Source: a virus (taxonomy: Duplodnaviria; Caudoviricetes). From it: a DNA stretch of 64,000 nt. A program made the position numbers and the translations under genes. The number at the start of each line of letters is the position of its first letter. The first letter of the stretch is position 1. The notes beneath the pieces were generated by a model that saw nothing but the letters and a program-made list of their open reading frames with translations, did no database searches and was not told the origin of the DNA. Positions 1 to 64,000 of this stretch are shown here, piece by piece. The DNA is taken from the IMG/VR virus record IMGVR_UViG_3300043395_004688; one strand, 5' to 3'.

Positions 1-1
1 C

Positions 2-874
2 AGATTTAGTCGCGATTATGAAATACTTGACTCTTGGTGTAAGCAGCATCAGTTAAATTCGCAACAGGTTTATTTTATACACGGTAATCAAAATGTTGCT
101 GATACTCAGCAATATCAATTTACCAAAGTCCCAGCCAGTATGTTTATATGTTGGAATGACCCTGTTAACAGTCTTGTGCCTTTTGAACCTGTTGACTTAA
201 AAAATCTTTTTTTAAATTACAATAGACGAGCAAAAGAACACCGCGCACTGGTGCTGGCGCACATAATCAATGAACAGTTGTTTGACAGAGGACTAATCAG
301 CTATCACGGCGACGGTGTTAAAAACACCCATGAAGTTTTGCGTAGTGTTTGGCACACCAATTTAACTCAAGCTGCTGATACTATAGATTCACTGATACCC
401 TTAGAGCTTGACATGGATTTAGGAGCAAACAATCCAGCTTATAAAAACATTGTGCCAGAACACTATACCAATACATTTTTGAGTCTGGTTGCTGAAACTC
501 ATGTTACAGAAGGTGTGCAGTTCTTTTCTGAAAAAATATGGAAACCTATCAGCGTAGGACATCCTTTTATGCTGGTTGCAAGTTCAGGCATGCTAGAACT
601 GTTAAAATCACAAGGATATAAGACCTTTGACCAATGGTGGAATGAGGATTATGATAAAGAGACTGATCTAGATCAGCGAATAAGGATGATCCTAAGTGAA
701 CTAAAACGGTTAAGTATGTTGTCGTTGGATGAGCTAAAGAGCATGAGAATACAAATGCAGCCAATATTGGCTTTCAACCAAAAGCTATTCAACAAACAAT
801 GGAAAGAGTTGTGTTATCCTAGAAACGACGAGGTCGTTTTTAAAATTATTAAAGATATTTGGGATTCATTTTAA
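2..874 (+). CDS. Putative glycosyltransferase-like protein, 5'-truncated by the window edge
   Basis: Frame is open from base 2. Motif LVAET...FSEKIWKPISVGHPF...GYKTF...DYD recurs in the C-terminal half of 875..3235; GT assignment is from recalled family resemblance. Confidence 0.55.
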   Translation, partial: RFSRDYEILDSWCKQHQLNSQQVYFIHGNQNVADTQQYQFTKVPASMFICWNDPVNSLVPFEPVDLKNLFLNYNRRAKEHRALVLAHIINEQLFDRGLISYHGDGVKNTHEVLRSVWHTNLTQAADTIDSLIPLELDMDLGANNPAYKNIVPEHYTNTFLSLVAETHVTEGVQFFSEKIWKPISVGHPFMLVASSGMLELLKSQGYKTFDQWWNEDYDKETDLDQRIRMILSELKRLSMLSLDELKSMRIQMQPILAFNQKLFNKQWKELCYPRNDEVVFKIIKDIWDSF

Positions 875-3235
875 ATGCAAGTAAAACCTAAAGTAGCTAT
901 GATTGGGTGCGGTAAACTGGGCTTGCCCTGTGCCGAAGTCATGGCAGAACACTATGATGTTGTTGGCTACGACACAGTCAAAGACCCCGAAGCCAAGATA
1001 CCCTTGATGGACAGTATTGCTGAAGCAGTTGCTGGTCGCGATATTATTTTTGTAGCAGTACCAACACCGCATCACCCTGCATTTGGTGGCGACGCTCCAA
1101 TAGCACATTTACCTCCAACCAATTTTGACTACGGCATTGTAATCAGTGTGTTAGGGGAATTGAATCAAGTGGTCACTGACGATCAAATGATTGTGTTGAT
1201 CAGTACTGTGTTACCTGGAACTACGAGAACACAACTTTTACCATATCTAACACGCGGTAGATTTGTATACAATCCTTATCTTATTGCCATGGGTAGTGTT
1301 AAATGGGACATGGTCAATCCTGAATGCATTATTATTGGCACCGCCGACGGAACTTTAACGGGCGATGCACAAGAACTCATTGACTTTTATCAGCCATTGA
1401 TGGAAAACAGTCCTAGAGTAAATGTAGGAACCTGGGACGAAGCCGAAGCCATTAAGATTTTCTACAATACTTTTATCAGTGCCAAGATTGGCTTGGTTAA
1501 CATGATACAGGATGTGGCTGAGAAGAATGGCAATATCAATGTTGATGTTGTCACTGACGCACTTAAAGCTGCCACACAGCGTATCACTGGACCGCGTTAC
1601 TTGACCGCTGGCATGGGCGATGCTGGTGCTTGCCATCCCCGAGATAACATTGCTCTACGCTGGCTTTCGCAAGAACTTGATCTTGGCTACGACTTGTTTC
1701 AGGCTATCATGGGCAGTAGAGATGCACAGGCCTTTAACATGGCTCGGCGTCTAGCAGACCTTGCCCGAGAGAGCAATTTACCAGTGATCATTCACGGTAA
1801 AGCCTATAAACCCTATGTGCCCTATGAAATTGGCAGTTACAGCTTACTGGTAGGACACTATGTTGAACACACAGGAGTTCCAATCAGCTATTTTGATCCG
1901 CTTACTGGAGACACAACAGAACCCACTGGCCCAGCAGTGATTCTACTGGCTCATAATCCTGCTGTGACTTATGCTGGAACTGGAGTTGAAGTCACCGGAG
2001 ATGAATTCTATTTCAAATTTCATCCAGGCAGCGTCATTGTTGATCCATGGCGTAGTGTAAGCTCTGTACCTGGCTGTCGTGTGATACACTATGGCAATCC
2101 CAAATTTAACAAGCCTCGAATCAATGGCGCATTACTGTCGCCTGTGCATTGTGGTAGTATTTTTAGAAGAATCAATGATACTTTTAGATTTGAACTAGAT
2201 GAGACCAAACCGGCCATTTACATTGCACAAGTAAAGGTCAATGAGGTTAATTTTGCTGAGCAAGCAAAGCCAATGATTGAGCGCATCAAATCTCAAATAT
2301 CACTGAAGCCTGAAGATCGCATAATCTTTATTACTCAGCACGAAGGTATCATTGCACACGGCATCATGTTCCGTAATCAGCTTCGTGAGTTTTGGCCTGA
2401 AGTCACTGATGACCAGTACATTTATGCCAATGAGCTGTTGTCTTTTGAACAAGCACTGAAATCTAATAATATAGTTGATCCATATAAGAATCATCTGAGC
2501 TTTATGAGCATCAACGAGTGGATAGATCCCAGAGTAATAAATGTTGAGCATGACTACACCAAAAAAGACAAATGGTTTTTAAACTACAACAGAGTGCTGA
2601 GAAGCCACAGATGTCAACTGGTGTCAGAACTACGCAGACGAGAGTTAGATCAGCACGGCTTAGTAAGCTTTGTCCCCGAAGGCGAGTTCTACAATGGATT
2701 TAAGCTCAGCCCGGCTGATGTCTTGGCTAAAGATCCTAATCTCGATGAAGTAGCCCAGGGATACTTTTTAGAATATCTTGACAAGCCACTGGTCATTGAC
2801 GAATACGATGTTACTACTAACGGGCCTGTGGTCAGTGACCACTATCAAAGAACCATTCTAAGTGTTATCACTGAGACCACATGGAATCAAGGTGAAATCT
2901 TTATTTCAGAAAAAACATTCAAGGCCATTGCACACGGTCATCCATTTATTATTGTAGGCCCTGCTGGGTTCTTGAAAAAACTAAGAGAGCTTGGCTTTAG
3001 AACGTTTGGTGGAGTACTCAATGAGCACTACGACGAGATTGAAAATCACAGAGATAGATTGAATTCTATCGTTTCTGAAATTCAGAGGTTGTGTAATCTA
3101 GATCCAATTACTCGTGGGCTAACTTACGGGCAGTTGAGTTCTATTGCTTTTGAAAACAAGCGCATCTACGAAGAACTAAAAGATACACACTTGCAAGGAA
3201 CCTTGTTTAAGTTTCTCAATGACGCTGCATCATAG
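875..3235 (+). CDS. UDP-glucose/GDP-mannose 6-dehydrogenase fused to a C-terminal glycosyltransferase-like domain
   Basis: GCGKLG Rossmann motif, VAVPTP, YNP, AEAIKIFYNTF and catalytic GACHPRD; C-terminal SEKTFKAIAHGHPF domain paralogous to 2..874. Confidence 0.8.
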   Translation: MQVKPKVAMIGCGKLGLPCAEVMAEHYDVVGYDTVKDPEAKIPLMDSIAEAVAGRDIIFVAVPTPHHPAFGGDAPIAHLPPTNFDYGIVISVLGELNQVVTDDQMIVLISTVLPGTTRTQLLPYLTRGRFVYNPYLIAMGSVKWDMVNPECIIIGTADGTLTGDAQELIDFYQPLMENSPRVNVGTWDEAEAIKIFYNTFISAKIGLVNMIQDVAEKNGNINVDVVTDALKAATQRITGPRYLTAGMGDAGACHPRDNIALRWLSQELDLGYDLFQAIMGSRDAQAFNMARRLADLARESNLPVIIHGKAYKPYVPYEIGSYSLLVGHYVEHTGVPISYFDPLTGDTTEPTGPAVILLAHNPAVTYAGTGVEVTGDEFYFKFHPGSVIVDPWRSVSSVPGCRVIHYGNPKFNKPRINGALLSPVHCGSIFRRINDTFRFELDETKPAIYIAQVKVNEVNFAEQAKPMIERIKSQISLKPEDRIIFITQHEGIIAHGIMFRNQLREFWPEVTDDQYIYANELLSFEQALKSNNIVDPYKNHLSFMSINEWIDPRVINVEHDYTKKDKWFLNYNRVLRSHRCQLVSELRRRELDQHGLVSFVPEGEFYNGFKLSPADVLAKDPNLDEVAQGYFLEYLDKPLVIDEYDVTTNGPVVSDHYQRTILSVITETTWNQGEIFISEKTFKAIAHGHPFIIVGPAGFLKKLRELGFRTFGGVLNEHYDEIENHRDRLNSIVSEIQRLCNLDPITRGLTYGQLSSIAFENKRIYEELKDTHLQGTLFKFLNDAAS

Positions 3236-4174
3236 ATCTTTGACCAGGCCTTGAATAATATCATTTGCTGGTAGAATTTCTTTTATTTGGTCTATTGACT
3301 TGCCAGCAAACACATGGCCTCGGCTTGGATCTTTGATTCCTACTATGAGTCCGCGTGTATTGTTCATATTTCTTTCTTTGACATCTGAGCTGAAAACCAG
3401 TGCATTTTGTTTGGTTTCCGTATAAGTGCCAGTGGAAAGTTTAGAAAGGTCTGCGGATGTTGCGCCAATCATTTTTAACTTGGTAGCTTCAGAAATTTTA
3501 CTTTCTTTACTAGCAGCCAGCAATGTTCCTATGCCAATGGCAAATGCTCCTTGAGACATGTATTCTTTCACTTGTTGACTGGTTCCAATACCGCCGGACG
3601 GAATCAATAGTTTGTCTGGAAACTTAGTTCTAAGTATGTTGCATGATTCTTCTAGAGTTAACCCTTCTACAGAACCCCGACCAGCACCATCTGGCCCTTT
3701 AACAATAAATCCATCTAAGTTTTTAGACCATACACCAGGTTCTAAGTGTGCGACCTTGTCTACAATTTTACGAAATATCAATGAGCCGTTGTCTTTAATA
3801 GACCAAATAATTTTAGGAAGCCTTTCAACTACATCATCAGGTAAAACTGTGTCATCCTTGATAATTTCAATGAGCTTGACACGATACTTTAATATCATTT
3901 CTAAAATTAAAGGATCAGTCAAAGACGACAGATTAAGACTCAGCAAGAGCTCACAGTCATTGAATTCGTTGTGATACCCTGCAAGATCCTTTTCTAAATT
4001 TTCATGTATTAAAACTATCTGATCACCAACAACATTCAAATAATTAAAAACAGACAAGCTGGGCAATGCACCAGCTCTACGCACAGCACTGGCCAGTGGC
4101 AAATCAGATACTTGATTCATTGCCATGGCAACGATAGGATAACGGCAGTTAAAAACTTCAGTAAATAGCTTCAT
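3230..4174 (-). CDS. Nitronate monooxygenase / FabK-like FMN-dependent oxidoreductase
   Basis: PIVAMAMNQVSD..LASAV..AGAL, KGPDGAGRG, IPSGGIG, IGTLLAASKES; lone minus-strand gene in a plus-strand block. Confidence 0.8.
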   Translation of the reverse strand: MKLFTEVFNCRYPIVAMAMNQVSDLPLASAVRRAGALPSLSVFNYLNVVGDQIVLIHENLEKDLAGYHNEFNDCELLLSLNLSSLTDPLILEMILKYRVKLIEIIKDDTVLPDDVVERLPKIIWSIKDNGSLIFRKIVDKVAHLEPGVWSKNLDGFIVKGPDGAGRGSVEGLTLEESCNILRTKFPDKLLIPSGGIGTSQQVKEYMSQGAFAIGIGTLLAASKESKISEATKLKMIGATSADLSKLSTGTYTETKQNALVFSSDVKERNMNNTRGLIVGIKDPSRGHVFAGKSIDQIKEILPANDIIQGLVKDL

Positions 4175-4179
4175 ACTAA

Positions 4180-4187
4180 TACTTATC
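4180..4187 (-). promoter_or_regulatory. Late-type promoter core GATAAGTA, 5 nt before the ATG at 4174
   Basis: Minus strand reads gataagta-ttagt-ATG; no Shine-Dalgarno in between. Confidence 0.55.
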
Positions 4188-4210
4188 GTAATAATTTGGA
4201 GAAATTTACC

Positions 4211-4819
4211 ATGTCGATGAAGTTTGCAGAAACTCTGAAGTTTATCAAAGATATCAACATTGAAGGCGATCTCTTAGAAATTGGCTCTGACCGTGGAGAT
4301 GGAAGTACCTATATTTTTGCCACGCTAGCCAAAAATCTTGGGCGCCAGCTGTTTTCGGTAGATGTAGATTCTGATGTCATTGAAAAAAACCGAGAAGAAT
4401 TTAAACAATTACCCTTTGACTTACCTGTTGATTTTTTTAATCAAACCGGTGAACAGTTTTTAGAAGACCATAACAATCTTCGCTTTAGCATAGTGCTACT
4501 TGATAATTTTGATTGGGACTGGAACCCACATAACAGCGAATCTCATGTTCTAGAACAACAAAAAAAATATCGAGAACGGTTTGGCTTAGAAATGAATAAT
4601 CATCAAAGTCAATTTACCCATTTACGACAAGCACTGATGCTTACTCATATGCTAACGGATGAAGCAATAGTAATATGCGATGACACATATTGGGCACATG
4701 AATACGGAACATACACTGGCAAGTGTGGTGCTGTTATACCTTACCTAGAAACCTTAGGATTTAATGTAGTATTAAACAAAGATCATGGCATTGTTATGCT
4801 AAGAAAGAATAATCAATGA
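4211..4819 (+). CDS. Class I SAM-dependent methyltransferase
   Basis: LLEIGSDRGDGST motif I, SVDVD, LLDNFD, VICDDT; GGAG upstream of ATG 4211. Confidence 0.7.
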   Translation: MSMKFAETLKFIKDINIEGDLLEIGSDRGDGSTYIFATLAKNLGRQLFSVDVDSDVIEKNREEFKQLPFDLPVDFFNQTGEQFLEDHNNLRFSIVLLDNFDWDWNPHNSESHVLEQQKKYRERFGLEMNNHQSQFTHLRQALMLTHMLTDEAIVICDDTYWAHEYGTYTGKCGAVIPYLETLGFNVVLNKDHGIVMLRKNNQ

Positions 4820-5586
4820 AAATAGTCTTAATCACCGGAGGCTTTGATCCAATACACAGCGGACACATTGCCTATATAACCGAAGCCAAAAAGCTAGGCG
4901 ACCTATTAATTGTGGGAGTCAACAGCGATGCTTGGCTTGAACGCAAAAAGGGACGAGCCTTTTTGCCCATGCACGAACGGCTGGCAATTGTAGCTGGCAT
5001 TCGAGGTGTTGATCAAACACTTATCTTCAATGACAACGATGACTCGGCTTGCGATGCTATTCAAAAAGTAAAAAACAGCTACAGCTATGCTGAACTTGTT
5101 TTTGCCAATGGCGGAGATCGAACCTCCGAAAATATTCCAGAAATGCGTATTGAAGGTGTGGAGTTTGTGTTTGGCGTAGGAGGTTCCAATAAAAAGAACA
5201 GCAGTAGTTGGATCTTGCGCGACTGGAAGCAGCCCAAAACAGACAGGGCATGGGGCGAGTATCGTGTGCTTTATGATCATCCAATGATTGGTTCTGCTAC
5301 CAAGGTCAAAGAGCTTACTGTAGAGCCAGGAAAAAAGCTCAGCCTACAGCGACACAAAAATCGTCACGAATATTGGTTTGTGGTTGAAGGCCGTTGCGAT
5401 GTTTACGGTGCATTGCCTGGGGGCTACGCGATACCTCCTAGAACCTTAGGTCCGCATGAAACCATGGAAATCCAAGCCGGAGAATGGCACCAGCTGACCA
5501 ATCCTTATAACGAACCATGCCGGCTCATTGAGATCCAGTATGGTTCACAATGTGAAGAAGCCGATATTGAACGAAATCCTGGTTGA
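4816..5586 (+). CDS. Cytidylyltransferase-family domain fused to a mannose-6-phosphate isomerase type II-like cupin
   Basis: ITGGFDPIHSGH (HxGH), FANGGDR; C-terminal WGEYRVL..VKELTVEPGKKLSLQRH..RHEYWFVVEG. Confidence 0.85.
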   Translation: MKIVLITGGFDPIHSGHIAYITEAKKLGDLLIVGVNSDAWLERKKGRAFLPMHERLAIVAGIRGVDQTLIFNDNDDSACDAIQKVKNSYSYAELVFANGGDRTSENIPEMRIEGVEFVFGVGGSNKKNSSSWILRDWKQPKTDRAWGEYRVLYDHPMIGSATKVKELTVEPGKKLSLQRHKNRHEYWFVVEGRCDVYGALPGGYAIPPRTLGPHETMEIQAGEWHQLTNPYNEPCRLIEIQYGSQCEEADIERNPG

Positions 5587-5612
5587 CTTACACCGTTCGG
5601 TACTGTTATACT
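5583..5612 (+). promoter_or_regulatory. Sigma70-type promoter
   Basis: TTGACT-18 nt-TATACT with TG extended -10; followed by a small hairpin and GGAG RBS. Confidence 0.75.
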
Positions 5613-5650
5613 CAGTGGGTAGTTTATTACTCATACCATAGGAGATTCAA

Positions 5651-5902
5651 ATGAGTTTTTCACCCGAGCAGATTGCCAAGCTTACCAAGGTGATCCAGGA
5701 AGGCGTTCAAGTCAAGCGTGAGATTGATGATCTTAATGTTGGACTCAAGGAAACTGTTGCAGCCATTGCTGAAGAAATGAATATCAAGGCAGCGGTGCTT
5801 AATAAAGCCATTACCAAGGCGTTCAAGGGCGACTTTGACAAGGATCAAACGGATCTCGAAGCCGTTGAAGAAATTCTTATTGTAACCAAGAACAAGGCCT
5901 AA
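5651..5902 (+). CDS. DsbA/GapR-like small dsDNA-binding protein
   Basis: 83-aa all-helical pattern EIDDLNVGLKETV..IAEEMNIKAAVLNKAI resembling T4 DsbA/GapR; strong RBS. Confidence 0.6.
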   Translation: MSFSPEQIAKLTKVIQEGVQVKREIDDLNVGLKETVAAIAEEMNIKAAVLNKAITKAFKGDFDKDQTDLEAVEEILIVTKNKA

Positions 5903-6193
5903 GTGAAATCACTGCTATTAAGTGTTCGTGACTACATTGTAGAGGATTGGCGAGAAAATCCTCTACGGTGTGTGCTGGAAATTTCTGCATGGTTTCTCAG
6001 CATTGGTTGCGCGATCACTATGGCCTTGACTCTGCCCAATCCGCCATTCCTAATCTTATATCCCTTGTTTATCACCCAATGTGCTATCTTTGCATGGGCT
6101 TGCAAAACACGCGGTAGTACAGGATTGCTGGCCAACTACTTGTTGTTGGTTACCATTGACTCTGTGGCCTTAGTGAGATTGATAATGCAATGA
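5903..6193 (+). CDS. Hypothetical membrane protein
   Basis: Three hydrophobic segments; starts right after the upstream stop. Confidence 0.6.
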   Translation: MKSLLLSVRDYIVEDWRENPLRCVLEISAWFLSIGCAITMALTLPNPPFLILYPLFITQCAIFAWACKTRGSTGLLANYLLLVTIDSVALVRLIMQ

Positions 6194-6303
6194 AAGACGA
6201 TTGGTCATTCATACTGCTAATCATCCTGTTGATGCTTTTGTTTTGGGGAGAGCCAGATCTGTTTGATGCGATTCGGGCATATTTGATTCAATCTCTTCGA
6301 TGA
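6190..6303 (+). CDS. 37-aa single-TM peptide, not in the ORF track
   Basis: MKDDWSFILLIILLMLLFWGEPDLFDAIRAYLIQSLR; fills the gap exactly, with ATGA overlaps at both ends. Confidence 0.65.
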   Translation: MKDDWSFILLIILLMLLFWGEPDLFDAIRAYLIQSLR

Positions 6304-6527
6304 AAACTGATCAGGTTGCCAAATTCGTAATTTTACCAATAGCACATGCTTATCATAGTCCCACATTGTTTGTGTCAGATTACAAATGGTGGTGCAGCAA
6401 CCAAGAAGAAATTGAAACATGGATGAGAGAAAACTTACCCAATGGTACTTCGCACCTGCAAGGTATGGTTCTTTCATTTGAATCGGTTGAAGATCGTGCT
6501 ATGTTTTTACTTAGATTTGGTTTATGA
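6300..6527 (+). CDS. Small paralogue family member 1
   Basis: ETWMRENL ... VLSFESVEDRAMFLLRFGL. Confidence 0.75.
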   Translation: MKTDQVAKFVILPIAHAYHSPTLFVSDYKWWCSNQEEIETWMRENLPNGTSHLQGMVLSFESVEDRAMFLLRFGL

Positions 6528-6914
6528 GTGCTGGCTATGAAATACGAAATAAAAAGCATGTTTCAATTACCATCAGGGAGATATATTCCTCGCGGCCTCA
6601 ATATTATTGAGAAACTTTGGTGGCGATTTGTGCCCGGAGTTGTTATTAATGTAAAGTGGCCTAAAGGTGCAGTGGTAGTTGGACCAAATAGCAGAAGCTG
6701 GGACGGTGTTACAAATCCTTGTGTGCGCCAATTAGTAGAAAGTGCTGATCCAAACGATCACTACCGGCCTTGGTTAGAAAAACATGTAGGCCGCCAAGGA
6801 CGAGATTGGGATTGGGGCTTGACCAATAATGATGCCACTGACAACAGATTGACCATAAAGATTAGACAGAAGCATCAAGACTCTGCCGTAATTGCCAAAC
6901 TGCAATGGTCATGA
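6528..6914 (+). CDS. Small paralogue family member 2 (N-terminally extended)
   Basis: PWLEKHVG ... LTIKIRQKHQDSAVIAKLQWS. Confidence 0.7.
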   Translation: MLAMKYEIKSMFQLPSGRYIPRGLNIIEKLWWRFVPGVVINVKWPKGAVVVGPNSRSWDGVTNPCVRQLVESADPNDHYRPWLEKHVGRQGRDWDWGLTNNDATDNRLTIKIRQKHQDSAVIAKLQWS

Positions 6915-7186
6915 AAACAGCAACACAAGTCTTAGAAGACCAAATTGCTGATGAATTATCTAGGCAATTGGCAGAGAAAATTGATTTTGAAGTCCTGTGT
7001 AGTTTGCTTGTACAAATAGGTTGGATACAAGTTAAATTAGAAGATGTGTTGCAACCAAGCAAACAAACAGCTGGCATGGTTAATTGGCTACACAAAGAGT
7101 GTTCTGGACACTGGAGGCATCGTGGCAAAACATTTGTATTTGAAAACAAGGAAGACGCTGTCTTATTTAGATTGACATGGGTGTAA
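6911..7186 (+). CDS. Small paralogue family member 3
   Basis: NWLHKECSG ... TFVFENKEDAVLFRLTWV; ATGA overlap at 6911. Confidence 0.75.
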   Translation: MKTATQVLEDQIADELSRQLAEKIDFEVLCSLLVQIGWIQVKLEDVLQPSKQTAGMVNWLHKECSGHWRHRGKTFVFENKEDAVLFRLTWV

Positions 7187-7190
7187 ATAG

Positions 7191-7403
7191 ATGCGTCATC
7201 TCAAACGAAATCTTTGGCCTTTTAAAATTAAGCTAGATGTAGTAGATTCAAATCTAAGCATTGACGCTGTTGAACTTTGGCTAAGCGAAACCTGCGGATC
7301 ATTCAAATCAAATTGGAATGCAGTATACCATGCCAACTATACTGATTTTTATTTTAAAAACGGTGAGGATGCCATGCTTTTTAAATTGCAATTTGGATAC
7401 TGA
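7191..7403 (+). CDS. Small paralogue family member 4
   Basis: LWLSETCG ... DFYFKNGEDAMLFKLQFGY. Confidence 0.75.
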   Translation: MRHLKRNLWPFKIKLDVVDSNLSIDAVELWLSETCGSFKSNWNAVYHANYTDFYFKNGEDAMLFKLQFGY

Positions 7404-7405
7404 AC

Positions 7406-7729
7406 ATGCCTAAGATTATAAAAATGGATAAGCGACACGCAGGGCACCCGCACTTTACATATTATCTAAAGCCGGTGAGTTCTGAAGATAACTTTCACAA
7501 TCTCAGAGCATGGTGTTGGGAAACTTGGGGGCCTAGCAAAGGTCTGCATGACTGGCTAAGAGCCAATGCTGATCTCAAAAACATATTGCATCCGTGGCAA
7601 CCAGATCCTGAAACAGAAGACCGTTGTCAAAATCCTCACTGGTGTTGGCTTGAGGACCAATACCGCCGGCGCATAATGTTTGCGGGTGCAGATGAAGTGG
7701 CCCTGTACAAGTTAACCTATGGGCTATGA
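7406..7729 (+). CDS. Small paralogue family member 5
   Basis: AWCWETWG ... RIMFAGADEVALYKLTYGL. Confidence 0.75.
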   Translation: MPKIIKMDKRHAGHPHFTYYLKPVSSEDNFHNLRAWCWETWGPSKGLHDWLRANADLKNILHPWQPDPETEDRCQNPHWCWLEDQYRRRIMFAGADEVALYKLTYGL

Positions 7730-8016
7730 CCTTACCTAAAATACAAGTTCATCACTGGCATTACAATGATGGTATCGTTTTGGTGCCACCATTACTGCGG
7801 CTGGCCAATCAAAAGGAATCAGAATTTTGTGCTGAATTAGTAGGCTGGCATTGTTGCGTTTACACCAATGACTATGATGGTTTCTTTTTATGGATGGAAA
7901 AACATTGCCCCAGAGCGGAATGTATTTCAAGGTTTAACAGCGGCGATCCAATGATTACTGTACATATCTCAGATCAAGAAGAAGCGGCATATTTTAAATT
8001 ACATTTTCAAACATGA
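7726..8016 (+). CDS. Small paralogue family member 6
   Basis: LWMEKHCP ... TVHISDQEEAAYFKLHFQT. Confidence 0.75.
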   Translation: MTLPKIQVHHWHYNDGIVLVPPLLRLANQKESEFCAELVGWHCCVYTNDYDGFFLWMEKHCPRAECISRFNSGDPMITVHISDQEEAAYFKLHFQT

Positions 8017-8261
8017 AATGGTTTTGTGCTATCCATGTTTGGCGTAATGGTTGGGGACATACTGTGGTACTGAAAGAAAATCCCAAATACAGTTCTCCTC
8101 AATACTATGGCACTACTGTTGACCCAGATGAGATGGAAGAGGTAATAGCATGGACCGATGAAAATGCCCAAGCACGACGAATTTCATATGATACCTGGCA
8201 ATTCAAGTCTCGCAGGGCAGCAGAGGAGTTTATCATGCTGTATAATCTTAGGTGGGTCTAA
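8013..8261 (+). CDS. Small paralogue family member 7
   Basis: AWTDENAQ ... TWQFKSRRAAEEFIMLYNLRWV. Confidence 0.75.
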   Translation: MKWFCAIHVWRNGWGHTVVLKENPKYSSPQYYGTTVDPDEMEEVIAWTDENAQARRISYDTWQFKSRRAAEEFIMLYNLRWV

Positions 8262-8542
8262 TGCCCCTAGAGGTGCATAAACAGCAACTAACTGCAAAAT
8301 TTAGCTGGATAACTAGAGTTGACATAGACGAATTAGGGTATAACATTAACAATGTACCTTGGCTATTTGACATTTTGCTATGGTCTGATTCGTGGTCTTG
8401 GGAATGTACTACCACCATCAACAGCAAAAGCGACAACATTCAATGGAAGTTTGATTCCAGCCAAGAGCTTGAAGAATTTCTAATGTTGTTTGCACTAAAA
8501 TGGGGGAAGATGACACATGTCCGATTCTTGGACGATGATTGA
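8261..8542 (+). CDS. Small paralogue family member 8
   Basis: QWKFDSSQELEEFLMLFALKWG; TAATG overlap places the start at 8261. Confidence 0.7.
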   Translation: MPLEVHKQQLTAKFSWITRVDIDELGYNINNVPWLFDILLWSDSWSWECTTTINSKSDNIQWKFDSSQELEEFLMLFALKWGKMTHVRFLDDD

Positions 8543-8822
8543 CGCCGACGGGCGAGAGTTTGGTATTGACATTGTGGGGTCAAGGCAACTGGGAGAACTG
8601 TGTATCTACTATTGTTTTCCTTACTACATACCCAAAGGTTCAACGCCGCCCTATCCTGGTTTTGAGTGTTTGAGGATTTGGTTGAATTTAAATTTCTCCA
8701 GTGTGGCCCACGAAGTGGTTACAAAAGGAGTGCCAATGGATACTAAAAAATCATGGGCTACATTAGAAGTAACTTTCAGCGATCCTGAGGAAGCTATGTT
8801 GTTTAGGCTAATGTGCAGTTGA
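8517..8822 (+). CDS. Small paralogue family member 9
   Basis: IWLNLNFS ... EVTFSDPEEAMLFRLMCS; start could be 8517 or 8535. Confidence 0.7.
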   Translation: MSDSWTMIDADGREFGIDIVGSRQLGELCIYYCFPYYIPKGSTPPYPGFECLRIWLNLNFSSVAHEVVTKGVPMDTKKSWATLEVTFSDPEEAMLFRLMCS

Positions 8823-8847
8823 CATTGCCACATACACACAGTATAAT
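8819..8847 (+). promoter_or_regulatory. Sigma70-type promoter; -10 lies in the loop of an 8-bp inverted repeat
   Basis: TTGACA-17-TATAAT; ATG 5 nt later; catacaca (8831-8838) pairs with tgtgtatg (8848-8855). Confidence 0.85.
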
Positions 8848-8852
8848 TGTGT

Positions 8853-9269
8853 ATGCAAATCGTTGTACATTCAAGCAGCCCCGGTAAACAGGCCTTGGTT
8901 GAGGCTAGTGCAAGGTTCTACGAACAAGAACTTAAATTACAAAAAAGCAAGTACACTCTTGAGATCCAATTTAAGAAAGGCTTGGCCAAGCGAAAAGGCA
9001 TGAGAGGTTGTGTAAGTGACATCGCTCCAAAACATTTGATCATGTTACTAGACTCCAATCTGCAAGATCATGCGTTGTTTGAAACCCTTGCACACGAAAT
9101 GATTCATGTCAAGCAATATGCTCGAGGACAGTTTAGGATTGACAGAAACAAAACCATATGGTTAGGTAAACCACTCAAACTAAAATATTATCAACAGCCC
9201 TGGGAGATCGAAGCCATGGGTAAAGAAAAAGTACTTGCTAGTAAAATATACAGTATTATTTGGAGTTAG
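8853..9269 (+). CDS. HExxH zinc metallopeptidase-like protein, probably leaderless
   Basis: LAHEMIHVKQY ... QPWEIEA. Confidence 0.75.
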   Translation: MQIVVHSSSPGKQALVEASARFYEQELKLQKSKYTLEIQFKKGLAKRKGMRGCVSDIAPKHLIMLLDSNLQDHALFETLAHEMIHVKQYARGQFRIDRNKTIWLGKPLKLKYYQQPWEIEAMGKEKVLASKIYSIIWS

Positions 9270-9270
9270 C

Positions 9271-9492
9271 ATGTACGAAGAGTTTACTTGGACAAATTCC
9301 AAACATGACCCTATGATAATCGAGATCAAGCATCACGGTCATGTGGTAATGCATTTCTTTCTCGGTGAAGCCATGGAAGGTGCCGGTAGAGCTCGTGTAA
9401 TGAGTCATGTCCGTGAGTGCGATCACAGTCCTTGGCTGAGTCAGTGGCGAGAACATGCCGAACAAGAAATGCTAGCAAAGTTAGGAAGATAA
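9271..9492 (+). CDS. Hypothetical protein
   Basis: GGAG RBS before ATG 9271; in operon register. Confidence 0.6.
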   Translation: MYEEFTWTNSKHDPMIIEIKHHGHVVMHFFLGEAMEGAGRARVMSHVRECDHSPWLSQWREHAEQEMLAKLGR

Positions 9493-9495
9493 ACT

Positions 9496-9891
9496 ATGAA
9501 TGATGAAATTAAAAAGCAAGAGGTATTAGATCAATTACATGAAGCTGGCCGACAATTTAACAAAGCCATGCAAGAATATCAAGACTCTTGCAACAGCTAT
9601 TGGAACAGTCTTGGTCCTGAAGAACAACTCATGGCATTTTGCGCCATGGTAGAGCGTCTTCACCGCGGCGAAATTGAACACAAGCGTAGCTACCGAGGCA
9701 TGCTCTATGATGTATTTGGTTGGGGACCAGAAGCCTATGCACCTGCTCAGCTTGCTGGCTTTTTAGATTTGCATAACTCAATTTATGACTTTGATGACCT
9801 CTTGGTAGTATTTAAGAATACTCTTGAGGAATTAAACATTCAGGTTCCTGATGACCAACTCAGCGAAGCCTTGGCAAAACACTTTTACTAA
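9496..9891 (+). CDS. Hypothetical protein
   Basis: AGGA RBS; 131-aa helical ORF in operon register. Confidence 0.65.
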   Translation: MNDEIKKQEVLDQLHEAGRQFNKAMQEYQDSCNSYWNSLGPEEQLMAFCAMVERLHRGEIEHKRSYRGMLYDVFGWGPEAYAPAQLAGFLDLHNSIYDFDDLLVVFKNTLEELNIQVPDDQLSEALAKHFY

Positions 9892-9908
9892 TAGGAACTA
9901 CATACTAG

Positions 9909-12554
9909 ATGTTTGTTGACGCCTATCATGATAAAAAGACTGAAGTCATCCATGTGGTTGAACGAGTGGATGGCCAGAGAATTCTCAAAGAATATCCTGC
10001 TCGCTATGTACTGTATTACCCAGACAACAAGGGTAAGTTCACTGACATCTCCGGCAATCGAGTAACGCGAGTAATGGTCAGTAATCTTGCGGCCTTTGAC
10101 AAAGAACGCAGGATTCACAACAACAAGAGACTCTGTGAAAGCGATTACAGGCCGCTTAACCGCTGTCTTGAAGAACAGTACGGTGGTCAAGAAGCACCCA
10201 ATCTGCATGTGGCTTTCTTTGACATTGAGGTGGCCTATGACAAGGTCAAGGGCTTTGCCGACCCCAGTGATCCTTTCAACAATGTCACTGCCATTACCAC
10301 TTACTTAGGGTGGCTGGATAGAAACATTACCTTGGTTATAAAGCCAGATGAAATGCCTGTAAACCAGGCAGCAGAAATTGCTGGCAAGTTTGATGATACC
10401 ATACTCTGTGAAGATGAAAAGCAGATGTTGGAGATGTGGCTGGATCTGATTCAGGATGCAGATGTCTACACAGGTTGGAACAGCGAAGGCTTTGATATTC
10501 CTTATCTCACTAATCGCATCACTCGTGTGCTTGGCAAAGAACTGACTCGTAAGATGTGCCTGTGGGACCAGTTTCCTACAAAGAGATATTTTGAAAAATA
10601 TGGTAAGGAACTTGAGACCTATGATCCTATTGGTCGAGTTCACCTAGATTATCTAGAACTTTATCGCAAGTACAACTATCATGAGATGCACACATACCGC
10701 TTGGATGCCATTGGCGAGTATGAAATTGGTGAGAAAAAGATTCCATATGAAGGCACACTTGATCAATTGTACAACAATGATTTTGAAAAGTTCATTGCCT
10801 ATAACAGGCAGGATGTTGTGTTGCTCAAAAAACTCGACGACAAACTTAAATTCATTGAACTTACCAACCTGATTAGTCATGCCAATACTGTAGGACTTAG
10901 AGCTACACTTGGAGCGGTGGCTGTCACTGACCAAGCAGTTATCAACGAAGCTCATCGCCTTAACATGGTTGTTCCTGACAGACCGCGGAGAGGAGACAGC
11001 GAGGACAATGCTGCCGCAGGTGCCTATGTTGCTGTACCCAAGCAAGGCATGCACGAGTGGATTGGCTCCATGGACATTAACAGTCTGTATCCAAGTTTGA
11101 TTCGTGCGCTAAACATGAGCCCTGAAACCATTGTTGGCCAGGTGCGCCAAACAAGAACCAATGAAGGCATTCGAGAATTCAAAGAAGCCGGAAAGGGCAT
11201 TGCTGAGTTTTGGGAAGGTAAGTTTGCCTGCTTTGAATATGAAAGTGTAATGAATCGAGAGATTGGTACCAGTGAAATTGTTGACTGGGCCGATGGAACC
11301 AGCACTGAAATGAGTAGTGCCGAGGTATACGACTATGTGTTCCATGGCGGTAAGCCTTTGATGATCAGTGGCAATGGCACTATCTTTAGATACGATGCCA
11401 AGGGTGTTATTCCTGGTCTTCTGGAACGCTGGTATGCAGAGCGTAAAGAGCTACAAAAGAAAGCTAAGTCAGCCACCGATCCTAAAGAGTTTGAGTTTTG
11501 GGACAAGCGGCAGCTGGTTAAAAAGATTAACCTTAACTCAGCATACGGCGCCTTGCTTAACGCAGGTTCAAGATTCTTTGACCAACGACTTGGGCAGTCA
11601 ACTACCCTTTGCGGTCGACTAGTTGCCAGGCACATGGCTGGTGCTGTCAACGATTGCTTAACCGGTGTAAAGGATCATATGGGAGATGCTATCATCTATG
11701 GTGATACAGACTCGGTATATTTCAGTGCTTATCCTTTGTTTAAAGATCAAATTGAAAAGGGTGAGATCGCTTGGACAGATGAAAAAGCCATTGAACTGTA
11801 TGATGCCATTAGTGAACAGGTGAATGCCACATTTCCGGCTTTTATGAACTATGCCTTTAACGCACCAGCTGCACAAGGCGAGATTATCAAAGCAGGTCGC
11901 GAGCTAGTTGCAAGCAAGGGCATCTACATGACCAAGAAGCGTTATGCTGTTCTTATTGTTGATAAGGAAGGCAAGCGCAAAGATGTCAATGGATCCACTG
12001 GTGAACTCAAAGCCATGGGTCTTGACATGAAGCGAGCAGATACTCCCGAATTCATGCAAAGGTTCTTGGAAGAAATCCTAACAATGACTTTGGAAGGCAA
12101 AACGGAAGCTGAAGTTATGGCTCGTGTCAAGCAGTTCCGTGAGGAGTTTAAGAGCCGTCCGGGTTGGGAAAAGGGTACACCCAAGCGTGTTAACAACCTA
12201 ACTAAGCATACTGATGTTTATAAGAAAACAGGCAAGTGTGGAGTGGGACATGCTATGGCAGCTATCAATTGGAACAGGATCAAAGAAGCCTATGGCGATC
12301 GGCGTAGCATGGATATCACTGACGGGCAAAAGGCCATTGTGTGCAAACTAAGAAGCAACCCGTTGCAGATTAACTCAATTGCCTATCCCATTGATGAGAT
12401 GAACCTACCAGATTGGTTTAAGCAGTTGCCCTTTGATCATGTGGCCATGGAAGAAACTATCATTGACAGCAAAATTGATAACCTTCTGGGCGTACTAAAA
12501 TGGGACCTTAGCCAAAGCAAGGACCGCGGATTGATCAATGAGTTATTCTCTTAA
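9909..12554 (+). CDS. Family B DNA polymerase (T4 gp43-like)
   Basis: Exonuclease motifs FFDIE, WNSEGFD, YNRQD; polymerase motifs DINSLYPS, KINLNSAYG, YGDTDS; C-terminal LINELFS clamp-binding-like peptide. Confidence 0.97.
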   Translation: MFVDAYHDKKTEVIHVVERVDGQRILKEYPARYVLYYPDNKGKFTDISGNRVTRVMVSNLAAFDKERRIHNNKRLCESDYRPLNRCLEEQYGGQEAPNLHVAFFDIEVAYDKVKGFADPSDPFNNVTAITTYLGWLDRNITLVIKPDEMPVNQAAEIAGKFDDTILCEDEKQMLEMWLDLIQDADVYTGWNSEGFDIPYLTNRITRVLGKELTRKMCLWDQFPTKRYFEKYGKELETYDPIGRVHLDYLELYRKYNYHEMHTYRLDAIGEYEIGEKKIPYEGTLDQLYNNDFEKFIAYNRQDVVLLKKLDDKLKFIELTNLISHANTVGLRATLGAVAVTDQAVINEAHRLNMVVPDRPRRGDSEDNAAAGAYVAVPKQGMHEWIGSMDINSLYPSLIRALNMSPETIVGQVRQTRTNEGIREFKEAGKGIAEFWEGKFACFEYESVMNREIGTSEIVDWADGTSTEMSSAEVYDYVFHGGKPLMISGNGTIFRYDAKGVIPGLLERWYAERKELQKKAKSATDPKEFEFWDKRQLVKKINLNSAYGALLNAGSRFFDQRLGQSTTLCGRLVARHMAGAVNDCLTGVKDHMGDAIIYGDTDSVYFSAYPLFKDQIEKGEIAWTDEKAIELYDAISEQVNATFPAFMNYAFNAPAAQGEIIKAGRELVASKGIYMTKKRYAVLIVDKEGKRKDVNGSTGELKAMGLDMKRADTPEFMQRFLEEILTMTLEGKTEAEVMARVKQFREEFKSRPGWEKGTPKRVNNLTKHTDVYKKTGKCGVGHAMAAINWNRIKEAYGDRRSMDITDGQKAIVCKLRSNPLQINSIAYPIDEMNLPDWFKQLPFDHVAMEETIIDSKIDNLLGVLKWDLSQSKDRGLINELFS

Positions 12555-12570
12555 TTGGAAAACGAGCTCG

Positions 12571-12599
12571 TTGACTTTGTCTACTTTTCTAAATATAAT
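12571..12599 (+). promoter_or_regulatory. Sigma70-type promoter for the clamp-dpdA operon
   Basis: TTGACT-17-TATAAT, then GGAG RBS. Confidence 0.8.
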
Positions 12600-12623
12600 C
12601 ACTAATAACTGGAGAAATCACCA

Positions 12624-13343
12624 ATGCTAAAAGATATTGTGCTTGATGTAGCAAAAAACATCGCCAGCCTAGGAACCTTTGAAGAGGTCCTAGTTGAACA
12701 AGAAACTAACAACACTAAGTTTACTGCTTATCCAGAGGATTCGAGTATCACTGTTCTTGCCAGTAGCAAGAACAAGGTCGTAGAATTCCCAGAAAAGTTT
12801 GGTATGCTAAACCTTGGATTCTTTGTTGGATTGTCAAACCTGTATCGCGCTGACGACACTAGCGTAGCCACTGGTACCAACAGCAAAAGCGATATTGATC
12901 GTCTAGTCTTTTCCAGTAAGGATGGCAACAACGACGAATATCGACTAACACCTACCAACTTAATGAAGACCAAGAGCCGTAGCTTTAACGGCACTACCTG
13001 GGATGTTGTGGTCAATCCTGCAGCCAACAAGATCAGCGAACTGGCTCAACGAGCAGGCTTGTACGCAAGCATTGATCCAAATCTACTTGCCAGCACAGAA
13101 AATGGCAAGTTGGTTTTCACATTTGGTGGAGTCAGCGGTGGTGGCCATAGCGGCAAGTTTGTGTTTGCTGACACTACTCAAAAGCTCAAGCGTCCGGTAG
13201 CATTGCCAATCAACAGCTTGCTCATGGCACTAAAGACTGCTAGTCAAGGTACCCCAGTGGTCAGCTTTAGTGAAAAGGTTGCTAAGGTTGAATTTGATAG
13301 TGGTTTAATCAAGTACGAATATCTTATTATTGCTCAACAATAA
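12624..13343 (+). CDS. Sliding clamp (T4 gp45-like)
   Basis: 239 aa, directly after polB; FGMLNLGFFVGL resembles the gp45 FGIYDL..FL segment; C-terminal F.S....YEYLI. Confidence 0.65.
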   Translation: MLKDIVLDVAKNIASLGTFEEVLVEQETNNTKFTAYPEDSSITVLASSKNKVVEFPEKFGMLNLGFFVGLSNLYRADDTSVATGTNSKSDIDRLVFSSKDGNNDEYRLTPTNLMKTKSRSFNGTTWDVVVNPAANKISELAQRAGLYASIDPNLLASTENGKLVFTFGGVSGGGHSGKFVFADTTQKLKRPVALPINSLLMALKTASQGTPVVSFSEKVAKVEFDSGLIKYEYLIIAQQ

Positions 13344-13352
13344 GAAAAAATA

Positions 13353-14915
13353 ATGACAGCAAGTAAAAAATCCAAAGTAGATTTATGGGCAAAGAACGAA
13401 GATTATGCTGTGTTCTTGCCCAGCATTTCAACTTTCTATAATACCATCATTAGCAAAGAGCGCAATGAGCCTGGTGTAAGTGTTCCACCAGACCGTGTGC
13501 CTCAAGAGTTTGAAAATGGCATTGAAGGCATGAACTTCCTTAATAAGGATGCTGCCTACTACCATTATCCTTATGCTCTTTACTCTGCTGGTCATGCACA
13601 ACTTGATCTCAGTAAAACTGACACCGAAGAATCAATGATTCAAAAGCGCGATCGCAAGAATACTTTTATTCTTGGCGACAGCGGTGGATTTCAGATTGCC
13701 AAAGGTGTTATTAAGTTCGACTGGGAAAATTTCATGGAGAGACCCGGTGACCAAGGATACAAAGGATCTGCTGACAAGACTCGCGGCCAGATTCTCAACT
13801 GGCTTGAGCATACTGCTGATTATAGCATGGTTCTTGATATTCCTACTTGGGCGGCAAGACCTCCACTGAACGAGCGCACGGGCCTACAAAGCTTCCAACA
13901 ATGTTTGGATGGTACCTTGTACAACAATGCTTGGTTCTTGGCAAATCGTAAGCATCAAACTAAGTTTTTAAATGTCTTGCAGGGCAGTAACAATCAAGAA
14001 GCTGATATTTGGTATGATGCTGTCAAACACTTCCCCTTTGAAGGTTGGGCCATGGGTGGTAACAACATGCAGGATGCACATCTGCTGTTGAGGCGCCTGA
14101 TCCAAATGCGTGACGAGGGTATGTTGGCTCCGGGTCGTGATGTAATCCATGTGCTGGGTACCAGTCGACTAGAATTTGCTATCTTTTTAACTGCGGTTCA
14201 ACGAGCTCTGCGCGAACATGTTAATCCTAACATGATGGTTACTTTTGACTGCGCTAGCCCATTTGTAGCCGTAGCATATGGTCTAAGCTATACCCAACAT
14301 GTACACAGCAACGACCGTTTCACTTATGTGATGGAAAAGGCTGTTGATAATCGCGAACTCAGTGGCAGCAAAATTCCTTGGCCGTGGAACAGTCCAATCG
14401 GTGAAAGATTAACCATGGGCGATATTTGCTATTACAAGCCTGGTCAGGCTAATAAAACTGGCAAGGTATCAAGGACTAGTTGGGATACATTTAGTTACAG
14501 CCTAATTATGGCTCACAATGTCTACCAACACATTGAGTCGGTTCAACGAGCCAATGCCCTTGCAGATGTTGCACATAAGCTAACCAGACCTGATCCAAGA
14601 GAATGGAGGAAAGGACGGCAAAGAAGTCAAGAAGGTCAGCTTGACTTATGGGTGCCGCGTAATGTATTATACATTATGGAACTAGTAGACCAAGTGTTTA
14701 AAGTTGAAAACCCTTATGAGTTATTGAATCAGTGTAGCTCACTGCTCTCAGAATTTTCTGGCCGCAAGACTCGCAAGAGCGGAGCAGAAGCAGTACACGA
14801 CATCTTTACCACTGACGACGGATCAAGTGCAACAGAAATGGCTGAAGGTGGCGAGTTTGATGATCCTAATGATCCTAAGTTGATGGAACTTGAACAACTG
14901 GCTAAGGATGAATGA
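13353..14915 (+). CDS. dpdA: DpdA-like DNA-guanine transglycosylase (TGT superfamily)
   Basis: GDSGGFQ, MVLDIP, NVLQG, IHVLGT, TFDCASP, MAHN; no CxCxxC zinc motif; folE and queE are in the window. Confidence 0.8.
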   Translation: MTASKKSKVDLWAKNEDYAVFLPSISTFYNTIISKERNEPGVSVPPDRVPQEFENGIEGMNFLNKDAAYYHYPYALYSAGHAQLDLSKTDTEESMIQKRDRKNTFILGDSGGFQIAKGVIKFDWENFMERPGDQGYKGSADKTRGQILNWLEHTADYSMVLDIPTWAARPPLNERTGLQSFQQCLDGTLYNNAWFLANRKHQTKFLNVLQGSNNQEADIWYDAVKHFPFEGWAMGGNNMQDAHLLLRRLIQMRDEGMLAPGRDVIHVLGTSRLEFAIFLTAVQRALREHVNPNMMVTFDCASPFVAVAYGLSYTQHVHSNDRFTYVMEKAVDNRELSGSKIPWPWNSPIGERLTMGDICYYKPGQANKTGKVSRTSWDTFSYSLIMAHNVYQHIESVQRANALADVAHKLTRPDPREWRKGRQRSQEGQLDLWVPRNVLYIMELVDQVFKVENPYELLNQCSSLLSEFSGRKTRKSGAEAVHDIFTTDDGSSATEMAEGGEFDDPNDPKLMELEQLAKDE

Positions 14916-14916
14916 G

Positions 14917-15438
14917 ATGAGTGGAATTGATCGTATCGCAAAGGATTTTTTTCTTGGCGTTGAGGTAGAAAATTCTCCTGCCAAGTCAATGCAAACCTTG
15001 TTTGTTGTTGGGCTTCAGTCTGCGGATCAAGTGCTTGGTCTTGCAATTGAACACTATTGTGAACATGTATACCTGGGTGCCAACATGAGTATGCATTATC
15101 TACAGTATACGGATCATGATGAATGGGAAAAGTGGGATCGGCTAATCGAAGCCTTGACACACAGCCCAATGATCAAGTATATTACAGTTGATATTACAAC
15201 TGATCAAGTTGAGGGGTTCGTCGAAAGCATGGCATCTGAAAGTAACAAGGTAATTCCAATGATTTCGGTGAAACTACCTTATGTAAAATTGCTTAACTAC
15301 AATACTACGATCAAGCTCGACGACAAGGGTTTTGATCAAACCAATCCAGGAGTATGGTGTCACTTGCTACATGATTTAATGGATCGAGAACATTTTACTC
15401 CATGGATAGCCTACAATGGCGACACTCCCGTAAATTAA
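14917..15438 (+). CDS. Hypothetical protein coupled to dpdA
   Basis: Starts 1 nt after the dpdA stop (alternative start 14908); alternating beta/alpha pattern; GVWCH near the C-terminus. Confidence 0.65.
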   Translation: MSGIDRIAKDFFLGVEVENSPAKSMQTLFVVGLQSADQVLGLAIEHYCEHVYLGANMSMHYLQYTDHDEWEKWDRLIEALTHSPMIKYITVDITTDQVEGFVESMASESNKVIPMISVKLPYVKLLNYNTTIKLDDKGFDQTNPGVWCHLLHDLMDREHFTPWIAYNGDTPVN

Positions 15439-15461
15439 ACTTAAACAAAGGAAAATAGAAA

Positions 15462-15668
15462 ATGAGTGAATCAGACGAAGTTAAGGTTGGTAGCTTTAAT
15501 AAGGTTCCAAAGCGTCCAATTCCAAATGGTGCTGCCAATGGTGCCGCACCTGTTGCCGAAGTCAGCAATGCTGATATTTCTGCAAAGCTGGATCAAATGA
15601 ACAAGCATCTTCAGGCTATTGACTGGAAGATGTGGGTTTATCTCAAGGCCAATAACTATATTGATTAA
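15462..15668 (+). CDS. Hypothetical protein
   Basis: AAGGA RBS; 68 aa with a short coiled segment. Confidence 0.6.
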   Translation: MSESDEVKVGSFNKVPKRPIPNGAANGAAPVAEVSNADISAKLDQMNKHLQAIDWKMWVYLKANNYID

Positions 15669-15676
15669 GGATTAAC

Positions 15677-16048
15677 ATGTCACAAGACATGATTTGGGTT
15701 ACCTTCCGTAAAGAAGGTATTCATAGGTATCCTGCCGCAGGGCAGGATCCAAAGCTCGCAAGCGGCGATGAGTATGATGTAAGTTTCTTGCAGTATCCGC
15801 ATCGTCATATCTTTCATTTCAAAGTTTATCTAGAGGTCTTCCATGACGACAGAGATGTAGAGTTTATTCAGTTTAAGCGTTGGCTAGAAAATTTGTACAG
15901 CCAAGGCACACTTGAATTGAATTACAAATCGTGTGAAATGATTGCTGATGATCTTCATAAGGAAATCTCAGCAAAATATACAAGTCGTAAAATTTGGATT
16001 GAAGTCTCGGAGGATGGCGAAAATGGATGCATCAAACAATACTCTTAA
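15677..16048 (+). CDS. T-fold QueD paralogue (DpdL-like)
   Basis: LQYPHRHIF fits LxxxHRHxF; DRDVEF, SCEMIA and IEVSEDGENG are T-fold hallmarks; lacks the QueD CxxxHGH. Confidence 0.7.
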   Translation: MSQDMIWVTFRKEGIHRYPAAGQDPKLASGDEYDVSFLQYPHRHIFHFKVYLEVFHDDRDVEFIQFKRWLENLYSQGTLELNYKSCEMIADDLHKEISAKYTSRKIWIEVSEDGENGCIKQYS

Positions 16049-16481
16049 TACTCGTGTTCGTTTTGATAGGAGAGAGCGTGTGAATACATATAATAACAAT
16101 CAACCCAAGCGGGCTGGTCTTAATCTTAATCATATTAAGTTTGATCTGCTTAAGATCAGTGAACTATATGATGGTGTTCTAACCGAAGACCTTGGTCATT
16201 TGCCTTTGAATCTTTATAATCAGTATCTTACTGATTTGGTTCGAGATCGCTATATTCATAGCTACAACATTGAGACGCCAGAAATGCGTACTCATGAAGC
16301 CACAGGAGATCGTAGTTTTACCTATACGATCAATGTTCAAAACTCACCTGAGCGGTCTAGCAAGGCCCTCAAGATTCATGTGGGCTTTTACAAGAGTGCT
16401 TGGGCGCCAACCACTCGTCATACTGCTGACGGTATGTGCTGTATGCCCGACCGCTTAGATCGAGAGGACACCAATGCGTAA
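16014..16481 (+). CDS. Hypothetical protein
   Basis: GGAGG before ATG 16014 (or 16023); overlaps both neighbours. Confidence 0.55.
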   Translation: MAKMDASNNTLNTRVRFDRRERVNTYNNNQPKRAGLNLNHIKFDLLKISELYDGVLTEDLGHLPLNLYNQYLTDLVRDRYIHSYNIETPEMRTHEATGDRSFTYTINVQNSPERSSKALKIHVGFYKSAWAPTTRHTADGMCCMPDRLDREDTNA

Positions 16482-17685
16482 ACTCTACTACATGGGATTA
16501 GAACCCTATGAGGGTAGATATACGCTACAACTACAGCAATGGAATGAAGCGGTGTTCAAGCGCCGCAACATTAACTATGTTGTTGTTCCAGGTAAGACCA
16601 TTGACAATACCCGAGCTATCAGTGTAGGTCAAGTGTTAGATGCACATGGCCGCAGTTACTTTGGTATGAGCCAAATGATGAACTTGGTTCAGTTGATGCG
16701 AAGCGGCGAAGTTACCGGCGAGGATGTCGTCTATTTTGAAGACATGTTTCAGCCCGGTATCGAATCGCTTCCATACATCATGGATCAGATTCCGGCCAAT
16801 CAACGACCAAGAGTTTTTGTGCGGTGTTTGGCACAGGCCATTGACCCCGATGACTTTGTTCATGTTTGGGGCATGAGCAAGTGGATGAGCTTGTACGAAC
16901 ACATGGTGAATGAGTTTGTTACTGGTGTACTTGCGACCAATGAGGAAATGGTAGCTCACATGCGTATTGCTAATTGGACTGCTCCAATCTACAATATCAG
17001 TGGACTAGCATTTGGTAAAGAAGAAGTAAGAGGTCGTGTTAATAATAAGATTAAATCTTGGCCTGAGAGAGCAAATCGTGTAGTCTTTGCCGCAAGATTT
17101 GATCAAGAAAAGCAGCCAGACTTCTTTATGGATGTCATTGAAGAATGGCATCGTCAGTGGCCTGGAATTCCAGTTGAGTTTGCAGTATTAAGCGGCGGGC
17201 CGTTGCGTAGCAACAATCCCAAGTATCTAGAGCGAGCCGCACAAATGGAGGCACTAGGTAAACTAAAAATTTACAAAGACCTTAAAAAGAATGATTACTA
17301 TAATTTGGTCAACGATAGCCGTGTGCTTTTTAATTGTGCTTTACAGGACTGGGTATCTAACACAGTTTCGGAAGCTGATGCTCTTGGTTGTAATGTGCTA
17401 TATCCTGCTTATCGCAGTTTCCCTGAAACCTTTGCCAACGATCACACTAGGTTGTATGTGCCCTGGAGCATCGATGACGCAGTGAACAAACTGCGAATCC
17501 AGCTAGCTGGCCCACATGTTAATCAAGGCAAGATCAGTGACTGGAATAATGGCACCATTGATCGCATCTTAGACATTATGGAAACTGCTGGTACTGTTGC
17601 CGAAGGCGGAATGGCTTGTAAAGCCACCCAATGGAATCGTTCTGGTAATCGATACAGAGACCATGTTGCTGGGGCCAAGTACTAA
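16474..17685 (+). CDS. GT-B fold glycosyltransferase (GT4-like)
   Basis: VVFAARFDQEKQPDFF, YYNLVNDSRVLFNCALQDWVSNTVSEADALGCNVLYP. Confidence 0.8.
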   Translation: MRKLYYMGLEPYEGRYTLQLQQWNEAVFKRRNINYVVVPGKTIDNTRAISVGQVLDAHGRSYFGMSQMMNLVQLMRSGEVTGEDVVYFEDMFQPGIESLPYIMDQIPANQRPRVFVRCLAQAIDPDDFVHVWGMSKWMSLYEHMVNEFVTGVLATNEEMVAHMRIANWTAPIYNISGLAFGKEEVRGRVNNKIKSWPERANRVVFAARFDQEKQPDFFMDVIEEWHRQWPGIPVEFAVLSGGPLRSNNPKYLERAAQMEALGKLKIYKDLKKNDYYNLVNDSRVLFNCALQDWVSNTVSEADALGCNVLYPAYRSFPETFANDHTRLYVPWSIDDAVNKLRIQLAGPHVNQGKISDWNNGTIDRILDIMETAGTVAEGGMACKATQWNRSGNRYRDHVAGAKY

Positions 17686-18678
17686 ATGGACAAGTGGGTT
17701 GCTGTTACAGGGGCCTGTGGCTACATTGGTGGGCAAACAGTCTTAAAGTTCAAAGACAAGGGCTATAAAGTACTGGGCGTAGACCGTGCCGCAACTGCGC
17801 CATGGATTCGTCAAGCCTGTGATGCATTTGTCGAGGGTGATTTTACCAACCTTATGTTTATTCTCAATGTTGTTAATAACAATGTTGAGGCAATCATACA
17901 TTGTGCTGGGACTAGTCTAGTTGGTCCCAGCGTTCTAAGTCCTGGTCAGTACTATGTCAACAATGTTGGCAATACCGCCAAGCTCTTGGCCATTTTAAAA
18001 GAAAATAAATGGCAAGGTACTTTTGTATTTTCAAGTAGCGCGGCTGTCTATGGCAATCCCGTAGAGTTTCCATTAACTGAAAATTCGTTAAAGGTACCAG
18101 TTAGTCCCTATGGTCATAGCAAGCTTATGACTGAGCAAGCTATAAAGGACTGCGCCTTTGCATATAACCTAAAGGCCATTTCGCTGAGATACTTTAATGC
18201 CTGTGGAGCCGATCTCAAAGGACGACACGGACAATTAAAAAATGCCACGCATCTAATTGCAAGAATCATGGAGAGTGTACTCAATAAGAGTGTGTTTACT
18301 TTAAATGGTACCAACTACGATACACCAGATGGTACTTGTGTTCGTGACTACTTACATGTTGATGATATTGCCAACGCACATTACCTCTCTGTACAATACG
18401 CACAGACTATGGAAACTGGTAGTAGCCAAGAATTTAACCTAGGCACTGGCACTGGTATCAGCATCAACGAAATCATAGCCAGTGTTGAAAGAAATATTCC
18501 ATACAAGGTTCTAGTACATAAAGGACCGCGTCGTGAAGGCGATCCTGCTAAATTAGTTGCTAGTTCCAGTAAAATTGTCAAGCACATGGGTTGGAAACCT
18601 GAAAACAGCAGCATCGATAACATTGTTCGATCTGCTTGGGCTTGGTATAACTCGACTGAATTTAAAAATAGAGCATGA
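17686..18678 (+). CDS. galE: UDP-glucose 4-epimerase
   Basis: TGACGYIG, FSSSAAVYG, YGHSK (YxxxK), LRYFNACGA, DGTCVRDYLHV. Confidence 0.9.
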   Translation: MDKWVAVTGACGYIGGQTVLKFKDKGYKVLGVDRAATAPWIRQACDAFVEGDFTNLMFILNVVNNNVEAIIHCAGTSLVGPSVLSPGQYYVNNVGNTAKLLAILKENKWQGTFVFSSSAAVYGNPVEFPLTENSLKVPVSPYGHSKLMTEQAIKDCAFAYNLKAISLRYFNACGADLKGRHGQLKNATHLIARIMESVLNKSVFTLNGTNYDTPDGTCVRDYLHVDDIANAHYLSVQYAQTMETGSSQEFNLGTGTGISINEIIASVERNIPYKVLVHKGPRREGDPAKLVASSSKIVKHMGWKPENSSIDNIVRSAWAWYNSTEFKNRA

Positions 18679-19013
18679 AACTAAATCAACATGACATTGG
18701 CGGTGAAGTTGTTAAGAGCAACGAGACCTATGTGCTCAAAGACAATCGCACTTTAAAAAATCTAGTATTGAGTAGCACTCTTCTATATCGAGGACAGCAG
18801 ACTCGCGGACACCGACACAGCGGCCAAGAAGAAGTGTACTTCTTTGTCCAAGGCAACGGTAAAATGATTGTCGGTGACGAAACCAGTGAACCCTTTATCG
18901 TCAATGCAGGAGATGTTGTACTAATTCCAGATGGTGCTTTTCATCGCGTAATTAACGATGGTGAAATGCACATGATGTTTAATTGTGTCTTTGACGGAAA
19001 GCGTAATCACTAA
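18675..19013 (+). CDS. Cupin-domain protein
   Basis: GHRHSGQEEVYFFVQGNG ... GDVVLIPDGAFHRVIN. Confidence 0.85.
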   Translation: MKLNQHDIGGEVVKSNETYVLKDNRTLKNLVLSSTLLYRGQQTRGHRHSGQEEVYFFVQGNGKMIVGDETSEPFIVNAGDVVLIPDGAFHRVINDGEMHMMFNCVFDGKRNH

Positions 19014-19453
19014 TGAAAGTAGGTTTTACTTGTTCAACCTTTGACCTCTTACATGCAGGTCATGTAGCAATGTTACAAGAAGCAAAAACTCAATGCGACT
19101 ATTTGATTGTAGGTCTACAAAACGACCCAACCCTTGATCGCCCTAGCAAAAATAAGCCTGTACAAAGCATTGTTGAACGGCAGATGCAGTTGCGAGGAAG
19201 TAAATATGTTGATGAGGTTTGGATCTATAACACAGAAAAAGACCTCGAAGATTTACTTTTAACCTTACCACTTAATGTGCGTATCTTGGGCGTTGAGTAT
19301 GAGGGTAAAGAATTTACCGGACGAGAAATTTGTCATAAACGAAATATTGACTTGTATTTTAACAAACGCGATCACAGCTTTAGTTCAAGCAGTCTAAGAA
19401 GGCGAGTGTATGAAGCTGAAGTTGCCAAGGAATGGATAAATGAAAATCAGTGA
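19013..19453 (+). CDS. Cytidylyltransferase (TagD-like)
   Basis: CSTFDLLHAGH, YLIVGL, RDHSFSSSSLR. Confidence 0.85.
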   Translation: MKVGFTCSTFDLLHAGHVAMLQEAKTQCDYLIVGLQNDPTLDRPSKNKPVQSIVERQMQLRGSKYVDEVWIYNTEKDLEDLLLTLPLNVRILGVEYEGKEFTGREICHKRNIDLYFNKRDHSFSSSSLRRRVYEAEVAKEWINENQ

Positions 19454-19871
19454 TTTAAAAGAAAATGTAAATGATGCATGGTTTGAAACTGGCAGCTTCA
19501 AGACTTTTAAAAAGCCTGCACAAGAAAAATATGAAGTTGCACAACAGGCAGGAACTGTTGACACTTTAGAAGGACCTGTTCGCTATGAAGCTGGTCATTA
19601 TATTATGACTGGTCCCAAGGGAGAAAAATATCCTATTACTCCTGAAAAGTTTGCAGATCTCAAAGATGATTTTGGAAATGGCATTGCTAGCCCCAAGAAG
19701 ATAATGAAGGTAGCCAAGCTTGCTGACCATGATGGTGTGTTGCACACCTCCTGGGGCGACTTGAATTACACCGCTGGCAATGACTATATTGTTCGTCATG
19801 GTCCAAACGACTACGGCGCCGTGAAGAAAGATATCTTCATGCAAACCTATGATACTTCAGGAATTAACTAA
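19440..19871 (+). CDS. PGDYG-like protein with an internal duplication
   Basis: TLEGPVRYEAGHYIMTGPKGEKYPI and TSWGDLNYTAGNDYIVRHGPNDYGAV are two similar halves. Confidence 0.6.
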   Translation: MKISDLKENVNDAWFETGSFKTFKKPAQEKYEVAQQAGTVDTLEGPVRYEAGHYIMTGPKGEKYPITPEKFADLKDDFGNGIASPKKIMKVAKLADHDGVLHTSWGDLNYTAGNDYIVRHGPNDYGAVKKDIFMQTYDTSGIN

Positions 19872-20119
19872 TGGAAGTTGTAATTTACAGCAAGGACAAT
19901 TGTCCATACTGCGATATGGCCAAGAACTGGTTCAAACGAAAGAACCTTACTTTTACTGAACACAAAATTGGAACCAATGGTTTTACTAGAGAAATGCTAT
20001 TAGAAGCTGTACCAACGGCAAGAACCGTTCCTCAAATCATCGTTGATGGTGAATTAATTGGTGGCTGGACTGATTTGTGTCAAAGCAAGTTGTATGCCCA
20101 GTACAGTAATTCAAACTGA
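19871..20119 (+). CDS. Glutaredoxin
   Basis: CPYC active site, TVPQI, IGG. Confidence 0.92.
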   Translation: MEVVIYSKDNCPYCDMAKNWFKRKNLTFTEHKIGTNGFTREMLLEAVPTARTVPQIIVDGELIGGWTDLCQSKLYAQYSNSN

Positions 20120-20384
20120 GTATCGGTTAAAAACAGTACTGCCCTTGGAACAAGTGCCTGACCTAAGAAGTTGGCTACAAAATAACCTCGGGCATTCCTC
20201 AACAGCATGGAAGATTGAAACGCACAGTGGATCTTTTTTTAACTGGCGAGGAATTGCAGGTGCTGTTAAATCTAAAAATCCCGAAACTAAATTGCCAGTT
20301 ACTGTAATTGTAACGGTATATGAATTTAAACATTTGCTGATCTTTGCTAAGTCCTGGGAAACCGAGCTATTGCTAGAAGAGTAA
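20094..20384 (+). CDS. Probable dispersed member of the small paralogue family
   Basis: SWLQNNLG ... VIVTVYEFKHLLIFAKSW. Confidence 0.55.
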   Translation: MPSTVIQTEYRLKTVLPLEQVPDLRSWLQNNLGHSSTAWKIETHSGSFFNWRGIAGAVKSKNPETKLPVTVIVTVYEFKHLLIFAKSWETELLLEE

Positions 20385-20402
20385 GATTTTGCTATAATAT
20401 AG

Positions 20403-20410
20403 TATAAATA
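20403..20410 (+). promoter_or_regulatory. T4-type late promoter TATAAATA upstream of folE
   Basis: Exact T4 late consensus, followed by hairpin tgctac/gtagca (20415-20432) and AAGGAAGG RBS. Confidence 0.7.
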
Positions 20411-20468
20411 ACTGTGCTACACAAAGGTAGCAACATTTCAAAATTAATCCGCGTAAGGAAGGAACCCT

Positions 20469-21152
20469 ATGTCATATAACAAAACAAAAACCGATCCCGC
20501 CTTGGGACAACTTGTACACGAGCACTTGGTCAAGTGTGGTGTAGAAACTCCAGTAAATCAGAACAGCCTAGACCGTAAAGAAAAGATTGATCTCATTGAG
20601 AGCCACTTTACCAAGATCATGCAGACTCTTGGATTAGATCTCAGCGATGACAGCCTCATCGAAACACCCAAGCGTGTGGCCAAGATGTATGTCAACGAAA
20701 TCTTCTGGGGCCTTGACTATGATGCATTTCCTAAATGCACCACAGTTGACAACAAGATGAAATACGACGAAATGGTTGTCGAGCGTAATGTCAATGTACA
20801 AAGCAACTGCGAACATCACTTTGTGGTAATTGATGGTGTGGCCACTGTTGCTTACATTCCCAAGCAAAAGGTTCTAGGACTTAGCAAGATCAACCGCGTA
20901 GTTGAATACTTTGCCAAGCGTCCACAGATCCAAGAACGCCTCACCGAGCAGGTCTATCACGCACTACAATACATTTTAGAAACCGACGACATTGCCGTAG
21001 TCGTAGATGCCCAGCATTACTGCGTTAAGAGTCGCGGTGTCGAAGATGTTGGTTCATCTACAGTAACCAGCAAACTTGGTGGTGTGTTTAAGTCTGATCC
21101 AAGCGTTCGCTTAGAGTTTATGAACATCGTTAATAACTGTAAAAGAGGGTAA
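20469..21152 (+). CDS. folE: GTP cyclohydrolase I
   Basis: ETPKRVAKMY, SNCEHHF, GLSKINR, RPQIQERLT, HYCVKSRG. Confidence 0.96.
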   Translation: MSYNKTKTDPALGQLVHEHLVKCGVETPVNQNSLDRKEKIDLIESHFTKIMQTLGLDLSDDSLIETPKRVAKMYVNEIFWGLDYDAFPKCTTVDNKMKYDEMVVERNVNVQSNCEHHFVVIDGVATVAYIPKQKVLGLSKINRVVEYFAKRPQIQERLTEQVYHALQYILETDDIAVVVDAQHYCVKSRGVEDVGSSTVTSKLGGVFKSDPSVRLEFMNIVNNCKRG

Positions 21153-21153
21153 A

Positions 21154-21669
21154 GTGAGTGACAAGAAAGATCAAAGTTATAACACCGATGACATAAACAT
21201 TGGTTGGGAATCGCCTTGCCCGTCTCAAGACTATATTGTTCAAGGCGACTACTGCAATATGGGCATGCCAAGTGCCTCTGTTACTGCAACCACTACTAGC
21301 CTTGACATATCAAACATGGGCGCCGCAGGGTCTGTTTATGCCATAGACACTACCGACACCATTGACCTTAGCAGTATCACCATTGGCAGCGGCGGTAATA
21401 CTACTATCAACAGTAATCCTTATACATTTTCAACTTGGGAAACTAAAAACACTTTGAATGGTGTTGAGGAAATACACACCAAGTCCGGTAAGAAGATTGA
21501 TGTTGATGAACTGGCTGAAGTTGTTGAAACTATCAAAAAGCGGTTGCTGATACTAACACCAAACTTTGAAATGCATGAAAAATATCCAATGCTCAAAGAA
21601 CTCTATGAAGAATACAAGGCATTGGAAAAGCTTTTAGGCGGTCCAGACAACGAGGAAAATAATGGTTAA
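21154..21669 (+). CDS. Hypothetical protein with an S/T-rich middle
   Basis: Low-complexity S/T/G centre; C-terminal LTPNFEMHEKYPMLKELYEEY. Confidence 0.6.
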   Translation: MSDKKDQSYNTDDINIGWESPCPSQDYIVQGDYCNMGMPSASVTATTTSLDISNMGAAGSVYAIDTTDTIDLSSITIGSGGNTTINSNPYTFSTWETKNTLNGVEEIHTKSGKKIDVDELAEVVETIKKRLLILTPNFEMHEKYPMLKELYEEYKALEKLLGGPDNEENNG

Positions 21670-22162
21670 ACAATCACTGTCTTGGAATGAAGTTACCTGT
21701 TTGGTTAATGATTTAGCTAGACAGGTTTCTTTATCAAACTGGAAACCTGATTACATTGTAGGACTGGTTCGTGGTGGATGTGTTCCTGCTGTTATGCTCA
21801 GTCACTACCTTAATGTTCCTTGCGAATCATTGAAGGTAAGTCTGCGCGATGGAGGCAGTTGCGAAAGCAACCTATGGATGGCTGAAGATGCATACGAGGG
21901 GAAAAATATCTTGGTAGTTGACGATATCAATGATTCGGGTGCTACCATTAACTGGATCAAGCAAGATTGGCCCAGTGGTTGTTTTCCAGATGATGAAAAG
22001 TGGATCAATGTTTGGGAAAACAATGTGAAATTTGCTGTATTGGTTGACAACTCTGCCAGCGAAGCGTATAGTAACTTCTGCGGCATGACTGTTAACAAGG
22101 CCGAAAATGATGTTTGGATTGATTTTCCTTGGGAATCTTTTTGGAATAGGAACACACAATGA
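21662..22162 (+). CDS. Purine phosphoribosyltransferase (type I PRTase)
   Basis: IVGLVRGG, PRPP loop ILVVDDINDSGAT, WIDFPWE. Confidence 0.88.
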   Translation: MVKQSLSWNEVTCLVNDLARQVSLSNWKPDYIVGLVRGGCVPAVMLSHYLNVPCESLKVSLRDGGSCESNLWMAEDAYEGKNILVVDDINDSGATINWIKQDWPSGCFPDDEKWINVWENNVKFAVLVDNSASEAYSNFCGMTVNKAENDVWIDFPWESFWNRNTQ

Positions 22163-22569
22163 AAGTAGGATTTAGTCTGGGTCGGTGTGTGCGAGATATT
22201 GTCAAAGGTCTAGTTGACATTGAAGATGTAGTTGTTGTCATTGCAGGTACTCGTATTGAGACCCAGGAGCAACTGGCCAGAGTGATTACCGAATATATGT
22301 ATCGACACGACTACCTTGCCGGACTTGATGAAGCCCAGTGTCAAGGAGTTGCTAGTGTGCTTTGGACTGAAGGTAAGGTTCATCAATCGCGACTAAGTGG
22401 ACATTATGCTAGACGCATTAACGAAGAAAGTGTTTGGGCGGATCTTGTGCCAACAGGAGGATTCAATAATCCCATGGTACAGGATGCATGGAACGAATAT
22501 CGAGGAACTCTTTCCATCACAGAAAGTGCGCCCGAAAAAGAAGATGTTGCCAATAATTGGAGATTATAA
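22159..22569 (+). CDS. Hypothetical protein
   Basis: ATGA overlap; [14 protein letters not shown] start. Confidence 0.6.
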
Positions 22570-22895
22570 TGACCTATGTTGTAACCGAGTCATGTATTAA
22601 ATGCAAGTTTACAGATTGTGTAGAAGTATGTCCTGTTGACTGTTTTTATGAAGGACCAAATTTTTTAGTTATCAATCCCGACGAGTGTATTGATTGCGGA
22701 GTGTGTGTTCCGGAATGCCCTGTTGAAGCTATTGTTGCTGATAACGACATCAGTGAAGAACAGAAGCCTTTCATTGAAATCAACAAGCGGCTGAGCTATG
22801 TTGGTTGGCCGGTTATTACCAAGCGCAAGGAAGCGTTGCCTAGTGCCGACGAGTTTAAAGACATCAAGAGCAAAAGGCACTTGCTCGAGGAATGA
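22569..22895 (+). CDS. fdxA: 7Fe (FdxA-type) ferredoxin
   Basis: [21 protein letters not shown] ... [12 protein letters not shown]. Confidence 0.92.
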
Positions 22896-23656
22896 TAGAT
22901 TTTGCCAGCCTTATCAATCTAGATGATTGTGCTACTTTAGCCAAGAAATATTCTGGTGTAGTAGCATTGCCATTGGCGTTGCCAAAATTTACTTGGGACT
23001 CTGAAAAAGAGTTCTGGCGCATTTGGAATACGGATAATGCTGGTGTTACAAGGCAGCACATTGATCGTGGGGCACAAGGCAGATCGGCACCTCGAACTGA
23101 TCTAGTGCAATGGGATGGACTGGCCTTGTATGAGGACCATACACTTTTAGATAAGGCTGCATGGCTCACTAAGGTTTCGCAAGAACTGAGAGAGACCCAG
23201 CCTCAATTTTTGAACTCAATTTTTGATCTTATGCCATTTAGTCGCATACGATCTGTTAGACTATGGAGTGCTAACAAACCAATTCCAGCGCACTATGATG
23301 GCAATATGCCTGCGTCGCTTGATGGTAAATTACAGTTTCCTGCTGAAATAAGAATCATGCTACACGATGCTAATACAACAGAAACTTTCTGGTGCTGTTC
23401 GTCTACCAAGTATCGTCCAGGCCCTGATACTGTTGTTCCTGACAATGATCGCTACTACATTAAATTGCCCACGGACTCAAACACATTTGCGTGGAACAAT
23501 GAAGGATACTTGCACGGTGCAGATTACCATTCTCCGCATAGAAAAATTCTTGCAGTAATTAAAGGTTGGGTTGATACTAGAAGACTAGAAAAATTACTTG
23601 ATCAAAGCATTGAAAAATATCCTTCGCTAATTCTTAGAGAGAAACTAAATGACTAA
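22892..23656 (+). CDS. Putative Fe(II)/2OG dioxygenase-like (double-stranded beta-helix) protein
   Basis: IPAHYDG (HxD) ... [12 protein letters not shown] ... RKILAVI. Confidence 0.55.
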
Positions 23657-24434
23657 AATTGTAATTCAAGGTAAAGGTACAGTTGGCCTATCAACTGAAA
23701 TGTTTCTTAAACATTATATCAAAGATGTTGATGTAGTGTTTAATGATCCTTTTAAGGAAATTGCAGTCAGTCAGGATGATTGGTTGACCGCTGACTATGT
23801 TGCTATTTGTGTAAACACAGACCTTGACGAATCATTGCCTTTGCCAGAAAACAATATTAAAAATGTCGTTGAAGCTATTGGCCATGCAATTGGCTGCGGA
23901 TTTGGTGGCCAATTCTTGGTTCGTAGTACCATTGGTGTCGAAGATGCTGTCAAGCTAGTTAAGGAACACGGAACCAAAATAATTATGTGGCCCGAGTATA
24001 TCAGAGAAGCATCATGGCAACTTGATAGTATTGCACCGCGTATGGTTCTACTAGGTGGCGATGCTGAAAACTTTGCCTTGCTGTTTGATGAAAGCTATCA
24101 AGGTCCAGTTATTATCACCGAACCAGTCGAGGCCATGCTTGCAAAATTAAGCACCAATGCATTTCTATCAACCAAGGTTATTTTTGCCAATCAAGTAAGA
24201 CAACTTTGCGAAACTTATGGTCTAGACTACGGCCTAGTGAGTCAGCTGTTGGCCAATGAAGGTCGGCTGGGAGAAAGCCATTGGCAAAGTCCTGGGCCTG
24301 ATGGGCGAGCTGGCTTTGGCGGTAAATGCTTTCCTAAAGATATGAAAACCTTTGAGACTGCCTTGATAAAAGCAGGCTTACCCAGTAACATGGCTCAGGC
24401 TGTTTTAGATCTGAACAAACAAATGCGACCTTAA
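23649..24434 (+). CDS. Short UDP-glucose/GDP-mannose dehydrogenase-family protein (no C-terminal domain)
   Basis: GKGTVG, VRSTI, PEYIRE, KLSTNAFL..KVIFAN, GFGGKCFPKD. Confidence 0.8.
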   Translation: MTKIVIQGKGTVGLSTEMFLKHYIKDVDVVFNDPFKEIAVSQDDWLTADYVAICVNTDLDESLPLPENNIKNVVEAIGHAIGCGFGGQFLVRSTIGVEDAVKLVKEHGTKIIMWPEYIREASWQLDSIAPRMVLLGGDAENFALLFDESYQGPVIITEPVEAMLAKLSTNAFLSTKVIFANQVRQLCETYGLDYGLVSQLLANEGRLGESHWQSPGPDGRAGFGGKCFPKDMKTFETALIKAGLPSNMAQAVLDLNKQMRP

Positions 24435-24440
24435 TAGTCG

Positions 24441-24469
24441 TTGACATTTGCTGAGAGTTTTGCTAAACT
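24441..24469 (+). promoter_or_regulatory. Sigma70-type promoter
   Basis: TTGACA-17-TAAACT with TG extension; AGGTG RBS before ATG 24498. Confidence 0.75.
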
Positions 24470-24497
24470 ACTATTAGTTACAAATTTAGGTGATCCA

Positions 24498-25352
24498 ATG
24501 AAGATAAAAGTAGTAAGCGACTTGCATCTAGAGTTCTCAGACATTAACATCAACAACAATGAAGGTTGTGATGTTCTAATTCTCAGCGGCGACATTATGG
24601 TAGCCCAAGATCTGCATGACCACCCCGAAATGGAATATGGCATGTACAGCAATGTAAACCTTGCTGATTTGGGCCGCAGGCAACAAACTGCTCTGCGCTT
24701 TCGCGACTTTCTAAAGCGTTGCAGTTTTCAATTTCCGCATGTTGTATATGTTGCTGGCAACCACGAATTCTATCATGGCAAGTGGAATCAGACCATTGAT
24801 ACTCTACGAATAGAATGCGCTAAGTTTCCTAACATACACTTCTTGGAACGAGATACTGTTACTATCAACGATGTGCTATTTGTTGGTGGCACATTGTGGA
24901 CTGATTGCAACAACAACGATCCACTGACTATGCATGGTCTTCGTGATATGATGAATGATTTTCGCATTGTTCGTGTTGAAGATGCTGGCTATCGGGCTCT
25001 TAAGCCCGCTGACATTGTTGCACGGCACAAGAAGACTCTAGGCTACATTAAACTAGTCTTAGACGAAAACCGAGACAAGACTTGTGTAGTAGTAGGACAC
25101 CATACTCCTAGCTTTCAAAGCTGCCATGAACAGTATGCACATGATCAGATTATGAATGGTGGCTATCACAGTGAACTCAGCGAGTTTATTTTAGATCATC
25201 CGCAGATCAAGCTATGGACACACGGTCATACTCATCATTGTTTTGATTACACTATTGGAAGCACTCGCGTTGTTTGTAATCCGCGAGGCTACCACAACGG
25301 TGGCTATGGCGAAGAAACAGGATGGAGCCCTGAGAAAGTAGTGGAAATTTAA
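24498..25352 (+). CDS. Calcineurin-like metallophosphoesterase
   Basis: SDLHLE, LSGDI, AGNHE, GHH, HGHTH, NPRGY. Confidence 0.92.
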   Translation: MKIKVVSDLHLEFSDININNNEGCDVLILSGDIMVAQDLHDHPEMEYGMYSNVNLADLGRRQQTALRFRDFLKRCSFQFPHVVYVAGNHEFYHGKWNQTIDTLRIECAKFPNIHFLERDTVTINDVLFVGGTLWTDCNNNDPLTMHGLRDMMNDFRIVRVEDAGYRALKPADIVARHKKTLGYIKLVLDENRDKTCVVVGHHTPSFQSCHEQYAHDQIMNGGYHSELSEFILDHPQIKLWTHGHTHHCFDYTIGSTRVVCNPRGYHNGGYGEETGWSPEKVVEI

Positions 25353-25568
25353 ATGCAACCAGTAACACCTCCCGAGTCAATAACAGTATGGGTATTATCT
25401 AGTTTGAGTACCACTGGATCAATGACCATGCATACTCCGTCATCGTACTCTGGAGGTGTTTTTCCAGGATATTTTATTAGGCTTGAAGATGCCCAACAGG
25501 AGCAAATGCTACTGGCTCTCAAAGGACAGAAGTCACATGTATTTCAATTAGATTTTCCAAGGCCATGA
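25353..25568 (+). CDS. Hypothetical protein; C-terminus weakly like the small paralogue family
   Basis: YFIRLEDAQQEQMLLALKG. Confidence 0.5.
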   Translation: MQPVTPPESITVWVLSSLSTTGSMTMHTPSSYSGGVFPGYFIRLEDAQQEQMLLALKGQKSHVFQLDFPRP

Positions 25569-25786
25569 AAACTCGAGAAGAAATTATTACATCCATGTGC
25601 TATACATATCGGCATGATTATGGGCTGACTAAGCGTTCCGATCCTGGTGGTTATAGCTTTCCTTTTGAAGCCGGTATGACATTTGAGGAACAACAGGCGT
25701 TGTGGCGCCAGATGGCACAGATTTTTGACAACGACATTGCTCCGCATATGGAATTCAAAGATGCAACGACCAAAGAGGCCACCTAA
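25565..25786 (+). CDS. Hypothetical protein
   Basis: ATGA overlap with the upstream gene. Confidence 0.6.
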   Translation: MKTREEIITSMCYTYRHDYGLTKRSDPGGYSFPFEAGMTFEEQQALWRQMAQIFDNDIAPHMEFKDATTKEAT

Positions 25787-26027
25787 AAGTGTAGAACCAA
25801 CTGAACTGCATAAAGATTTACTTGACAGAGAGTTTAAAGTAGGTCAGTATGTTGCAGTATCGGACAGCGGGTTATACATTGCAAGAGTAACTAGATTTAC
25901 AGCTAAAATGGTAGAAGTTGAAAAAATTAATAGCAAGTATCGCAGCAAAAGATTAAAGTATGCCAGCGACATGGTAATACTAGATGGCCCAGATGTGTTT
26001 ATGTGGGTGTTAGCAAACGGTTTATAA
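25761..26027 (+). CDS. Hypothetical protein, SH3/KOW-like beta pattern
   Basis: [15 protein letters not shown] ... [14 protein letters not shown]. Confidence 0.55.
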
Positions 26028-26028
26028 A

Positions 26029-27048
26029 ATGAGAATCGAAGAAGATATTAAGTTGGACTTTCGTGATGTGCTGATTCGCCCCAAGCGAAGCACACTGGCT
26101 AGTCGCAAGGAAGTAGAACTAAAGCGTACATATACCTTTAAGCACAGCGGCTGGGAGTGGTCTGGTGTTCCTGTTATGGCTGCTAACATGGACGGCGTTG
26201 GAACCACTGCCATGGCTGAAGCGTTGTACGAGCATCGCATGTTTACCTGCTTGGTTAAAAACTACGACGAAGATCAGTTGTTTGATCTAGTTGGCGGTAT
26301 TGGTGGCAATTACTTTGCTGTTAGTACTGGCATTGGCGAAAAAGACTTTGTTAGACTGAGCCGCATCATCAATGCCTATCCAGAGATTCACTTTATTTGT
26401 ATTGATGTTGCCAACGGCTACAGTGAACAGTTTGGCGACTATGTAGCAGATGTTAGAGAAGCGTTCCCTCATTGCACTATCATTGCTGGCAATGTAGTTA
26501 CTGCTGACATGACTCAAGAACTTATTTTGAGAGGAGCAGACATTGTCAAAGTTGGAATCGGACCGGGATCGGTATGTACGACTAGGTTACAAACTGGGGT
26601 TGGCTACCCGCAACTTAGTGCGATCATTGAGTGCGCTGATGCGGCGCATGGGCTTGGTGGACATATCATTGCTGACGGCGGGTGTACTTGCCCAGGCGAT
26701 GTGGCTAAAGCATTTGGTGCAGGCGCAGACTTTGTTATGCTGGGTGGCATGTTAGCCGGACACGACGAAGGTGGTGGCACAGTCGAAGATGGCAAGGTAA
26801 AGTTTTATGGCATGAGTTCAGATACTGCCATGAACAAGCATCACGGTGGTGTTGCCGAGTATCGTAGCAGTGAAGGTAGAACTGTAGAAATTCCTTACCG
26901 CGGTGCTGTCACGCATACTGTGATGGATCTACTTGGAGGCTTGCGTAGCACCTGTACCTATGTTGGTGCACCAACACTCAAGCAGTTGCCCAAATGTACT
27001 ACCTTTATTCGCGTCAACAGACAAATCAACGATGTGTTCCTAAAGTGA
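26029..27048 (+). CDS. guaC: GMP reductase
   Basis: [56 protein letters not shown]. Confidence 0.95.
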
Positions 27049-27275
27049 GATACTTTTCTTATAACGAATACGACCCAGATTCACCTAGAGCAGATGACAC
27101 TGGCGGCTATGTGGAAACACTATCCGAAGAAGAGATTCGCGCTAGGTACTGGCCGTATTGGTATAAGAAAATGTGTGAAAAATTTGGTCAAGAGCATGTG
27201 GACAAAAACTACTGCTTCGAAGACTGTTTAGTTGATTGGCAAGTTGTTAACTGGGCATGGGAAGTAACAAAATGA
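27045..27275 (+). CDS. Hypothetical protein
   Basis: GTGA overlap with the guaC stop. Confidence 0.6.
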
Positions 27276-27655
27276 ATCAAGAAATTCTTGGCTATGACCT
27301 TCAAGGTCAACCTATTCATAAAACACCGAAAGGATCTATTGTGACTCAGGCATTTATTCTTTGTTCAATGTGCAGGAAACCTATTAGTAATGTTGGCGGG
27401 CCAAGGCATGGTAGCGAATGTCTTGATTGTCATCCTATTCGTCAGGCATTTGAATCTGAGTGTTATCCTAATTTTAGTCCTGACTCTGCTCACGGGCTTA
27501 GGCGAAAGCCCAATGGCGAATATATTAGCAATGTATTAGAAGATCATTGGCAAACTTTTCAAGAGGGCTGGGAGCAAGCAATGAAACACTTGCAAAATAA
27601 GACCAACTCGTGCTATAGTGATATAGTCAGCACTGGCGGAATGGATCCAAGATGA
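27272..27655 (+). CDS. Hypothetical protein with a CxxC...CxxC zinc-finger-like motif
   Basis: CSMC ... CLDCH. Confidence 0.6.
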   Translation: MNQEILGYDLQGQPIHKTPKGSIVTQAFILCSMCRKPISNVGGPRHGSECLDCHPIRQAFESECYPNFSPDSAHGLRRKPNGEYISNVLEDHWQTFQEGWEQAMKHLQNKTNSCYSDIVSTGGMDPR

Positions 27656-27816
27656 GTAACTTATGGTTTAATATTCGTTTTGGTGTATACCACTGGCAGT
27701 GGGGACCTGATGGCATGACATGGCGTGAAAACCCTGCTCAGATTGAATGGCGTAGCAGAGAACCCGAAACTTGGCGTTGGTTTTGTGTTTATTGTTTATT
27801 TGGAAAACATCTATGA
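27652..27816 (+). CDS. 54-aa Trp-rich protein, not in the ORF track
   Basis: MSNLWFNIRFGVYHWQWGPDGMTWRENPAQIEWRSREPETWRWFCVYCLFGKHL; ATGA overlaps at both ends. Confidence 0.65.
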   Translation: MSNLWFNIRFGVYHWQWGPDGMTWRENPAQIEWRSREPETWRWFCVYCLFGKHL

Positions 27817-27989
27817 ACGAACGAATTAAAAATTTAACGATTGATGAAATGATTGACTGTCTGCATAATCCCACATCAGACAAGCGTAGCCTTGCTGAAC
27901 TGGATACAGTAATTGATGAAATCATTGATCGTAATCCAGAATGGGTTGAACACATCATGAGAATTGTAGAACAAGGCCAAGGAAAGTAA
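27813..27989 (+). CDS. Hypothetical protein
   Basis: ATGA overlap at 27813. Confidence 0.55.
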   Translation: MNERIKNLTIDEMIDCLHNPTSDKRSLAELDTVIDEIIDRNPEWVEHIMRIVEQGQGK

Positions 27990-27993
27990 AAGA

Positions 27994-28272
27994 ATGAATT
28001 CAATGACACGAGAAGAAGAGATCCTAACTGTTCTGCAAGAAGAATGTGCCGAAGTCAGCCAAATGGTGTGTAAGATCCGTAGGTTTGGCATTGACGAGAC
28101 TCACCTCAAGGAAGGCGGATCTAATCGCGAGCGCCTAACCGAAGAAGTAGGGGATTTACAAGCGGCGATAGATCTGTTAAAATTACACAATATAGTCAAT
28201 GAACATGATATCGAACTAGCCAAGCAACGCAAGTTTGAAAAGTTAAAAAGGTGGTCAAAAATCTATGAATGA
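27994..28272 (+). CDS. MazG-like nucleotide pyrophosphohydrolase
   Basis: LQEECAEV ... LTEEVGDL. Confidence 0.8.
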   Translation: MNSMTREEEILTVLQEECAEVSQMVCKIRRFGIDETHLKEGGSNRERLTEEVGDLQAAIDLLKLHNIVNEHDIELAKQRKFEKLKRWSKIYE

Positions 28273-29134
28273 ATTTAAAGTAAGCGAAATCTTTTACTCA
28301 GCACAAGGTGAAGGACGCTTTGTAGGTGTGCCCAGTGTGTTCTTTAGAACATTTGGTTGTAACTTCAAGTGTGCAGGATTTGGTTTGCCCAAGGGCGAAA
28401 AAACCACAGAGCCTGATGAGATTGGTAAAAGTGTTCACTTATACAAGACATTCAACGACTTGCCATTGGCCAAAGCCGGTTGCGATAGCTATGCTAGCTG
28501 GCATCCTGCCTTTAAGCATTTGAGTCCAACTTATACAGTTGATCAAAGCATTGATGCAATGCTGGCATTGACTCCCAACCATCACTGGAAGCAAAACAAC
28601 GGCAATGATGTTCATTTGGTTGTTACTGGCGGTGAACCGTTGCTGGGATGGCAACAGCTATATCCTGCACTACTGAGTCATCCTAGAATGACAGACCTCG
28701 ACAACCTGACATTTGAAACCAATGGTACTCAAATGTTGCATGACGAATTTTACGATTATCTTTTCCAGGACTGGACTAGGTTTGGTCGCGATGCTGATAA
28801 TCTTACATTTAGTGTTAGCCCTAAGCTTAGTGCCAGCGGCGAGCGTTGGGAACAAGCTATCAAGCCAGATGTAGTACAACAGTATCAAACTGTTGGGCAT
28901 GTTTATTTGAAATTTGTAATTGAAAAAATTGAAGACTTTGAAGAAGTAGATCAAGCAGTTATGGAATTTAGAGCTGGTGGCTTTGGTGGACAGGTCTATG
29001 TAATGCCCGTAGGTGGCACTGATGCCGCTTACTTTGCAAACAACAAACACATTGCTGACGAAGCTTTAGCAAGAGGTTATCGTTACAGCCCAAGATTGCA
29101 TGTGGACATTTGGAGCAACGGATGGGGCAAATGA
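28265..29134 (+). CDS. queE: 7-carboxy-7-deazaguanine synthase (radical SAM)
   Basis: SEIFYSAQGEG, RTFGCNFKC..(insert)..CDS, VVTGGEPL, FETNGT, SVSPKL, SPRLH. Confidence 0.9.
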   Translation: MNEFKVSEIFYSAQGEGRFVGVPSVFFRTFGCNFKCAGFGLPKGEKTTEPDEIGKSVHLYKTFNDLPLAKAGCDSYASWHPAFKHLSPTYTVDQSIDAMLALTPNHHWKQNNGNDVHLVVTGGEPLLGWQQLYPALLSHPRMTDLDNLTFETNGTQMLHDEFYDYLFQDWTRFGRDADNLTFSVSPKLSASGERWEQAIKPDVVQQYQTVGHVYLKFVIEKIEDFEEVDQAVMEFRAGGFGGQVYVMPVGGTDAAYFANNKHIADEALARGYRYSPRLHVDIWSNGWGK

Positions 29135-29469
29135 AAGCTCAAATTCCAGCAGTAGGAATACTCAAGCGCAGTGATTATGGCGATAGCAAATCTTATCAGA
29201 TTGTGTGCGAGTGCCATAATCCTAATCATGACCATAATGTTTGGGTAGAAGCCGAAGATACCGGAGTTACTGTTACCACCTATACAACTCAAGTAACCAA
29301 GCTCTGGGAACTAAGCAGATGGAAAACTATCTGGATTCTTTTAACCAAGGGCTATGTTGAATACCAAGCAAGTATTATTATGACTCAGCAACAGGCGCTG
29401 AATTATGCTGAAACTTTGAAATCAGCCGTTAGCGATGTAACAAACCTTCGAAAAAGTTCTAAACCTTGA
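29131..29469 (+). CDS. Hypothetical protein
   Basis: ATGA overlap with queE; CECH motif. Confidence 0.6.
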   Translation: MKAQIPAVGILKRSDYGDSKSYQIVCECHNPNHDHNVWVEAEDTGVTVTTYTTQVTKLWELSRWKTIWILLTKGYVEYQASIIMTQQQALNYAETLKSAVSDVTNLRKSSKP

Positions 29470-29480
29470 TATATACGGCT

Positions 29481-29753
29481 ATGAACACCAAAATTCAAAC
29501 ATGGACACATTCGTGCTCTACTAGTGGTACATTTGTTGTATTGCGACTAGATGAGATTTGCCCGCGATGCCTTATTAATCACCAACTCCATGCCCTCCGC
29601 CACGATGGATTTTTAGTTACTCCTGCCAGCAACCCTAAGAAATTTTTAGAAAAGAGTAAGGTTAAGCTTGCAGCTTTATTTGCTCCTAAGCAACAGATTA
29701 AAAAGAACATAGATGAAGATGAGCAAACACAGCACCTCCATAGAATCGGATAA
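29481..29753 (+). CDS. Hypothetical protein with a possible Zn ribbon
   Basis: HSC ... CPRC; preceded by gatatata-N5-ATG. Confidence 0.5.
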   Translation: MNTKIQTWTHSCSTSGTFVVLRLDEICPRCLINHQLHALRHDGFLVTPASNPKKFLEKSKVKLAALFAPKQQIKKNIDEDEQTQHLHRIG

Positions 29754-29928
29754 GCATGCCAGTGACACAAATCCGTGTCTTGGCATTTGTCAATCGGACG
29801 CAAAAGGATACTGCATAGGCTGCTATCGCACACAAGACGAAAGAGAAAAGTGGTACACTGAATCAGTCAAGTGGCGCGAGCAAACTTTAAAAGAATTGTC
29901 CTTGAGGGAGACAAGGGCCTTTGAATGA
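29713..29928 (+). CDS. DUF1289-like small Cys-rich (Fe-S-type) protein
   Basis: NPCLGICQSDAKGYCIGCYRTQDER.KW. Confidence 0.75.
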   Translation: MKMSKHSTSIESDKHASDTNPCLGICQSDAKGYCIGCYRTQDEREKWYTESVKWREQTLKELSLRETRAFE

Positions 29929-30830
29929 TAAACATTGCTCGACCTGTTAAATTATTAAATTTACTTTCGCGCGATAGCTGGATCTCTCTGCTTCAGTCTC
30001 CAAGGTTATTGCTCAACTACGAATACCACGATATTGCTTTTTTTGCATTACTGGCTTATATTAAGAAGCCCAGTAACATATTAGACCTGGGCAGCTACAC
30101 TGGCTTTTTGCCTTTTTTGGTCGAGCGGGTAACATTGCTATCCAACTCATCTCAAAGATATAATTGGACTTTGGTTGATGATTCTAGGTATCTCAGTGAA
30201 CTAAGGTCGTCTATTATTAACAATAATCCATTGAGTGGAAAAGGACTCAAAGAAGTACACAAAATAAGTTGGCTTAAAAGTAGAGTGCCTCCTACCATTG
30301 GTTCAATTTTAAACGAACATGGCGATTATTATTTGCCGCCGGTTGAACCCAACGAGTTTGCTGATTTTTGGAAAAAGTTTTCTTGGGTCGTTAGCATAGA
30401 GCAGCCCCAAATGTCTATGTACAAAACTTTAGAAAGCGTTCCTCCGGATCTAAAATTTGACTTGGTGCATTTTGATCTGGCAGCAGGCAATACAGAAAAC
30501 TCAGAAGTGTTTAACTACCTGAGACAAAACTATCTAAAGGACGACTCTATCGTTGTTTTTGATGATGTTGAAATTGCACATCCTAAAATGTTGCTGTTTT
30601 TCTTGGATGTTATAGAGCAGACTGAATACAGACCAGTTGCCATTGGAATGCAAAAAATTGCAGTAATGAACCGAGCATACAAAGATGCTTTCATTGACAT
30701 AACTAGTCAACTAGGCCTGTTGGACTTCAGTAGCGAACCTTTTAGAGATAAGTCCAATGAAGCCTACAAATTTTTCCCCGAAACAAGCAGTCGTTGGGGA
30801 CAGTATCTTAACCTAAGGGCAAAAACCTAA
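29925..30830 (+). CDS. Class I SAM-dependent methyltransferase-like protein
   Basis: ILDLGSYTG, FDLVHFD, IVVFDD. Confidence 0.65.
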   Translation: MINIARPVKLLNLLSRDSWISLLQSPRLLLNYEYHDIAFFALLAYIKKPSNILDLGSYTGFLPFLVERVTLLSNSSQRYNWTLVDDSRYLSELRSSIINNNPLSGKGLKEVHKISWLKSRVPPTIGSILNEHGDYYLPPVEPNEFADFWKKFSWVVSIEQPQMSMYKTLESVPPDLKFDLVHFDLAAGNTENSEVFNYLRQNYLKDDSIVVFDDVEIAHPKMLLFFLDVIEQTEYRPVAIGMQKIAVMNRAYKDAFIDITSQLGLLDFSSEPFRDKSNEAYKFFPETSSRWGQYLNLRAKT

Positions 30831-30831
30831 A

Positions 30832-31155
30832 ATGTTTAAATTCATAAAAAATCTATTCAATCGCAAACCTACTGCTAAGAGTATGCGAGACAATCCAGAA
30901 CCTTGGGTACAGGTTATCAAAGCTAATTTAGATCCAAGTAATCCCAAGCAAGGTTATTTTGAACTTGAATGGAACCCGGCCTTTGTGCGTCATTTAATGG
31001 ATCATGGATATCGTGGACCTACTCCCGAAGATATTGTTGATCAATGGTTCACAGAGCTGTGCCGCAATGTTGGCATGGATGGTGTTGCTGAAGGGTCGTT
31101 TGTGGCAGACGCAGGTAGAATGTCCACTAACGAAAAAACACGCAAGCAAGAGTAA
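30832..31155 (+). CDS. Hypothetical protein
   Basis: FELEWNPAFV..L...GY.G ... IVDQWF.ELC. Confidence 0.6.
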   Translation: MFKFIKNLFNRKPTAKSMRDNPEPWVQVIKANLDPSNPKQGYFELEWNPAFVRHLMDHGYRGPTPEDIVDQWFTELCRNVGMDGVAEGSFVADAGRMSTNEKTRKQE

Positions 31156-31157
31156 AC

Positions 31158-31859
31158 ATGCAGGATCGTAAAAAGCTAATCTATGGCAAAGGTTGGTTGT
31201 TAAAAAAATCTTATATCAAAGACTCTTTGATTGATATATTTTACGATCGCATAGATCGATTAGGACCGCGGCGAGCCATTGACATCAATAAAAACTACGC
31301 CGAAGGTGCTGGAATACTTGATTTAGGCAAGCTGGCTATTTGGTGGAGTCAACAGGTTCTAGACTGGCCTGAATTTCAAAGCATTGAAAAAATAACATTT
31401 GACCTAGTTCGTAGTATTTTACTAGATCCAAGACTGTATGCGGCTGATGTTGTGACCATTGAACCTGGTAGCAACATTATAAATCCTCATGTAGATACTC
31501 CGCATCGTTTTCCAGAATGGAATTTTGATCAGCGACTATTGGCACTACAGTTGATCATTCCTTTGCACGACATTGACAGCAAGTCAGGCAGCACTGGATT
31601 GGTTGATCAAAGCCAGCTTGAAAATTATCCCATTGACGATTGCTACCAAGGCAAATATAATCAAAGCTTTTTGGATCTAGTCAAGCAACCAAAAATGCCC
31701 AAAGGATCTGTGCTGTGCTATAACGCAAGGCTCTTGCATTCAAGTATGCCCAATCCAAGTACTCGACCTAGAAAAGCATTGCTGATCCACTATTGCGAAT
31801 CCAGTATCATTAAAGCTCTTCGGTCCATTGATAACATTTGGTCATCATTGGTGCCTTAA
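31158..31859 (+). CDS. Phytanoyl-CoA dioxygenase (PhyH)-family Fe(II)/2OG oxygenase
   Basis: PHVD (HxD), IIPLHD....GST, GSVLCYNARLLHSS..N....PRKALL. Confidence 0.85.
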   Translation: MQDRKKLIYGKGWLLKKSYIKDSLIDIFYDRIDRLGPRRAIDINKNYAEGAGILDLGKLAIWWSQQVLDWPEFQSIEKITFDLVRSILLDPRLYAADVVTIEPGSNIINPHVDTPHRFPEWNFDQRLLALQLIIPLHDIDSKSGSTGLVDQSQLENYPIDDCYQGKYNQSFLDLVKQPKMPKGSVLCYNARLLHSSMPNPSTRPRKALLIHYCESSIIKALRSIDNIWSSLVP

Positions 31860-31876
31860 AAAACTAGAACACAGAA

Positions 31877-32638
31877 ATGACTTTAAAAGTAATAGGGGTA
31901 TACTCTAGTAACTCTAGACTGGATCGTAACAAAGTTCTACAAGACACTACTATAAACAAAGAAATTTATAGTGGGAATGAGTGGCGGGAGGATACACCTG
32001 TTACAGATACACATCAACTTTCTAGTGCTACGCGATTATCAAGACTTACTGAAATAACCAAGCAACTGCTGTCTACACCTATTACAAAATTACCACAAGA
32101 CTATATTATACTTTCACCTGGCGGTGTACATGGTGATAAACATTTCGCATCACCGGAACGAGCAAAAAGAGATGGCATTTCATATATACGACAACGAGTT
32201 AATCAAGTAAACATCTTTGCCAAAGAAGAGCTTGATCGACTTAATAAAAAAATTAATACCAGTGTACAGGGCGGGGCACTAGGCGAAAACATATTGACAG
32301 AAGGATTTGATATTGACTCGTTGCCGCTGAATACAATATTAAAAATTGGAAATGAAGTAACATTACGAGTCTCGGCACGCCGATCATTTTGTGCTAAATT
32401 CATTGGGGCATTTTATAGAAAGGATTACTTTACAAAAAATGATCACGATAAATTTGACAAAGAGAGGACAGGTCTTGCTACACAAGTAATAACAGGTGGT
32501 ATTGTTAAAGTAGGCGACTTGATAGAAATTATCATGCCAGCCACACATGTACCGCTTACAATAAAAGGAGCCATGGTAAAATTTGAATTGCACAATCCAA
32601 ATGATCCGACTTCTCCGCCAATCCCGGACCTAAAGTAG
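31877..32638 (+). CDS. MOSC-domain protein (YiiM-like)
   Basis: GVHGDKH, GALGENILTEG, LKIGNEV.LRVSARRSFCAKF, GIVKVGD.IEI. Confidence 0.75.
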   Translation: MTLKVIGVYSSNSRLDRNKVLQDTTINKEIYSGNEWREDTPVTDTHQLSSATRLSRLTEITKQLLSTPITKLPQDYIILSPGGVHGDKHFASPERAKRDGISYIRQRVNQVNIFAKEELDRLNKKINTSVQGGALGENILTEGFDIDSLPLNTILKIGNEVTLRVSARRSFCAKFIGAFYRKDYFTKNDHDKFDKERTGLATQVITGGIVKVGDLIEIIMPATHVPLTIKGAMVKFELHNPNDPTSPPIPDLK

Positions 32639-32641
32639 GTC

Positions 32642-32670
32642 TTGACAACTCAACCCTTTAATGTTATACT
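32642..32670 (+). promoter_or_regulatory. Sigma70-type promoter giving a leaderless RNase H transcript
   Basis: TTGACA-17-TATACT with TG extension; ATG 6 nt later; no SD. Confidence 0.85.
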
Positions 32671-32676
32671 ATTCAC

Positions 32677-33660
32677 ATGAGCTACTTACTTGTTGATGCC
32701 GCAAATCTTTTCTTCCGTGCTCGTCATGTGATCCGTAATGGTGATCCTGAAGAGCGTGTAGCTATGAGCTACCACATTATTCTTGCCGCAGTCCTTAAAC
32801 AATGGCGCGATAGGCAGGGCAAGCATGTGGTATTCTGCTTTGAAGGTCGTAGCTGGCGTAAGGATCACTATGCTCCTTATAAGGCGCAGAGAGCAGATGC
32901 TCGAGCCAAACATACTGTCAAAGAAGCCGAAGAAGAAAAGCTTTTTTGGGAAAGCTTTGACAAGTTCTACGAGTACATTAGCACCAAGACCAATGTGACA
33001 GTTCTTCGCAACGCAGTTTGCGAAGCTGACGACTTTATTGCTCGTTGGATTCACTTGCACCCGAATGACAATCATATTATTGTTTCTAGCGACAGCGACT
33101 TCGAACAACTCATTGCACCCAATGTGCAACTGTACAACGGCATCGCTGGTGTGCTGACCACACACGAAGGCTACTACGACGACAAGGGCCGTGCTGTAGT
33201 TGACAAGAAGACCAAGGAAGTCAAGCCAGCGCCAGATCCTGAGTGGCTGCTTTTTGAAAAATGTATGCGCGGTGATACCAGCGATAACATCTTTAGTGCG
33301 TACCCTGGTGTTCGTGAAAAAGGTTCTAAAAACAAGGTTGGTCTTAGAGAAGCCTTTGCTGATAGAAACAACAAAGGATTCATGTGGAACAATCTCATGC
33401 TACAGCGTTGGACCGACCACGAAGGAGTCGAACACCTGGTGCGAGATGATTACGAACGAAATCGTGCTATCATTGACCTAACTGCACAACCTGACAATAT
33501 TAAGGCAGTATTAGACGAAACAATTGCCCAAGCAGTTCAGCGTGAGCGAGTACCAAACGTAGGTACCCATTTTATGAAGTTCTGTGGTAAGTATGGATTA
33601 CAAAAGGCTTCTGAAAATGCTCAATATCATTCTGATTGGATGGCGTCATCGTATAACTAA
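32677..33660 (+). CDS. rnh: T4-type RNase H / 5'-3' exonuclease (FEN family)
   Basis: LLVDAANL, SWRKDHYAPYKAQR, CEADDFIA, VSSDSDFEQL, GDTSDNI. Confidence 0.9.
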   Translation: MSYLLVDAANLFFRARHVIRNGDPEERVAMSYHIILAAVLKQWRDRQGKHVVFCFEGRSWRKDHYAPYKAQRADARAKHTVKEAEEEKLFWESFDKFYEYISTKTNVTVLRNAVCEADDFIARWIHLHPNDNHIIVSSDSDFEQLIAPNVQLYNGIAGVLTTHEGYYDDKGRAVVDKKTKEVKPAPDPEWLLFEKCMRGDTSDNIFSAYPGVREKGSKNKVGLREAFADRNNKGFMWNNLMLQRWTDHEGVEHLVRDDYERNRAIIDLTAQPDNIKAVLDETIAQAVQRERVPNVGTHFMKFCGKYGLQKASENAQYHSDWMASSYN

Positions 33661-33979
33661 AATTTTTATTTTTTGCGGATTAGCTGGGCTGGCCGTATGG
33701 GCACTCCCTGCAATCGCACAAGCCTTCTTGCTCAGAACAAATTGGGTATGTAGTAATACTCAAACAGTTGTTGAGGCTCTCAAAGAAGCCAATGAATCAG
33801 TTAGAGCAATCGGCAAGTCACAGACTAGCGATAACGAATCCATAATTATGTCGATTTGGGTTGCTAAAGACGGCAGTTGGAGTATCATTGCCACTAGTCA
33901 AAAAGATCCTAGCGTAAGCTGTGTTGTGATCACTGGCGACGGATTTACTAGATATAACTTATCCAAAGATTCCATTTAA
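33617..33979 (+). CDS. Hypothetical exported protein (start uncertain)
   Basis: Hydrophobic signal-like segment ending AQA; two Cys. Confidence 0.45.
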   Translation: MLNIILIGWRHRITKIFIFCGLAGLAVWALPAIAQAFLLRTNWVCSNTQTVVEALKEANESVRAIGKSQTSDNESIIMSIWVAKDGSWSIIATSQKDPSVSCVVITGDGFTRYNLSKDSI

Positions 33980-34004
33980 GCCCTGTTTAATAGGTTCATT
34001 ATAT

Positions 34005-34029
34005 ATGCACTTTTGCTAAATAAGTGCAT
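34005..34029 (+). promoter_or_regulatory. Late-type promoter GCTAAATA (34015-34022) inside an 8-bp inverted repeat that overlaps the ATG
   Basis: atgcactt-ttgctaaat-aagtgcat; ATG 34028 is 5 nt after the motif. Confidence 0.7.
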
Positions 34030-34339
34030 GAGTAGACCTAAGCCAACCATTATCCTAACACATACTAATCCAAGAACTTATAAGAGCGAAGAAGTTCTTG
34101 CGGCTGATGCGATCTATGCGGTTTTCTACAAAGATAAGCCTATTAACCTACGAACATTAAACAGCCTAGTTAGCTATCCTGGGCCAAAATACAAAAAAGT
34201 AAGCTTTAGCAATCCAGGACACGCATTTAACCTTGCAGATCGTTTGAACAAAATGTTTAAGGTAAACGATTTTTCTGTAGTTGAACTCAAGCAAGGAAGG
34301 CGCATCAATGAAGCAGGAACTAGCTACAAAGATAGTTGA
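34028..34339 (+). CDS. Hypothetical basic protein
   Basis: MSRPKP..., YPGPKYKKVSFSNPGHAFNLA.RLN..F. Confidence 0.7.
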   Translation: MSRPKPTIILTHTNPRTYKSEEVLAADAIYAVFYKDKPINLRTLNSLVSYPGPKYKKVSFSNPGHAFNLADRLNKMFKVNDFSVVELKQGRRINEAGTSYKDS

Positions 34340-34691
34340 GTACCTAGCTCAATATCCGCTTCCGCATATTTGGGGTAACACAAAAATAACCCCATATTCC
34401 GTTTTTAAAAATTATCAACCAGGGCGCCAAAAAGGACTAAGACTAACAACATTTGGTTGGGAGCTGATGAAGCCTCACTTTCGTTATTGGTCTTACAAAT
34501 GTCCAGCTGGATGGTCACCTAAACCCGGTCACTTGGTTGGATTAGAACAACACCTAGATTGGCCATATTATCACGGTGCTGGTTATTTTCGCATATTTGG
34601 TGAAAACGATGCCATGGAAATTCGCTTAGTAAACGACGACCTTGTATTATGGCTTGACGGTCTAAGTCGCAAAGCTCTTAACAATCGTTGA
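34308..34691 (+). CDS. Hypothetical protein
   Basis: AAGGAAGG RBS; GLRLT.FG and WPYY motifs. Confidence 0.6.
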   Translation: MKQELATKIVEYLAQYPLPHIWGNTKITPYSVFKNYQPGRQKGLRLTTFGWELMKPHFRYWSYKCPAGWSPKPGHLVGLEQHLDWPYYHGAGYFRIFGENDAMEIRLVNDDLVLWLDGLSRKALNNR

Positions 34692-34724
34692 TAACCAAGA
34701 TAGCATAAGCTGTACAATTAATCA

Positions 34725-34760
34725 TTGACCACAGAACAATTATGTACTATGTTCTGTGGT
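34725..34760 (+). promoter_or_regulatory. Probable sigma70 promoter inside a perfect 11-bp inverted repeat abutting the speD ATG
   Basis: TTGACC-17-TATGTT; accacagaaca (34728-34738) pairs with tgttctgtggt (34750-34760). Confidence 0.65.
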
Positions 34761-35153
34761 ATGAAGAAAACACAACTCATTGACCACTTTGTTACCAAAG
34801 ATGGCAAAACCTTTGCTGGCACTCATGTAATTCTAGACCTTTGGAATTGCGCTGGCTTAGATGATGAAGAACTAATTGATCGCGCTCTAAGGCAAAGTGT
34901 AAAGGCAGCTAAGGCTACCTTGTTACATATACACCTGCACAAATTTCAACCCAATGGCGGGATTTCAGGTGTTGCTGTTCTAGCTGAATCACACATGTCC
35001 ATCCACACATGGCCTGAACGCGGTTATGCTGCCTTAGATATTTTCATGTGCGGATCCGCCGATCCTTTGTTGACTGTTCCTGTGCTTGAAAAGCATTTTA
35101 AGCCTTCCAAGGTTGTACAGGAAAAATGGTATAGAGGCATGGTCTACGACTAA
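34761..35153 (+). CDS. speD: S-adenosylmethionine decarboxylase proenzyme (pyruvoyl-dependent)
   Basis: GTHVILDLW, FQPNGGISGVAVLAESHMSIHTWPE (ES cleavage site), LDIFMCG. Confidence 0.9.
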   Translation: MKKTQLIDHFVTKDGKTFAGTHVILDLWNCAGLDDEELIDRALRQSVKAAKATLLHIHLHKFQPNGGISGVAVLAESHMSIHTWPERGYAALDIFMCGSADPLLTVPVLEKHFKPSKVVQEKWYRGMVYD

Positions 35154-35190
35154 CCCGCCCTTGCGGTAACTTCTCAAACCACACCTGTTT

Positions 35191-35198
35191 TATAAATA
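35191..35198 (+). promoter_or_regulatory. T4-type late promoter TATAAATA, 5 nt before ATG 35204
   Basis: tataaata-ctttt-ATG. Confidence 0.75.
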
Positions 35199-35203
35199 CT
35201 TTT

Positions 35204-35638
35204 ATGAAGCACTGGCAACCTTATGTGCGGGCCAGCTGGGAACTAGTGGTAGAAGCACAAGGCACTACTCAGACTTATCTAGAGTCTGATGTTGAAGCAT
35301 TCTTGGTACATGTAATGGCCCGCAGTTTTGAGCGCACAGACTTTTGGTCTGTGCCGATTGCTATAAAAATGCTTGAGGCTAGATCCTTACCAAACAATCA
35401 AAAACAACCAGTGCTTAGATCAGTGGGCGAAGAATGTCTGTTCATTGATGCATGGGAGTTTAAGAAACCTCGTTGGCCTGGAGAAGCCTATTTTAAGCAG
35501 ATGGGCAGTATTGCATTTGGCATTGCTAGCGTGGCTACTAGGCCACCAGATGAGCTACTGGACATGGCAAGCTCGCAGTTCAACACCATGAGCCAAGTGC
35601 TCAGGGGCGTAAGGGACCTATATTTGTCTAAAAATTAA
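35204..35638 (+). CDS. Hypothetical protein
   Basis: 144-aa helical ORF; GEECLFI motif. Confidence 0.65.
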   Translation: MKHWQPYVRASWELVVEAQGTTQTYLESDVEAFLVHVMARSFERTDFWSVPIAIKMLEARSLPNNQKQPVLRSVGEECLFIDAWEFKKPRWPGEAYFKQMGSIAFGIASVATRPPDELLDMASSQFNTMSQVLRGVRDLYLSKN

Positions 35639-35652
35639 GCAAAACAAGGGGT

Positions 35653-35789
35653 TAGCTAAGTCATTGATTTTTAACACTTTTTTAGCCCTAGCTAAGTCAT
35701 TGATTTTAAAGAACTTTTAAAAGTGTTGCAAAAATGCCACATTTTTGAGCCAAAAAAAGTGAAAAAAAAGTGAAAAAAGAGGGGAAAAA
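35653..35789. repeat. Two 19-bp direct repeats, a 9-bp inverted repeat and four phased A-tracts
   Basis: tagctaagtcattgatttt at 35653-35671 and 35689-35707; aacactttt (35673-35681) / aaaagtgtt (35719-35727); A-tracts start at 35752, 35762, 35773 and 35785. Confidence 0.85.
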
Positions 35790-35792
35790 CGG

Positions 35793-35821
35793 TTGACTCA
35801 GTCCTAGGGTTCCCGTATACT
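35793..35821 (+). promoter_or_regulatory. Sigma70-type early promoter 1
   Basis: TTGACT-17-TATACT with A-tract UP region. Confidence 0.85.
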
Positions 35822-35830
35822 ATAAAAACT

Positions 35831-35998
35831 ATGAAACGGATCACATCAATCACTGTAAAGCTTCCGCGCCAAAAGCGCCGTTGTGTGGAACTTTACTCCG
35901 CAGATACGCCCTTTAAGGGCCGCATTGAGCGGAGCAAGGTTGCGTACAAGCGCCATGCTCGGACGCAAAAAGAGGTTGACAAGGATCTGGATCTTTAG
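35831..35998 (+). CDS. 55-aa basic protein with a weak ArfA-like pattern, not in the ORF track
   Basis: MKRITSITVKLPRQKRRCVELYSADTPFKGRIERSKVAYKRHARTQKEVDKDLDL; ATG 9 nt after the -10 box. Confidence 0.6.
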   Translation: MKRITSITVKLPRQKRRCVELYSADTPFKGRIERSKVAYKRHARTQKEVDKDLDL

Positions 35999-36004
35999 TA
36001 AACT
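35976..36004 (+). promoter_or_regulatory. Sigma70-type early promoter 2
   Basis: TTGACA-17-TAAACT; 9-bp hairpin at 36012-36032; AGGAG RBS. Confidence 0.8.
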
Positions 36005-36055
36005 AGGTACTGTGGTAGGATGGTCCTACCGCAAATCACACACAGGAGTGTTCGC

Positions 36056-36433
36056 ATGTCTAAGATTCTTTCTCAAACCCCCGACGCCATCCGCAAGCGT
36101 GAGGCTCGTGCTCGTGCTCGCGCCGCTGGTGTAATGGAGCTCACTGTTGCCGCGCCGGTGGCACCGGTTGTTGCGCCTGCTGTAGTTGCCGCGGCCGTTG
36201 CTGAAGTTGCCGCTGGCGAGACTTTTGCGTTTGTTGGCTATGCCATTGACGCCAAGGGTCGTGGTGCTGTTCGCTACACCAACGACAAGCGTCGGACTCG
36301 TACGCTGGTCCGTGCTGGTTGCACCGCTGTTAAGTTTGTCGAGCTGCCTGAGCCAATGACCAAGGAGCAGATTGATGCTTCTGAGTTTATTGCTCAGGTA
36401 AAGCCTGCCGACTCTGTTAGCCAGGCGGCTTAA
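36056..36433 (+). CDS. Hypothetical protein with basic/Ala-rich N-terminus
   Basis: AGGAG RBS; AIRKREARARARAAG, Ala/Val/Pro linker, globular C-terminus. Confidence 0.7.
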   Translation: MSKILSQTPDAIRKREARARARAAGVMELTVAAPVAPVVAPAVVAAAVAEVAAGETFAFVGYAIDAKGRGAVRYTNDKRRTRTLVRAGCTAVKFVELPEPMTKEQIDASEFIAQVKPADSVSQAA

Positions 36434-36450
36434 TTAGGAAGGGGTAGGGG

Positions 36451-36479
36451 TTGACACTCCTACCCTACCCTGCTATACT
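36451..36479 (+). promoter_or_regulatory. Sigma70-type early promoter 3; -35 at the tip of an inverted repeat
   Basis: TTGACA-17-TATACT; gggtagg (36442-36448) pairs with cctaccc (36459-36465). Confidence 0.85.
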
Positions 36480-36511
36480 AGAAACATCATTAACGCCCTG
36501 AAGGAGCCACC

Positions 36512-37609
36512 ATGGGAAATCAAGTAGAAACCCGCACCGTTAAGATCAGCGAGTGCAAGCCTATTCTGCGCCGTGCAGTAGCCAAGCGCCGACCAATTTT
36601 TATCTGGGGTCCTCCGGGTGTTGGTAAGAGCGATATGGTGAATCAAGTTGCCAGCGAGTTTCCTAACTCGACTGTGATTGACTTGCGTATGGCACTCATG
36701 GACCCTACTGACATCAAGGGTGTGCCTTATTATAGTGCTGGTGACAATACTATGAAGTGGGCTACTCCTAGCGAGCTGCCTACCGCAGAAGTTGCCGCTG
36801 AACACGATGTTGTGTTCCTATTCCTCGACGAGCTTAACTCTGCTCCTCCTGCTGTTCAGGCCGCGGCTTATCAGCTGGTGCTCAACCGCAAGGTTGGTCA
36901 GTACACCTTGCCCAACAATGTAGTGATCATTGCCGCAGGTAACCGCATGGGCGATAAGGGTGTTACCTATCGCATGCCTAGCCCACTGGCCAACCGTTTC
37001 CTGCATTTGGAAATTCGTGTAGACTTTGAGGACTGGGAGCAGTGGGCTTTGCACCACGAGATCCATCCGCATGTGGTGGGCTTTTTGAAGCAGTTCAAGG
37101 GTGATCTTTATAACTTTGATCCTACCCAGCACGACCGTGCGTTCGCTACTCCGCGTACCTGGAGTTTTGTGAGTGACATGTTGGATGACGACATGCCCGA
37201 CAGCGCCAACACCGACATGGTGGCTGGACTAGTTGGTGAAGGTATGGCCATTAAGTTTATGGCTCATCGTAAGCATGCCGCTGACTTGCCTGATCCTGCA
37301 GATGTGCTGAGTGGTAAAGTTACCACTTTCAAGAGCAAGGAAGTGTCTGCGGGTTATGCACTGGTTACTAGCCTCTGCTACGAACTTCGTAGCCGCTACG
37401 ATGATGGCAAGAGGACTGGCAAGCTGGACGACTTCAACAAGAGTGCTGATAACTGGCTGGGCTTTATGATGAGTAACTTTGAACCCGAAATGGTTATCAT
37501 GGGTGCTCACACCGTGCTGAAGAATTATAAGGTTGTGTTTGATCGCAAGAAGATGACCAACTTCCCCGAGTTCTTCAAGCGGTATGCCAACCTGCTCACT
37601 GACGAGTAA
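36512..37609 (+). CDS. MoxR/dynein-related AAA+ ATPase
   Basis: Walker A GPPGVGKS, Walker B FLFLDELN, AAGNR, PSPLANRF, TPRTW. Confidence 0.92.
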   Translation: MGNQVETRTVKISECKPILRRAVAKRRPIFIWGPPGVGKSDMVNQVASEFPNSTVIDLRMALMDPTDIKGVPYYSAGDNTMKWATPSELPTAEVAAEHDVVFLFLDELNSAPPAVQAAAYQLVLNRKVGQYTLPNNVVIIAAGNRMGDKGVTYRMPSPLANRFLHLEIRVDFEDWEQWALHHEIHPHVVGFLKQFKGDLYNFDPTQHDRAFATPRTWSFVSDMLDDDMPDSANTDMVAGLVGEGMAIKFMAHRKHAADLPDPADVLSGKVTTFKSKEVSAGYALVTSLCYELRSRYDDGKRTGKLDDFNKSADNWLGFMMSNFEPEMVIMGAHTVLKNYKVVFDRKKMTNFPEFFKRYANLLTDE

Positions 37610-37613
37610 TAGG

Positions 37614-37931
37614 GTGAGGAACTGGGCTGTACTTGAAATAATGTATGGCCCAGAAGCCCGGCAGATATGGACGGACCAACCACCAACCCCCTCTGATGTT
37701 AGCGAGTGGCTCCGCGAACAAAGGAAAGGTTGGTCCGTCCGCCCATACCCAATTGGAGCCACAATCAATGAAGTTACCAAATGGGCCAGAGAACAGGGCC
37801 TTAAACGGTTAGATTGGGACTTTGTTCCGCGTAAGAAGATATGGTTTAGAGATCCGCAGGTAGCAATGATTTGGGACTTGTGTGGTCCTAAAAATAAAGC
37901 GGTTAAAACGGTTGACCTAGAGACAGAATAG
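37614..37931 (+). CDS. Probable dispersed member of the small paralogue family
   Basis: EWLREQ, KWAREQG ... KIWFRDPQVAMIWDLCG; start GTG 37614 or ATG 37641. Confidence 0.55.
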   Translation: MRNWAVLEIMYGPEARQIWTDQPPTPSDVSEWLREQRKGWSVRPYPIGATINEVTKWAREQGLKRLDWDFVPRKKIWFRDPQVAMIWDLCGPKNKAVKTVDLETE

Positions 37932-37940
37932 CCGTATAAT
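37912..37940 (+). promoter_or_regulatory. Sigma70-type early promoter 4
   Basis: TTGACC-17-TATAAT; AAAACGGTTGAC shared with promoter 1. Confidence 0.85.
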
Positions 37941-37966
37941 AGATACATAGTTTGAAGGAGCCACAA

Positions 37967-39163
37967 ATGTCTAGAATGCCCGCCCGCGATAAGCTTATTA
38001 AGAGCCGTGTTGCAATGTTGCTGAAGTATCCGTTCTGGGGGCCTTTGGCAGCTCGGCTCAAGCTTGAAGAAGTTGATTGGTGCAAGACCATTGCCACTGA
38101 CGGCCGCAAGTTTTACTATAACAAAGAGTTTGTCGAGAAGCTCAGCGACGGCGAAATGATTTTTGGTTTTGGCCACGAGCTTGGACACATTATTTTTGAT
38201 CACATGGTCCGCCGAGGAGACCGTGAACCTCAAATTTGGAACATGGCCGGTGACTATGTTATCAATAACATGCTGGTCCGTGAAGGTGTTGGCACACCAA
38301 TCACCACTGTACCTATTCTAGTTGATCGCAAGTATGAAGGCAAGACTGCCGACGAAGTTTATGACGACTTGATGGCCAATGCCACCGTTATTAAGATGAC
38401 GCTGGATGACCACCTTGATGCTGATGGCAGTGGTGACGGTGACAGCGACAGTGACGGCGAAGGCAACGGCAAGCCCAAGTTCAAGAAGCTTACCGAAGAA
38501 GAGCGCAAGGCTCTGCGTGACGAGTGGCGCGAAGCTGTTATCCAAGCCGCAAAGAATGCTGGCGCAGGTAATACGCCGGCCGCAATTCAGCGCCTAGTTA
38601 AGGATATTACTGCGCCTGTTATGGATCTGCGTGATCTGTTGCGTATTCAGTTTAGCGGCTCTGTTAAGAGTGACTACACCTGGATGCGTCCTAACCGCAA
38701 AGGTTGGCATACTGGTGCAGTTCTTCCGGGTCAGTTGCCTGGCGAGGAACTGGACATTGTAGTGGCACTTGATGCTTCAGGTTCCATTGGTGAAGACATG
38801 CTGATGGACTTTTTGGGTATGGTACAGGGTTCGCTGGATCAATTTACCAGCTACAAGGTTCGTGTTGTTACCTTTGACACTACTGTTTACAACGAAGACG
38901 AGTTCACTGCGGAAGATGGTCGTAGCATGGGCGAATACGAAGTTACCGGTGGCGGTGGTACAAGCTTTGAATGTGTGTGGCAGTGGATGAAGGACAATGA
39001 AATCCAACCGCACCAATTGGTCATGTTCACAGACGGATATCCGTTTGGTTCGTGGGGCGATCCTGACTACTGCGACACGCTGTTTGTGGTTCATGGTAGC
39101 AAGGACATCACTGCTCCGTTTGGTATCACTGCTAACTATGTGCCTGCCAATCGCAGGCATTAA
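37967..39163 (+). CDS. Metallopeptidase-like (HExxH) plus VWA-domain protein (DUF2201-type)
   Basis: IATDG, GHELGH, WNMAGDYVIN, acidic DGDSD linker, MIDAS DASGS, GGGTSF, FTDG. Confidence 0.88.
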   Translation: MSRMPARDKLIKSRVAMLLKYPFWGPLAARLKLEEVDWCKTIATDGRKFYYNKEFVEKLSDGEMIFGFGHELGHIIFDHMVRRGDREPQIWNMAGDYVINNMLVREGVGTPITTVPILVDRKYEGKTADEVYDDLMANATVIKMTLDDHLDADGSGDGDSDSDGEGNGKPKFKKLTEEERKALRDEWREAVIQAAKNAGAGNTPAAIQRLVKDITAPVMDLRDLLRIQFSGSVKSDYTWMRPNRKGWHTGAVLPGQLPGEELDIVVALDASGSIGEDMLMDFLGMVQGSLDQFTSYKVRVVTFDTTVYNEDEFTAEDGRSMGEYEVTGGGGTSFECVWQWMKDNEIQPHQLVMFTDGYPFGSWGDPDYCDTLFVVHGSKDITAPFGITANYVPANRRH

Positions 39164-39176
39164 ACCAGAAGGACGT

Positions 39177-39387
39177 TCAGCTTAATCAGCTGATACTGTG
39201 ACCCGCAGGATGAGAAGTGGTGTGATAACCACGGGTGGTTCCAGTCTAACCTAACTGGCGCTGGCGATGCGAGAATCCTCCCTGGTTGGGAAGCGGGTGG
39301 AAGGCATGCGTGATGGTGTTGGGAGTAACCTAGCGCCTGATGTGCTACAATTACCGCCGCAGGGAGGAAGCACTTAGTTCGCTAAGT
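39177..39387 (+). ncRNA. Candidate structured non-coding RNA containing a C/D-type kink-turn; family unknown
   Basis: Four local hairpins, a 9-bp long-range stem tcctccctg/cagggagga, nested helices, GUGAUG/CUGA k-turn geometry and a terminal UUCG hairpin; folded by hand only. Confidence 0.65.
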
Positions 39388-39405
39388 AAGGTAGAGTACC
39401 TTACT
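39381..39405 (+). promoter_or_regulatory. Late-type promoter GCTAAGTA overlapping a 9-bp hairpin that abuts ATG 39406
   Basis: agtaaggta (39385-39393)-gag-taccttact (39397-39405)-ATG. Confidence 0.6.
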
Positions 39406-40263
39406 ATGATAGAACTAGAATACGCTGAGGTAACCTGGTTTTTAAATGGTTACTGCAAATTCCAATGCTCCTACTGCCCATCACTCTTTAAAAGTGGTGA
39501 GTTGAGCTTTTCAGTTGACCAGTATCTATCTGTCATTGAAAAATTGCAAAGCACAAGATACCAACACCACCCAAAAATATATTGGAAGCTAGGCGGCGGT
39601 GAACCTTTACATTATCCGCATCTGAGTACATTGTTAAAAAAAATAAAAGAACGACCATCATTTGTTAGACTTGATACCAGTGGTGACGATACTTGGTTTT
39701 CTTTGTACAGCGTTTTAAATTTCATTGACAAGGTAAAACTTACATACCATCCCTGGCAAAATGATGATGTGTTTGGCTTTGCACTTGAGCAATGCCAAGA
39801 AAAAAATATAGGGGTTTCAATTGTTATTCCTTTAACGCCCGGAAAGATTTACGAAGCCAAAGAAAAAGCACAGCACTATAAAGACCTAGGATATGTGTGC
39901 AGTGAGCAAATACTCTACGAAGAAGACGGTCGATTATATCAAGGATATAGCCAAGTAGATGAGAATAGAATTTATGGTCGCCCAGACGATTATGTTAGTG
40001 TTCCAGTGGTTCCAGTGTATACAGACCTAAGTGTACCTAATCAAGCAGATCCTGTTTACACGGGAAAGCCATGCTATGCAGGAGTAGACTGGTTGACTAT
40101 TAATCCTCGCGGCTTTGCATCATATAGTCAATGCGGTGGCAGAAGCGAACACTACAATGTATTTGATCCACAATGGCAACCACCTAGCAGTCATTTTGCT
40201 TGTACCGTAAACCAATGTAGAAACGAACAAGATCGTAGAAAAATTAGAATTGTTACCGAGTAG
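39406..40263 (+). CDS. Radical SAM protein with a Cys-containing C-terminal (twitch-like) segment
   Basis: CKFQCSYC, GGGEP, LDTSG, C-terminal CYAG..SQC...CTVNQC. Confidence 0.88.
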   Translation: MIELEYAEVTWFLNGYCKFQCSYCPSLFKSGELSFSVDQYLSVIEKLQSTRYQHHPKIYWKLGGGEPLHYPHLSTLLKKIKERPSFVRLDTSGDDTWFSLYSVLNFIDKVKLTYHPWQNDDVFGFALEQCQEKNIGVSIVIPLTPGKIYEAKEKAQHYKDLGYVCSEQILYEEDGRLYQGYSQVDENRIYGRPDDYVSVPVVPVYTDLSVPNQADPVYTGKPCYAGVDWLTINPRGFASYSQCGGRSEHYNVFDPQWQPPSSHFACTVNQCRNEQDRRKIRIVTE

Positions 40264-40290
40264 AAACGCACCGCAAGGTGCGTTTTTTTT
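40264..40290 (+). terminator. Rho-independent terminator
   Basis: aaacgcacc-GCAA-ggtgcgttt followed by a T run, immediately after the stop codon. Confidence 0.92.
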
Positions 40291-40325
40291 GATTCCATTT
40301 TGGTTAAACCTTTGCAAAATTGGCT

Positions 40326-40333
40326 AATAAGTA
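40326..40333 (+). promoter_or_regulatory. Late-type promoter variant AATAAGTA (leadered)
   Basis: Downstream of the terminator and upstream of AGGAG + ATG 40368. Confidence 0.45.
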
Positions 40334-40367
40334 TTTCGTGGGTATACCATAACAATAGGAGATAAAC

Positions 40368-40607
40368 ATGGAAAACCAAGAACAGGCACAACAGCCAATT
40401 TCGCTCAATTTACAAGACCTTCGCGTACTAGCCGGTGCAGTAGAACTCGGCGCTACACGCGGTGCCTATCGTGCCAATGAAATGGAAATTGTTGGTGCTA
40501 CTTACAACAAGTTAGCATTATTTCTAAAGGCCAATACACCAGCAGAGCAGCCGGCTGAAGCAGGCGCACCTGCAGAAGTTACCGACGCACCTCAAGAAGC
40601 TGCTTAA
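40368..40607 (+). CDS. Small acidic hypothetical protein
   Basis: AGGAG RBS; GAYRANEMEIVG.TYNKL; P/A/E tail. Confidence 0.7.
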   Translation: MENQEQAQQPISLNLQDLRVLAGAVELGATRGAYRANEMEIVGATYNKLALFLKANTPAEQPAEAGAPAEVTDAPQEAA

Positions 40608-40624
40608 ACTAAAAGGAGCCTTAT

Positions 40625-41248
40625 ATGGCAAAATTTATTAAACATGTTGGACAAAATTTACAAGGCAAAAAGGTTGTAGTTTTGTTTCGCGAAGTACCCG
40701 GAGAGCCCGAGAACTGCCTGGTAGTTCATACAGAAAAGCTACCAGCTAGCTATCACGACGATCTTATGCGAGCTGTTGAAAGTAATATTTGCCAGGATCA
40801 ACTTGACACTCATGACTTTCTTTTTAGACAGTCATTCCAGGACGGTACCAATATGCTAAACACCTTGCATCAGCAAGGTTGGATTGTCAAGGTGCCTACC
40901 AAGAGCATTCTTATGCGACCAACTCCCGGCGTTGAAATTAACCTAGTTGATCTCAATAAGGAACTCAAGCAAATTACAAATCAAGAAGCTGTACAGGGAA
41001 TTAAACGAGCACCTGTAGCAGCGGCTGCGCCAAGCACACCACCCGGCGTAATCAGCGACGAGCAATTGGCTGCTAAGTATCGTTCTCAGGCCAATACCTT
41101 TGAAGCTGAAGTACGCAGGTTGAGAGAAGAGGCAAACAAGCTTGACCCAAAAAGCGTGGTCGCGGGCGACCACCAAAGTCCAGCCCAGCCGGCGACCGAA
41201 GCCAAGAGAGGAAGGGGCCGGCCAGCCAAGGTTCAAGTCGTAAGTTAA
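40625..41248 (+). CDS. Hypothetical protein with a C-terminal AT-hook-like motif
   Basis: AAGGAG RBS; KRGRGRPAK near the C-terminus after a coiled/low-complexity region. Confidence 0.7.
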   Translation: MAKFIKHVGQNLQGKKVVVLFREVPGEPENCLVVHTEKLPASYHDDLMRAVESNICQDQLDTHDFLFRQSFQDGTNMLNTLHQQGWIVKVPTKSILMRPTPGVEINLVDLNKELKQITNQEAVQGIKRAPVAAAAPSTPPGVISDEQLAAKYRSQANTFEAEVRRLREEANKLDPKSVVAGDHQSPAQPATEAKRGRGRPAKVQVVS

Positions 41249-41285
41249 CTTGGCTTGATCGTCTTAGGTCTTTTTGGAACTAACA

Positions 41286-41588
41286 ATGAGCATTCGCAAA
41301 AAAGATCGCAGCTTTGAAGACATGCTTCGAGAGATACATGTTGAGGAAGTACCTGTGGAATACATTGAATGGATCAAGGTCTATTTAGATGATGGCACAG
41401 AAATTGTCTTCAAGCAAAAAGATCTATCTGAAATTAAAACTAGCAAAGAAGTACTGGGTATCAAACAGCTAGAACAATACCTAGATCGTATTGTAGATTT
41501 TGAAGTAATGATGAACAGTGAACTTATCAAGTCTAAGGTCACTAGATTTGTAGGTGCTTTGTTAGCCACGCACTTTAATCAGGATTAA
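41286..41588 (+). CDS. Hypothetical protein
   Basis: FEDMLREIHVEEVPVEYI; in operon register. Confidence 0.65.
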   Translation: MSIRKKDRSFEDMLREIHVEEVPVEYIEWIKVYLDDGTEIVFKQKDLSEIKTSKEVLGIKQLEQYLDRIVDFEVMMNSELIKSKVTRFVGALLATHFNQD

Positions 41589-41591
41589 ATT

Positions 41592-42296
41592 ATGATTGAT
41601 TTATTATTAGTAAACCCACCAGAACATGCTTACAATTTAATGCCTTCATTTAGGTCTCAGGGGCTAGACTGTAAGGTAGTGATAACCCCAGGCTATGCAG
41701 ATCAGGCCGCTTTTGTGCAGGATGACGGAAATAATATTTCACTGTCATCTGTTGATAGTGTTACCACTGCATTGGCATTTGGGCCAAATGGCCAACGAAT
41801 CGTTGAAGGATTGAATTCTGCCGGTAAGATTGTTTTGGGAAACATTTCTAGTCCTAGTCACTTTCAGCGTCGTTTACAGTACTATCACACTGAAAAAGCA
41901 AATACTGGAACATGGAAATTTGAATTAGTATCTTTTAAAGGTAGGCATGTACTTGCTTATGCTAAATTTTATAATGAAGCATACGGCTGGAAACTAATTG
42001 ATAGAACAAAACAAGACCTTCCGTTTTTCTCCGGAAGAATTGAAGAAGTTTTTGAGTTTGCTGATCACATGGGCATACAAAATGGCCCATCGCAAATCTA
42101 CATAGACAACGAATCAAATTTTCGCTGTAGATTTTGTTTTGGATGGGAAGCATCAGCTGGGTTCCAAAAGCATTTTGAACACATATGGCCTAGTGTATTA
42201 CTTCACACGAAGGAAGAACCAAAAAAAGCAGCAGCGGCCTTTTACAATTGGGCAGACCGCAACGGTTCTTCTAAGAGATTTGATGTTAAGAAATAA
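41592..42296 (+). CDS. Degenerate ATP-grasp-like protein (tentative)
   Basis: FELVSFKGRH ... FADHMGIQNGPSQIYI resembles ATP-grasp ligase C-domains; no clear ATP-binding loop. Confidence 0.35.
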   Translation: MIDLLLVNPPEHAYNLMPSFRSQGLDCKVVITPGYADQAAFVQDDGNNISLSSVDSVTTALAFGPNGQRIVEGLNSAGKIVLGNISSPSHFQRRLQYYHTEKANTGTWKFELVSFKGRHVLAYAKFYNEAYGWKLIDRTKQDLPFFSGRIEEVFEFADHMGIQNGPSQIYIDNESNFRCRFCFGWEASAGFQKHFEHIWPSVLLHTKEEPKKAAAAFYNWADRNGSSKRFDVKK

Positions 42297-42299
42297 TTC

Positions 42300-42752
42300 T
42301 TAGTGTCTTTTTAAAGTTCCAAACATCCAGTCCCACACAGGACTAAACAATCCAAAATTAACACGAGTATCCCAGTGGTGAACCAAATGCCATTTACCAC
42401 TGGTAATCCATGGGTACCAATCAAACTTTGGATTATGCTCAATGGTTTCCTGTATAAATGCTGCCCAGAAGTAATAGAATACACTAATCCACCAATGCCC
42501 TGTAATCCAACTGAACACTAGTGTGGGAATAACTTCAGTGATCCACAGATCTAGTGTACTCATCCAAGTGTCATTGAATAAGAATATGTTATTCCAGTGC
42601 CATTTGGTTTGTTCGTGAGTGTTTATATACTTGTGGTGGTCGGCGTGAGCTAAGAATGCCAGCGGAAAGTAGCTGAGGCCTACAGCATGTATGGCACGAT
42701 GTATAATGTACAGATAAAGCGTCCAAGCAAGAAAAACTACAAAATAGATCAT
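42300..42752 (-). CDS. Fatty acid hydroxylase / sterol desaturase superfamily membrane enzyme (minimal)
   Basis: His boxes HRAIH, HADHH, EH, HLVHH; NFGLFSPVWDWMFGT terminus. Confidence 0.85.
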   Translation of the reverse strand: MIYFVVFLAWTLYLYIIHRAIHAVGLSYFPLAFLAHADHHKYINTHEQTKWHWNNIFLFNDTWMSTLDLWITEVIPTLVFSWITGHWWISVFYYFWAAFIQETIEHNPKFDWYPWITSGKWHLVHHWDTRVNFGLFSPVWDWMFGTLKRH

Positions 42753-42757
42753 GCTAG

Positions 42758-42798
42758 TACTTAGCAAGCAAATTTAATCATATAATGCCTAATAAATA
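42758..42798. promoter_or_regulatory. Back-to-back late-type promoters
   Basis: Minus strand gctaagta-ctagc-ATG (42765 to 42750); plus strand aataaata-aaac-ATG (42791 to 42805). Confidence 0.6.
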
Positions 42799-42802
42799 AA
42801 AC

Positions 42803-43315
42803 ATGCTTTTATACGAACGAACCAACATACCAAATTGGAAACTGATTCAAGAAAAGTTTTCTTACTTAGAAACTGCAAGGTCAGGCAGCGAATGGATCTA
42901 CCTTTTAGATAACAATGAAATTGCCGAGCTAACGAAATTGCTCCCTGTATATCCAGAAAGAAAAATAAAATCTGTACTGGCATTTAGTCAAGGACCATTG
43001 GGTGTACAGGAGATACATGTTGACGGCTACAGCGCAAAAAGAACTCGCTCCAGTAATAGCGCATTAAACATACCAATCAAATCCAGTGGTAGAATGACCT
43101 GGTATCGTGGAAAGTATGAATTAGAAGAAGCGTCAACCAGTAAGGTAAAATACCTTAAACTAAATTGGATTAGTGAGCCTGCTATACAAAATAGTGTAAC
43201 AATTGATTCACCTACTATTGTTAAAATTGATGTTCCTCATCGTGTTACCAACTTGGACAATGATTCAAGGATAGTACTGAGTGTAAGATTTTCTCCGGAC
43301 ATAGCCATTGGGTAA
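42803..43315 (+). CDS. Putative Fe(II)/2OG dioxygenase-like protein
   Basis: EIHVDG (HxD), ALNIPI, DVPHRV.N, RIVLSVRF. Confidence 0.6.
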   Translation: MLLYERTNIPNWKLIQEKFSYLETARSGSEWIYLLDNNEIAELTKLLPVYPERKIKSVLAFSQGPLGVQEIHVDGYSAKRTRSSNSALNIPIKSSGRMTWYRGKYELEEASTSKVKYLKLNWISEPAIQNSVTIDSPTIVKIDVPHRVTNLDNDSRIVLSVRFSPDIAIG

Positions 43316-43363
43316 ACAAACAGCTCTTGTGTTCATACATAAAAAGGTAACAGGAGAATTACC

Positions 43364-43984
43364 ATGAAGTGGCTAGCACTTGCTTGCTCTGCTGAAAACG
43401 AAGTACTTGCTTGCTCTGAGAGTTTACCATTGGTTGAAAGTGCGTGCCTCAACGATTTTAGAGCCATCTCTAGAATTTACGGACTTTCAGAGTCTGAGGC
43501 AAATGAACTCAAGAATGGTAATTTTAATTTTCGCATAGAGTTTAATGGTCCAAGAAATACCAAGTTGGTACCTCATCAGAAATCAGAAGATCTTGAATTA
43601 TTAAGCAAACAATTGCGCGGGCGAGTGCAGCTAATGCATGAGCTACATCAACGACTAGCACATGGACATAAAAGATTCCTTGATGTTGTACCTTGGCAAC
43701 AAGAAGCATACGAAGAAAAATATGTTGAAGCACAGGCCGTCATTGACGGAGTAACAGCAGAGTCCGGTATGGTATCTGACTATGCAGAAGAAAGCGGCCT
43801 AACAATCAATGTTGCCGCTGGTATTATTGTAAACAAATATCTGAATAGAAAATTTTTGCTTCGCAAACTTGAAAGGCTGCGAATTAGACATCAAATTGCT
43901 ATTCGTAATGCCAGTACCAAAGAAGACTTTGATCGGTGTCGTTCTGCAATGGACGAAGATGCCTTTTTGTCAATGATGATGTAA
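43364..43984 (+). CDS. Hypothetical protein; C-terminus reminiscent of tail-fibre chaperones
   Basis: AGGAG RBS; YEEKYVEAQA ... YAEESGLT. Confidence 0.5.
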   Translation: MKWLALACSAENEVLACSESLPLVESACLNDFRAISRIYGLSESEANELKNGNFNFRIEFNGPRNTKLVPHQKSEDLELLSKQLRGRVQLMHELHQRLAHGHKRFLDVVPWQQEAYEEKYVEAQAVIDGVTAESGMVSDYAEESGLTINVAAGIIVNKYLNRKFLLRKLERLRIRHQIAIRNASTKEDFDRCRSAMDEDAFLSMMM

Positions 43985-43986
43985 CT

Positions 43987-45051
43987 ATGAAAAAATTACT
44001 CTACTACATTCCACATCGTCTGTATCAGACAAAACCAGACATTGACCCAGCAACAAAATCGTTTGTGCAAATGTTCAATCCTTGGATCAGTTTGCACGAC
44101 CGCACTGGTACATTAAACATTCCAGGTATTGATGTACACAACAATAGTCCAATACCCAATAAGCCCGCTACTGTACCTACATTCAGTGCTGCCAGCTATC
44201 AACGCATTGATGAGTGCATTGAACTTTTTAAAACAAAGAACAAACAAAGACTTGTTGTCTTTTTTAGCGGCGGCATTGATAGTACTCTGATTGTTTCGTT
44301 ACTAATCAGTCATCCCCATTGGGCAGATATTAAAGAATCTGTTTGGTGTGCAGTAAATGAAGATAGTCAAGTTGAAAACAGTGAGTTTTTTAATGAAATT
44401 ATATTGCCCCACTTTGGAACAAGGCTGTTGCCAAGCAATAACTTCTATGGCATTATCAATGATCCGCTAAATCTATGCATAACCGGAGAGTGTGCTGATA
44501 ATTTGTTTGGTAGCTTGACTTTAAAAAGCTATATGGATCGCACAGGAAATTTTGATGCTATCCATGGAAACTGGGAATACGAATCTTTACACTGGTTGCT
44601 AGACAAACAAGAAGACTACCGAGATGAGCGTGAACAAATGCTCTACGACTTAGTTAATGCAGCACCTCTACCCATTGAAACTAATCACGATTTCCTATGG
44701 TGGATTAACTTTACCTGCAAATGGCAAGCAGTTAAGTATCGTCTAAGTATGCATTCTCCTAGCGCCAGAGAAGCAGAGTACATGGCTGGAAATATTGTTA
44801 ACTTTTTTGATACTGTTGCGTATCAAGAATGGGCGTTGTATTCCACAGAACCTAAGGTAGGAGATCGGTGGAATACCTATAAACTACCAGCCAAACAATT
44901 GATCAATGATATCTGGCTGAACGAGCGATACTTTAAGTACAAGACCAAATGGCCTAGCTTGCCCAGCATCACTCGCTACAACAACGCCTGGGGATTTTTG
45001 TGGCAGAACGAAGATGGGTCATTGACTGCCACAAAGTCGTTAAACGACTAA
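43987..45051 (+). CDS. Asparagine-synthetase-like PP-loop ATP pyrophosphatase (no glutaminase domain)
   Basis: VVFFSGGIDST and ITGECADNLFGS. Confidence 0.7.
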   Translation: MKKLLYYIPHRLYQTKPDIDPATKSFVQMFNPWISLHDRTGTLNIPGIDVHNNSPIPNKPATVPTFSAASYQRIDECIELFKTKNKQRLVVFFSGGIDSTLIVSLLISHPHWADIKESVWCAVNEDSQVENSEFFNEIILPHFGTRLLPSNNFYGIINDPLNLCITGECADNLFGSLTLKSYMDRTGNFDAIHGNWEYESLHWLLDKQEDYRDEREQMLYDLVNAAPLPIETNHDFLWWINFTCKWQAVKYRLSMHSPSAREAEYMAGNIVNFFDTVAYQEWALYSTEPKVGDRWNTYKLPAKQLINDIWLNERYFKYKTKWPSLPSITRYNNAWGFLWQNEDGSLTATKSLND

Positions 45052-45705
45052 ATCTTTTGCCATTGGAAAAATTTCAGCAATAACCTGAGCACAAGCTTTG
45101 GCAATTTCTTGGTGCTCTTTCTGAGTTCCATTGGCACTTCTCAGTTCAATAAAGTGAACCCAGCTTCGTAATGTGCCATTCATATACAAGCGACTTTCAA
45201 TAAGTCCTTCGGGCAGTACTGCTCGTGCTTGCTCCTTGGCTATACCGTTAGCGATAGCCCACTCGTACTCTCTTTTTGCAGCAAAGATGACTCGTTGTTG
45301 AGCACGATACCATTCATTTTGTAGCATTGTATCATTCGTTTCAATGCTGTTTTGTCTATTTTTTGTGTCTTGCAGTCTTGCTTCTCTACAAACAAACGAG
45401 AGATCCTGAGTAGGATCAGCATATCGTTGGCTGAACTCTTGGAAGCTAAAGCTTCTGTGTCGAAGGATTTGTCTTGCAATATCTCTTGTAGTAGTGATTT
45501 CCATGCAGGCTGAGACCATTTCGAGTGGTGACCAGTGCTGGTGCTTGATGAGGTATCTGATGAGCTTTTCGGATGTGTCTGTGTTGAATTGGTTGCTAGG
45601 GTTGCTGACACGGGCGCAATACGCAATGAGTTCCTGTGCATCTGTGATGCCTTTGTTGGCAAATTGCTCTGTGGGCTTGGAGTAGCTGAGTAGTTGAACA
45701 TTCAT
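45040..45705 (-). CDS. thyX: Flavin-dependent thymidylate synthase
   Basis: AYCARVS, HWSPLE, RHRSFSFQEFSQR, EQARAVLP, TQKEH. Confidence 0.96.
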   Translation of the reverse strand: MNVQLLSYSKPTEQFANKGITDAQELIAYCARVSNPSNQFNTDTSEKLIRYLIKHQHWSPLEMVSACMEITTTRDIARQILRHRSFSFQEFSQRYADPTQDLSFVCREARLQDTKNRQNSIETNDTMLQNEWYRAQQRVIFAAKREYEWAIANGIAKEQARAVLPEGLIESRLYMNGTLRSWVHFIELRSANGTQKEHQEIAKACAQVIAEIFPMAKDLVV

Positions 45706-46598
45706 TTAGTTTCTCTTTCTTGTTGCTTTTCTAATATAGCATTTTTTCTTAGATTCCACAAGCGTTTTGATTCCTCTACAGGCGCAAATGGCAACATTAA
45801 AATCATGCACGGATCAAACTCATGAGGACGACCGCTTACACTGGTGCCAAAATCAAAACTGCTGGCCTTTTGATGATGATTGTTGTGCCAACCGCTACCC
45901 CAGTGAAAATATCCTAGCCACCATACATTGGTGCTGACATCTCTGTTATCAAAGTTCTTGTAGCCTGCTCGGCTGACATGACCAAAGGTATTGACTAAAC
46001 CATCGGCATGCAAACTCATTAACGCACCAATAACAAAGAACCAAACAGTAAATGTTAGCCCAAACAAAAGATAGCTGATTGCCAATGTGCCGTAGATTAC
46101 CTTGTTGTAATTTTCATGAATAAAGGTAATGCGCCTATCTCTCAGCAAGTCAACTGCATAGCGGAAGCTTACACTACCCTGATCAATGCCAAATTGCCAA
46201 CCCATGTAACTGTGCAGCCAACCATTTTCTACAGGAGTGTGGATGTCTTTTCCGGGTTGATCACTTACACGATGATGATGACCACGATGCAAAGCAGCCC
46301 ACCAAAGAGGGCTTCCTTCGCCAACCATGGTTGCAGCCCAAAGCAAAAAAGGTTCAGCAGCTTTTCTTGGCGTCCACGACTTGTGACTTAACCAGCGATG
46401 CAATGTTAGATTATTGCCAACACCGTCAAGCAAGATCCAGCCACACACGGCCCAAACAGGATACCACCAACTCCAATCTTGCAATGCATAGATCACTGCA
46501 AGAATTGCTGCCACATGATAGGGCAACCAAATAGCAATAATATAAGGCACTTGTTTGGTTTTTAGATACAGCTCTTTTTGTTTAATCAACCAGTTCAT
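45702..46598 (-). CDS. Membrane fatty-acyl desaturase (delta-9-like)
   Basis: His boxes HRWLSH, HRGHH, HNNHH; D.PGKDIHTP; VNTFGH. Confidence 0.9.
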   Translation of the reverse strand: MNWLIKQKELYLKTKQVPYIIAIWLPYHVAAILAVIYALQDWSWWYPVWAVCGWILLDGVGNNLTLHRWLSHKSWTPRKAAEPFLLWAATMVGEGSPLWWAALHRGHHHRVSDQPGKDIHTPVENGWLHSYMGWQFGIDQGSVSFRYAVDLLRDRRITFIHENYNKVIYGTLAISYLLFGLTFTVWFFVIGALMSLHADGLVNTFGHVSRAGYKNFDNRDVSTNVWWLGYFHWGSGWHNNHHQKASSFDFGTSVSGRPHEFDPCMILMLPFAPVEESKRLWNLRKNAILEKQQERETK

Positions 46599-47235
46599 TT
46601 TTTTCCTGCGTACTGTTAGAGTTTGTATTTAATACCTTAGGGTCTGTGTTTTGTCGTCGAAGAATATACCTTCTTAAACTCATATCATGAGGATGCAAAG
46701 TTTGGCCCATTAAAGAATATATAAACCCATACGGACTTCTTTCTTTGGCAGGTACTGTGCATTCAACAAAAGTGTAATATTTTTCACGAAACGGCAACAT
46801 AATTTTACTGTATGCTGATTCTCTCGAACTTGGATAAGTTACAAAAAATTCATTGAAGCCAATAGATTCGTGTAAACAGGCCAACTGTGACATGAGTTCT
46901 CTAAAACATGCTATAAATTTAAAATTGTTACGCGGACTCAAAACCCAAGCCACGGACCAACTTGGCCAATTTTCAAACCTGGTTACTCCTGCGGCTATAA
47001 TATACTTTCCATTGTCATCAACTAATGCAAATGCCTGCCTGATGTTGTGATTAGCAAAAGAACTTGGCAATGTGAAAGCTTTGTAGAATTTTTTTCTTTT
47101 GCCAGCATCATCAATATCTGTTGAAAATCTAAATTCTGGGTATTTGTCTGCGTCTGTATTTTGATATACCAGTTCGGCAAATTCCAGCAGAGACGACAAG
47201 TTGTCTGAGTCAATTTCAATCAAGCGATATGACAT
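46582..47235 (-). CDS. GNAT-fold-like protein (tentative)
   Basis: QAFALVDDNGKYIIAAGV...WSVAWVLS...IGFNEFFVTYP pattern. Confidence 0.4.
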   Translation of the reverse strand: MSYRLIEIDSDNLSSLLEFAELVYQNTDADKYPEFRFSTDIDDAGKRKKFYKAFTLPSSFANHNIRQAFALVDDNGKYIIAAGVTRFENWPSWSVAWVLSPRNNFKFIACFRELMSQLACLHESIGFNEFFVTYPSSRESAYSKIMLPFREKYYTFVECTVPAKERSPYGFIYSLMGQTLHPHDMSLRRYILRRQNTDPKVLNTNSNSTQEKNELVD

Positions 47236-48167
47236 AGTGTCTTTTTTCCATTTAATAAGTTATATCTAAGCTCAAGCGCATCAACTTGGTAAAGCCTGGG
47301 ATTAAATTTACAAGTTGCAACCGAAGCATTGTACTCAACCTGATCCCAAAGGTGCTTGTAGTTTTCTATGCCAAACCATTTGGGCCTCTGACGGAAACTG
47401 TATCCTAGATGGCTGTAAATTTTCATCTTGCTTGATGTCCAACCAAGCTTGCCAGGAATTCTGTCGTTGATTAGATCATCAACTGTTGGTATTTGTAAAA
47501 AAGCCAGCATTGATTCAGGGCTATAAGAATAAAAATTATTCAACGCCGGGATGCCAGTGCGATCGTTGAATCTACGCCAGCAGCCATCTTGATCTTCTTT
47601 TTTTACAAAAACCCATTGGTTAGAAGTATTACCTGTTTTCCAATCCACTGAATAAGATTTTTCAAGTTCTATTTCATCAATGGTAATCATTGGCATTGCA
47701 AATGCTTCAGCAACATCTAATAGCATTTGTTGATAAAGAGTGTATGCTTGATACCTACGACCTACTTCATAGCAGCGACCAGAATAAACAAAATCTTCTA
47801 GATCAAAATTAATAACAGTATATGAGATGTTCATCTCATTTAACATTTTCATCATTGGTCCAATGTCGTGAAGATTTCCTTCGCCATAGAACTTTACTGT
47901 TGCTATTCTTGGAGTTATGCCTGCTGCTAAAAAGCTTCTCAGCGCCATTTCGCAGTCAAGTCCTCCGCTCATAAAAAGTGTTAGGTCAGGGTATTCTTTG
48001 TGTAAGGCGCGAGCAGTTCTAATAAGCTCTGCTCGCAAGCTCATTGGCTTTCGTGTACAAATGCCAATCTCCATAGTGGTAGTGTCAAGGTCGTTGGCTC
48101 TCCAAACCTGCTGCGGATCTTGATTATAATAGTATAACAGGTGATTGTTTTCAGTGTTATTAATCAT
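47220..48167 (-). CDS. PP-loop (adenine nucleotide alpha-hydrolase) protein
   Basis: LTLFMSGGLDCEM (Cys at the usual Ser position); SSKMKIY. Confidence 0.6.
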   Translation of the reverse strand: MINNTENNHLLYYYNQDPQQVWRANDLDTTTMEIGICTRKPMSLRAELIRTARALHKEYPDLTLFMSGGLDCEMALRSFLAAGITPRIATVKFYGEGNLHDIGPMMKMLNEMNISYTVINFDLEDFVYSGRCYEVGRRYQAYTLYQQMLLDVAEAFAMPMITIDEIELEKSYSVDWKTGNTSNQWVFVKKEDQDGCWRRFNDRTGIPALNNFYSYSPESMLAFLQIPTVDDLINDRIPGKLGWTSSKMKIYSHLGYSFRQRPKWFGIENYKHLWDQVEYNASVATCKFNPRLYQVDALELRYNLLNGKKTLCHIA

Positions 48168-48808
48168 GCGCTTACATAAGGACTTGTACGAGCAACTCCG
48201 TACTTTTTGTCAATTTCCAGCACCAGTTCATCAAGGTCAACAATGTAGTTGTTTGACACAGGTTTAATTACTGCCCACTGTGGTGTGTTGAATAAGCGTA
48301 CCATTCGAGGTAATACCACACAGTTATTCCACCAATTGCTCCATACTCGCCCTAATGGTCTGCCTTGACCTGAGCTGATTCTAGCAATAGTACTGTATAT
48401 CCACTTGTTGTAGTTGTTAAAAGAAAGTATCATGCCCTTTTTACATTTTTCCTGGCACCAGTTTAAATTGGCTGCTAACAAGTAATTGCTGACTTCGTTG
48501 TTGAGTCGATAGTCCTTGAGCAGCCAACAACGATTGCCTCCTGAGCCCAATTCAACATGAAGTGTGCTGTGCTCAACGCAACTGACTCCGACAATCTGAT
48601 CACGGTCATATAAAAACGCAATATGACCCTGACCTCGGAACCATCGAAGCCGTTGTTGTGCAATATACATTAGCCCTGCCGGAGCATCATAGCCCATGTT
48701 ACCAAGAGCAGGTGCGTCAGAGGTAGCGATACGATCCAAAAAAACTTGGTAGTCTTTTAAGAAAGGATCAATGTTATCAGAATAAGCTAATTCAACACGC
48801 AGGCTCAT
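48164..48808 (-). CDS. GNAT-fold acetyl/acyltransferase-like protein
   Basis: IAFLYDRDQIVGVSCV, NRCWLLKDYR, GMILSFNNYN. Confidence 0.5.
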   Translation of the reverse strand: MSLRVELAYSDNIDPFLKDYQVFLDRIATSDAPALGNMGYDAPAGLMYIAQQRLRWFRGQGHIAFLYDRDQIVGVSCVEHSTLHVELGSGGNRCWLLKDYRLNNEVSNYLLAANLNWCQEKCKKGMILSFNNYNKWIYSTIARISSGQGRPLGRVWSNWWNNCVVLPRMVRLFNTPQWAVIKPVSNNYIVDLDELVLEIDKKYGVARTSPYVSA

Positions 48809-48822
48809 CCTGTATGTATCAG

Positions 48823-49335
48823 CTAATCTTCGTTGGTGTTTACCAGGCACATGACCAGGTGTATACGATCAATTAAGCTGCCATTCATGGCTGAATGTTC
48901 TTTGGTAGTATCAACCCACCACACGCTGCCATCAGCTGGCAGATGTCTTAGAATTGGTGGATCTGTAAAAATAAATCTTGCTTGACGATGGGTAACAATG
49001 GGAATGTGTACTCTAGGAGTCATGTCTGTGTGAATACTATAACAAGTCCTGGGATACATGGTCATTAGTCTGGCTCTGTATACTTTAAAAGGAAAGCTGG
49101 TTAAAAAGCCTTCCCACCAAGTTCCAACCAGATTAGGATGTAGTTTATCCCACTGGGCTTCGTCTTGCCCTTCGCGTTTTCCAGTTCCAGATTGCCAATC
49201 GTTATCGCCATTGGTTTGCAAAGACAATTGATGCTGATACCGCCCTGTGGTGCTGTCCCAAAGTATACGGTGTGTTTCTTCTTTTAGCTTTTCAATGTCA
49301 ACTTTGAAATCATAGAGTCTAAATCGTCTGTCCAT
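48823..49335 (-). CDS. Aspartyl/asparaginyl beta-hydroxylase-like Fe(II)/2OG dioxygenase
   Basis: RARLM..YPRTCYSIHTD, RVHIPIVT, WVDTTKEHSAMNGS..DRIHLV. Confidence 0.8.
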   Translation of the reverse strand: MDRRFRLYDFKVDIEKLKEETHRILWDSTTGRYQHQLSLQTNGDNDWQSGTGKREGQDEAQWDKLHPNLVGTWWEGFLTSFPFKVYRARLMTMYPRTCYSIHTDMTPRVHIPIVTHRQARFIFTDPPILRHLPADGSVWWVDTTKEHSAMNGSLIDRIHLVMCLVNTNED

Positions 49336-50546
49336 TATACTTTACCTATAGCCATAAAGCGCAGACATTTATTCAATATCAGTTCTCCGCTCCATAGTAT
49401 AGTATTTAATCCAGACGATTCTAAAAACTCCTCAAGGCTGTTATGACAATTTACATGATCTGGTACATCAAACATGTTGTTGCCTTGTAGTACAACCAGT
49501 GTGCCTTTAGGCAAGCTTTTAATCCACTTTCCGTGGTCTTTGAAATGCTCGACGATAGTATCAATCACTATTAGATTTTTGTGTTGTGTAAAATTGTATT
49601 TTTTAATGTCCTTGGCCAAGCTACGATATTTGAATTTGCTTGCGTTGCCAACTAATTTTTCAGCGGCTGGATGTACTGTTTTGTCTAGATCGATGTTGAT
49701 CAGTTCTGGAGTATGTACTAGCTTGTAGAATTCAAAATCAGTTAGAGTCATTAACCAAGGTAAAATTCCAACCCAACCACCAACAACAATAATAGTCTGC
49801 GGCTCTAGTATATTTTTTATTTGAGCCTTAGAGGTTGCACCAGACTCTTGCATTTTTTCCAGTAACCAAAGTTTACTTTGCACTTGATTTCTACTCAGTG
49901 CGTCTTTCCAGTTTAACTCTGGGTTTTCTTCGATTATTTCTGCAAGTAGGCTTATTTGTTTGGCTCGATCTGGATAGTATTTAGAAACTTCTCTAGTAAA
50001 GCAAGACATTGAGTTATCTTCTAAGCACGACAACAAGGTGTCACCTAGAAAAATTTTTATTACTTCAAAAAGTTTAGTAATGTCTTCCTTTGACTCTTTG
50101 ATTTTGCCAAGTACAAAAGGTATTGCTGACAAAGGGTTGTCAAACTCTTTGCTGTTTTCATGCACCCAATCGTGTAGTTCCCAAAAGCGACCTTCTTGTA
50201 TTTCAAGATTATCGGTGTAAGACAAGTTTGTTTGTTGTATTAGCCATGCTGGTACAGGACTCAGCATGATTTCTTTTCCTTCTGACCACTCTCGTGGCAA
50301 ACGAAGATGTTTCAAAAACAAACTATGTACAGTCTGATCAATATGATCGTTCTTGCCTTGACAGTAGTTAACCAATGGCCATAGATTAAGATAATGCTCT
50401 TTTCCTATTTCAACAATTAGCTTAACTAGGTCTTCTTGATCCTGTGTTTCGTACCAACGATGTAAAAAATGCAAGCTTCGACGAAATCCAACGATTTCAT
50501 CTAAGAAGATCAGCATGGAGTTTTTTAATTCAACAGACTTATCCAT
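49335..50546 (-). CDS. Helical N-terminal region plus C-terminal SAM-dependent methyltransferase-like domain
   Basis: IVVGGWVG, NIDLD, IDTIVEHF, VLQGNN...DHVNC. Confidence 0.55.
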   Translation of the reverse strand: MDKSVELKNSMLIFLDEIVGFRRSLHFLHRWYETQDQEDLVKLIVEIGKEHYLNLWPLVNYCQGKNDHIDQTVHSLFLKHLRLPREWSEGKEIMLSPVPAWLIQQTNLSYTDNLEIQEGRFWELHDWVHENSKEFDNPLSAIPFVLGKIKESKEDITKLFEVIKIFLGDTLLSCLEDNSMSCFTREVSKYYPDRAKQISLLAEIIEENPELNWKDALSRNQVQSKLWLLEKMQESGATSKAQIKNILEPQTIIVVGGWVGILPWLMTLTDFEFYKLVHTPELINIDLDKTVHPAAEKLVGNASKFKYRSLAKDIKKYNFTQHKNLIVIDTIVEHFKDHGKWIKSLPKGTLVVLQGNNMFDVPDHVNCHNSLEEFLESSGLNTILWSGELILNKCLRFMAIGKV

Positions 50547-51510
50547 TGAACCAACCATACAGTTTTAGGTTTGTCTGTGCTGCTACATCCTCATTTGTTA
50601 ATTCTTTATTGGGATGAAACTGTAGTCTCTTAATAACTTCGCTGTGGCTAGCATCAAATTCAGGTAGCGCGAAGCCTAAGCCAGCACTGATTGCTTTGCT
50701 CAATTGCTTGCTTGATTTCATAGGATTGTCTTTGCTGTGGCTTTCAAAGAAATCTTTAAACCATTCGTAGTCGCGAATATGCATTGGATCAAAATCATCG
50801 TACTGTAAAAGTTTAACTGCTAAACGAGCACCGTAGATTGTCCACCAGCCGTTCTTAACATCTGCGCCCACAGTCATCCAGGTTAGTAAACGCTGGAAAT
50901 TTGCACCGTGAATTTTATTGGTCCACTGTTCAAATGGCACTGCCTGTCCTTGATCCATGCTTAGTTTGATGCCTTCACGAAAGCCAACTCTAAAGGCCTG
51001 ATAAGGACTGCCATTGGTATATGTGGTTGACCAGCAACCAGACAGCGTTTTGTATTGAGATCCGTCCCAGCAAAAGTCCACAGCATCTCTTTCTGAATCT
51101 GCTGCTTCATGACTACGCATGGTTTCCAAATGAATTCTGCTCCACAGCTTGATTCCACCATTGCCATACATCAACCCATTGGTATGTTGTCTTCCGTTCC
51201 ACGAGTAGCTGATTGGCAATTTAATATCTGCTTGCAATTGCAAATTAAAAAAGTTCAAGTCAACAAGATTATCTGCATCCACTGTTATCACATGGGTGCT
51301 ATTGGGAAAGGCCGCAGCAGCAGCTTTATGTGCGGCATCAAATCCTTTGACTCCGTGTACTCTTCGAACAAGATTACCAGGCCTATTTCTTTGCAGATGC
51401 TCCCAATGTTGATCAGCATTGGGTTCGTCATAGCTTAAAAACGCCACAGGAAATTTACCAAGAGAATGTACTTCCTTGTTAACTAACTTAGCATGATTAA
51501 ACAGTGACAT
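50539..51510 (-). CDS. GT-A fold glycosyltransferase-like paralogue 3
   Basis: FLSYDEPNAD, VITVDADN (DxD), YGNGGIKLW, QAFRVGFREGIKL. Confidence 0.7.
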   Translation of the reverse strand: MSLFNHAKLVNKEVHSLGKFPVAFLSYDEPNADQHWEHLQRNRPGNLVRRVHGVKGFDAAHKAAAAAFPNSTHVITVDADNLVDLNFFNLQLQADIKLPISYSWNGRQHTNGLMYGNGGIKLWSRIHLETMRSHEAADSERDAVDFCWDGSQYKTLSGCWSTTYTNGSPYQAFRVGFREGIKLSMDQGQAVPFEQWTNKIHGANFQRLLTWMTVGADVKNGWWTIYGARLAVKLLQYDDFDPMHIRDYEWFKDFFESHSKDNPMKSSKQLSKAISAGLGFALPEFDASHSEVIKRLQFHPNKELTNEDVAAQTNLKLYGWFNG

Positions 51511-52366
51511 TTTTTTCAAATTCCTTTTCTAGCCACTCCCAGTTGTTGATTAAATCTAACTTTGACGAGTCGCTGTATTTTAAGCCAAATGTTGCTCCGG
51601 CCTGCGCTCCTAGTACTGCGTATTTTCCATTCTTAGCATCCCAGCCGCGTGTACACCAGATCAACTGACGCTGACTTATTTCTTCCATTTCTTCCCAGTA
51701 GTGAAAAATTTCTTTTTGAGATTTATAGTGTTCGGTGATAACTGTGGCACGACTGCGACGATAGTTGTTTTTCTTATTCTGATCCCATTCCTGCGTTGCA
51801 ATATACTTAGACAGTTCTTCTAGCTCTGTTTGTTCTTGCCGACGAATGCTTTTAATTCTATTCTTAATTATGGCCAATGAAGCCATCTTAGCACACTCGC
51901 GAAATGCTCCAATCCAGGCACTTTGTGGTGTGGCATTAAATCTTGTTTCGCAACTGATAGTATCCCTTGTGACTAGTTGAGCTATAGAAGCAGTTACATC
52001 AACACTCCAGGACTTGTTTTCTAAAAATGGTTTTTGAGGGAATACCTTAACTGCACCATATCCGTATTTTAAGTTGTTGACAGGATTGATACTGGGCCAA
52101 ACATGTACACATTCAGACTCCGGTACTCCCCAATGCAGTACTTCATCATTGGGTTCCCAGGCAAAATCAAATCCGTCGACTATCCAAGCGTCAGCATCCA
52201 CTACCCAAAAATTTTCTGTTTTGCTGCGCTCTGCACAAGTACGATGCACATTATAAATTCCAACTACATTATCAATGCGCTGTGCTTGTGGGGCAAATTC
52301 CAGTAGCCGTGCAAAGTTTTCATCAGCACCTTGTTCCAGCATACTAATGAAAAATACATCTAACAA
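51497..52366 (-). CDS. GT-A fold glycosyltransferase-like paralogue 2
   Basis: DVFFISM, WVVDADA, YGYGAVKVF, AWIGAFRECAK. Confidence 0.7.
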   Translation of the reverse strand: MLDVFFISMLEQGADENFARLLEFAPQAQRIDNVVGIYNVHRTCAERSKTENFWVVDADAWIVDGFDFAWEPNDEVLHWGVPESECVHVWPSINPVNNLKYGYGAVKVFPQKPFLENKSWSVDVTASIAQLVTRDTISCETRFNATPQSAWIGAFRECAKMASLAIIKNRIKSIRRQEQTELEELSKYIATQEWDQNKKNNYRRSRATVITEHYKSQKEIFHYWEEMEEISQRQLIWCTRGWDAKNGKYAVLGAQAGATFGLKYSDSSKLDLINNWEWLEKEFEKNVTV

Positions 52367-52369
52367 AGC

Positions 52370-53341
52370 TTACTCCGAAATAAACTGTTCAACATCGCTT
52401 TCCTTGACAGTGGGACCAAGTCGATGTGGGTTAAAGTAACTGGCCTTAAAGAAGCGACTGCCGGCTTCGTCTAGGTCAGCAATTTCAAGACGAAGGTCCT
52501 GACGCATTACTCGTCCTAGCTTTACAGTTTCTGCCATAAGCTTGGTCTTGCTCCAGGAATATTTGCTGACTGGACAGGTCACTTCATCGCCAGCAAATTG
52601 TGGCATGATATCTTCTCTCCAGTATTGGTTGTGCCACTCAAAGTCAGCAACCAGTTTGTAATCCCAGTCTCTGCGAATGTTGGTCAAATAACAACCAAGT
52701 CTTGCGCCGTACATGGCCCATAATCCGTTTGTAACATCTTGTCCAACACTCATCCAGACCAGCAGTCTACGATGATTTTTAAAATTGTTCTTTTCAGCAA
52801 TTTGACGCCAATCCATTGGGCGGCCATCGTGCAATGCCAGCTTTACGCCTTCCCTGAAACCAGCACGATATGCCTGATATGGTGTGGCATTATTAAACAC
52901 ATCGCTGTAGATGTTATTGAGCTGATGGTAATGAATGTCCCAACAGAAGTCTACTGCTCCAGGTCCATTGTCAACGGCTTCGTGTGTACGCATTTGCTCA
53001 ACAACCTTTTTAGGCCAAAGCTTAACGCCACCGTTACCATAGACCAGGCCATTGATAACATTTTTACCCGACCACGACAGTACATCGCTGCGATCAAACT
53101 TGCGTAGATCTAGCTCTAATTCAAAAAAGTCTGGGCGAACCTTGTTGTCTGCATCAATGGTAATAAAGCGTTCAGTTTCTGCCAACTTTGCAGCCGCTTT
53201 ATGGCAAGCATCACTGCCATATACACCATGACTTCTTTTTGCCCAAGGGCATTTTTCTAGTAGATCAGCATAATTCTCATCAGCATTTGGTTCGTCGTAG
53301 CTGATAAAAACTACATCAAATTCACTAATTGGGGTTTTCAC
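52370..53341 (-). CDS. GT-A fold glycosyltransferase-like paralogue 1
   Basis: DVVFISYDEPNADEN, FITIDADN, YGNGGVKLW, QAYRAGFREGVKL. Confidence 0.7.
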   Translation of the reverse strand: MKTPISEFDVVFISYDEPNADENYADLLEKCPWAKRSHGVYGSDACHKAAAKLAETERFITIDADNKVRPDFFELELDLRKFDRSDVLSWSGKNVINGLVYGNGGVKLWPKKVVEQMRTHEAVDNGPGAVDFCWDIHYHQLNNIYSDVFNNATPYQAYRAGFREGVKLALHDGRPMDWRQIAEKNNFKNHRRLLVWMSVGQDVTNGLWAMYGARLGCYLTNIRRDWDYKLVADFEWHNQYWREDIMPQFAGDEVTCPVSKYSWSKTKLMAETVKLGRVMRQDLRLEIADLDEAGSRFFKASYFNPHRLGPTVKESDVEQFISE

Positions 53342-54321
53342 GGAAGAACTCCTATATCAATATTATTAGCCTTATATAACGCCGAAGGCGGTTGCTTGTG
53401 TGACCAATCTGGTAACACTTCAAACGGCTGTGATTGTCTTAGCAATAGCGCAGGTAGCCAGGCCCAGGAAACAAATGACTCTAAGTCTGTTCCATTGACC
53501 ACTGCAATCTGTAAATGTCCTTTGAGCTGGTCAATGGCACCACCAGGCTGGTAATGACTCTGCGCCCATAGTACACCATCCCTAACAAACAGCGACACAT
53601 GTTTACCTGGTCCAATGTGACTCATTACTGTCTGATCATCAATGATGCCAGTAAACTCTGAGTATTGGGTAAGTCTAGTAAAGAACAACGAATGCGCCAC
53701 TGCTGGCAAGTTAATTCTAATCTTTTGTCCTTGGTATAGTATGCGAGTTACAATTTGATGATCAATAAACGACCAAAGTCTAGTTTCCCAAAAGCCGCGT
53801 TCAACAATATCGTTTAATTTAATCTCTGAGAACCCTAACAGTTGGTGAGGATCTTCAATGTCAGTGATAAAAAGCGGAATGGTTTCTGTTGTACTTTCGC
53901 GCGATAACATTTCTTTAGCGCCACTGGCCCACATGCGAGATGCTTCAACCCTGAGCATACCATTTTCATTGAACAACAGAGCTCTAAGATCCGAATCAAT
54001 ATCACCTTGATATTCGCCAATGGTTAACCAGCCGTGACTGCGCTGTTTCTTCTTGGTAACAATGGGTTTTGGTTCTCGAACATCAATGAGGTCTAATGCG
54101 CCAATTGCTTCGTTGAATCCAACTCTAAAATTGGCTTGATTTTTAGTACCTTCTAAGATTGAGCGTACCTTAGCAAATGAAAGCGTTAAACGATCTGTAG
54201 CTGTGCTGGAGCCAGGTTCAATTCCAATGATCTGGCCGGTGTGAATATTATATTGAACTGACCAAATTTCATTGCGTTTTCGTTCTCTCCGACGAAGTTC
54301 AAATTGAATACCTGTGCTCAT
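53338..54321 (-). CDS. Hypothetical protein
   Basis: ATGA overlap; beta-rich ORF. Confidence 0.6.
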   Translation of the reverse strand: MSTGIQFELRRRERKRNEIWSVQYNIHTGQIIGIEPGSSTATDRLTLSFAKVRSILEGTKNQANFRVGFNEAIGALDLIDVREPKPIVTKKKQRSHGWLTIGEYQGDIDSDLRALLFNENGMLRVEASRMWASGAKEMLSRESTTETIPLFITDIEDPHQLLGFSEIKLNDIVERGFWETRLWSFIDHQIVTRILYQGQKIRINLPAVAHSLFFTRLTQYSEFTGIIDDQTVMSHIGPGKHVSLFVRDGVLWAQSHYQPGGAIDQLKGHLQIAVVNGTDLESFVSWAWLPALLLRQSQPFEVLPDWSHKQPPSALYKANNIDIGVLP

Positions 54322-55037
54322 ACTTTCCAATATTCCAATGGCTTAAGACTTCCAGCTAACCAAACTGGGTAAAGTTGCGTATGATTTTCTAATTTAAAAT
54401 TGCCATTGGCAGGATAAAACGCAATCCAATCGTGCCATGCATGTGTGGCGTACATCACTGGCACAACTTCTAGATCTCTAACACTAAGATCAACTAACTT
54501 AAACCAATCAGGTGCTTGCCAGTTTTCCATAATGGACAAAATTGACAGAGTTTGTTCCAGGGTTGGATCGTCTGGAACATAATGCGGCCAACATGATTGT
54601 GTGCCGTCATTGAGCAGTTGATCTAACACAGCAAATCCCTGTTGTGCTGTTTCAACATCACCAATGATTAACATCGACGGCCAGGCCACATAAAAGTTTT
54701 TGTCAATAGGCAATCGACGACTTATTTTATTTGGCCAAATTGCTTGTAGTCTATGGTCAACACCCATTCCAGGTATAAGATTAATTTTTTTAAGCTTTGC
54801 TAGCTCTCTGGCAGACTTTGTAAATTGCCGCAGGCATAACCCTGCAAAGCAAACAACATCGCCAGGTTCATAGTTGATTTCAGCCAGTAGTTTTATTTTT
54901 TCACTGAGAGTTTTGTTTGACAATTCAACTAGGTTAAATTTTTCTTGGGCGTCAATGAGAACCGCATCGTGCTTGGTAATCTCTACCAGTTGGTGCTCAA
55001 TGGTTCCATTTGTTTCAACTAAAATATGAACGGTCAT
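54318..55037 (-). CDS. Degenerate glycosyltransferase-like protein (tentative)
   Basis: Resembles the adjacent 55034..55912 layout (QLYPVWL in the C-terminal H-loop position); no clear DxD. Confidence 0.35.
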   Translation of the reverse strand: MTVHILVETNGTIEHQLVEITKHDAVLIDAQEKFNLVELSNKTLSEKIKLLAEINYEPGDVVCFAGLCLRQFTKSARELAKLKKINLIPGMGVDHRLQAIWPNKISRRLPIDKNFYVAWPSMLIIGDVETAQQGFAVLDQLLNDGTQSCWPHYVPDDPTLEQTLSILSIMENWQAPDWFKLVDLSVRDLEVVPVMYATHAWHDWIAFYPANGNFKLENHTQLYPVWLAGSLKPLEYWKV

Positions 55038-55912
55038 GCCAGCATCTCCATAATTTTTTCATAGTTACGGAGAATGCTTTTTTTGTTCATAAGGTGAATG
55101 TCTTCGCCTCTGATCTCAACAGCTAAGTTTTTCCACTCTTCGGGCAAGTTACTTAACATAGCCCAATGATTAGGTCCTTTGACTTCAATGATGTCGTCAC
55201 GCTGGTCTTGATAACGCATGTAGTTGGGAATTTGACCAATAAAGCCGCCGTCTTGCCAACCGTCACACATATGAGCAGCAATACTAGCAGAGTAGTCGGT
55301 TCTATACAAGCTTCCAGGAAACTTATATAAAAAGCGATAGTATTCCCAGTTCTTTTTCACTGCTGCCCAAACACTAAAGAAATGTTCGGCTTCTTCACTC
55401 TTGCGCCAGTAGACCACTGTGGACCACCACATGCGAATACCAGCATAGTGCAACCAACGCTCAGTGGTAAAGGGTTCTTCCATGCGTAAATTGCGAGCAT
55501 CTCTGTACATGGCAACATCATATGGTCCACCAAACAGCTTTGATAAGTTATCATTGCCGCAAAGATAATCTGTGTCGATTAAGATAGTTTCGTCAAAAGG
55601 ACTGAGATTGTAGATGTCGTGCTTGTTGGTATTGGTAAACTGTGCATTGAAACTATAATATGCGCCGTCGTGATGCAACCGCATATTTCTTTCGTAACCC
55701 GGATCTGTAAGTACCACATCATCCCAGGCCGCATTCATTAACTCATGCCCATGCGTGTGCTGACAATGCTCCAGACTCTGTTGGTTAGTGACCAGCACAA
55801 CCGGGTAATCTGGCATGTATTTTTTCACTGCATAAGCAGCCACAATGGCCAACTGAGTGTAGTCCAGTTGTTCGTTGTTGTATGCGAACATCATAAAGCC
55901 CTTACTAGACAT
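55034..55912 (-). CDS. GT-A fold glycosyltransferase-like protein
   Basis: GFMMFAYNN, IYNLSPFDETILIDTDY (DxD), WSTVVYW, YRTDYSASIA. Confidence 0.7.
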   Translation of the reverse strand: MSSKGFMMFAYNNEQLDYTQLAIVAAYAVKKYMPDYPVVLVTNQQSLEHCQHTHGHELMNAAWDDVVLTDPGYERNMRLHHDGAYYSFNAQFTNTNKHDIYNLSPFDETILIDTDYLCGNDNLSKLFGGPYDVAMYRDARNLRMEEPFTTERWLHYAGIRMWWSTVVYWRKSEEAEHFFSVWAAVKKNWEYYRFLYKFPGSLYRTDYSASIAAHMCDGWQDGGFIGQIPNYMRYQDQRDDIIEVKGPNHWAMLSNLPEEWKNLAVEIRGEDIHLMNKKSILRNYEKIMEMLA

Positions 55913-55914
55913 AG

Positions 55915-56262
55915 TTAGAGCCCTACAATTTTAGCAGTTGACCTAGCCGATTTAAGTTGCTGCTGGGCCACTTTCTTTGCCTGCATAGCAGCATTGTATG
56001 TTTCAAAACAATTGCTTAAAAATTCTTGTGGATTATCAATTTGGACAACATTACCAGTTTGGTCATCGACTAGCAAGGGCTGGCTGTTGCGTAAGGCAAT
56101 ATCTGCAAAAGAAATGAGTTCGCGATTAACTTTAAAAATTGAGCCTTGATATGAAAGAATCAAGGCGGTATGAAAGGTAGCCTCAATGTTCTGACGCTGT
56201 ACCTGTAGTGTTAAACGATAATTTGCAAAGGCCAAGGCCTCATTGAGTTTTTGCTGGTCCAT
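55915..56262 (-). CDS. Hypothetical protein in the tail/baseplate operon
   Basis: Has its own late-type promoter; helical termini. Confidence 0.6.
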   Translation of the reverse strand: MDQQKLNEALAFANYRLTLQVQRQNIEATFHTALILSYQGSIFKVNRELISFADIALRNSQPLLVDDQTGNVVQIDNPQEFLSNCFETYNAAMQAKKVAQQQLKSARSTAKIVGL

Positions 56263-56289
56263 TGAAATCCAAACTATTATATGCGCTGT

Positions 56290-56297
56290 TATTTAGC
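56290..56297 (-). promoter_or_regulatory. Late-type promoter GCTAAATA (leadered)
   Basis: Minus strand gctaaata in the 56263-56324 intergenic gap. Confidence 0.6.
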
Positions 56298-56324
56298 GAC
56301 ACAAAATTGAATGGATTTTTCCAA

Positions 56325-57653
56325 TTAAACCAAGTGCCAGTCTTCAATTAAAGTAACTGTTGGGCTTGGAATAGTTAAAGTAACATCGTTTTCTGTTACT
56401 GCGGTTGGCTGTGTTTTACTTACAACCAATCTAGTTTTGCCGCGAACTAGTACACCCATACCAGAATTATCAAGCAAGATTCTAAATCTTAGATTTCCGT
56501 TATGAAATTCACCGTAGATCTTAGCTCTGCTAGAAGCGTAGGTTCCATAACCACCGTTATATCCGCCATAGCCACCATAACCACCATAGCCTCCTAGGTG
56601 TTGCCAACCTGGACCATAGCCACCGTAACTGCCGCTGCCGCCATATCCACCATAGCCGCCTTCGCCATAGGGCAATGGGCATCCAAATGCATCGTATCCA
56701 CCATATCCACCATAGCCGCCATATCCACCATAGCCGCCATAGCCGCCATATCCACCATATCCACCATAACTAGTTCCGCCAGAACCCGATGGGCTAGTAT
56801 ACAGTAGTTGTTCAGCGTCAATCATTTTGGCATATCCGCGGTCTTGTGTGATGCCGCGGTTGTTGATACTAGAGAGATTTTCTACTGTAAAATTTAAGGT
56901 TCCTTGGTCTAAAAAGATACAACGCCAAATATGATAGCCAGCACCGTAACCTTCGACTTGACTAAAAATAAATCTTATTGCACCACCTGCATTAAAGAAA
57001 TGTCGTCCTTTTTCATATCCGCCAAAGTCTAACTCAATGGTACATTCAAGTTGATTTGCCCAAGTGGCACCAGAACTATCATAGGTAGCAAGTGTGCCAA
57101 GTTGAGTGTATGCTGGATCAACATCGTTGCGCTTTTCTCTTGCACCATCTAGCAATGTAATGGCTGTATCAAAAAAGCTCTCGGTCATCTTTTCGCCGCG
57201 AGCAACAACTACCAACTCTTGATCTGAACTGTTGGTTCTTAAAGTGCTGATGTTAATTCTATTGACAATTTCGTTAGTTAGGGCCGCAGTAATTTTTTGT
57301 GTGGCATCTACATTTTCAATGTTATCACCGCCCCAGCCCCAGCGAATGTTATCTTCGGTCTCTGGATCAGTTCTGTTTGTTGTAGGACCCTCACCTGCAT
57401 GAGTATCACCAAATAGTTCATTGACATCGTCAGTTAACTCGTTGAACCAATGCTTGGCAATTTTTTCGTCAGGGTCTGCAAAAGTAGCAGGATCTCTTGG
57501 TCTCGGCACATAGCCGCAGACTGTTGAATTTTTCTCAATTAGTTGTGTGTAGGATCCGCCATAGCCGTCGGCATACCAACCCCATCGGTCATAACCGATA
57601 CATCGCTCGCCAAGGAATGTTCCAACTGGAAGAATTGGTGTGTTTAATGGCAT
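56325..57653 (-). CDS. Probable virion structural (baseplate/tail) protein with a Gly-Gly-Tyr repeat insertion
   Basis: Lies in the tail gene block; WGWGG, RHFFNAGGAIRF; contains a (GGY)n tract. Confidence 0.6.
   Translation of the reverse strand: MPLNTPILPVGTFLGERCIGYDRWGWYADGYGGSYTQLIEKNSTVCGYVPRPRDPATFADPDEKIAKHWFNELTDDVNELFGDTHAGEGPTTNRTDPETEDNIRWGWGGDNIENVDATQKITAALTNEIVNRINISTLRTNSSDQELVVVARGEKMTESFFDTAITLLDGAREKRNDVDPAYTQLGTLATYDSSGATWANQLECTIELDFGGYEKGRHFFNAGGAIRFIFSQVEGYGAGYHIWRCIFLDQGTLNFTVENLSSINNRGITQDRGYAKMIDAEQLLYTSPSGSGGTSYGGYGGYGGYGGYGGYGGYGGYGGYDAFGCPLPYGEGGYGGYGGSGSYGGYGPGWQHLGGYGGYGGYGGYNGGYGTYASSRAKIYGEFHNGNLRFRILLDNSGMGVLVRGKTRLVVSKTQPTAVTENDVTLTIPSPTVTLIEDWHLV
56545..56768 (-). 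repeat. In-frame 9-bp tandem repeats encoding (GGY)n
   Basis: Y(GGY)8 at 56694-56768, then two more degenerate GGY blocks. Confidence 0.95.
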
Positions 57654-57658
57654 GGCTA

Positions 57659-58726
57659 TTAACGAACTCCAACTGTGGCTTCGATTATACCAACGCCATC
57701 TCCTGCAAAGTTTCCTAAGCTACGACCAATGATACTCCAAGCTGGTGCATCTACAGAAGCTGCCTGAGCTACTCCAGGAATATCACTGGCAATTAAGCGA
57801 TCTCCTTTGTTAACTACACCTGTTACTTTAACAGGAATTCGGCCAGCCACTGCAATTGGTAGCGCATTTTTTTCATGCTTTTGTTTGGCATTCATCAAAT
57901 AAGCTGGTCTAGAAGAAACAATGCCAAATATGTTTTGGTCAGCAACTCCGGCGGTCACAGTAACATCAGCACTACCGCCTAGTGATACCAGTGTACCTGG
58001 CTCATAAGCAGCATCGGCTACATAAATCTCAGCAACGTCCGCAAATTCTGCTTCCATAGAAATACCACGCAATTTGAAAGCATTTGGGTTAAAGGTTGTT
58101 GTAGTATTACCAGTGCTGTTCATGTTAATACCCTTACCAATTGTAGTAAAGCCAGGGATGGCATGTGAAGCAGCAATTGTAAATTCTGCATCAGTACTAA
58201 TAATTGCAACACAGATGCCATTGGCATTGAGACGCACTACTTTATGTGTGGTGCCGTTTGTATCCAATAGTGTAGCAAAGCTAATGCCACTGCCACCTTC
58301 AAATGCACCAACATTGACCCAACCATTATTGTATCCAGGTAGTGCTTGATCGTTGGCAGTTTGACCCACATAAATTTTCAATGCTTTGTTGGTAGTGTCC
58401 CACCAGAAATCGCCCGAACGAGCTGTTTCTGTTGGGCGATTTTGTCTACTGGTCAGATGAGCAAGTGTTTTCCAATACTCATCCGAATCTCTAACTGCTA
58501 ATCTATTTTCACCGGTGTTAAACCACAGCTGACCTGCGATTGGACTTGCTGGTTCTGCGCTGCTGGCAAAATTTTCCAGCATGTGAACAAAGTTTTCAGC
58601 GATAAGTTCGCCATAGCCCAGGTAGTTTTTACCCAGCAAGTTTAGAGCCGTAGTGGTATTGTCGACTTCACCGTCGATAAGATTTACCAGTACTTCTCCG
58701 TTGCTTTTATTGACTTCGTATGCCAT
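57659..58726 (-). CDS. Probable tail fibre/baseplate protein with a C-terminal chaperone-like domain
   Basis: MAYEVNKSNG, LLGKNYLGYGE..AENF..MLENFA, GQLWF, GDFWWD; C-terminal ADVAEIY..D..YEPG.LV..GG...AVAGRIPVKV.G.V.KGD.L. Confidence 0.7.
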   Translation of the reverse strand: MAYEVNKSNGEVLVNLIDGEVDNTTTALNLLGKNYLGYGELIAENFVHMLENFASSAEPASPIAGQLWFNTGENRLAVRDSDEYWKTLAHLTSRQNRPTETARSGDFWWDTTNKALKIYVGQTANDQALPGYNNGWVNVGAFEGGSGISFATLLDTNGTTHKVVRLNANGICVAIISTDAEFTIAASHAIPGFTTIGKGINMNSTGNTTTTFNPNAFKLRGISMEAEFADVAEIYVADAAYEPGTLVSLGGSADVTVTAGVADQNIFGIVSSRPAYLMNAKQKHEKNALPIAVAGRIPVKVTGVVNKGDRLIASDIPGVAQAASVDAPAWSIIGRSLGNFAGDGVGIIEATVGVR

Positions 58727-58759
58727 TTTTATATCCCCTTGGCTTAATTGCCTTTGGTA

Positions 58760-58767
58760 TATTTATT
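58760..58767 (-). promoter_or_regulatory. Late-type promoter AATAAATA (leadered)
   Basis: Upstream of AAGGGG RBS and ATG 58726; flanked by a 6-bp ggtata/tatacc inverted repeat. Confidence 0.6.
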
Positions 58768-58778
58768 CTTATACCTTT

Positions 58779-59408
58779 TTAACCAGCTTGCACCCTAAGG
58801 GTGTAAACTATTTGAATTCTTTGATTAGCCTGTTTTTCTACTGGGTGAAATATAAAATGCGTTAACAAATTTCCAGTATTGAGTCCGGTTAATCCTCTGG
58901 TTTTTAACCCAATTTCATCAAACACAAATTCGCCGTTGACGCTGGTTGTTGCATCAAGGCTTTGTTGAGTGCCGTTTACAATGTTGTAAACACTGTCATT
59001 GATCATTGGCTCTGTGTAATCTAGTGTTGCAGTAATCACAGTATCTGAAAAGTCTGTTCCAGTTGTGTGAACTTGTTTTGTAGAATTAAATTCAAAGTCC
59101 GGATTATTTAAATCTTCGTCATCAACTACCCTAAAATACACAGTATTGTAAAGGTTAGCACTAACACCAGTCACATTTGGTTTTCTATAAGTGATGGTGC
59201 CAGTGTCAGAAACAATACTGGCGCCTCGTCCAAAATGTATCTCACTGATAAAGCTTGAATTGTTGTTTCTTGCTAGCCCATTGGCTATGGCAATGCTCAT
59301 ATTTTCACGATGGATAGCGTTGTGCCCTTCGCGCAGGATTTTACCGGTATCAAGATCCTTGATAACAATAAAAGTGTCTATTTTAATTGGCAGTTTCATG
59401 CTGGTCAT
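58779..59408 (-). CDS. Probable baseplate/tail-associated structural protein
   Basis: HNAIHRENMSIAIA, FDEIGL, LLTHFIFHPVEK..N..IQIVYTLRV; start set at 59408 by the promoter spacing rule. Confidence 0.65.
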   Translation of the reverse strand: MTSMKLPIKIDTFIVIKDLDTGKILREGHNAIHRENMSIAIANGLARNNNSSFISEIHFGRGASIVSDTGTITYRKPNVTGVSANLYNTVYFRVVDDEDLNNPDFEFNSTKQVHTTGTDFSDTVITATLDYTEPMINDSVYNIVNGTQQSLDATTSVNGEFVFDEIGLKTRGLTGLNTGNLLTHFIFHPVEKQANQRIQIVYTLRVQAG

Positions 59409-59413
59409 AGTCA

Positions 59414-59421
59414 TATTTAGT
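59414..59421 (-). promoter_or_regulatory. Late-type promoter ACTAAATA, 5 nt before ATG 59408
   Basis: Minus strand actaaata-tgact-ATG. Confidence 0.65.
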
Positions 59422-59440
59422 TTTTTCTATATAACCCTTG

Positions 59441-62400
59441 TTAACTCTCTTCAGTAAGCGATTGCGTTACTGTATCAAATCTTTGAGGAATTCCCAGCCC
59501 AAGTTCTGTTGACACAATGGCATTTTCATCCTGCTCCTGAACCAATACAGCCACAGTGGTGATAGTTAGGTCTATGGATTCTGTAATGTCAACTGAAGTT
59601 GGCACAACCTTAACGCTGAACTGATTCTTATCAAGTGTCTTGGTGTGATAAGGTTTGACTTCATCAATGTATTTTCCTACCAATCGATCTTTCTTGTTAT
59701 AAAAATTCTTAACTTGATTTAGGTTATTTGAACTGGTCTGTGTTACATCTAAATAGGTAGTTTTTGCTACCCAATCGGCTGTTGGAATTTGCACAAGACT
59801 TTCTTTGACCAGCGCAAAGAACAGCAGGTTAAAGTAACCCAAGTCAGCACCAACAAAGATTGAATATCGCAGAGCCTTGAGTATGCTTTCAATGATTTCG
59901 CTGCCGTCTTCGTCCCAGCGAGTTGAGTCCCAACGAGTTGAATCCCAGGTGTCACCTAGTGAGCCATTCCAAAGAGCATCGTTGAACTGAATAGTTCCAT
60001 TTTTTCTGTACACTAGAGTTACAATGTTGCCATCTTTGTTGTATGCTTCAATGGTGTCGTTTGCTGAATCAACAATAGCAAAATTAGTAATATCATCGTC
60101 GAGATCAACTACTTGACTAAAGTTTGTCAGGCGAGTAATTTCATTGCCAGGGATATAGTCAGTGGCAACATAATCAGCGTATCTCCAAAGGCCGGTAAGG
60201 TTTCTCGAATAAGGTCCAAACAGCGGCTTGTATGTTCTTAGGTATTTGTCCCAGTCTTGTTTACTCACAGTATCAATATTCAGCAAAAAGCTGTTGGCCG
60301 CTGAAACCAATACTCGGCGAGCTTCTCTGACATTATTGAACCAACTCTGAGGTAGTGGCACAATTTGATTACCATATCTTCTTGCTGGATGTAAACGACT
60401 GCTAGGCACTTGGCGTCGTGTATTCAGTACTGCATAATACTCATTAGGATCTAGCTCTAACACACCAGAGATCATGCCAACTGCACCACTCTTAATCAGC
60501 CTTCTTGCGTTTCTATCAGTAGAAAGCAAACTAGATGCAGTAAAGTCTTTTGCGGCCTGAAATATTCTATGGTCACGGCCAGGTATTGCTTGCCAAATTT
60601 GAGTTATGTTTTCTCGTTGGTCATCAATGCTATTCAGAAGCGGGTAGTCCTTGGTAGTATATTCTCCCGGAGTGGTAAGCTGAACAAAGATACCACTATT
60701 AAAGTTAACAACAAAGTCACCTTTGTAGTATTGCTGACCAGGCACAAAAGGTTTAATAGGATAAATTTCTCTATAATTGTCTCTGGCTGTAATGCTGGCT
60801 TCTAAGCGTTTGTAGAAATAGTCGTCAATGACATCACCTGAAAATCCTTCTGATATTAGTTTAGCAAAATTAAAGTTTTGTTCTGGGAAAGCATCTTGCT
60901 CAAGTCTTAAAATAAGCCTATCGCTTTCTGCAAAGAAATCATTGATGTTTGAAACTAGCAATGCGTTTTCATCAATTGGAGCTATCCAAGCAATGCCATT
61001 GGCGTCTGGATCATTGAGCATGGACTGAATGGCATTTGCAGAATAAATTCTATCAGGTGCAGCTGGATTTAAATGACCAACATTGCCATTCCAGAAATAA
61101 TATTTTGTTTCTACTCTGCCAGTGGTTACATTAAACACTTGTTCTTCACTGTAACGAATTTGTCCAGCTGTGCTACTGCTCTTATCTAATCTTGCATAGG
61201 GAAAGTCATTGACAGTGGGTTCGCTGTCAACTTCGGTCCACTCATATACTACAACAGATGTGTTTGCATATTTTTCTCCCCAGTGGGTGGCACGATATTG
61301 AATATCATCTGTTTGTTCATACTCAATGTATCTCAGCGATGATAGATCCCACCACAGTTTTCCAACCTGTGAGCGACTCCAACTTTCAACTGCTTCTGGG
61401 TCCTTATCACCTAGGTCTGTAACATTATAAACTGCTGGGTCTGCAATTCCCTTGTAGTCAATGTAATTTGCTGCTTCGTCTATGGTTAATCCCTTATAAG
61501 GATCAAATACTTCCAGGGTGGTCAATTGTTCTTGAGTTTTACCATTGATAAGCTTGACCGCATTTAGATCGCCACTGGCTACCATTGGTCCACTGTATTC
61601 TACAATAATGTCTGGCTGGGTTCCTACATCTGATCCGTCTTCAACATAGGTAACAACTTTCCAACTGCCTTCTGTGTCACCATAATCAATATAGGCTTTC
61701 ATGCCTGGAATAAAGTTTACCGGCGCTGCTTGCCATTCGGCATCAGAATTAAACTTTACAGATTTAATCTTAAAGGCAACTAGATTGTAAACAATCTCAC
61801 CTGAAGTTGATTTAGCATCTACTAGTATATTGTAGTCATCAACGATTTCTTTGACAGTTAGTAAAGTATCTAGTGCGCCATCCCCGGCGCCAACCAGAAT
61901 AAATTTCTCTCCAACAGCCAACAAGTGAGGACTTGCAAATGTAATTTTGCTTTCAATTAAATTAGGGTCTAGTGCATTTGGACAGCATTCTTCTACATAT
62001 ACTCCAGGCATAACCTGTAGCACATTCCAGCCGTAACCATTGTAATCACTGATCCAGATTGATGGCAGTAATTTACCGCTTATGTTTACACTTTGCCATT
62101 TATCAGTATCAAATGAACCAAGAGAAGATCCTGTATAGTTTTCTAGGGCTTCGTAGAATATGCCTTGGTTCCATGCATAGTCGCCTTTCTTGTATTCAGC
62201 AAACTTGCTAAATGACCGTGTTCCAAAAACTTTTGCAACAGTCAAGGTGCTGTTGTTTTCTTTTGACTCATTTAATGTCAGTAAGTCGCTGAAATTAAAT
62301 TCATCCAAGGAAACAATGCGTAAATCTGTATCTGTTAGTTCAGCAATACCTGCACTGGGCAACCAGTCATTGGCTTTGCTATACTCCACAGTGATTTCAC

Positions 62401-64000
62401 TGCGAGGTATCATTCTAAATTTTGGATCGTCGGGTTTTGTTACCCAGCGAGGATCATTGTTACCAATTAGGTCAATGATATTGTCGCTTCTTAGATCGCT
62501 GGACCCGCTGTCTGGGTTAAATCGTATGATTTGTCTGCGACCAGTGAAGTCTTCTTTTCGTAGCTCAATTTCCCAAAGCTTTTTTGGCCCAGTTTTTCCA
62601 AATTGGCCAACATCAAACATCCATTGTTCATTGACTTGAATTTCCTGAACTTTTCCAGGAATATCAAAATTGGTATTTCTAAACAAGGCATCAATGGTTA
62701 GGTTAGTACCCGCAGCAGTTTGTACACCCTGCTGATATAAGAATAAGTTAGTGTCATCTTGAATAATGTCACCAACAACGCTATCTTTGGCTGGTACTAC
62801 ATTTGATCTTGAAATTGAATTTTTAAAAAATTCAAACGCACTGGTTTCAGGTTGTCGACTTTTTACAATGTCAGTGGCCAGTGCCTCAAAGCTAGGTAAA
62901 ATACCTGTTTCAGTTGGAATTGCGCCATTGACCGCTGGGCGACCTGTCCAGGCATGTGTTCGTCTGGCTGAAATTTTTACACTATTAACTCTGTTGCCAG
63001 TCACTGAATCAACAATGGTATCATTAAATTTGGTTTTTCTATTGATGAAAACTACATGTTGGAAATCACGCAGCGAAAGATCAGCAAAAACTATTTGCTC
63101 ATCGTTCAATGGCTGTACGCTGTCTGTGTTATTCTCAATGTTTCTTGTTACCAATACTTCGGTTGCCAACGCTGGTCTACCTGAACTAAAAAGAATCTTA
63201 CCAGTTGAGCCTAAGCCCTTGGATAAATCATCAAGATTTCCGCGTTCGTGTCTAAATCTAATTCCAGACCTAGTCGCAACTCCAATGATACAATAATGAC
63301 CACTACCCCAGCCTTCTTCAATCCACTGGAATGCATCAATGGCGGCTTGTTTCCAGGTTATATTGACTCCGCGGGCATCAACTTCGTCTAAGACAAGACC
63401 ACGGTTTTGTTGATATTCGCCAAGACCAATTAAAAATGTTAACACTTCTTGCTTATTGGCCAGAAGATATCCATAGTCTATATCCACTGGAGTAGTATCC
63501 CACTCTTGATACTCTTTAAATGTGCCGTATGCAGTATCTAAATTTCGTGTAGGACTGGTTTTTGTTGGTTTAAATATTGTAAAATGTCTTTGCCCAGGAT
63601 CAAACCCAAATACACGAAATCCGTCAATGTCTTTTTGTAAACGAACTGCGCTATAGCGAAGTTGAGAAACTGATACACCCTCGCTAAGAGTCATTACCGT
63701 ATCTTCTACTGGAACATAATTGTTTAATCCGCTTCTTGAAAAAGGCAATTTTATATTGATATTACCATCACTGAAACCACCTAGCCCAAAGCCAATTCTC
63801 ACTGAAATTGAAATTAAGTCAGTCAAAGGTGTTTCACCAAGATGATTTAGATCTCGATTTCCTTCAAACAATACTGCACCTAGGCCCAGTGTTGGCCTAT
63901 CTTGGAAAAACTGCGTTGGTGCTATTGAATCTACGCCTTTGGGTGCTATGCTGTAATTTTTAACATGCTTTTGTTTGGCATAAGGATCTATGTTACTGTC
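59441..64000 (-). CDS. Very large virion structural protein (baseplate wedge-like), 5'-truncated by the window edge
   Basis: Frame is open to base 64000 (over 1500 aa); WGEKY..VYEW, WDSTRWDSTRWD, EVKPYHTK. Confidence 0.7.
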   Translation of the reverse strand, partial: DSNIDPYAKQKHVKNYSIAPKGVDSIAPTQFFQDRPTLGLGAVLFEGNRDLNHLGETPLTDLISISVRIGFGLGGFSDGNINIKLPFSRSGLNNYVPVEDTVMTLSEGVSVSQLRYSAVRLQKDIDGFRVFGFDPGQRHFTIFKPTKTSPTRNLDTAYGTFKEYQEWDTTPVDIDYGYLLANKQEVLTFLIGLGEYQQNRGLVLDEVDARGVNITWKQAAIDAFQWIEEGWGSGHYCIIGVATRSGIRFRHERGNLDDLSKGLGSTGKILFSSGRPALATEVLVTRNIENNTDSVQPLNDEQIVFADLSLRDFQHVVFINRKTKFNDTIVDSVTGNRVNSVKISARRTHAWTGRPAVNGAIPTETGILPSFEALATDIVKSRQPETSAFEFFKNSISRSNVVPAKDSVVGDIIQDDTNLFLYQQGVQTAAGTNLTIDALFRNTNFDIPGKVQEIQVNEQWMFDVGQFGKTGPKKLWEIELRKEDFTGRRQIIRFNPDSGSSDLRSDNIIDLIGNNDPRWVTKPDDPKFRMIPRSEITVEYSKANDWLPSAGIAELTDTDLRIVSLDEFNFSDLLTLNESKENNSTLTVAKVFGTRSFSKFAEYKKGDYAWNQGIFYEALENYTGSSLGSFDTDKWQSVNISGKLLPSIWISDYNGYGWNVLQVMPGVYVEECCPNALDPNLIESKITFASPHLLAVGEKFILVGAGDGALDTLLTVKEIVDDYNILVDAKSTSGEIVYNLVAFKIKSVKFNSDAEWQAAPVNFIPGMKAYIDYGDTEGSWKVVTYVEDGSDVGTQPDIIVEYSGPMVASGDLNAVKLINGKTQEQLTTLEVFDPYKGLTIDEAANYIDYKGIADPAVYNVTDLGDKDPEAVESWSRSQVGKLWWDLSSLRYIEYEQTDDIQYRATHWGEKYANTSVVVYEWTEVDSEPTVNDFPYARLDKSSSTAGQIRYSEEQVFNVTTGRVETKYYFWNGNVGHLNPAAPDRIYSANAIQSMLNDPDANGIAWIAPIDENALLVSNINDFFAESDRLILRLEQDAFPEQNFNFAKLISEGFSGDVIDDYFYKRLEASITARDNYREIYPIKPFVPGQQYYKGDFVVNFNSGIFVQLTTPGEYTTKDYPLLNSIDDQRENITQIWQAIPGRDHRIFQAAKDFTASSLLSTDRNARRLIKSGAVGMISGVLELDPNEYYAVLNTRRQVPSSRLHPARRYGNQIVPLPQSWFNNVREARRVLVSAANSFLLNIDTVSKQDWDKYLRTYKPLFGPYSRNLTGLWRYADYVATDYIPGNEITRLTNFSQVVDLDDDITNFAIVDSANDTIEAYNKDGNIVTLVYRKNGTIQFNDALWNGSLGDTWDSTRWDSTRWDEDGSEIIESILKALRYSIFVGADLGYFNLLFFALVKESLVQIPTADWVAKTTYLDVTQTSSNNLNQVKNFYNKKDRLVGKYIDEVKPYHTKTLDKNQFSVKVVPTSVDITESIDLTITTVAVLVQEQDENAIVSTELGLGIPQRFDTVTQSLTEES

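Follow-up and report, generated by a model that had tools for sequence, protein, structure and literature searches.

An array of nine chained open reading frames (ORFs) lies on the + strand at positions 6300-8822, just upstream of the DNA polymerase gene of a freshwater T4-like phage. The window, by which we mean the whole 64,000-nucleotide stretch of DNA that was analyzed, is part of a 177.7 kb record with 1,024 ORFs. An earlier note had described the nine ORFs from the sequence; all of them are present on the + strand, together with every C-terminal and W-x-x-E string quoted there, and they were confirmed as members of a single family (m1 to m9), whose proteins of 60-130 aa have diverged strongly. 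Family members and neighboring features are as follows, with hhalign percentages and E values against family profile A2 where available.

5583..5612, + strand: sigma-70-like promoter, TTGACT-18-TATACT with TG
5651..5902, + strand: operon gene 1, 83 aa, DsbA-like small dsDNA-binding/transcription factor (phrog_12534, E 9.7e-19)
5903..6193, + strand: operon gene 2, 96 aa, hydrophobic, probably a membrane protein, without family match
6190..6303, + strand: 37 aa hydrophobic ORF, absent from the ORF list and read from the sequence, ATGA-coupled on both sides
6300..6527, + strand: m1, 75 aa (92% to m4; A2 E 5.2e-11)
6528..6914, + strand: m2, 128 aa, divergent, with an N-terminal extension; start possibly ATG 6537
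6905..7186, + strand: m3, 93 aa (97.3% to m4; A2 E 7.4e-15)
7191..7403, + strand: m4, 70 aa, the near-bare domain and the modelled member (A2 E 6.4e-14)
7406..7729, + strand: m5, 107 aa (92.7% to m3; A2 E 1.9e-12)
7726..8016, + strand: m6, 96 aa (95.5% to m9; A2 E 1.3e-10)
8013..8261, + strand: m7, 82 aa (92% to m4, 95.6% to m8; A2 E 4.7e-10)
8261..8542, + strand: m8, 93 aa from ATG 8261, divergent relative of m7
8517..8822, + strand: m9, 101 aa (95.8% to m4; A2 E 3.2e-8)
8819..8855, + strand: perfect promoter (TTGACA-17-TATAAT) whose -10 box is enclosed by a hairpin; closes the array and is conserved in the related locus L001
20058..20384, + strand: tenth family member, dispersed, start codon uncertain (86.9% to m4)

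Chaining by ATGA/TAATG overlaps, which had been described for the whole array, holds at 7726 and 8013 (ATGA) and at 8261 (TAATG), but elsewhere the genes meet in longer overlaps (10 nt at 6905-6914, possibly 26 nt at 8517-8542) or across gaps of 0-4 nt. The listed ORF of m8 spans 8252-8542 with a GTG start at 8252, and its true start is likely at 8261, at the TAATG overlap. Nine members are indeed present in the array, but the family is larger than nine in this phage: besides the copy at 20058-20384, whose orthologues were captured by a family search in 15 of 15 cases while the window's own copy was missed by that search and by A2, a further member lies outside the window in the same record (G000:C1:33478-33663).

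The promoter at 5583-5612 likely starts the operon that holds the array. The product of its first gene also matches phrog_639, 'transcriptional regulator' (E 2.7e-9), and is conserved in 45 related loci. At the other end, the m9 stop codon falls within the -35 box of the following promoter. The + strand of the window carries seven near-perfect sigma-70-like promoters against 0.74 expected; within 4500-10200 the number of promoter matches does not exceed that in shuffled sequence. The flanking sigma-70-like promoters, the failure to find either TATAAATA or AATAAATA in the operon, and the placement of the array on the same strand as the replication genes support early timing. Metatranscriptome contigs, from a library that may hold DNA, reach into the operon only at its 5' end and leave 6348-9546 uncovered, which is no sign that the array is silent.

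Family membership and predicted fold

In leave-one-out HMM searches of the 1,024 ORFs, each omitted member ranked first to fourth, with E <0.01 for m3, m4, m6 and m7. Profile-profile comparison of orthologue alignments linked m1, m3, m4, m5, m6, m7 and m9 at 58-97% probability, compared with 5% or less for control gene families (n = 7), and an iterative search seeded with m4 returned 251 matches in related loci, every one of them on the coding strand. By these profile tests seven members are solid, and m2 and m8 are weaker but supported: the m2 orthologue profile (A4) matches A2 at 77% probability (E 2e-5), and m8 matches A2 at 67% (E 5e-5) and m7 at 95.6%; a direct A2 profile search recovers neither. 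The strict pattern as first written fits only m3 and m4; a relaxed C-terminal expression matches six of the 1,024 ORFs, all in the array, where shuffles expect 0.12. Pairwise BLAST among members is weak (best E 5e-4). As had been noted, there is no DNA-level repeat beyond matches of 14-25 nt, three of which (D5-D7) lie on codons of the shared motif.

The statement that no named domain could be recognized was also upheld, as Pfam, PHROGs, NCBIfam, PDB sequences and Swiss-Prot models name none. The curated libraries (Pfam, PHROGs, NCBIfam, PDB sequences) gave scattered single matches only, at E 0.001 or weaker, and isolated matches to TumE (0.0026), WCX (0.057) and UPF3X (1.6) were treated as chance. 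No relative was named by Foldseek against PDB (best E 0.35) or by a fold search of Swiss-Prot models (best E 0.19); tblastn of m4 and P0014 against 50,697 phage records found nothing at E 0.01, and blastn with the whole array gave no match.

An AF2 model of m4 (pLDDT 85.7, pTM 0.71) has the topology b1-a1-b2-b3-a2 (E11-16, H24-35, E42-46, E50-55, H58-68). In the m2 model the C-terminal half (pLDDT 64.8) has the same element order (E37-43, H75-86, E94-98, E107-113, H114-127), and the structural neighbors of m2 in BFVD overlap those of m4. The two models agree in topology and support the earlier proposal of a single small alpha/beta fold that ends in a conserved helix; the predicted three-stranded sheet of m4 leaves a free edge. 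Fold neighbors are nearly all uncharacterized phage proteins, and a search of AFDB clusters also matched uncharacterized cellular proteins. The domain comprises about 60 residues, of which a W in alpha1, an F in beta3, the E-[DE]-A start of alpha2 and its F-x-L-x-W are conserved; these residues appear to build the domain core. Sequence and length are both free to vary at the N-terminus and in the alpha1-beta2 loop, where m5 has a long insert separating helix 1 from strand 2. The last helix of m7 has a 4-residue insert. On the surface, none of the residues is kept by the family as a whole. Members are rich in Trp (4.9% vs 1.5% background) and mixed in pI, 58% of them being acidic and 20% basic.

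Turnover and distribution of the array

Related freshwater phages carry arrays of 3-17 genes drawn from 32 subfamilies, and array content and order differ in nearly all of the 35 related loci, each of which lies upstream of the polymerase. Between L001 and this phage the array genes are 51-82% identical with saturated dS, compared with a polymerase that is 98% identical (dS 0.62). L001 keeps a 30 aa remnant of an m2 orthologue, its inserted cassette ends exactly at the promoter/hairpin corresponding to 8819-8855, and the common trio 6-a-7 is broken in this phage, where 'a' is absent. Since the copies show no similarity at the DNA level and dS has reached saturation, the duplications are ancient and an accordion of recent amplification is rejected; what stands of the gene accordion proposed earlier is rapid gain, loss, replacement and reordering. 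Gene-wide dN/dS within orthologue groups is 0.10-0.24, showing that each group is under purifying selection, with no overt diversifying selection at the gene-wide level.

This organization resembles the hyperplastic regions (HPRs) of T4-type phages (Arbiol et al. 2010, PMC2839356; Comeau et al. 2014, PMC4122927), in that small variable genes of unknown function lie between conserved core genes and differ by indels and swaps among close relatives, and in that an early-type promoter is joined to a stem-loop at the boundary. Here, though, the variable genes are paralogues of one domain and not unrelated ORFans. As a candidate counterpart of the promoter/stem-loop cassettes (PeSLs) described in the same papers, the boundary element has a hairpin that encloses the -10 box, and no promoter/hairpin cassette occurs between individual array genes.

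The family is very common in uncultured phages, forming 4,822 clusters (50% identity) among 1.84 billion proteins, so that thousands of 'hypothetical proteins' collapse into one recognizable domain. Profile matches number eight in this record, seven and 11 in two relatives, about 51 in the cultured jumbo Sinorhizobium phage Phosso and five in Agrobacterium phage Atu_ph07, with none in T4, KVP40, S-PM2, GAP32 or Escherichia phage A4. Phosso and Atu_ph07 are cultured, tractable carriers in which genetics and biochemistry are feasible. A comparable case (Iyer et al. 2021, PMC7824862) is Bacillus phage G, a jumbo phage with about 35 zinc-ribbon copies described as a lineage-specific expansion of one small domain. 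Both systems have tens of small-domain copies per large genome, and in both, function is guessed from fold alone, but the array domain differs in fold and has no metal ligands, and its expansion, in tandem arrays, is common to a whole clade and the rhizobial jumbo phages. No reference to the array domain came up when that survey was searched by term.

Possible roles of the paralogues

Small early genes of unknown function fill much of every large phage genome, and they have yielded many anti-defence and host-takeover proteins. The present family combines extreme copy numbers, fast turnover and clear constraint. On balance we lean, with modest confidence, towards the view that the array consists of ancient paralogues in an early hyperplastic operon, encoding dispensable accessory binders for host takeover or counter-defence. 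The array lies in a hyperplastic region that separates the DsbA-like gene from the DNA polymerase, and its probable mode of expression is a single early transcript, translationally coupled and started by the host-type promoter at 5583-5612. Members are gained, lost, replaced and reordered, probably through recombination that draws on divergent alleles in a common pool, and those that are retained are each kept under purifying selection. They may form a kit of individually dispensable accessory proteins, in which every paralogue would use its variable surface against a target of its own, in the host or in a rival phage, soon after infection begins, with host takeover or counter-defence as the putative outcome. 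The high Trp content and mixed pI support a binder role, whereas the gene-wide dN/dS values, which give no positive selection, speak against it. A fold this generic, whose neighbors at Z of 5.9 or less include ferredoxin-like, RRM and ACT domains, does not favor protein binding over the binding of nucleic acids or small molecules.

A reading in which the RRM/ACT-like sandwich binds RNA, DNA, a metabolite or a signaling nucleotide, the paralogues tuning translation, transcription or immune signaling as sponges, is considered unlikely. It draws on the best solved-structure neighbors, the ACT domain 5v0s (top VIA match; Z 5.9, rmsd 3.0, 56 aligned, 25% identity) and the RRM 6exx (Z 5.8, rmsd 2.0, 57 aligned), on the DsbA-like DNA-binding gene that heads the operon, and on the basic fifth of the members. 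In the array domain, as in ferredoxin-like, RRM and ACT sandwiches, two helices pack against the same side of an antiparallel sheet, but the model has three strands where an RRM has four, and a Z below 8, the level separating relatives from common arrangements, is in the range of unrelated small sandwiches. RRM Pfam families gave no match at E 1 with the nine members or at E 0.1 with 56 members, and no ACT Pfam match was obtained either. The acidic majority of members and the lack of a family-wide conserved surface residue also count against such binding.

A second alternative, that the domain is a carrier for peptides which duplicate parts of conserved core proteins of phages, chiefly the capsid Gol region, and that it acts as a decoy for Lit-like capsid-sensing abortive infection, binds EF-Tu or poisons capsid assembly in a rival phage, appears quite unlikely. 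The segment concerned is the most conserved part of the major capsid protein and in T4 is the Gol region (PMC3014915). Among the 150 best family representatives, 12 match Pfam Gp23 (best E 7.6e-11), and the N-termini of these fusions can be aligned to the GVQPM region of the capsid protein that this phage itself encodes. Gol-type fusions also occur in an array of a relative (L013:4654-5007, E 4.3e-9) and in the array of G003, and in Phosso XYS97328.1 a segment like Gp23 profile positions 305-354 is joined to the domain. The remaining 138 representatives lack the segment, as do the window's nine members, none of which matches the Gol-region profile at E 10 or Gp23 at E 1; PF07068 matches only the true capsid gene in the record. 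A copy of the trigger peptide would, moreover, be expected to activate a Lit-type system, not to block it. The likeness to T4 gp23 Gol/Lit exclusion (PMC3014915) is that a minority of the family carries the same capsid segment; the difference is that here it is fused to a small unrelated domain in an early-type array.

A broader version, in which the domain is a display scaffold presenting short copies of the phage's own most conserved core-protein segments and thereby blunts sensing or sabotages relatives, we regard as improbable. The examples shown both come from the major capsid protein, one being its Gol region and the other a C-terminal segment. If true, this would mean an undescribed class of early 'self-mimic' proteins directed against capsid- or core-protein-sensing abortive infection or co-infecting relatives, and members that consist of the domain only, the window's nine among them, would be binders of this kind that carry different baits. 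The recurrent Gol-segment fusion offers a concrete first hypothesis that bears on how phages handle capsid-sensing immunity. By eye, some family members show motifs resembling terminase Walker A and polymerase motif B, and the m1 N-terminus resembles capsid 'VILPVIRR', a likeness without statistical support. The string AGRQTGKS was rejected as a Walker-A enzyme motif because it lies in an extension of about 50 aa without an ATPase domain; its source may be the terminase (the phage's own TerL has LGRQMGKT) or a capsid segment.

That the array proteins are subunits of one hetero-oligomer, as the earlier note had also suggested, or of a virion structure is very improbable. Tight translational coupling would suit such an assembly, and the free edge of the predicted three-stranded sheet could pair with another copy. 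A fixed hetero-oligomer is nevertheless disfavored because composition, at 3-17 members, differs in almost every related phage, with the trio 6-a-7 broken here, and the array is placed with the replication genes, downstream of sigma-70-like promoters, whereas the genes for tail and head lie on the opposite strand.

That the members are unrelated ORFans, or ORFs that do not code for protein, and resemble each other in a motif by chance, as the weak pairwise BLAST scores and the strict motif in two of nine members might suggest, is scarcely credible given the leave-one-out ranks, profile-profile probabilities far above controls, strand-specific matches, thousands of database relatives and purifying selection, and is already refuted for seven of the nine members.

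Layout, setting and transcription of the array

All nine ORFs described in the earlier note (m1-m9), together with every motif quoted from them, were found in the window sequence, as was the chaining of the array genes through ATGA and TAATG overlaps; the other junctions are a 10-nt overlap, a possible 26-nt overlap, or gaps of 0-4 nt. The chain itself, however, begins farther upstream than had been stated, and the region comprises the following features:

5583-5612, sigma-70-like promoter upstream of the operon
5651-5902, DsbA-like gene in the upstream part of the chain (phrog_639, E 2.7e-9)
5903-6193, 96 aa hydrophobic protein, also in the upstream part of the chain
6190-6303, previously unlisted 37 aa hydrophobic ORF in the chain, joined by ATGA overlaps to both of its neighbours, the 96 aa protein and m1
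6300-8822, + strand, m1-m9
8819-8847, perfect TTGACA-17-TATAAT promoter downstream of the operon
9909-12554, T4-type family B DNA polymerase

The reported absence of a DNA-level repeat also held, with matches within the array DNA no longer than 14-25 nt, three of which (D5-D7) coincide with codons of the shared motifs. Directly 3' of the array (8859-9266) lies a small HExxH protein that matches phrog_10499 (unknown function) strongly, and DUF6782 (E 1.6e-4) and SprT-like (E 2.3e-3) weakly.

The IMG/VR virus record to which the window belongs is 177.7 kb long (CheckV completeness estimate 53%), and the majority of runs holding the stretch are freshwater metagenomes. The best named relatives of the window's polymerase, from Sinorhizobium phage Phosso and Agrobacterium phage Atu_ph07, are just 46-47% identical. 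In Atu_ph07 the annotation divides the polymerase between two neighbouring CDSs (split gp43; 211877-214846, locus L062), whereas the window has a single gene.

The stretch 5583-8855 shares its strand with replication and nucleotide-metabolism genes. Near-perfect promoters are enriched on the window's + strand (7 versus 0.74 expected), and a search of the operon for a T4-type late motif found none. The -35 box of the downstream promoter overlaps the m9 stop codon, and a 7-8 bp hairpin places its -10 box in the loop; this PeSL-like element (8819-8855) is kept in the related locus L001, marking there the exact end of an inserted cassette. Metatranscriptome contigs from two studies are identical to 5642-5899 and 6025-6347, the latter extending 48 nt into m1, and constitute weak evidence of expression because such libraries can contain DNA. 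From the promoters, the lack of a late motif and these contigs, we therefore infer early transcription of the operon.

Family membership, range and fold

The combined evidence that the array members form one family is strong. Pairwise BLAST between them is weak (best E 5e-4), but leave-one-out HMM searches of the record's 1,024 ORFs ranked every left-out member 1st-4th, and orthologues of each are present among 61 related IMG/VR loci collected via the polymerase. Profile-profile comparison of orthologue alignments linked m1, m3, m4, m5, m6, m7, m9 and an ORF at 20058-20384 at 58-97% probability, against at most 5% for seven unrelated neighbouring gene families used as controls. The remaining members are m8, linked via m7 at 95.6% and matching the 56-sequence family profile A2 at 67% (E 5e-5), and m2, which matches A2 at 77% (E 2e-5) with its W-x-E helix and terminal helix in register. 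The C-terminal half of the m2 model repeats the family's order of elements, and of the ten BFVD models closest to m2, eight recur among the neighbours of m4. An iterative search seeded with m4 gathered 259 ORFs, and those within the loci were on the coding strand in 251 of 251 cases. The originally proposed motif, taken as a strict regular expression, matches m3 and m4 only; a relaxed form matches six ORFs, all within the array, versus 0.12 expected.

At E <=0.001, A2 matched 4,822 clusters (50% identity) among 1.84 billion representatives, every named protein among the matches being a 'hypothetical protein'. The family is new, very large and uncurated, in a genomic setting of a known kind.

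A2 matches in individual records and genomes
Window's 177.7 kb record: 8
Related jumbo-sized records: 7, 1 and 11
Atu_ph07: 5
Phosso: 51, for the most part tandemly arrayed genes annotated as hypothetical
T4, S-PM2, KVP40, GAP32 and Escherichia phage A4: 0 each

Three metagenomic representatives (P0001, P0002, P0091) carry the domain twice in tandem within single ORFs.

An AlphaFold2 model of m4 made with A2 was confident (pLDDT 85.7, pTM 0.71), with a strand at 11-16, a helix at 24-35, strands at 42-46 and 50-55, and a helix at 58-68. Helix 1 holds the invariant Trp and strand 3 the conserved Phe, E-[DE]-A opens helix 2 and F-x-L-x-W runs along it; these residues probably make up the protein core. 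Length variation in the family is confined to two places, the N-terminus and the loop between helix 1 and strand 2, which probably form the variable surface. Neighbours among solved structures were just generic ferredoxin-like folds (ACT 5v0s, Z 5.9; RRM 6exx, Z 5.8), the best Foldseek match against solved structures had E 0.35, and a fold search of Swiss-Prot models, expected to include T4 proteins, yielded no relative. Uncharacterised look-alikes are abundant in viral and metagenomic model libraries (TM 0.66-0.87).

Turnover, selection and predicted function

Within the clade of polymerase identity >=77%, arrays hold 3-17 genes each, drawn from 32 subfamilies; their order before the polymerase is usually 5 6 a 7 9 4 ... 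2 f 3, and in the window 1 2 3 4 5 6 7 8 9. The L001 polymerase is 98% identical to the window's (dS 0.62), yet the array genes common to both are only 51-82% identical with saturated dS, which suggests that members are replaced out of a pool of divergent genes and do not simply acquire point mutations quickly. The L001 array reads 5 6 7 8 9, followed by what is left of an m2 orthologue, 30 aa of its N-terminus (L001:8610-8705), and by 4; the remnant records a deletion or rearrangement. Median dN/dS within array orthologue groups is 0.10-0.24, and the ORFs are therefore constrained coding genes. These dynamics are those reported for T4-type hyperplastic regions (PMC2839356, PMC4122927). We hold the family and its plasticity to be highly likely, and the earlier interpretation of the array stands in part, for its fold and plasticity.

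Any function must accommodate a scaffold that is small and stable with loops that vary, high Trp (4.9% vs 1.5%), mixed charge and, judging by the alignments, an apparent lack of any conserved surface residue, as well as many divergent copies per genome, individually dispensable members, purifying selection on those kept and an early-type location. Given these constraints, we tentatively predict that the array is a kit of accessory binders against host or rival-phage targets. The earlier suggestion that the members are subunits of a hetero-oligomer is unlikely in its fixed form, because array composition is never the same twice.

Capsid-segment fusions and other extensions

Twelve of the 150 best metagenomic family representatives matched Pfam Gp23 (best E 7.6e-11). 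At the N-terminus they align with the major capsid protein segment around G-V-Q-P-M, and the alignment extends to this phage's own capsid gene; such fusions include P0070, P0006, P0060, P0074 and others (alignment A6). The T4 equivalent, known as the Gol region, is where gp23 is most conserved; it binds EF-Tu and allows the Lit protease to cleave (PMC3014915). One fusion is located within a small-gene array, not adjoining a capsid gene, and Gol-type fusions occur in these arrays:

L013:4654-5007, array of a relative
G003:C1:208268-208360, array of G003

No capsid segment was detectable in the window's nine, and capsid-fragment decoys are not mentioned in a recent review of phage counter-defences. 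A Phosso member (PV764938.1 113923-114303; L071:1124-1504, minus strand) carries a C-terminal capsid segment copy instead, its N-terminus resembling Gp23 profile positions 305-354 (Y-x-P-Y-x-P-L region); it represents a second kind of capsid-fragment fusion, in a cultured phage. A further Gol-like segment in Phosso (182280-182546) is partly unannotated and lacks the family domain.

Other representatives (P0021, P0083, P0114, P0120) bear N-terminal extensions with 'AGRQTGKS' and 'LNSAYG', which by eye look like two motifs of this phage, Walker A of its terminase (LGRQMGKT) and motif B of its polymerase (NLNSAYG), respectively; one of the 150 representatives matched Pfam DNA_pol_B_2 (E 8e-4).

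Follow-up and report, generated by a model that had tools for sequence, protein, structure and literature searches.

A family of GT-B glycosyltransferases (GT) sits inside the 7-deazaguanine gene clusters of seven lineages of phage isolates, an association that is new here. One member lies in the window, a 64-kb stretch (64,000 nucleotides) from a freshwater jumbo phage, where the deazaguanine gene set adjoins the DNA polymerase PolB. The locus is read, with moderate confidence, as a DpdL-type system in which the GT would make a hexosylated deazaguanine and which would be expressed alongside the replication genes. The genes follow the order PolB, clamp-like protein, TGT-fold protein, unassigned ORFs, T-fold protein, GT, GalE, cupin and cytidylyltransferase, and then FolE, a purine phosphoribosyltransferase (PRTase) and a divergent QueE (Table 1). 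The arrangement described in the first-pass annotation was recovered, with all ten ORFs of its operon on the plus strand, either slightly overlapping or spaced by no more than 24 nt, and its view of a 7-deazaguanine DNA-modification system tied to replication genes is supported by the TGT fold, the DpdL signature, FolE, QueE and the adjacency of PolB.

Table 1. Features of the deazaguanine locus, in coordinates of the window
Feature	Position	Strand	Basis
Sigma-70-like promoter candidate, TTGACT-17-TATAAT	12571..12599	+	11/12 match, in the 69-nt gap after PolB
Putative sliding clamp, 239 aa	12624..13343	+	homology to annotated Phosso protein
Long TGT-fold transglycosylase, DpdA-like, 'TGT1' class, 520 aa	13353..14915	+	motif, profile, AF2 model
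Conserved protein of no assigned family, 182 aa	14890..15438	+	in 70/80 close loci
Internal promoter-like site, TTGACA-18-TATATT	15154..15183	+	11/12 match
ORF, 68 aa	15462..15668	+	kept in 29/80 close loci
DpdL, T-fold, QueD paralogue, 123 aa	15677..16048	+	LQYPHRHIF; homology; phrog_17812
ORF, 179 aa	15942..16481	+	in 43/80 close loci
GT-B (GT4-like) glycosyltransferase	16474..17685	+	motifs, AF2 and Foldseek, co-occurrence
UDP-glucose 4-epimerase GalE	17686..18678	+	TIGR01179
Small cupin	18675..19013	+	Cupin_2, E 3e-13
Cytidylyl/adenylyltransferase-like protein (RfaE domain II / TagD-like)	19013..19453	+	CTP_transf_like, E 5e-12
GTP cyclohydrolase I (FolE)	20469..21152	+	PF01227, E 1.7e-62
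Purine phosphoribosyltransferase (PRTase)	21662..22162	+	Pribosyltran, E 2e-14
Divergent QueE-like radical-SAM protein	28265..29134	+	phmmer to phage QueE

The 520-aa protein had been described as a DpdA-like TGT, a description on which the invariant GDSGGFQ motif, the profile matches to the PDB and the AF2 model all agree. Across 55 homologues D109, S110, G112, H266 and D299 are invariant; the best 36 profile matches in the PDB are all TGTs, in register with the TGT motif DSGGYQ, which carries the first catalytic Asp, and with the AF2 model (pLDDT 89.6), of the TGT (beta/alpha)8-barrel fold, the best 50 Foldseek PDB matches consist only of Z. mobilis TGT (E ~1e-8, probability 1.0, target TM ~0.5–0.55). 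D299, a candidate for the second catalytic Asp (the nucleophile), lies in a TFDCASP motif that in sequence resembles the 'FDC' region of TGT. At the level of sequence families, no match was obtained in Pfam (PF01702 TGT, PF23859 DpdA), PHROG or NCBIfam at E ≤ 0.01–0.1, the only database leads being Atlas language-model neighbours labelled TGT or DpdA. The TGT1 class is homologous to the long-TGT class of ACP17, X1 and BUCT-ZZ01 (hhalign 97.3%). Membership of the DpdA3 subfamily was rejected, with an hhalign probability of 30.8% and no match of the DpdA3 HMM to the protein. Because of its fold and of the known activity of the family, this member of the TGT superfamily is predicted to exchange guanine in DNA.

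The T-fold protein could be assigned to DpdL, its LQYPHRHIF fitting the LxxxHRHxF motif which in DpdL replaces the CxxxHGH motif of QueD (PMC10516641) and which is kept in the DpdL of all 13 lineages aligned. It is homologous to CGPG_00067 of phage phiST (tblastn E 3e-7; phmmer E 2.8e-12) and also to the DpdL of ACP17. DpdL is the proposed 7-carboxy-7-deazaguanine decarboxylase, a putative activity leading to unsubstituted 7-deazaguanine (PMC10516641), and in the window it is accompanied by the DpdA-like TGT, FolE and QueE. The presence of folE and queE downstream on the same strand was confirmed, the former by PF01227 and the latter by homology to annotated phage QueE proteins (phmmer, 257 bits to that of BUCT-ZZ01 and 79 bits to that of PA5oct), the NCBIfam QueE models giving 28–44 bits, under their cut-offs (best TIGR03365, 44.5 versus 206). 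The reported lack of queC also held, since neither the window nor the 177.7-kb record (about 53% complete) contains one above cut-off; the same applies to a canonical QueD in both. Since DpdL is present and QueC absent, unsubstituted 7-deazaguanine is the base predicted.

The nearest known system is that of Cellulophaga phage phiST, in which 2'-deoxy-7-deazaguanosine (dDG) fully replaces dG (PMC10516641). Both have FolE, QueE, a DpdL with the same motif and a presumed inserter of the TGT superfamily, both lack QueC, and in both 7-deazaguanine is expected. Nevertheless, the inserter of the window is a DSGGFQ-type TGT remote from the DpdA3 of phiST, the incomplete record of its phage yielded no canonical QueD, and GT and GalE are integral to its cluster, whereas neither occurs in any of the 34 DpdA3 loci from IMG/VR. 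In the DpdL tree GT-type and DpdA3-type phages are not separated, so that DpdL probably plays the same role in both, and it is with the long TGT that the GT goes.

The GT-B identity of the glycosyltransferase is supported by its AF2 model (pLDDT 75.5), which shows the two-Rossmann fold, and by the Foldseek matches BshA, MshA, GlgM, SenB, PimA and glycogen synthase (E 1e-8 to 5e-10). Against Pfam Glycos_transf_1 the protein scores 25.6 bits, just below the cut-off of 26.4, which is passed by the family members of X1 (45.5 bits) and BUCT-ZZ01 (26.5 bits). The family is marked by an N-terminal EPxExRYT, by R..EKQP and by a D/E-x7-E motif at the putative donor site, the second Glu of which is invariant, the first being Glu in five lineages and Asp in the window and BUCT-ZZ01. 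The window GT shares 71% identity with the BUCT-ZZ01 member and ~20–23% with those of the other lineages. It appears to keep its donor-site motifs, and across the best 120 clusters it is unusually conserved, with at least 79% identity. Of the T4 glucosyltransferases AGT and BGT, with which a comparison had been suggested, neither is among the best 50 PDB matches, though DNA may still be the substrate. Structurally, the GT comes closest to BshA and MshA (TM ~0.55–0.6), retaining GT4 enzymes from the pathways to bacillithiol and mycothiol, which share its GT-B fold; however, sequence identity is only 10–14%, their genomic context is unrelated, and the EPxExRYT motif on the acceptor side is specific to the phage family. 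These closest relatives, SenB included, use small soluble acceptors.

The co-occurrence of this GT family with dpdA proved to be strong for the long TGT. Among isolates the GT occurs in all seven lineages with a long DSGGFQ-type TGT (the window phage, the PA5oct group, Phosso, ACP17, X1/BUDD, BCSR5 and BUCT-ZZ01) and, genome-wide, in none of the six DpdL lineages with DpdA3, phiST among them (Fisher p = 6e-4). In 80 close IMG/VR loci TGT1 and DpdL are found together in 75, in more than 40 different gene orders. In the sister long-TGT clade, TGT2, 70 of 80 loci carry the GT, which directly adjoins DpdL in 69/69 with a median gap of −7 bp, and six of the ten loci without it stop at a contig edge. 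These counts are phylogenetically non-independent; at 50% identity the GT is present in 7/9 TGT2 clusters versus 0/20 DpdA3 clusters. Starting from the GT side, a diverse sample of 80 loci contained at least one deazaguanine gene in 73 and DpdL in 64, about 9% (7/80) having no deazaguanine gene inside 10 kb. A more distant GT was seen in the PhiXhv-12 group, in another sugar context. On unrelated backbones (jumbo phages, the T4-like cyanophage BUCT-ZZ01 and the T4-like ACP17) the GT stands between DpdL and FolE or between TGT and DpdL. Because it is embedded in long-TGT clusters and missing from DpdA3 loci, the GT belongs to the deazaguanine pathway.

The clusters of ACP17, X1, BUCT-ZZ01 and PA5oct, described so far by annotation, have the same core as the window, namely a long TGT, DpdL, FolE, QueE and a member of this GT family, to which the window clade adds GalE and, variably, the cupin, the cytidylyltransferase and small ORFs. 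The synteny of PolB and the clamp-like gene is shared with PA5oct and Phosso, and in PA5oct it comprises PolB, clamp-like protein, TGT, GT, DpdL and QueE; a modified G in that phage has been deduced experimentally, from restriction resistance and from its being targeted by END nucleases, which attack G-modified phages (PMC12191111). In ACP17 the GT sits between dpdA and dpdL. Co-expression of these two genes gave no dDG, and the authors considered that further enzymes may be needed (PMC10516641). We propose that the long TGT and the GT form a pair, an insertion module that takes the place of the short DpdA3, for which no GT is needed.

Other elements of the operon held in part. The name 'clamp' for the 239-aa protein has as its sole basis the homology to the 'sliding clamp beta' of Phosso; a PDB sequence search was empty, and the match phrog_12062 is a family of unknown function. 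Homologues in PA5oct (EST35_0314) and Phosso occupy the same place after the polymerase. As for the single promoter that had been proposed, the site after PolB is indeed the best match, but promoter-like sites occur here at chance frequency, and a second one, with the same score, lies inside the gene of the 182-aa protein. Just downstream of this second site, at 15238–15318, start the contigs of three RNA libraries, in which depth peaks over 15340–17100, the DNA run being flat. The 182-aa protein, which probably starts a few codons after 14890, has a homologue directly upstream of ACP17 dpdA, and searches of Pfam, PHROG, NCBIfam and structures gave no lead to its family or fold. The 179-aa ORF, whose last 8 nt lie over the beginning of the GT gene, probably has its real start near residue 25.

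The attachment of the sugar genes to the system could be upheld for the GT and GalE, which are conserved partners, but not for the cupin and the cytidylyltransferase, which are variable extras. GalE (310.7 against the TIGR01179 cut-off of 262.3) follows the GT in 73/80 close loci and is present in 35/80 TGT2 loci; that it travels with the GT implies real use of a specific UDP-sugar. The cupin is found in only 12 of the close loci and the cytidylyltransferase-like gene, which is under cut-off for TIGR02199 and TIGR01518, in 36, both behaving as variable insertions. Elsewhere in the window there are UDP-glucose-dehydrogenase-like genes (875–3235 and 23649–24434) and a cytidylyltransferase–cupin fusion (4816–5586); the interval from folE to queE contains a gene of the IMPDH/GMP-reductase family and one for a metallophosphoesterase.

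In the pathway that we propose, FolE, QueE and a QueD, possibly a host enzyme or one encoded in the half of the phage genome that was not sequenced, would convert GTP into 7-carboxy-7-deazaguanine by the established route, and DpdL, following the literature proposal, would turn this into 7-deazaguanine. The GT would then transfer a hexose from UDP-galactose, supplied by the neighbouring GalE, either to the free base before insertion or to the base already in DNA. The long TGT would exchange guanine in the phage DNA for the hexosylated deazaguanine, which is the most likely product of the GT, and the PRTase would return the freed guanine to the pathway as GMP. Unsubstituted 7-deazaguanine has neither a hydroxyl nor a side-chain amine, and its C7 presents no evident oxygen or nitrogen to which a sugar could be joined; the acceptor atom may be N2, O6, or C7/C8 as a C-glycoside. 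No hydroxylase was found in the conserved core of the clusters and, in agreement with the first-pass annotation, no ThyA-type hydroxymethylase in the 177.7-kb record.

Two systems in which sugars decorate modified bases can be compared with this one. In T-even phages, as would be the case here, a phage GT-B decorates a non-canonical base from a UDP-sugar, presumably against restriction, the product being glucosyl-hydroxymethylcytosine. However, the T-even enzymes add the sugar to a hydroxymethyl group on a pyrimidine built at the nucleotide level, whereas the window would employ a purine analogue and has no hydroxymethylase, and its GT is GT4-like and outside the AGT/BGT family. In eukaryotic tRNA, mannosyl- and galactosyl-queuosine carry a sugar on a 7-deazaguanine derivative installed by a TGT, the acceptor being the cyclopentenediol of queuosine, and one of the enzymes has been reported as GT4-like. 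The window, unlike that system, has no genes of QueA/QueG type, offers no diol and shows a DNA-replication context.

A different outcome of the same genes, which we consider unlikely though plausible, is that the DNA contains plain dDG, as in phiST, and that the GT is needed without leaving a sugar there. Glycosylation of a small-molecule intermediate could be transient, for instance to keep the base soluble, activated or sequestered until the long TGT takes it up; alternatively, the GT could be a structural partner of DpdL or of the TGT. DpdL without QueC does predict a handle-less base, the fold neighbours of the GT take small soluble acceptors, and it is to DpdL, not to the TGT, that the GT is translationally coupled in all 69 loci. 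Nevertheless, DpdA3 phages such as phiST insert their base without any GT (PMC10516641), and the GalE accompanying the GT implies that a specific UDP-sugar is consumed.

Rather improbable is a nucleotide route, in the manner of toyocamycin and tubercidin, in which the PRTase would form a 7-deaza-GMP analogue that reaches PolB through host or phage kinases and RNR, the TGT-fold protein having another role or acting on RNA or tRNA. The PRTase does lie inside the clusters of three lineages, with homologues in those of BUCT-ZZ01 and PA5oct, and in 57/80 close loci; the purine-metabolism and phosphoesterase genes between folE and queE and the adjoining polymerase point the same way. Yet the PRTase is missing in ACP17, X1 and 55/80 TGT2 loci and is equally well accounted for by guanine salvage, the TGT-fold protein is universal in the clusters, no tRNA gene was found within the window, and every deazaguanine-DNA phage in the literature has a DpdA (PMC10516641).

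It is very improbable that the GT and sugar genes are unrelated to DNA, glycosylating virion proteins or the host envelope and lying in the early/replication region by mere location: the further sugar genes spread over the window, the variability of the cupin and cytidylyltransferase beside GalE and the seven GT loci without nearby deazaguanine genes would suit this, but the GT recurs within the deazaguanine clusters of phages whose backbones are unrelated, always adjoins DpdL in the 69 loci and is missing from all 34 DpdA3 loci.

The preferred reading is that the long TGT inserts a hexosylated deazaguanine. The occurrence of this GT in the deazaguanine gene sets of many unrelated phages suggests that their DNA may carry a sugar-bearing purine, so far uncharacterised.

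The gene order claimed by the first-pass annotation was confirmed as regards gene coordinates, TGT fold, DpdL motif and the GalE family match. The string is compact, with neighbouring genes adjoining or sharing few bases, all on the + strand, and the window lies inside a 177.7-kb IMG/VR record whose completeness is estimated at 53%. The identical glycosyltransferase (GT) protein is also present on a 327-kb contig, and the virus is therefore a jumbo phage; it was met in a number of freshwater metagenomes as well as RNA libraries, as Illumina-derived contigs, a kind of data that cannot show base modification.

Features of the window in order of position
Feature	Coordinates	Strand	Evidence or detail
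Second sugar-related cluster	875-5586
PolB	9909-12554	+	Pfam
Best sigma-70-like candidate	12571-12599		gap 3' of PolB
239-aa protein, putatively clamp-like	12624-13343	+
520-aa protein, TGT fold	13353-14915	+
182-aa ORF	14890-15438	+
Internal promoter-like site	15154-15183		TTGACA-18-TATATT, 11/12 match, inside 182-aa ORF
68-aa ORF	15462-15668	+
DpdL, 123 aa	15677-16048	+
179-aa ORF	15942-16481	+
Glycosyltransferase (GT), 403 aa	16474-17685	+
GalE	17686-18678	+	TIGR01179 above cut-off
Small cupin	18675-19013	+
Cytidylyltransferase-like protein	19013-19453	+
PGDYG protein	19440-19871	+
Glutaredoxin	19871-20119	+
FolE	20469-21152	+
PRTase (purine)	21662-22162	+
Ferredoxin	22557-22895	+
UDP-glucose-dehydrogenase-like protein	23649-24434	+
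Metallophosphoesterase	24441-25352	+
IMPDH/GMP-reductase family protein	26029-27048	+
Divergent QueE	28265-29134	+
PhyH-type Fe/2OG dioxygenase adjoining MOSC-domain protein	31158-32638		3' of queE
5'-3' exonuclease	32677-33660	+
MoxR-type AAA ATPase, then DUF2201 metallopeptidase/VWA protein	36512-39163
307-aa radical-SAM protein	39340-40263
371-aa PP-loop ATPase	43936-45051

In the family libraries (Pfam, PHROG, NCBIfam) the 520-aa protein found no match, and the metagenomes hold more than 7000 homologues of it, which at the 50% level group into 937 clusters. When 55 diverse members of this class (TGT1) were aligned, GDSGGFQ, H266 and D299 proved invariant, and a profile search of PDB sequences returned TGTs in all of the top 36 places, weakly (E ~0.5) but in register at DSGGYQ, the substrate Asp, the QG motif and the GxAxGG motif. 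In addition, the top 50 Foldseek matches of its AF2 model (pLDDT 89.6) were exclusively Z. mobilis TGT (E ~1e-8, probability 1.0). On the strength of the invariant motif, the PDB profile and the modelled structure, the protein is identified as a TGT-fold enzyme. TGT1 is homologous to TGT2, the second long class, that of ACP17, Xanthomonas phage X1 and Synechococcus phage BUCT-ZZ01 (hhalign 97.3%, E 2e-11), and bears a faint likeness to DpdA3, the short inserter of phiST (30.8%).

The stretch LQYPHRHIF of the 123-aa T-fold protein matches LxxxHRHxF, the signature of DpdL; this QueD paralogue is proposed to turn 7-carboxy-7-deazaguanine (CDG) into 7-deazaguanine by decarboxylation (Cui, Hutinet et al., NAR 2023, PMC10516641). 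Being also homologous to phiST CGPG_00067 and ACP17 DpdL, it is assigned by sequence as DpdL. The window agrees with the published DpdL gene pattern apart from the missing canonical QueD, since PF01242 found no match across the 177.7-kb record; QueD is present in 18/80 loci of the window's close relatives. The 171-aa ORF 3' of folE, considered as a QueD, proved unrelated to that of BUCT-ZZ01. As for QueC, the PP-loop ATPase was rejected, since it gave weak Asn-synthase/LarE-type matches only, and the rest of the record gave one weak QueC match below the cut-off (12.6 bits). The radical-SAM protein has weak NrdG/viperin/QueE-type matches. In two DpdA3-type phages DpdL forms the C-terminal domain of a bigger protein, whose N-terminal part has no Pfam match (Vibrio phage Bakedbeans, 7212-8363, 383 aa; MA9V-3, 7431-8312, 293 aa), and in phiST its start is overlapped by a MazG-like gene.

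No match was obtained for the clamp-like protein in a PDB sequence search, nor for the 182-, 68-, 179-, 171- and 136-aa ORFs in Pfam, PHROG or NCBIfam, and Atlas searches with the 182- and 179-aa proteins yielded no lead on function. Kinship of the 182-aa ORF with a Phosso protein annotated as 'glycosylase' was discarded, the two being unrelated on comparison. The PhyH-type dioxygenase or the MOSC protein could be a base-acting enzyme; both lie outside the core conserved in other lineages. The region of the MoxR-type ATPase and the DUF2201 protein has an elevated GC content (0.47-0.52 vs ~0.42 elsewhere). The second sugar-related cluster comprises a 786-aa UDP-glucose/GDP-mannose-dehydrogenase-like protein, a nitronate-monooxygenase-like protein (minus strand), a methyltransferase, and a cytidylyltransferase fused to a mannose-6-P-isomerase-type cupin, which echoes the unfused pair 3' of galE.

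The link between the GT and the deazaguanine genes was evaluated in isolate phages, surveying 50,697 records with three family members as queries. The closest isolate GT (71% identity) belongs to the T4-like cyanophage BUCT-ZZ01, in the order QueE, PRTase, x, QueD, FolE, second GT, TGT2, DpdL, GT. Remoter members, which have EPxExRYT, R..EKQP and D/E-x7-E in common, lie within deazaguanine clusters of five further lineages: ACP17 (QueD, FolE, x, DpdA, GT, DpdL, QueE), X1/BUDD (FolE, ..., GT, TGT, DpdL, QueE), BCSR5 (GT adjoining a 446-aa DSGGFQ protein), the PA5oct group (PolB, clamp-like, x, TGT1, GT, DpdL, ..., QueE) and Phosso (PolB, x, clamp, x, DpdL, GT, x, FolE), where the TGT is present away from the GT locus. 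Within the surveyed records the family is confined to these lineages and one remoter partial relative in the PhiXhv-12 group. No GT was found genome-wide in six DpdL-bearing lineages of DpdA3 type (phiST group, MA9V-3, D479, Ahp1, RHph_I1_18, Bakedbeans), so that it accompanies the long TGT in 7/7 lineages vs 0/6 for DpdA3 (Fisher p = 6e-4). In the DpdL tree the two types are intermixed, with 4 label changes, the level of random labelling, which argues that DpdL is common to both types and that it is the long TGT with which the GT is associated.

The metagenomes hold more than 7000 GT homologues, and gene content was counted in four samples of IMG/VR loci.

Loci carrying each gene in the four metagenomic samples
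Sample	Selection	Loci	GT	DpdL	Long TGT	FolE	QueE	GalE
1	GT 73-89% identical to window GT	80	80	75	75 (TGT1)	68	37	73
2	TGT2 alignment, 32-43% identical to ACP17 DpdA	80	70	71	80 (TGT2)	74	70	35
3	DpdA3 alignment	34	0	20	0	23	25	0
4	Diverse, from the GT side, 23-100% identical to ACP17 GT	80	80	64	47	58	58	17

The co-occurrence of the GT with dpdA, which the first-pass annotation had put forward as a check, was upheld for the long TGT, as against DpdA3, in isolates and in metagenomes (TGT2 loci vs DpdA3 loci), and is seen again when clusters at 50% identity are counted (7/9 TGT2 vs 0/20 DpdA3; p = 2e-5). In sample 2 the GT adjoins DpdL directly in 69/69 loci (median gap -7 bp, maximum 8), and in 6/10 GT-negative loci the contig ends straight after TGT2 or DpdL. 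Sample 1 shows more than 40 distinct local gene orders, many with GT and GalE directly between DpdL and FolE, together with the cytidylyltransferase in 36 loci and the cupin in 12. The BCSR5-type TGT (446 aa, DSGGFQ) was not found in the diverse GT loci lacking TGT1/TGT2 matches. These comparisons strongly support a place for the GT in the deazaguanine pathway. The initial interpretation is upheld in part: comparative genomics strongly supports a functional tie of the GT, and of GalE, to this system, whereas the sugar-bearing base is a product that we infer.

The AF2 model of the GT (pLDDT 75.5) shows a GT-B fold closest to retaining GT4 enzymes with small acceptors (BshA, MshA, GlgM, SenB, PimA/B, glycogen synthase), and T4 DNA glucosyltransferases, with which the first-pass annotation had suggested a comparison, are not among the top 50 Foldseek matches. 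Over the top 120 clusters the GT is conserved at an identity of at least 79%, vs ~55% for the TGT. Moreover, its N-terminal acceptor-side motif is invariant although lineages are only ~20% identical, which argues for a single acceptor common to the family. When the TGT-fold protein and the GT were modelled as a complex, the score was 0.00, a value that does not bear on binding either way. In BUCT-ZZ01 the TGT2 gene is immediately preceded by the gene of a second, different GT1-family protein of 447 aa (9010-10353), and a second GT is found upstream of TGT2 in 37/80 TGT2 loci, which hints at a two-sugar decoration in such phages.

Our tentative reading, quite possibly correct, is that a large, environmentally abundant phage group (freshwater and marine jumbo phages, some T4-like cyanophages, and the PA5oct, ACP17, X1, BCSR5 and Phosso lineages) swaps guanine for a hexose-bearing, probably galactosylated, 7-deazaguanine made by the DpdL-GT pair and installed by the long TGT. 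GTP would be converted to H2NTP (FolE), CPH4 (QueD) and CDG (QueE), and CDG to 7-deazaguanine by DpdL; the GT, with UDP-Gal from GalE, would then yield hexosyl-deazaguanine, as free base or after insertion, the long TGT would exchange it for guanine in DNA, and the PRTase would salvage the guanine set free. Genes, folds, motifs and linkage are observed; we infer whether glycosylation or insertion comes first, which atom accepts the sugar, which sugar it is and what end product results. The main difficulty is chemical, as acceptors on the unsubstituted deazaguanine are limited to N2, O6 and ring carbons. A glycosylated purine analogue would be without precedent in DNA, and the sugar might be attached to the deazapurine ring as a C- or N-glycoside. 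It is rather unlikely, if worth serious consideration, that the GT acts in the pathway and leaves no sugar in DNA. Between folE and queE lie the purine PRTase, the metallophosphoesterase and the IMPDH/GMP-reductase family protein, and PRTase homologues belong to the clusters of BUCT-ZZ01 and PA5oct and are present in 57/80 sample-1 loci and 12/34 DpdA3 loci. This set fits salvage of exchange-released guanine or a nucleotide-level route; incorporation of the deazapurine as a nucleotide is judged improbable. A GT role unconnected with DNA, for which the 7/80 sample-4 loci with no deazaguanine gene within 10 kb would speak, is more improbable still, as the GT adjoins DpdL in the TGT2 loci and is missing from the DpdA3 loci.

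The distant GT relative of Xanthomonas phage PhiXhv-12 (6735-9969) belongs to 227-kb Xanthomonas/Erwinia phages, where its neighbours are GlmS and a BshB-like N-acetylglucosaminyl deacetylase and deazaguanine genes are absent nearby; this locus may be another sugar-based modification module.

Regarding transcription, sigma-70-like sites are not enriched across the region. In three metatranscriptome libraries contig depth over 15340-17100 (68-aa ORF, DpdL, 179-aa ORF and 5' part of the GT) exceeds that of the flanks, TGT and GalE included, while a DNA run is flat, and RNA-library contigs start at 15238-15318, just 3' of the internal promoter-like site. Since the RNA libraries may contain DNA carry-over, the pattern no more than hints at a separate promoter for DpdL and the GT.

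7-Deazaguanine modifications of DNA are a major phage counter-defence, and to our knowledge the known derivatives, eight or so, are all small; a sugar-bearing deazapurine would, if true, add a chemical class to the known DNA bases. PA5oct is a therapeutic-candidate phage, and the hexosylated base would then be a candidate for its modified G. The authors of the PA5oct work infer a modified G without identifying it (PMC12191111). It would also account for the failed reconstitution with ACP17 dpdA and dpdL: in E. coli, no 2'-deoxy-7-deazaguanosine resulted when dpdL from ACP17 or phiST was expressed together with its cognate dpdA, and further enzymes, according to the authors, may be required (PMC10516641). 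Literature searches returned no paper connecting a glycosyltransferase with phage deazaguanine DNA. The family, TGT and GT alike, is very common and occurs in freshwater and marine viromes. Even if no sugar remained in DNA, the strict pairing of the GT with the long TGT, and never with DpdA3, would define two mechanistically different insertion modules. The system is a variant of the known deazaguanine system, abundant in nature, and the GT product proposed here can be tested directly, since the module is carried by cultured phages with tractable hosts: PA5oct (PAO1), BUCT-ZZ01 (S. elongatus PCC 7942), ACP17 and X1.

Follow-up and report, generated by a model that had tools for sequence, protein, structure and literature searches.

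Upstream of orf103, a gene at positions 34028–34339 (+ strand) of the 64,000-nucleotide stretch of phage DNA analysed here (hereafter, the window), and across its family of homologues, the sequence preceding the predicted late transcription start appears to pair specifically with the ribosome-binding region of the same gene, a conclusion well supported by the comparison of own and exchanged upstream regions. We judge the chances somewhat better than even that some genes of this phage lineage use the principle known from T4 genes e, soc, 49 and I-TevI. According to this proposal, the 5′ arm of an RNA hairpin would lie upstream of, or overlap, the gene's own promoter and would pair with the ribosome-binding region, that is, with the start codon, the Shine-Dalgarno motif or the 15 nt before the AUG. 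Read-through transcripts from upstream promoters would contain both arms and their translation would be masked, while transcripts from the internal promoter would be free of the 5′ arm and would be translated. This internal promoter would often be located 5–7 nt before the ATG, either as a TAA(A/G)TA element read by a gp55-like sigma factor or as a sigma70-type promoter, so that we expect the productive mRNA to lack a leader and the 3′ arm to consist of the start codon and its flanks. What the sequences show directly is the repeats, how stable and how enriched they are, and their replacement in relatives with complementarity kept; where transcription starts, whether it reads through and what this does to translation we infer.

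The hairpin in front of orf103 (34005–34029, + strand; ATGCACTT / AAGTGCAT) is formed by a perfect repeat of 8 bp with a 9-nt loop, and its 3′ arm includes the A and the T of ATG 34028. The putative T4-type late promoter core TAAATA occupies positions 34017–34022 (+ strand), 5 nt before this ATG, and its predicted +1 is the A of the start codon itself, which would yield a leaderless mRNA. We consider this element a late promoter because of the spike at N5 spacing described below, the presence of gATAAATA upstream of nearly all orf103 homologues and the gp55-like sigma factor that the phage encodes. The predicted fold has an MFE of −10.7 kcal/mol and a z of −1.7, and 10 of 200 dinucleotide shuffles of 49 nt, the control used in all single-site tests, fold equally well. 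Opening the orf103 ribosome footprint (−14 to +5) has a computed cost of 14.3 kcal/mol in the read-through RNA versus 0.5 kcal/mol in the RNA made from the promoter itself. The T4-style reading is well supported for this hairpin, the clearest of the phage's sites. The encoded protein, with N-terminus MSRPKP..., is conserved: at least 600 relatives are found in IMG/VR, and others in PA5oct, Atu_ph07, Phosso and SCTP-2. It has no match in Pfam or PHROG, and its AlphaFold model is good (pLDDT 86.6), yet retrieves no PDB match at E 0.001 or better.

The evidence that carries this reading comes from 80 distinct upstream regions of orf103 homologues, compared with a control in which the upstream parts were swapped among members of the family. 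The extra opening energy was 5.7 kcal/mol with the own upstream region versus 2.3 kcal/mol with swapped ones (Wilcoxon P 4e-11, n=80), and 6 kcal/mol were reached by 47% of the own combinations versus 8% of the swapped ones. A wider footprint gave 6.4 versus 2.6 kcal/mol (P 1e-12), and 14 dissimilar representatives gave 6.05 versus 2.5 kcal/mol (P 0.003). At least six pairs straddle the predicted +1 in 64 of the 80 regions, and the 5′ arms fall, by a crude clustering, into 25 classes among lineages. Three relatives (L265, L276 and L287) show hairpins with z of −3.1, −3.9 and −5.2, and in L265 the 3′ arm (ATGAGCAG) extends even into the first codons. In many homologues the 5′ arm lies entirely upstream of the promoter motif, and the prediction therefore tolerates small errors in the position of the start site. 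The closest variants of the hairpin at 34005–34029 (L260, L262, L263 and L261) have one or two pairs broken, which leaves the AUG itself outside the stem; two disruptive changes there offset a compensatory and a wobble change.

More tentatively, and with slightly less than an even chance of being right, we propose that a large clade of mostly uncultured jumbo phages, comprising at least 600 IMG/VR loci besides phages like PA5oct, Atu_ph07 and Phosso, keeps orf103 strictly late-translated by means of a hairpin enclosing a gp55-type late promoter, whose arms would have been replaced many times with the masking retained, and that the late mRNA is leaderless in the lineage of the window. Since the productive late mRNA would be leaderless in this lineage, the masked element would be the start codon itself. 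If this were true, orf103 would encode a protein whose premature synthesis does harm, and a leaderless start combined with a read-through mask would represent a distinct and reusable design for the timing of genes.

Sequence evidence strongly favours the leaderless arrangement TAA(A/G)TA-N5-ATG. TAARTA is found 17 times at N5 from an ATG versus 0–6 times at other spacings, and 15 of these 17 starts open an ORF of at least 50 aa; a T directly precedes the ATG in 12 of them. A 285-kb relative, G001, displays a spike of 31 such arrangements, and by our own count about 14 orthologues retain both motif and spacing with altered letters in the spacer. The leaderless transcripts proposed by the first-pass annotation are thus borne out as a prediction, as is its placement of the putative +1, for each of its five sites, within either loop or 3′ arm, assuming standard promoter spacing. 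Genes of the leaderless type have the −10 element at a fixed distance of 5–7 nt from the ATG and are devoid of a Shine-Dalgarno motif. The gene for the gp55-like late sigma factor is located at G000:C1:91671-92663 (phrog_12791 3e-87, phrog_234 1e-25, T4 gp55 E 6e-6). Since TAARTA-N5-ATG pins both the start codon and the promoter, its use would improve the annotation of both in these phages. An internal AUG without a Shine-Dalgarno motif may be poorly translated anyway, in which case the hairpin would be redundant at leaderless genes. Leaderless mRNAs are also produced from lambda cI when transcribed from PRM, and from middle and late genes of the Thermus phage phiYS40.

The focal hairpin is preceded by genes on the same strand. 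We detected no convincing + strand intrinsic terminator between the sigma70-type promoter at 32642 and position 40262, nor in the stretch from 31500 to that promoter, and the only convincing one within 31500–43500 lies at 40262–40287, which makes read-through transcription plausible. Hairpins appeared rarer behind terminators or divergent genes in the phage's own genome (0 of 7 versus 22%), a trend only, with 21% versus 18% in G001 and P 0.16 in the orf103 family. Parts of the region are present as assembled contigs in the RNA libraries of three public metatranscriptomes; the contigs show no 5′-end pile-ups, and run X7 has no contig over 34700–35100.

Two further hairpins, located shortly downstream, stand out individually. 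The one at 34728–34760 (+ strand; ACCACAGAACA / TGTTCTGTGGT) has 11 bp, stops 1 nt ahead of ATG 34761, where the S-adenosylmethionine decarboxylase gene speD (34761–35153, + strand) begins, and spans a sigma70-type promoter, TTGACC(34725)-17-TATGTT(34753). With −17.4 kcal/mol and z −4.45, and none of 200 dinucleotide shuffles as stable, it is the only one of the five listed repeats that clearly beats shuffling on its own; the opening difference of the speD footprint amounts to 16.8 kcal/mol. Four relatives of 87–91% identity keep 9 of the 11 bp, and the version in L001 has a z of −2.4. The speD locus is common to close relatives only (87–91% nucleotide identity) and G001 carries no speD; for the distant speD homologues retrieved by scans, the match to the window was mostly confined to the conserved part of the speD coding sequence. 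T4-style masking is plausible here, and the hairpin would limit the translation of speD to the gene's own sigma70-type transcript. The second hairpin, absent from the first-pass annotation, is found at the start of orf144 (35186–35211, + strand) and has 11 bp including two G-U pairs. Its 5′ arm overlaps TATAAATA (35191–35198), while its 3′ arm is made up of ATG 35204 and the following orf144 codons; it folds with −9.4 kcal/mol and z −3.6, and none of 200 dinucleotide shuffles is as stable. The ATG of the G001 orthologue is surrounded by another stem, of 7 bp (CTGCATA / TATGCAG), and for the orf144 family as a whole the difference between own and swapped upstream regions was not significant (P 0.11). 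Masking of the T4 type is plausibly at work at this start too.

The explanation that competes best with T4-style masking, although we regard it as unlikely, is that the majority of the five repeats arose by chance or as neutral by-products, without any regulatory function, in short, AT-rich promoter DNA of low complexity, with its CACA/TGTG runs, CATATG and TATA-like palindromes. The five had been reported as perfect inverted repeats, which is correct for four of them, the fifth being only 5 bp long (TGCTA / TAGCA; 42752–42766, − strand). This fifth repeat, at the TAAGTA-N5-ATG start of a fatty-acid-hydroxylase-like gene (Pfam match), has a z of +0.46 against 200 dinucleotide shuffles and no equivalent at the orthologue in G001; it is indistinguishable from chance, is best read as such and lends no support to masking. 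Chance is probably also the origin of the perfect 8-bp repeat at 8831–8855 (+ strand; CATACACA / TGTGTATG). It lies over a consensus promoter, TTGACA(8819)-17-TATAAT(8847), with TATAAT in the loop, and the last 3 nt of its right arm are ATG 8853, which starts a gene for an SprT-like metallopeptidase; its z is only −0.6 and 52 of 200 dinucleotide shuffles fold equally well. The counterpart in an 86%-identical relative (L156) keeps the −35, the −10, the 'tgtgt' and the ATG, and its left arm is replaced (MFE −4.7, z +0.6). A relative that retains the promoter and has lost the left arm contradicts T4-style masking at this site, and the more distant homologues L157 and L158 (the latter being G001) have no such promoter directly upstream of the metallopeptidase ATG.

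At 39385–39405 (+ strand; AGTAAGGTA / TACCTTACT), where 9 bp adjoin ATG 39406 of a radical SAM gene, the evidence is divided. TAAGTA at 39383–39388 places the predicted +1 near 39394, in the loop, leaving a predicted 12-nt leader without Shine-Dalgarno motif; the z is −1.65 and 16 of 200 dinucleotide shuffles fold equally well, as marginal a result as that of the focal hairpin. Some relatives enclose the TAAATA-N5-ATG of this gene in other repeats with z near −3, namely TCATATGT / ACATATGA in L345/L002 and ATGCGTT / AACGCAT in L342, while no hairpin of this kind is found in relatives whose gene lies behind a terminator, and the family-wide swap test was not significant (P 0.19). The hairpin is sporadic among relatives, and masking is weakly indicated here. 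The T4-type logic attributed to all five sites retains its geometry, the gp55-like sigma factor and the orf103 family, and gives way at 8831–8855, at 42752–42766 and in the family of 39385–39405.

Genome-wide counts bear on the role of chance in both directions. Among 202 gene starts of the 177.7-kb record, called by our own heuristic, perfect repeats of at least 8 bp ending at −4 to +5 of the ATG occur 5 times versus 0.64 in shuffles, none of 200 shuffles reaching 5, and repeats of at least 9 bp occur 3 times versus 0.165. Measured against the real repeat density of the genome (about 1.3 expected per 10-nt bin), the Poisson P is estimated at roughly 0.01; the histogram of positions around starts shows no sharp repeat peak at the ATG relative to neighbouring bins, and some intragenic positions have about the same density as starts. 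The proposed excess of repeats at starts over shuffled sequence is found in this genome and not in G001, with 1 observed versus 1.2 expected. Collectively the set modestly exceeds chance, while two of the five repeats, 8831–8855 and 42752–42766, singly do not; counting perfect repeats at starts overstates the case. The association of hairpins with promoters speaks against chance and was replicated in two genomes: significant start-occluding hairpins were found at 12 of 68 promoter-bearing versus 4 of 134 promoterless starts (Fisher P 5e-4), and in G001 at 11 of 124 versus 5 of 231 (P 0.006). Likewise, in each of the two genomes, opening the ribosome site in read-through RNA costs more extra energy at starts with a promoter than at pseudo-start controls (P 3e-5 to 0.03). 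Pairing at the endolysin hairpin (z −3.35) survives two double changes and a 10-nt loop insertion, and at the head-tail adaptor hairpin (z −7.7) two wobble-preserving transitions; these compensatory changes, together with the hairpins at 34728–34760 and at ATG 35204 and with the three swap tests of the orf103 family, argue against neutral by-products, for which the non-significant radical SAM and orf144 families speak. In relatives, arms are conserved as pairs in the orf103 family, at the endolysin and at the adaptor, with a mixed picture in the closest variants of 34005–34029 a negative one at 8831–8855 and no significant result for the radical SAM and orf144 families.

The same counts do not sustain the general timing system that the first-pass annotation envisaged. 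Only about 9–18% of promoter-proximal starts carry such a hairpin and 82–91% are free of it in the two genomes, so the hairpin mask is used occasionally and not throughout the genome; in leaderless genes the start codon is on average paired to the same degree as in shuffles (0.47–0.51 versus 0.48–0.50).

A second explanation, which we consider improbable, assigns the hairpins to the upstream transcript, where they would serve for 3′-end protection, factor-dependent termination or pausing, or RNase processing, their overlap with the next start being due to tiny intergenic spaces. The genome is indeed densely packed and the hairpins are situated where upstream genes end; the swap test reveals locus-specific pairing, not which of the two genes benefits from it, and the lack of a U-run in all of them sets them apart from classical terminators. 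Masking accounts better for a 3′ arm that holds the Shine-Dalgarno motif and/or the AUG, even the first codons (as in L265, or ATGCAG in G001), with the consequence that the arms co-change with coding letters. It also fits the consistent location of the promoter inside unusually large loops of 9–19 nt, as expected from arms that flank a promoter and not from a stability element, and the absence of the hairpin behind a true terminator in some lineages, such as PA5oct for orf103 and G001 for the radical SAM gene. Intrinsic terminators were considered as well and rejected: the five repeats have no T-run and the loops at 8831–8855, 34005–34029 and 34728–34760 measure 9–11 nt. True terminators of this genome look different, e.g. 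GAAAAGGGCTC-tttg-GAGCCCTTTTC followed by a T-run.

An action of the repeats on DNA, as palindromic operators for dimeric regulators of phage or host or as cruciforms, which had been advanced as the alternative to masking, seems very improbable: the four long repeats are perfect and overlap −35 to +1, the usual location of operators, and perfect palindromes alone cannot tell DNA from RNA, but the arms are unrelated among sites and share no half-site, so that a separate regulator would be needed for each, pairing is kept across the 25 arm classes of the orf103 family, the strong hairpins have G-U pairs (74 of 664 predicted pairs) and wobble-preserving transitions, their sense folds are 2.8 kcal/mol more stable than the antisense ones versus 0.5–0.6 kcal/mol elsewhere, and loops of 9–19 nt with 8–11-bp arms are poor cruciform formers. 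A palindromic operator of one single regulator was rejected since arms are unrelated both among sites and within the orf103 family.

Masking of a start by a hairpin that encloses the promoter has its precedent in T4, as documented in section 29 of PMC3014915. As in T4, the Shine-Dalgarno motif and/or the AUG are enclosed in the helix: the 3′ arm includes the ATG at 34005–34029, 35186–35211 and 8831–8855, the helix ends 1 nt before the ATG, within the ribosome footprint, at 34728–34760 and 39385–39405, and it covers the start weakly, with 5 bp, at 42752–42766. Further likenesses are the late promoter core TAAATA (cf. TATAAATA) in or next to the 5′ arm or loop, the gp55-family sigma factor and the layout of the endolysin gene, which resembles that of T4 e. 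Unlike T4, whose late transcripts keep a Shine-Dalgarno leader, many transcripts are predicted to be leaderless here, with the start codon as the 3′ arm, and a sigma70-type promoter is also enclosed (34728–34760), where the transcript open to translation would be the sigma70-type one of the gene itself instead of a late one. The phage belongs to a lineage distant from T4, with a DNA polymerase about 41–47% identical to those of Rak2- and Atu_ph07-like jumbo phages, and the mask, known for T4 e, soc, 49 and I-TevI, is here a prediction from sequence. PMC3014915 also cites ribosome-binding sites hidden by a hairpin in mobE of Aeromonas phage Aeh1 and in other homing-endonuclease genes; these share with our sites an RNA hairpin that masks a translation start inside a longer transcript, and differ in that they are mobile endonuclease genes, while the best case here concerns a 103-aa protein of wide conservation. 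Confirmation of our reading would mean that the mask of the T4 lysozyme type is no T-even peculiarity and that it recurs, maintained by evolution, in a remote jumbo-phage clade that is largely uncultured; it could be combined with leaderless mRNAs from T4-type late promoters, and it would provide a purely sequence-readable marker of genes not to be made early, singling out orf103 and the endolysin.

In Deinococcus-Thermus, leaderless mRNAs arise from a −10 element directly before the ORF (PMC12340547). The genes described here share with them a −10-like element 5–7 nt before the ATG, the lack of a Shine-Dalgarno motif and a conserved spacing, and differ in that the element is a T4-type late motif for a gp55-like sigma factor, in some cases wrapped in a masking hairpin.

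The source of the window is an uncultured freshwater jumbo phage, with no close DNA relatives among named phages by megablast and no Rfam family within the window. The nearest cultured relative with a transcriptome is Pseudomonas phage PA5oct (Arenbergviridae). In text searches of the PA5oct paper, the sole promoter motifs found are of the sigma70 type (TTGAC / TATAATA), and the words 'leaderless' and 'hairpin' do not occur (PMC7318152). PA5oct shares orf103 (58% aa identity) and relatives of the AAA ATPase and the DNA polymerase. It carries gATAAATA 31 nt before the orf103 start and, unlike the focal gene, its orf103 lies behind an intrinsic terminator and lacks a strong masking hairpin.

The region 34005-34030, at the start of orf103, is very probably a conserved T4-like promoter-in-hairpin translational mask with a predicted leaderless late mRNA: read-through RNA would fold over the start codon, and RNA begun at the gene's own promoter would lack the 5' arm. 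The arms of the repeat (34005-34029), ATGCACTT and AAGTGCAT, are accompanied by a TAAATA motif at 34017-34022 and by the ATG at 34028. At least 600 IMG/VR loci carry a relative of orf103 (34028-34339, N-terminus MSRPKP...). Its product shares 92% amino-acid identity with the copy on G001, a related 285-kb contig, and is also represented in PA5oct, Atu_ph07, Phosso and SCTP-2; no Pfam or PHROG match was obtained, and its confident AlphaFold model (pLDDT 86.6) found no PDB match at E <=0.001.

The decisive evidence for this predicted mask is the wider orf103 family, nearly all members of which carry gATAAATA 5-42 nt upstream. Masking was expressed as the free energy that opening the ribosome site costs in read-through RNA beyond its cost in RNA from the predicted +1, and for 80 distinct upstream regions the own segment upstream of this +1 was compared with those of other members. 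Own segments gave 5.7 kcal/mol and swapped ones 2.3, with 47% versus 8% reaching 6 kcal/mol (P 4e-11); the same held with a ribosome-footprint measure (6.4 versus 2.6, P 1e-12) and among 14 dissimilar representatives (6.05 versus 2.5, P 0.003). The helices involved are quite different in sequence, falling by crude clustering into 25 classes of arms (CTGCTCAT / ATGAGCAG, GTGTATCTCT / GGGAGATACAC, ATGCGTA / TACGCAT and AAGAGTA / TACTCTT are examples), often with the promoter in the loop and with a 3' arm that takes in the ATG or a Shine-Dalgarno motif, and several are significant singly (z -3.1 to -5.2). In PA5oct, orf103 lies downstream of a terminator and is without a strong mask. Covariation of the arms was proposed as a check in the first-pass annotation; across the family pairing is kept although arms have changed, and among the closest variants of the site the picture is mixed. 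Four close relatives share the entire intergenic region without a difference, and slightly more distant variants show one C-G pair exchanged for G-C and one G-U-preserving transition together with two single changes that break pairs, one of them taking the AUG out of the stem.

The window corresponds to G000:C1:106106-170105 in reverse complement, part of a single virus record of 177,701 bp with a G+C content of 42.7% and a CheckV completeness of ~53%. Among named phages no close relative was found; the family-B DNA polymerase shares 41-47% identity with the enzymes of Phosso, Atu_ph07, Rak2 and GAP32, and the AAA ATPase 50% with that of PA5oct, a cultured Pseudomonas phage. Freshwater metagenomes contain DNA near-identical to the window. 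Related contigs comprise L001, L002, L076 and L078 (87-91% identity across 26586-40886), L156 (~86% across 4814-13144) and G001, fetched complete (~70-75%). Public metatranscriptomes contain parts of the region, though only in the form of assembled contigs, from which 5' ends cannot be read.

The arrangement TAA(A/G)TA-N5-ATG occurs 17 times in the record, against 0-6 for other spacings; 15 of the 17 open an ORF of at least 50 aa, and T precedes the ATG in 12 of the 17. A similar spike appears in G001 (31 at N5, 10 at N4); in both genomes the base at this position is a pyrimidine, mostly T, and ~14 orthologous genes keep motif and spacing with changed spacer letters. In T4, late transcription begins 6-7 nt past TATAAATA, and by this spacing we infer that transcription would begin at the A of each such ATG, predicting leaderless mRNA. 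The earlier suggestion of leaderless transcripts holds well at the sequence level, since the N5 spike is seen in both genomes and is conserved at orthologues, which implies that leaderless late mRNAs would arise systematically from T4-type late promoters. A candidate factor is encoded at G000:C1:91671-92663, a 330-aa protein of the gp55 family of T4-type late sigma factors (phrog_12791, 3e-87; phrog_234, which is the T4 gp55 type, 1e-25); a sigma70-type promoter lies upstream of its gene. Many strong sigma70-type promoters (TTGACA-17-TAnnnT) are likewise placed 5-9 nt before an ATG, a conserved proximity that G001 shares and that L156 and L162 show at the peptidase gene. TAAATA-N1-ATG, which misfits the N5 rule, is found at four places including 7180-7193 (gtgTAAATAgATG at 7191), each ahead of an ORF of at least 50 aa; in these cases the motif and the preceding gene's stop codon probably overlap.

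Five inverted repeats at gene starts had been listed by the first-pass annotation, and four are perfect at their claimed coordinates: that of orf103 and those at 8831-8855 (SprT-like metallopeptidase gene; arms CATACACA / TGTGTATG, TATAAT in the loop, ATG as the last 3 nt of the right arm), 34728-34760 (speD; ACCACAGAACA / TGTTCTGTGGT, TTGACC-17-TATGTT, ATG 34761) and 39385-39405 (radical SAM gene; AGTAAGGTA / TACCTTACT, TAAGTA at 39383-39388, ATG 39406). The fifth, at 42752-42766 on the minus strand (fatty-acid-hydroxylase-like gene; TAAGTA-N5, ATG 42752), has just 5 bp (TGCTA / TAGCA). When 49-nt segments were folded against 200 dinucleotide shuffles, 34728-34760 was clearly unusual (-17.4 kcal/mol, z -4.45, 0/200 shuffles), 34005-34029 (z -1.7, 10/200) and 39385-39405 (z -1.65, 16/200) were marginal, and 8831-8855 (z -0.6) and 42752-42766 (z +0.46) were not unusual. 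A sixth hairpin, at 35186-35211 and absent from that list, holds TATAAATA and the ATG of orf144 at 35204 within a stem of 11 bp, two of them G-U (z -3.6, 0/200). By the footprint measure, for which ~5% of promoterless controls reach 10 kcal/mol and 26% reach 6, 34728-34760 scored 16.8 kcal/mol, 34005-34029 13.8 and the hairpin at 35204 8.0, while 42752-42766 (7.3), 8831-8855 (7.1) and 39385-39405 (6.0) fell inside the control range.

Relatives separate these sites further. At 34728-34760, 9 of 11 pairs are kept in four close relatives and the fold is still significant (z -2.4), the outer two pairs having gone through a deletion and a substitution that shorten the -10-to-ATG distance from 7 to 6 nt; G001 has no speD gene. 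The G001 orthologue of the hairpin at 35204 has a different 7-bp stem, CTGCATA / TATGCAG, again including its own ATG; across the six members of this family the own-versus-swapped test was not significant. Both 34728-34760 and 35186-35211 are plausible further masks. The case of 39385-39405 is uncertain: different repeats occur in L002 (TCATATGT / ACATATGA, 8 bp, around TAAATA-N5-ATG) and L342 (ATGCGTT / AACGCAT), each with z ~-3, and such repeats are missing from lineages in which an intrinsic terminator closely precedes the gene; the window copy alone has a predicted 12-nt leader in place of N5, and swapping among 19 distinct upstream regions gave 2.8 own versus 2.3 swapped (P 0.19). The remaining two proposed gates are best treated as chance. 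At 8831-8855, L156 keeps the -35, the -10, a 'tgtgt' spacer and the ATG, but the promoter spacer forming the left arm is replaced and the fold reaches only -4.7 kcal/mol (z +0.6). Among more distant homologues the promoter is leadered, missing, or leaderless but not accompanied by a repeat, and these losses argue against a function of the repeat. Nothing comparable to 42752-42766 was found in G001. Just upstream of the peptidase gene, a small ORF (8780-8824, ending ...EEAMLFRLMCS), too short or weak for the gene-calling heuristic, stops at the TGA inside the -35 hexamer TTGACA; the overlap and the closing peptide motif E[ED]AMLF[RK]L are both retained in L156.

Among the 202 starts of the record, called by a simple codon-usage and signal heuristic, perfect repeats of at least 8 bp with the 3' arm ending at -4 to +5 were found 5 times, where dinucleotide shuffles of the 45 nt upstream gave 0.64 (0/200 reached 5), and those of at least 9 bp 3 times versus 0.165; the fifth of the longer list belongs to the head-tail adaptor gene, outside the window. 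Such repeats are abundant record-wide (115 versus ~53 in Markov simulations, the long ones mostly terminators), and by real repeat density ~1.3 would be expected per 10-nt bin, some intragenic bins being equally dense. The enrichment is real but modest (estimated P ~0.01 on the real-density view); the expected excess over shuffled sequence was thus seen here but not in G001 (1 versus 1.2 expected). Stable start-occluding folds (-40 to +9, z < -2, start codon mostly paired) occurred at 12/68 starts that have a promoter motif no more than 45 nt away versus 4/134 promoterless ones (Fisher P 5e-4), and in G001 at 11/124 versus 5/231 (P 0.006). In both genomes the extra opening energy of read-through RNA was higher at promoter-bearing starts than at the pseudo-start controls (P 3e-5 to 0.03), yet only 9-14% reached 6 kcal/mol, and mean start-codon pairing of leaderless genes was the same as in shuffles. 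These energy tests are consistent but limited, and since so few starts are strongly masked, masking is an occasional device; the 'general timing system' once envisaged shrinks to a hairpin at roughly 1 in 6 to 10 promoter-proximal genes.

The record's best single examples lie outside the window. At the endolysin gene (G000:C1:16659-17324, phrog_894; locus to 17355), TAAATA occupies the loop of a 10-bp stem with a Shine-Dalgarno motif in its 3' arm, and in G001 the pairing survives two compensatory double changes and an insertion of 10 nt in the loop. The stem at the head-tail adaptor gene (G000:C1:59699-60454) is 13 bp long and is kept in G001 through two wobble-preserving transitions. The endolysin layout is the same as that described for T4 lysozyme gene e (PMC3014915, section 29), and the masks would be a variant of this known mechanism with predicted leaderless late mRNA. 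In a text search of the PA5oct transcriptome paper, the promoter motifs found were all of sigma70 type, and neither 'leaderless' nor 'hairpin' turned up.

The hairpins might instead serve the upstream transcript, in 3' protection or processing. This fits poorly, as the arms take in first codons and promoters consistently sit in large loops; a U-run is absent from all these hairpins. A single operator-binding protein acting on DNA cannot explain the sites, because their arms have no sequence in common, and against any DNA-level reading stand the G-U pairs of strong orf103-family hairpins (74/664 predicted pairs) and a sense fold 2.8 kcal/mol better than the antisense, compared with 0.5-0.6 elsewhere. 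For translational masking, read-through is needed: since the single convincing plus-strand terminator in 31500-43500 lies at 40262-40287, transcription begun at the sigma70-type promoter at 32642 could run across 34005-34029, 34728-34760, the hairpin at 35204 and 39385-39405. Late transcripts from 34017 would likewise cross the sigma70-type promoter of 34728-34760, where a mask would confine speD translation to the gene's own, presumably early, transcript. The expected anticorrelation of masks with upstream terminators or divergent neighbours appeared as a trend only.

In the stretch 35793-35845, contigs from two different RNA-library runs both start at 35844/35845, ~16 nt past the predicted +1 of TTGACT-17-TATACT, and another starts at 40347, ~8 nt past that of TAAGTA 40328-40333, which lends weak support to the use of both promoters in nature. 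Upstream of the radical SAM gene, 39165-39387 is a GC-rich, ORF-free stretch with no Rfam match, ~97% identical in L002 although the flanks diverge and with a 73% match to the otherwise unrelated contig L234. In metatranscriptome run X7 its depth rises to 53.6 at 39226, and one contig ends at 39190 directly against Illumina adapter sequence, which suggests an abundant short structured RNA.
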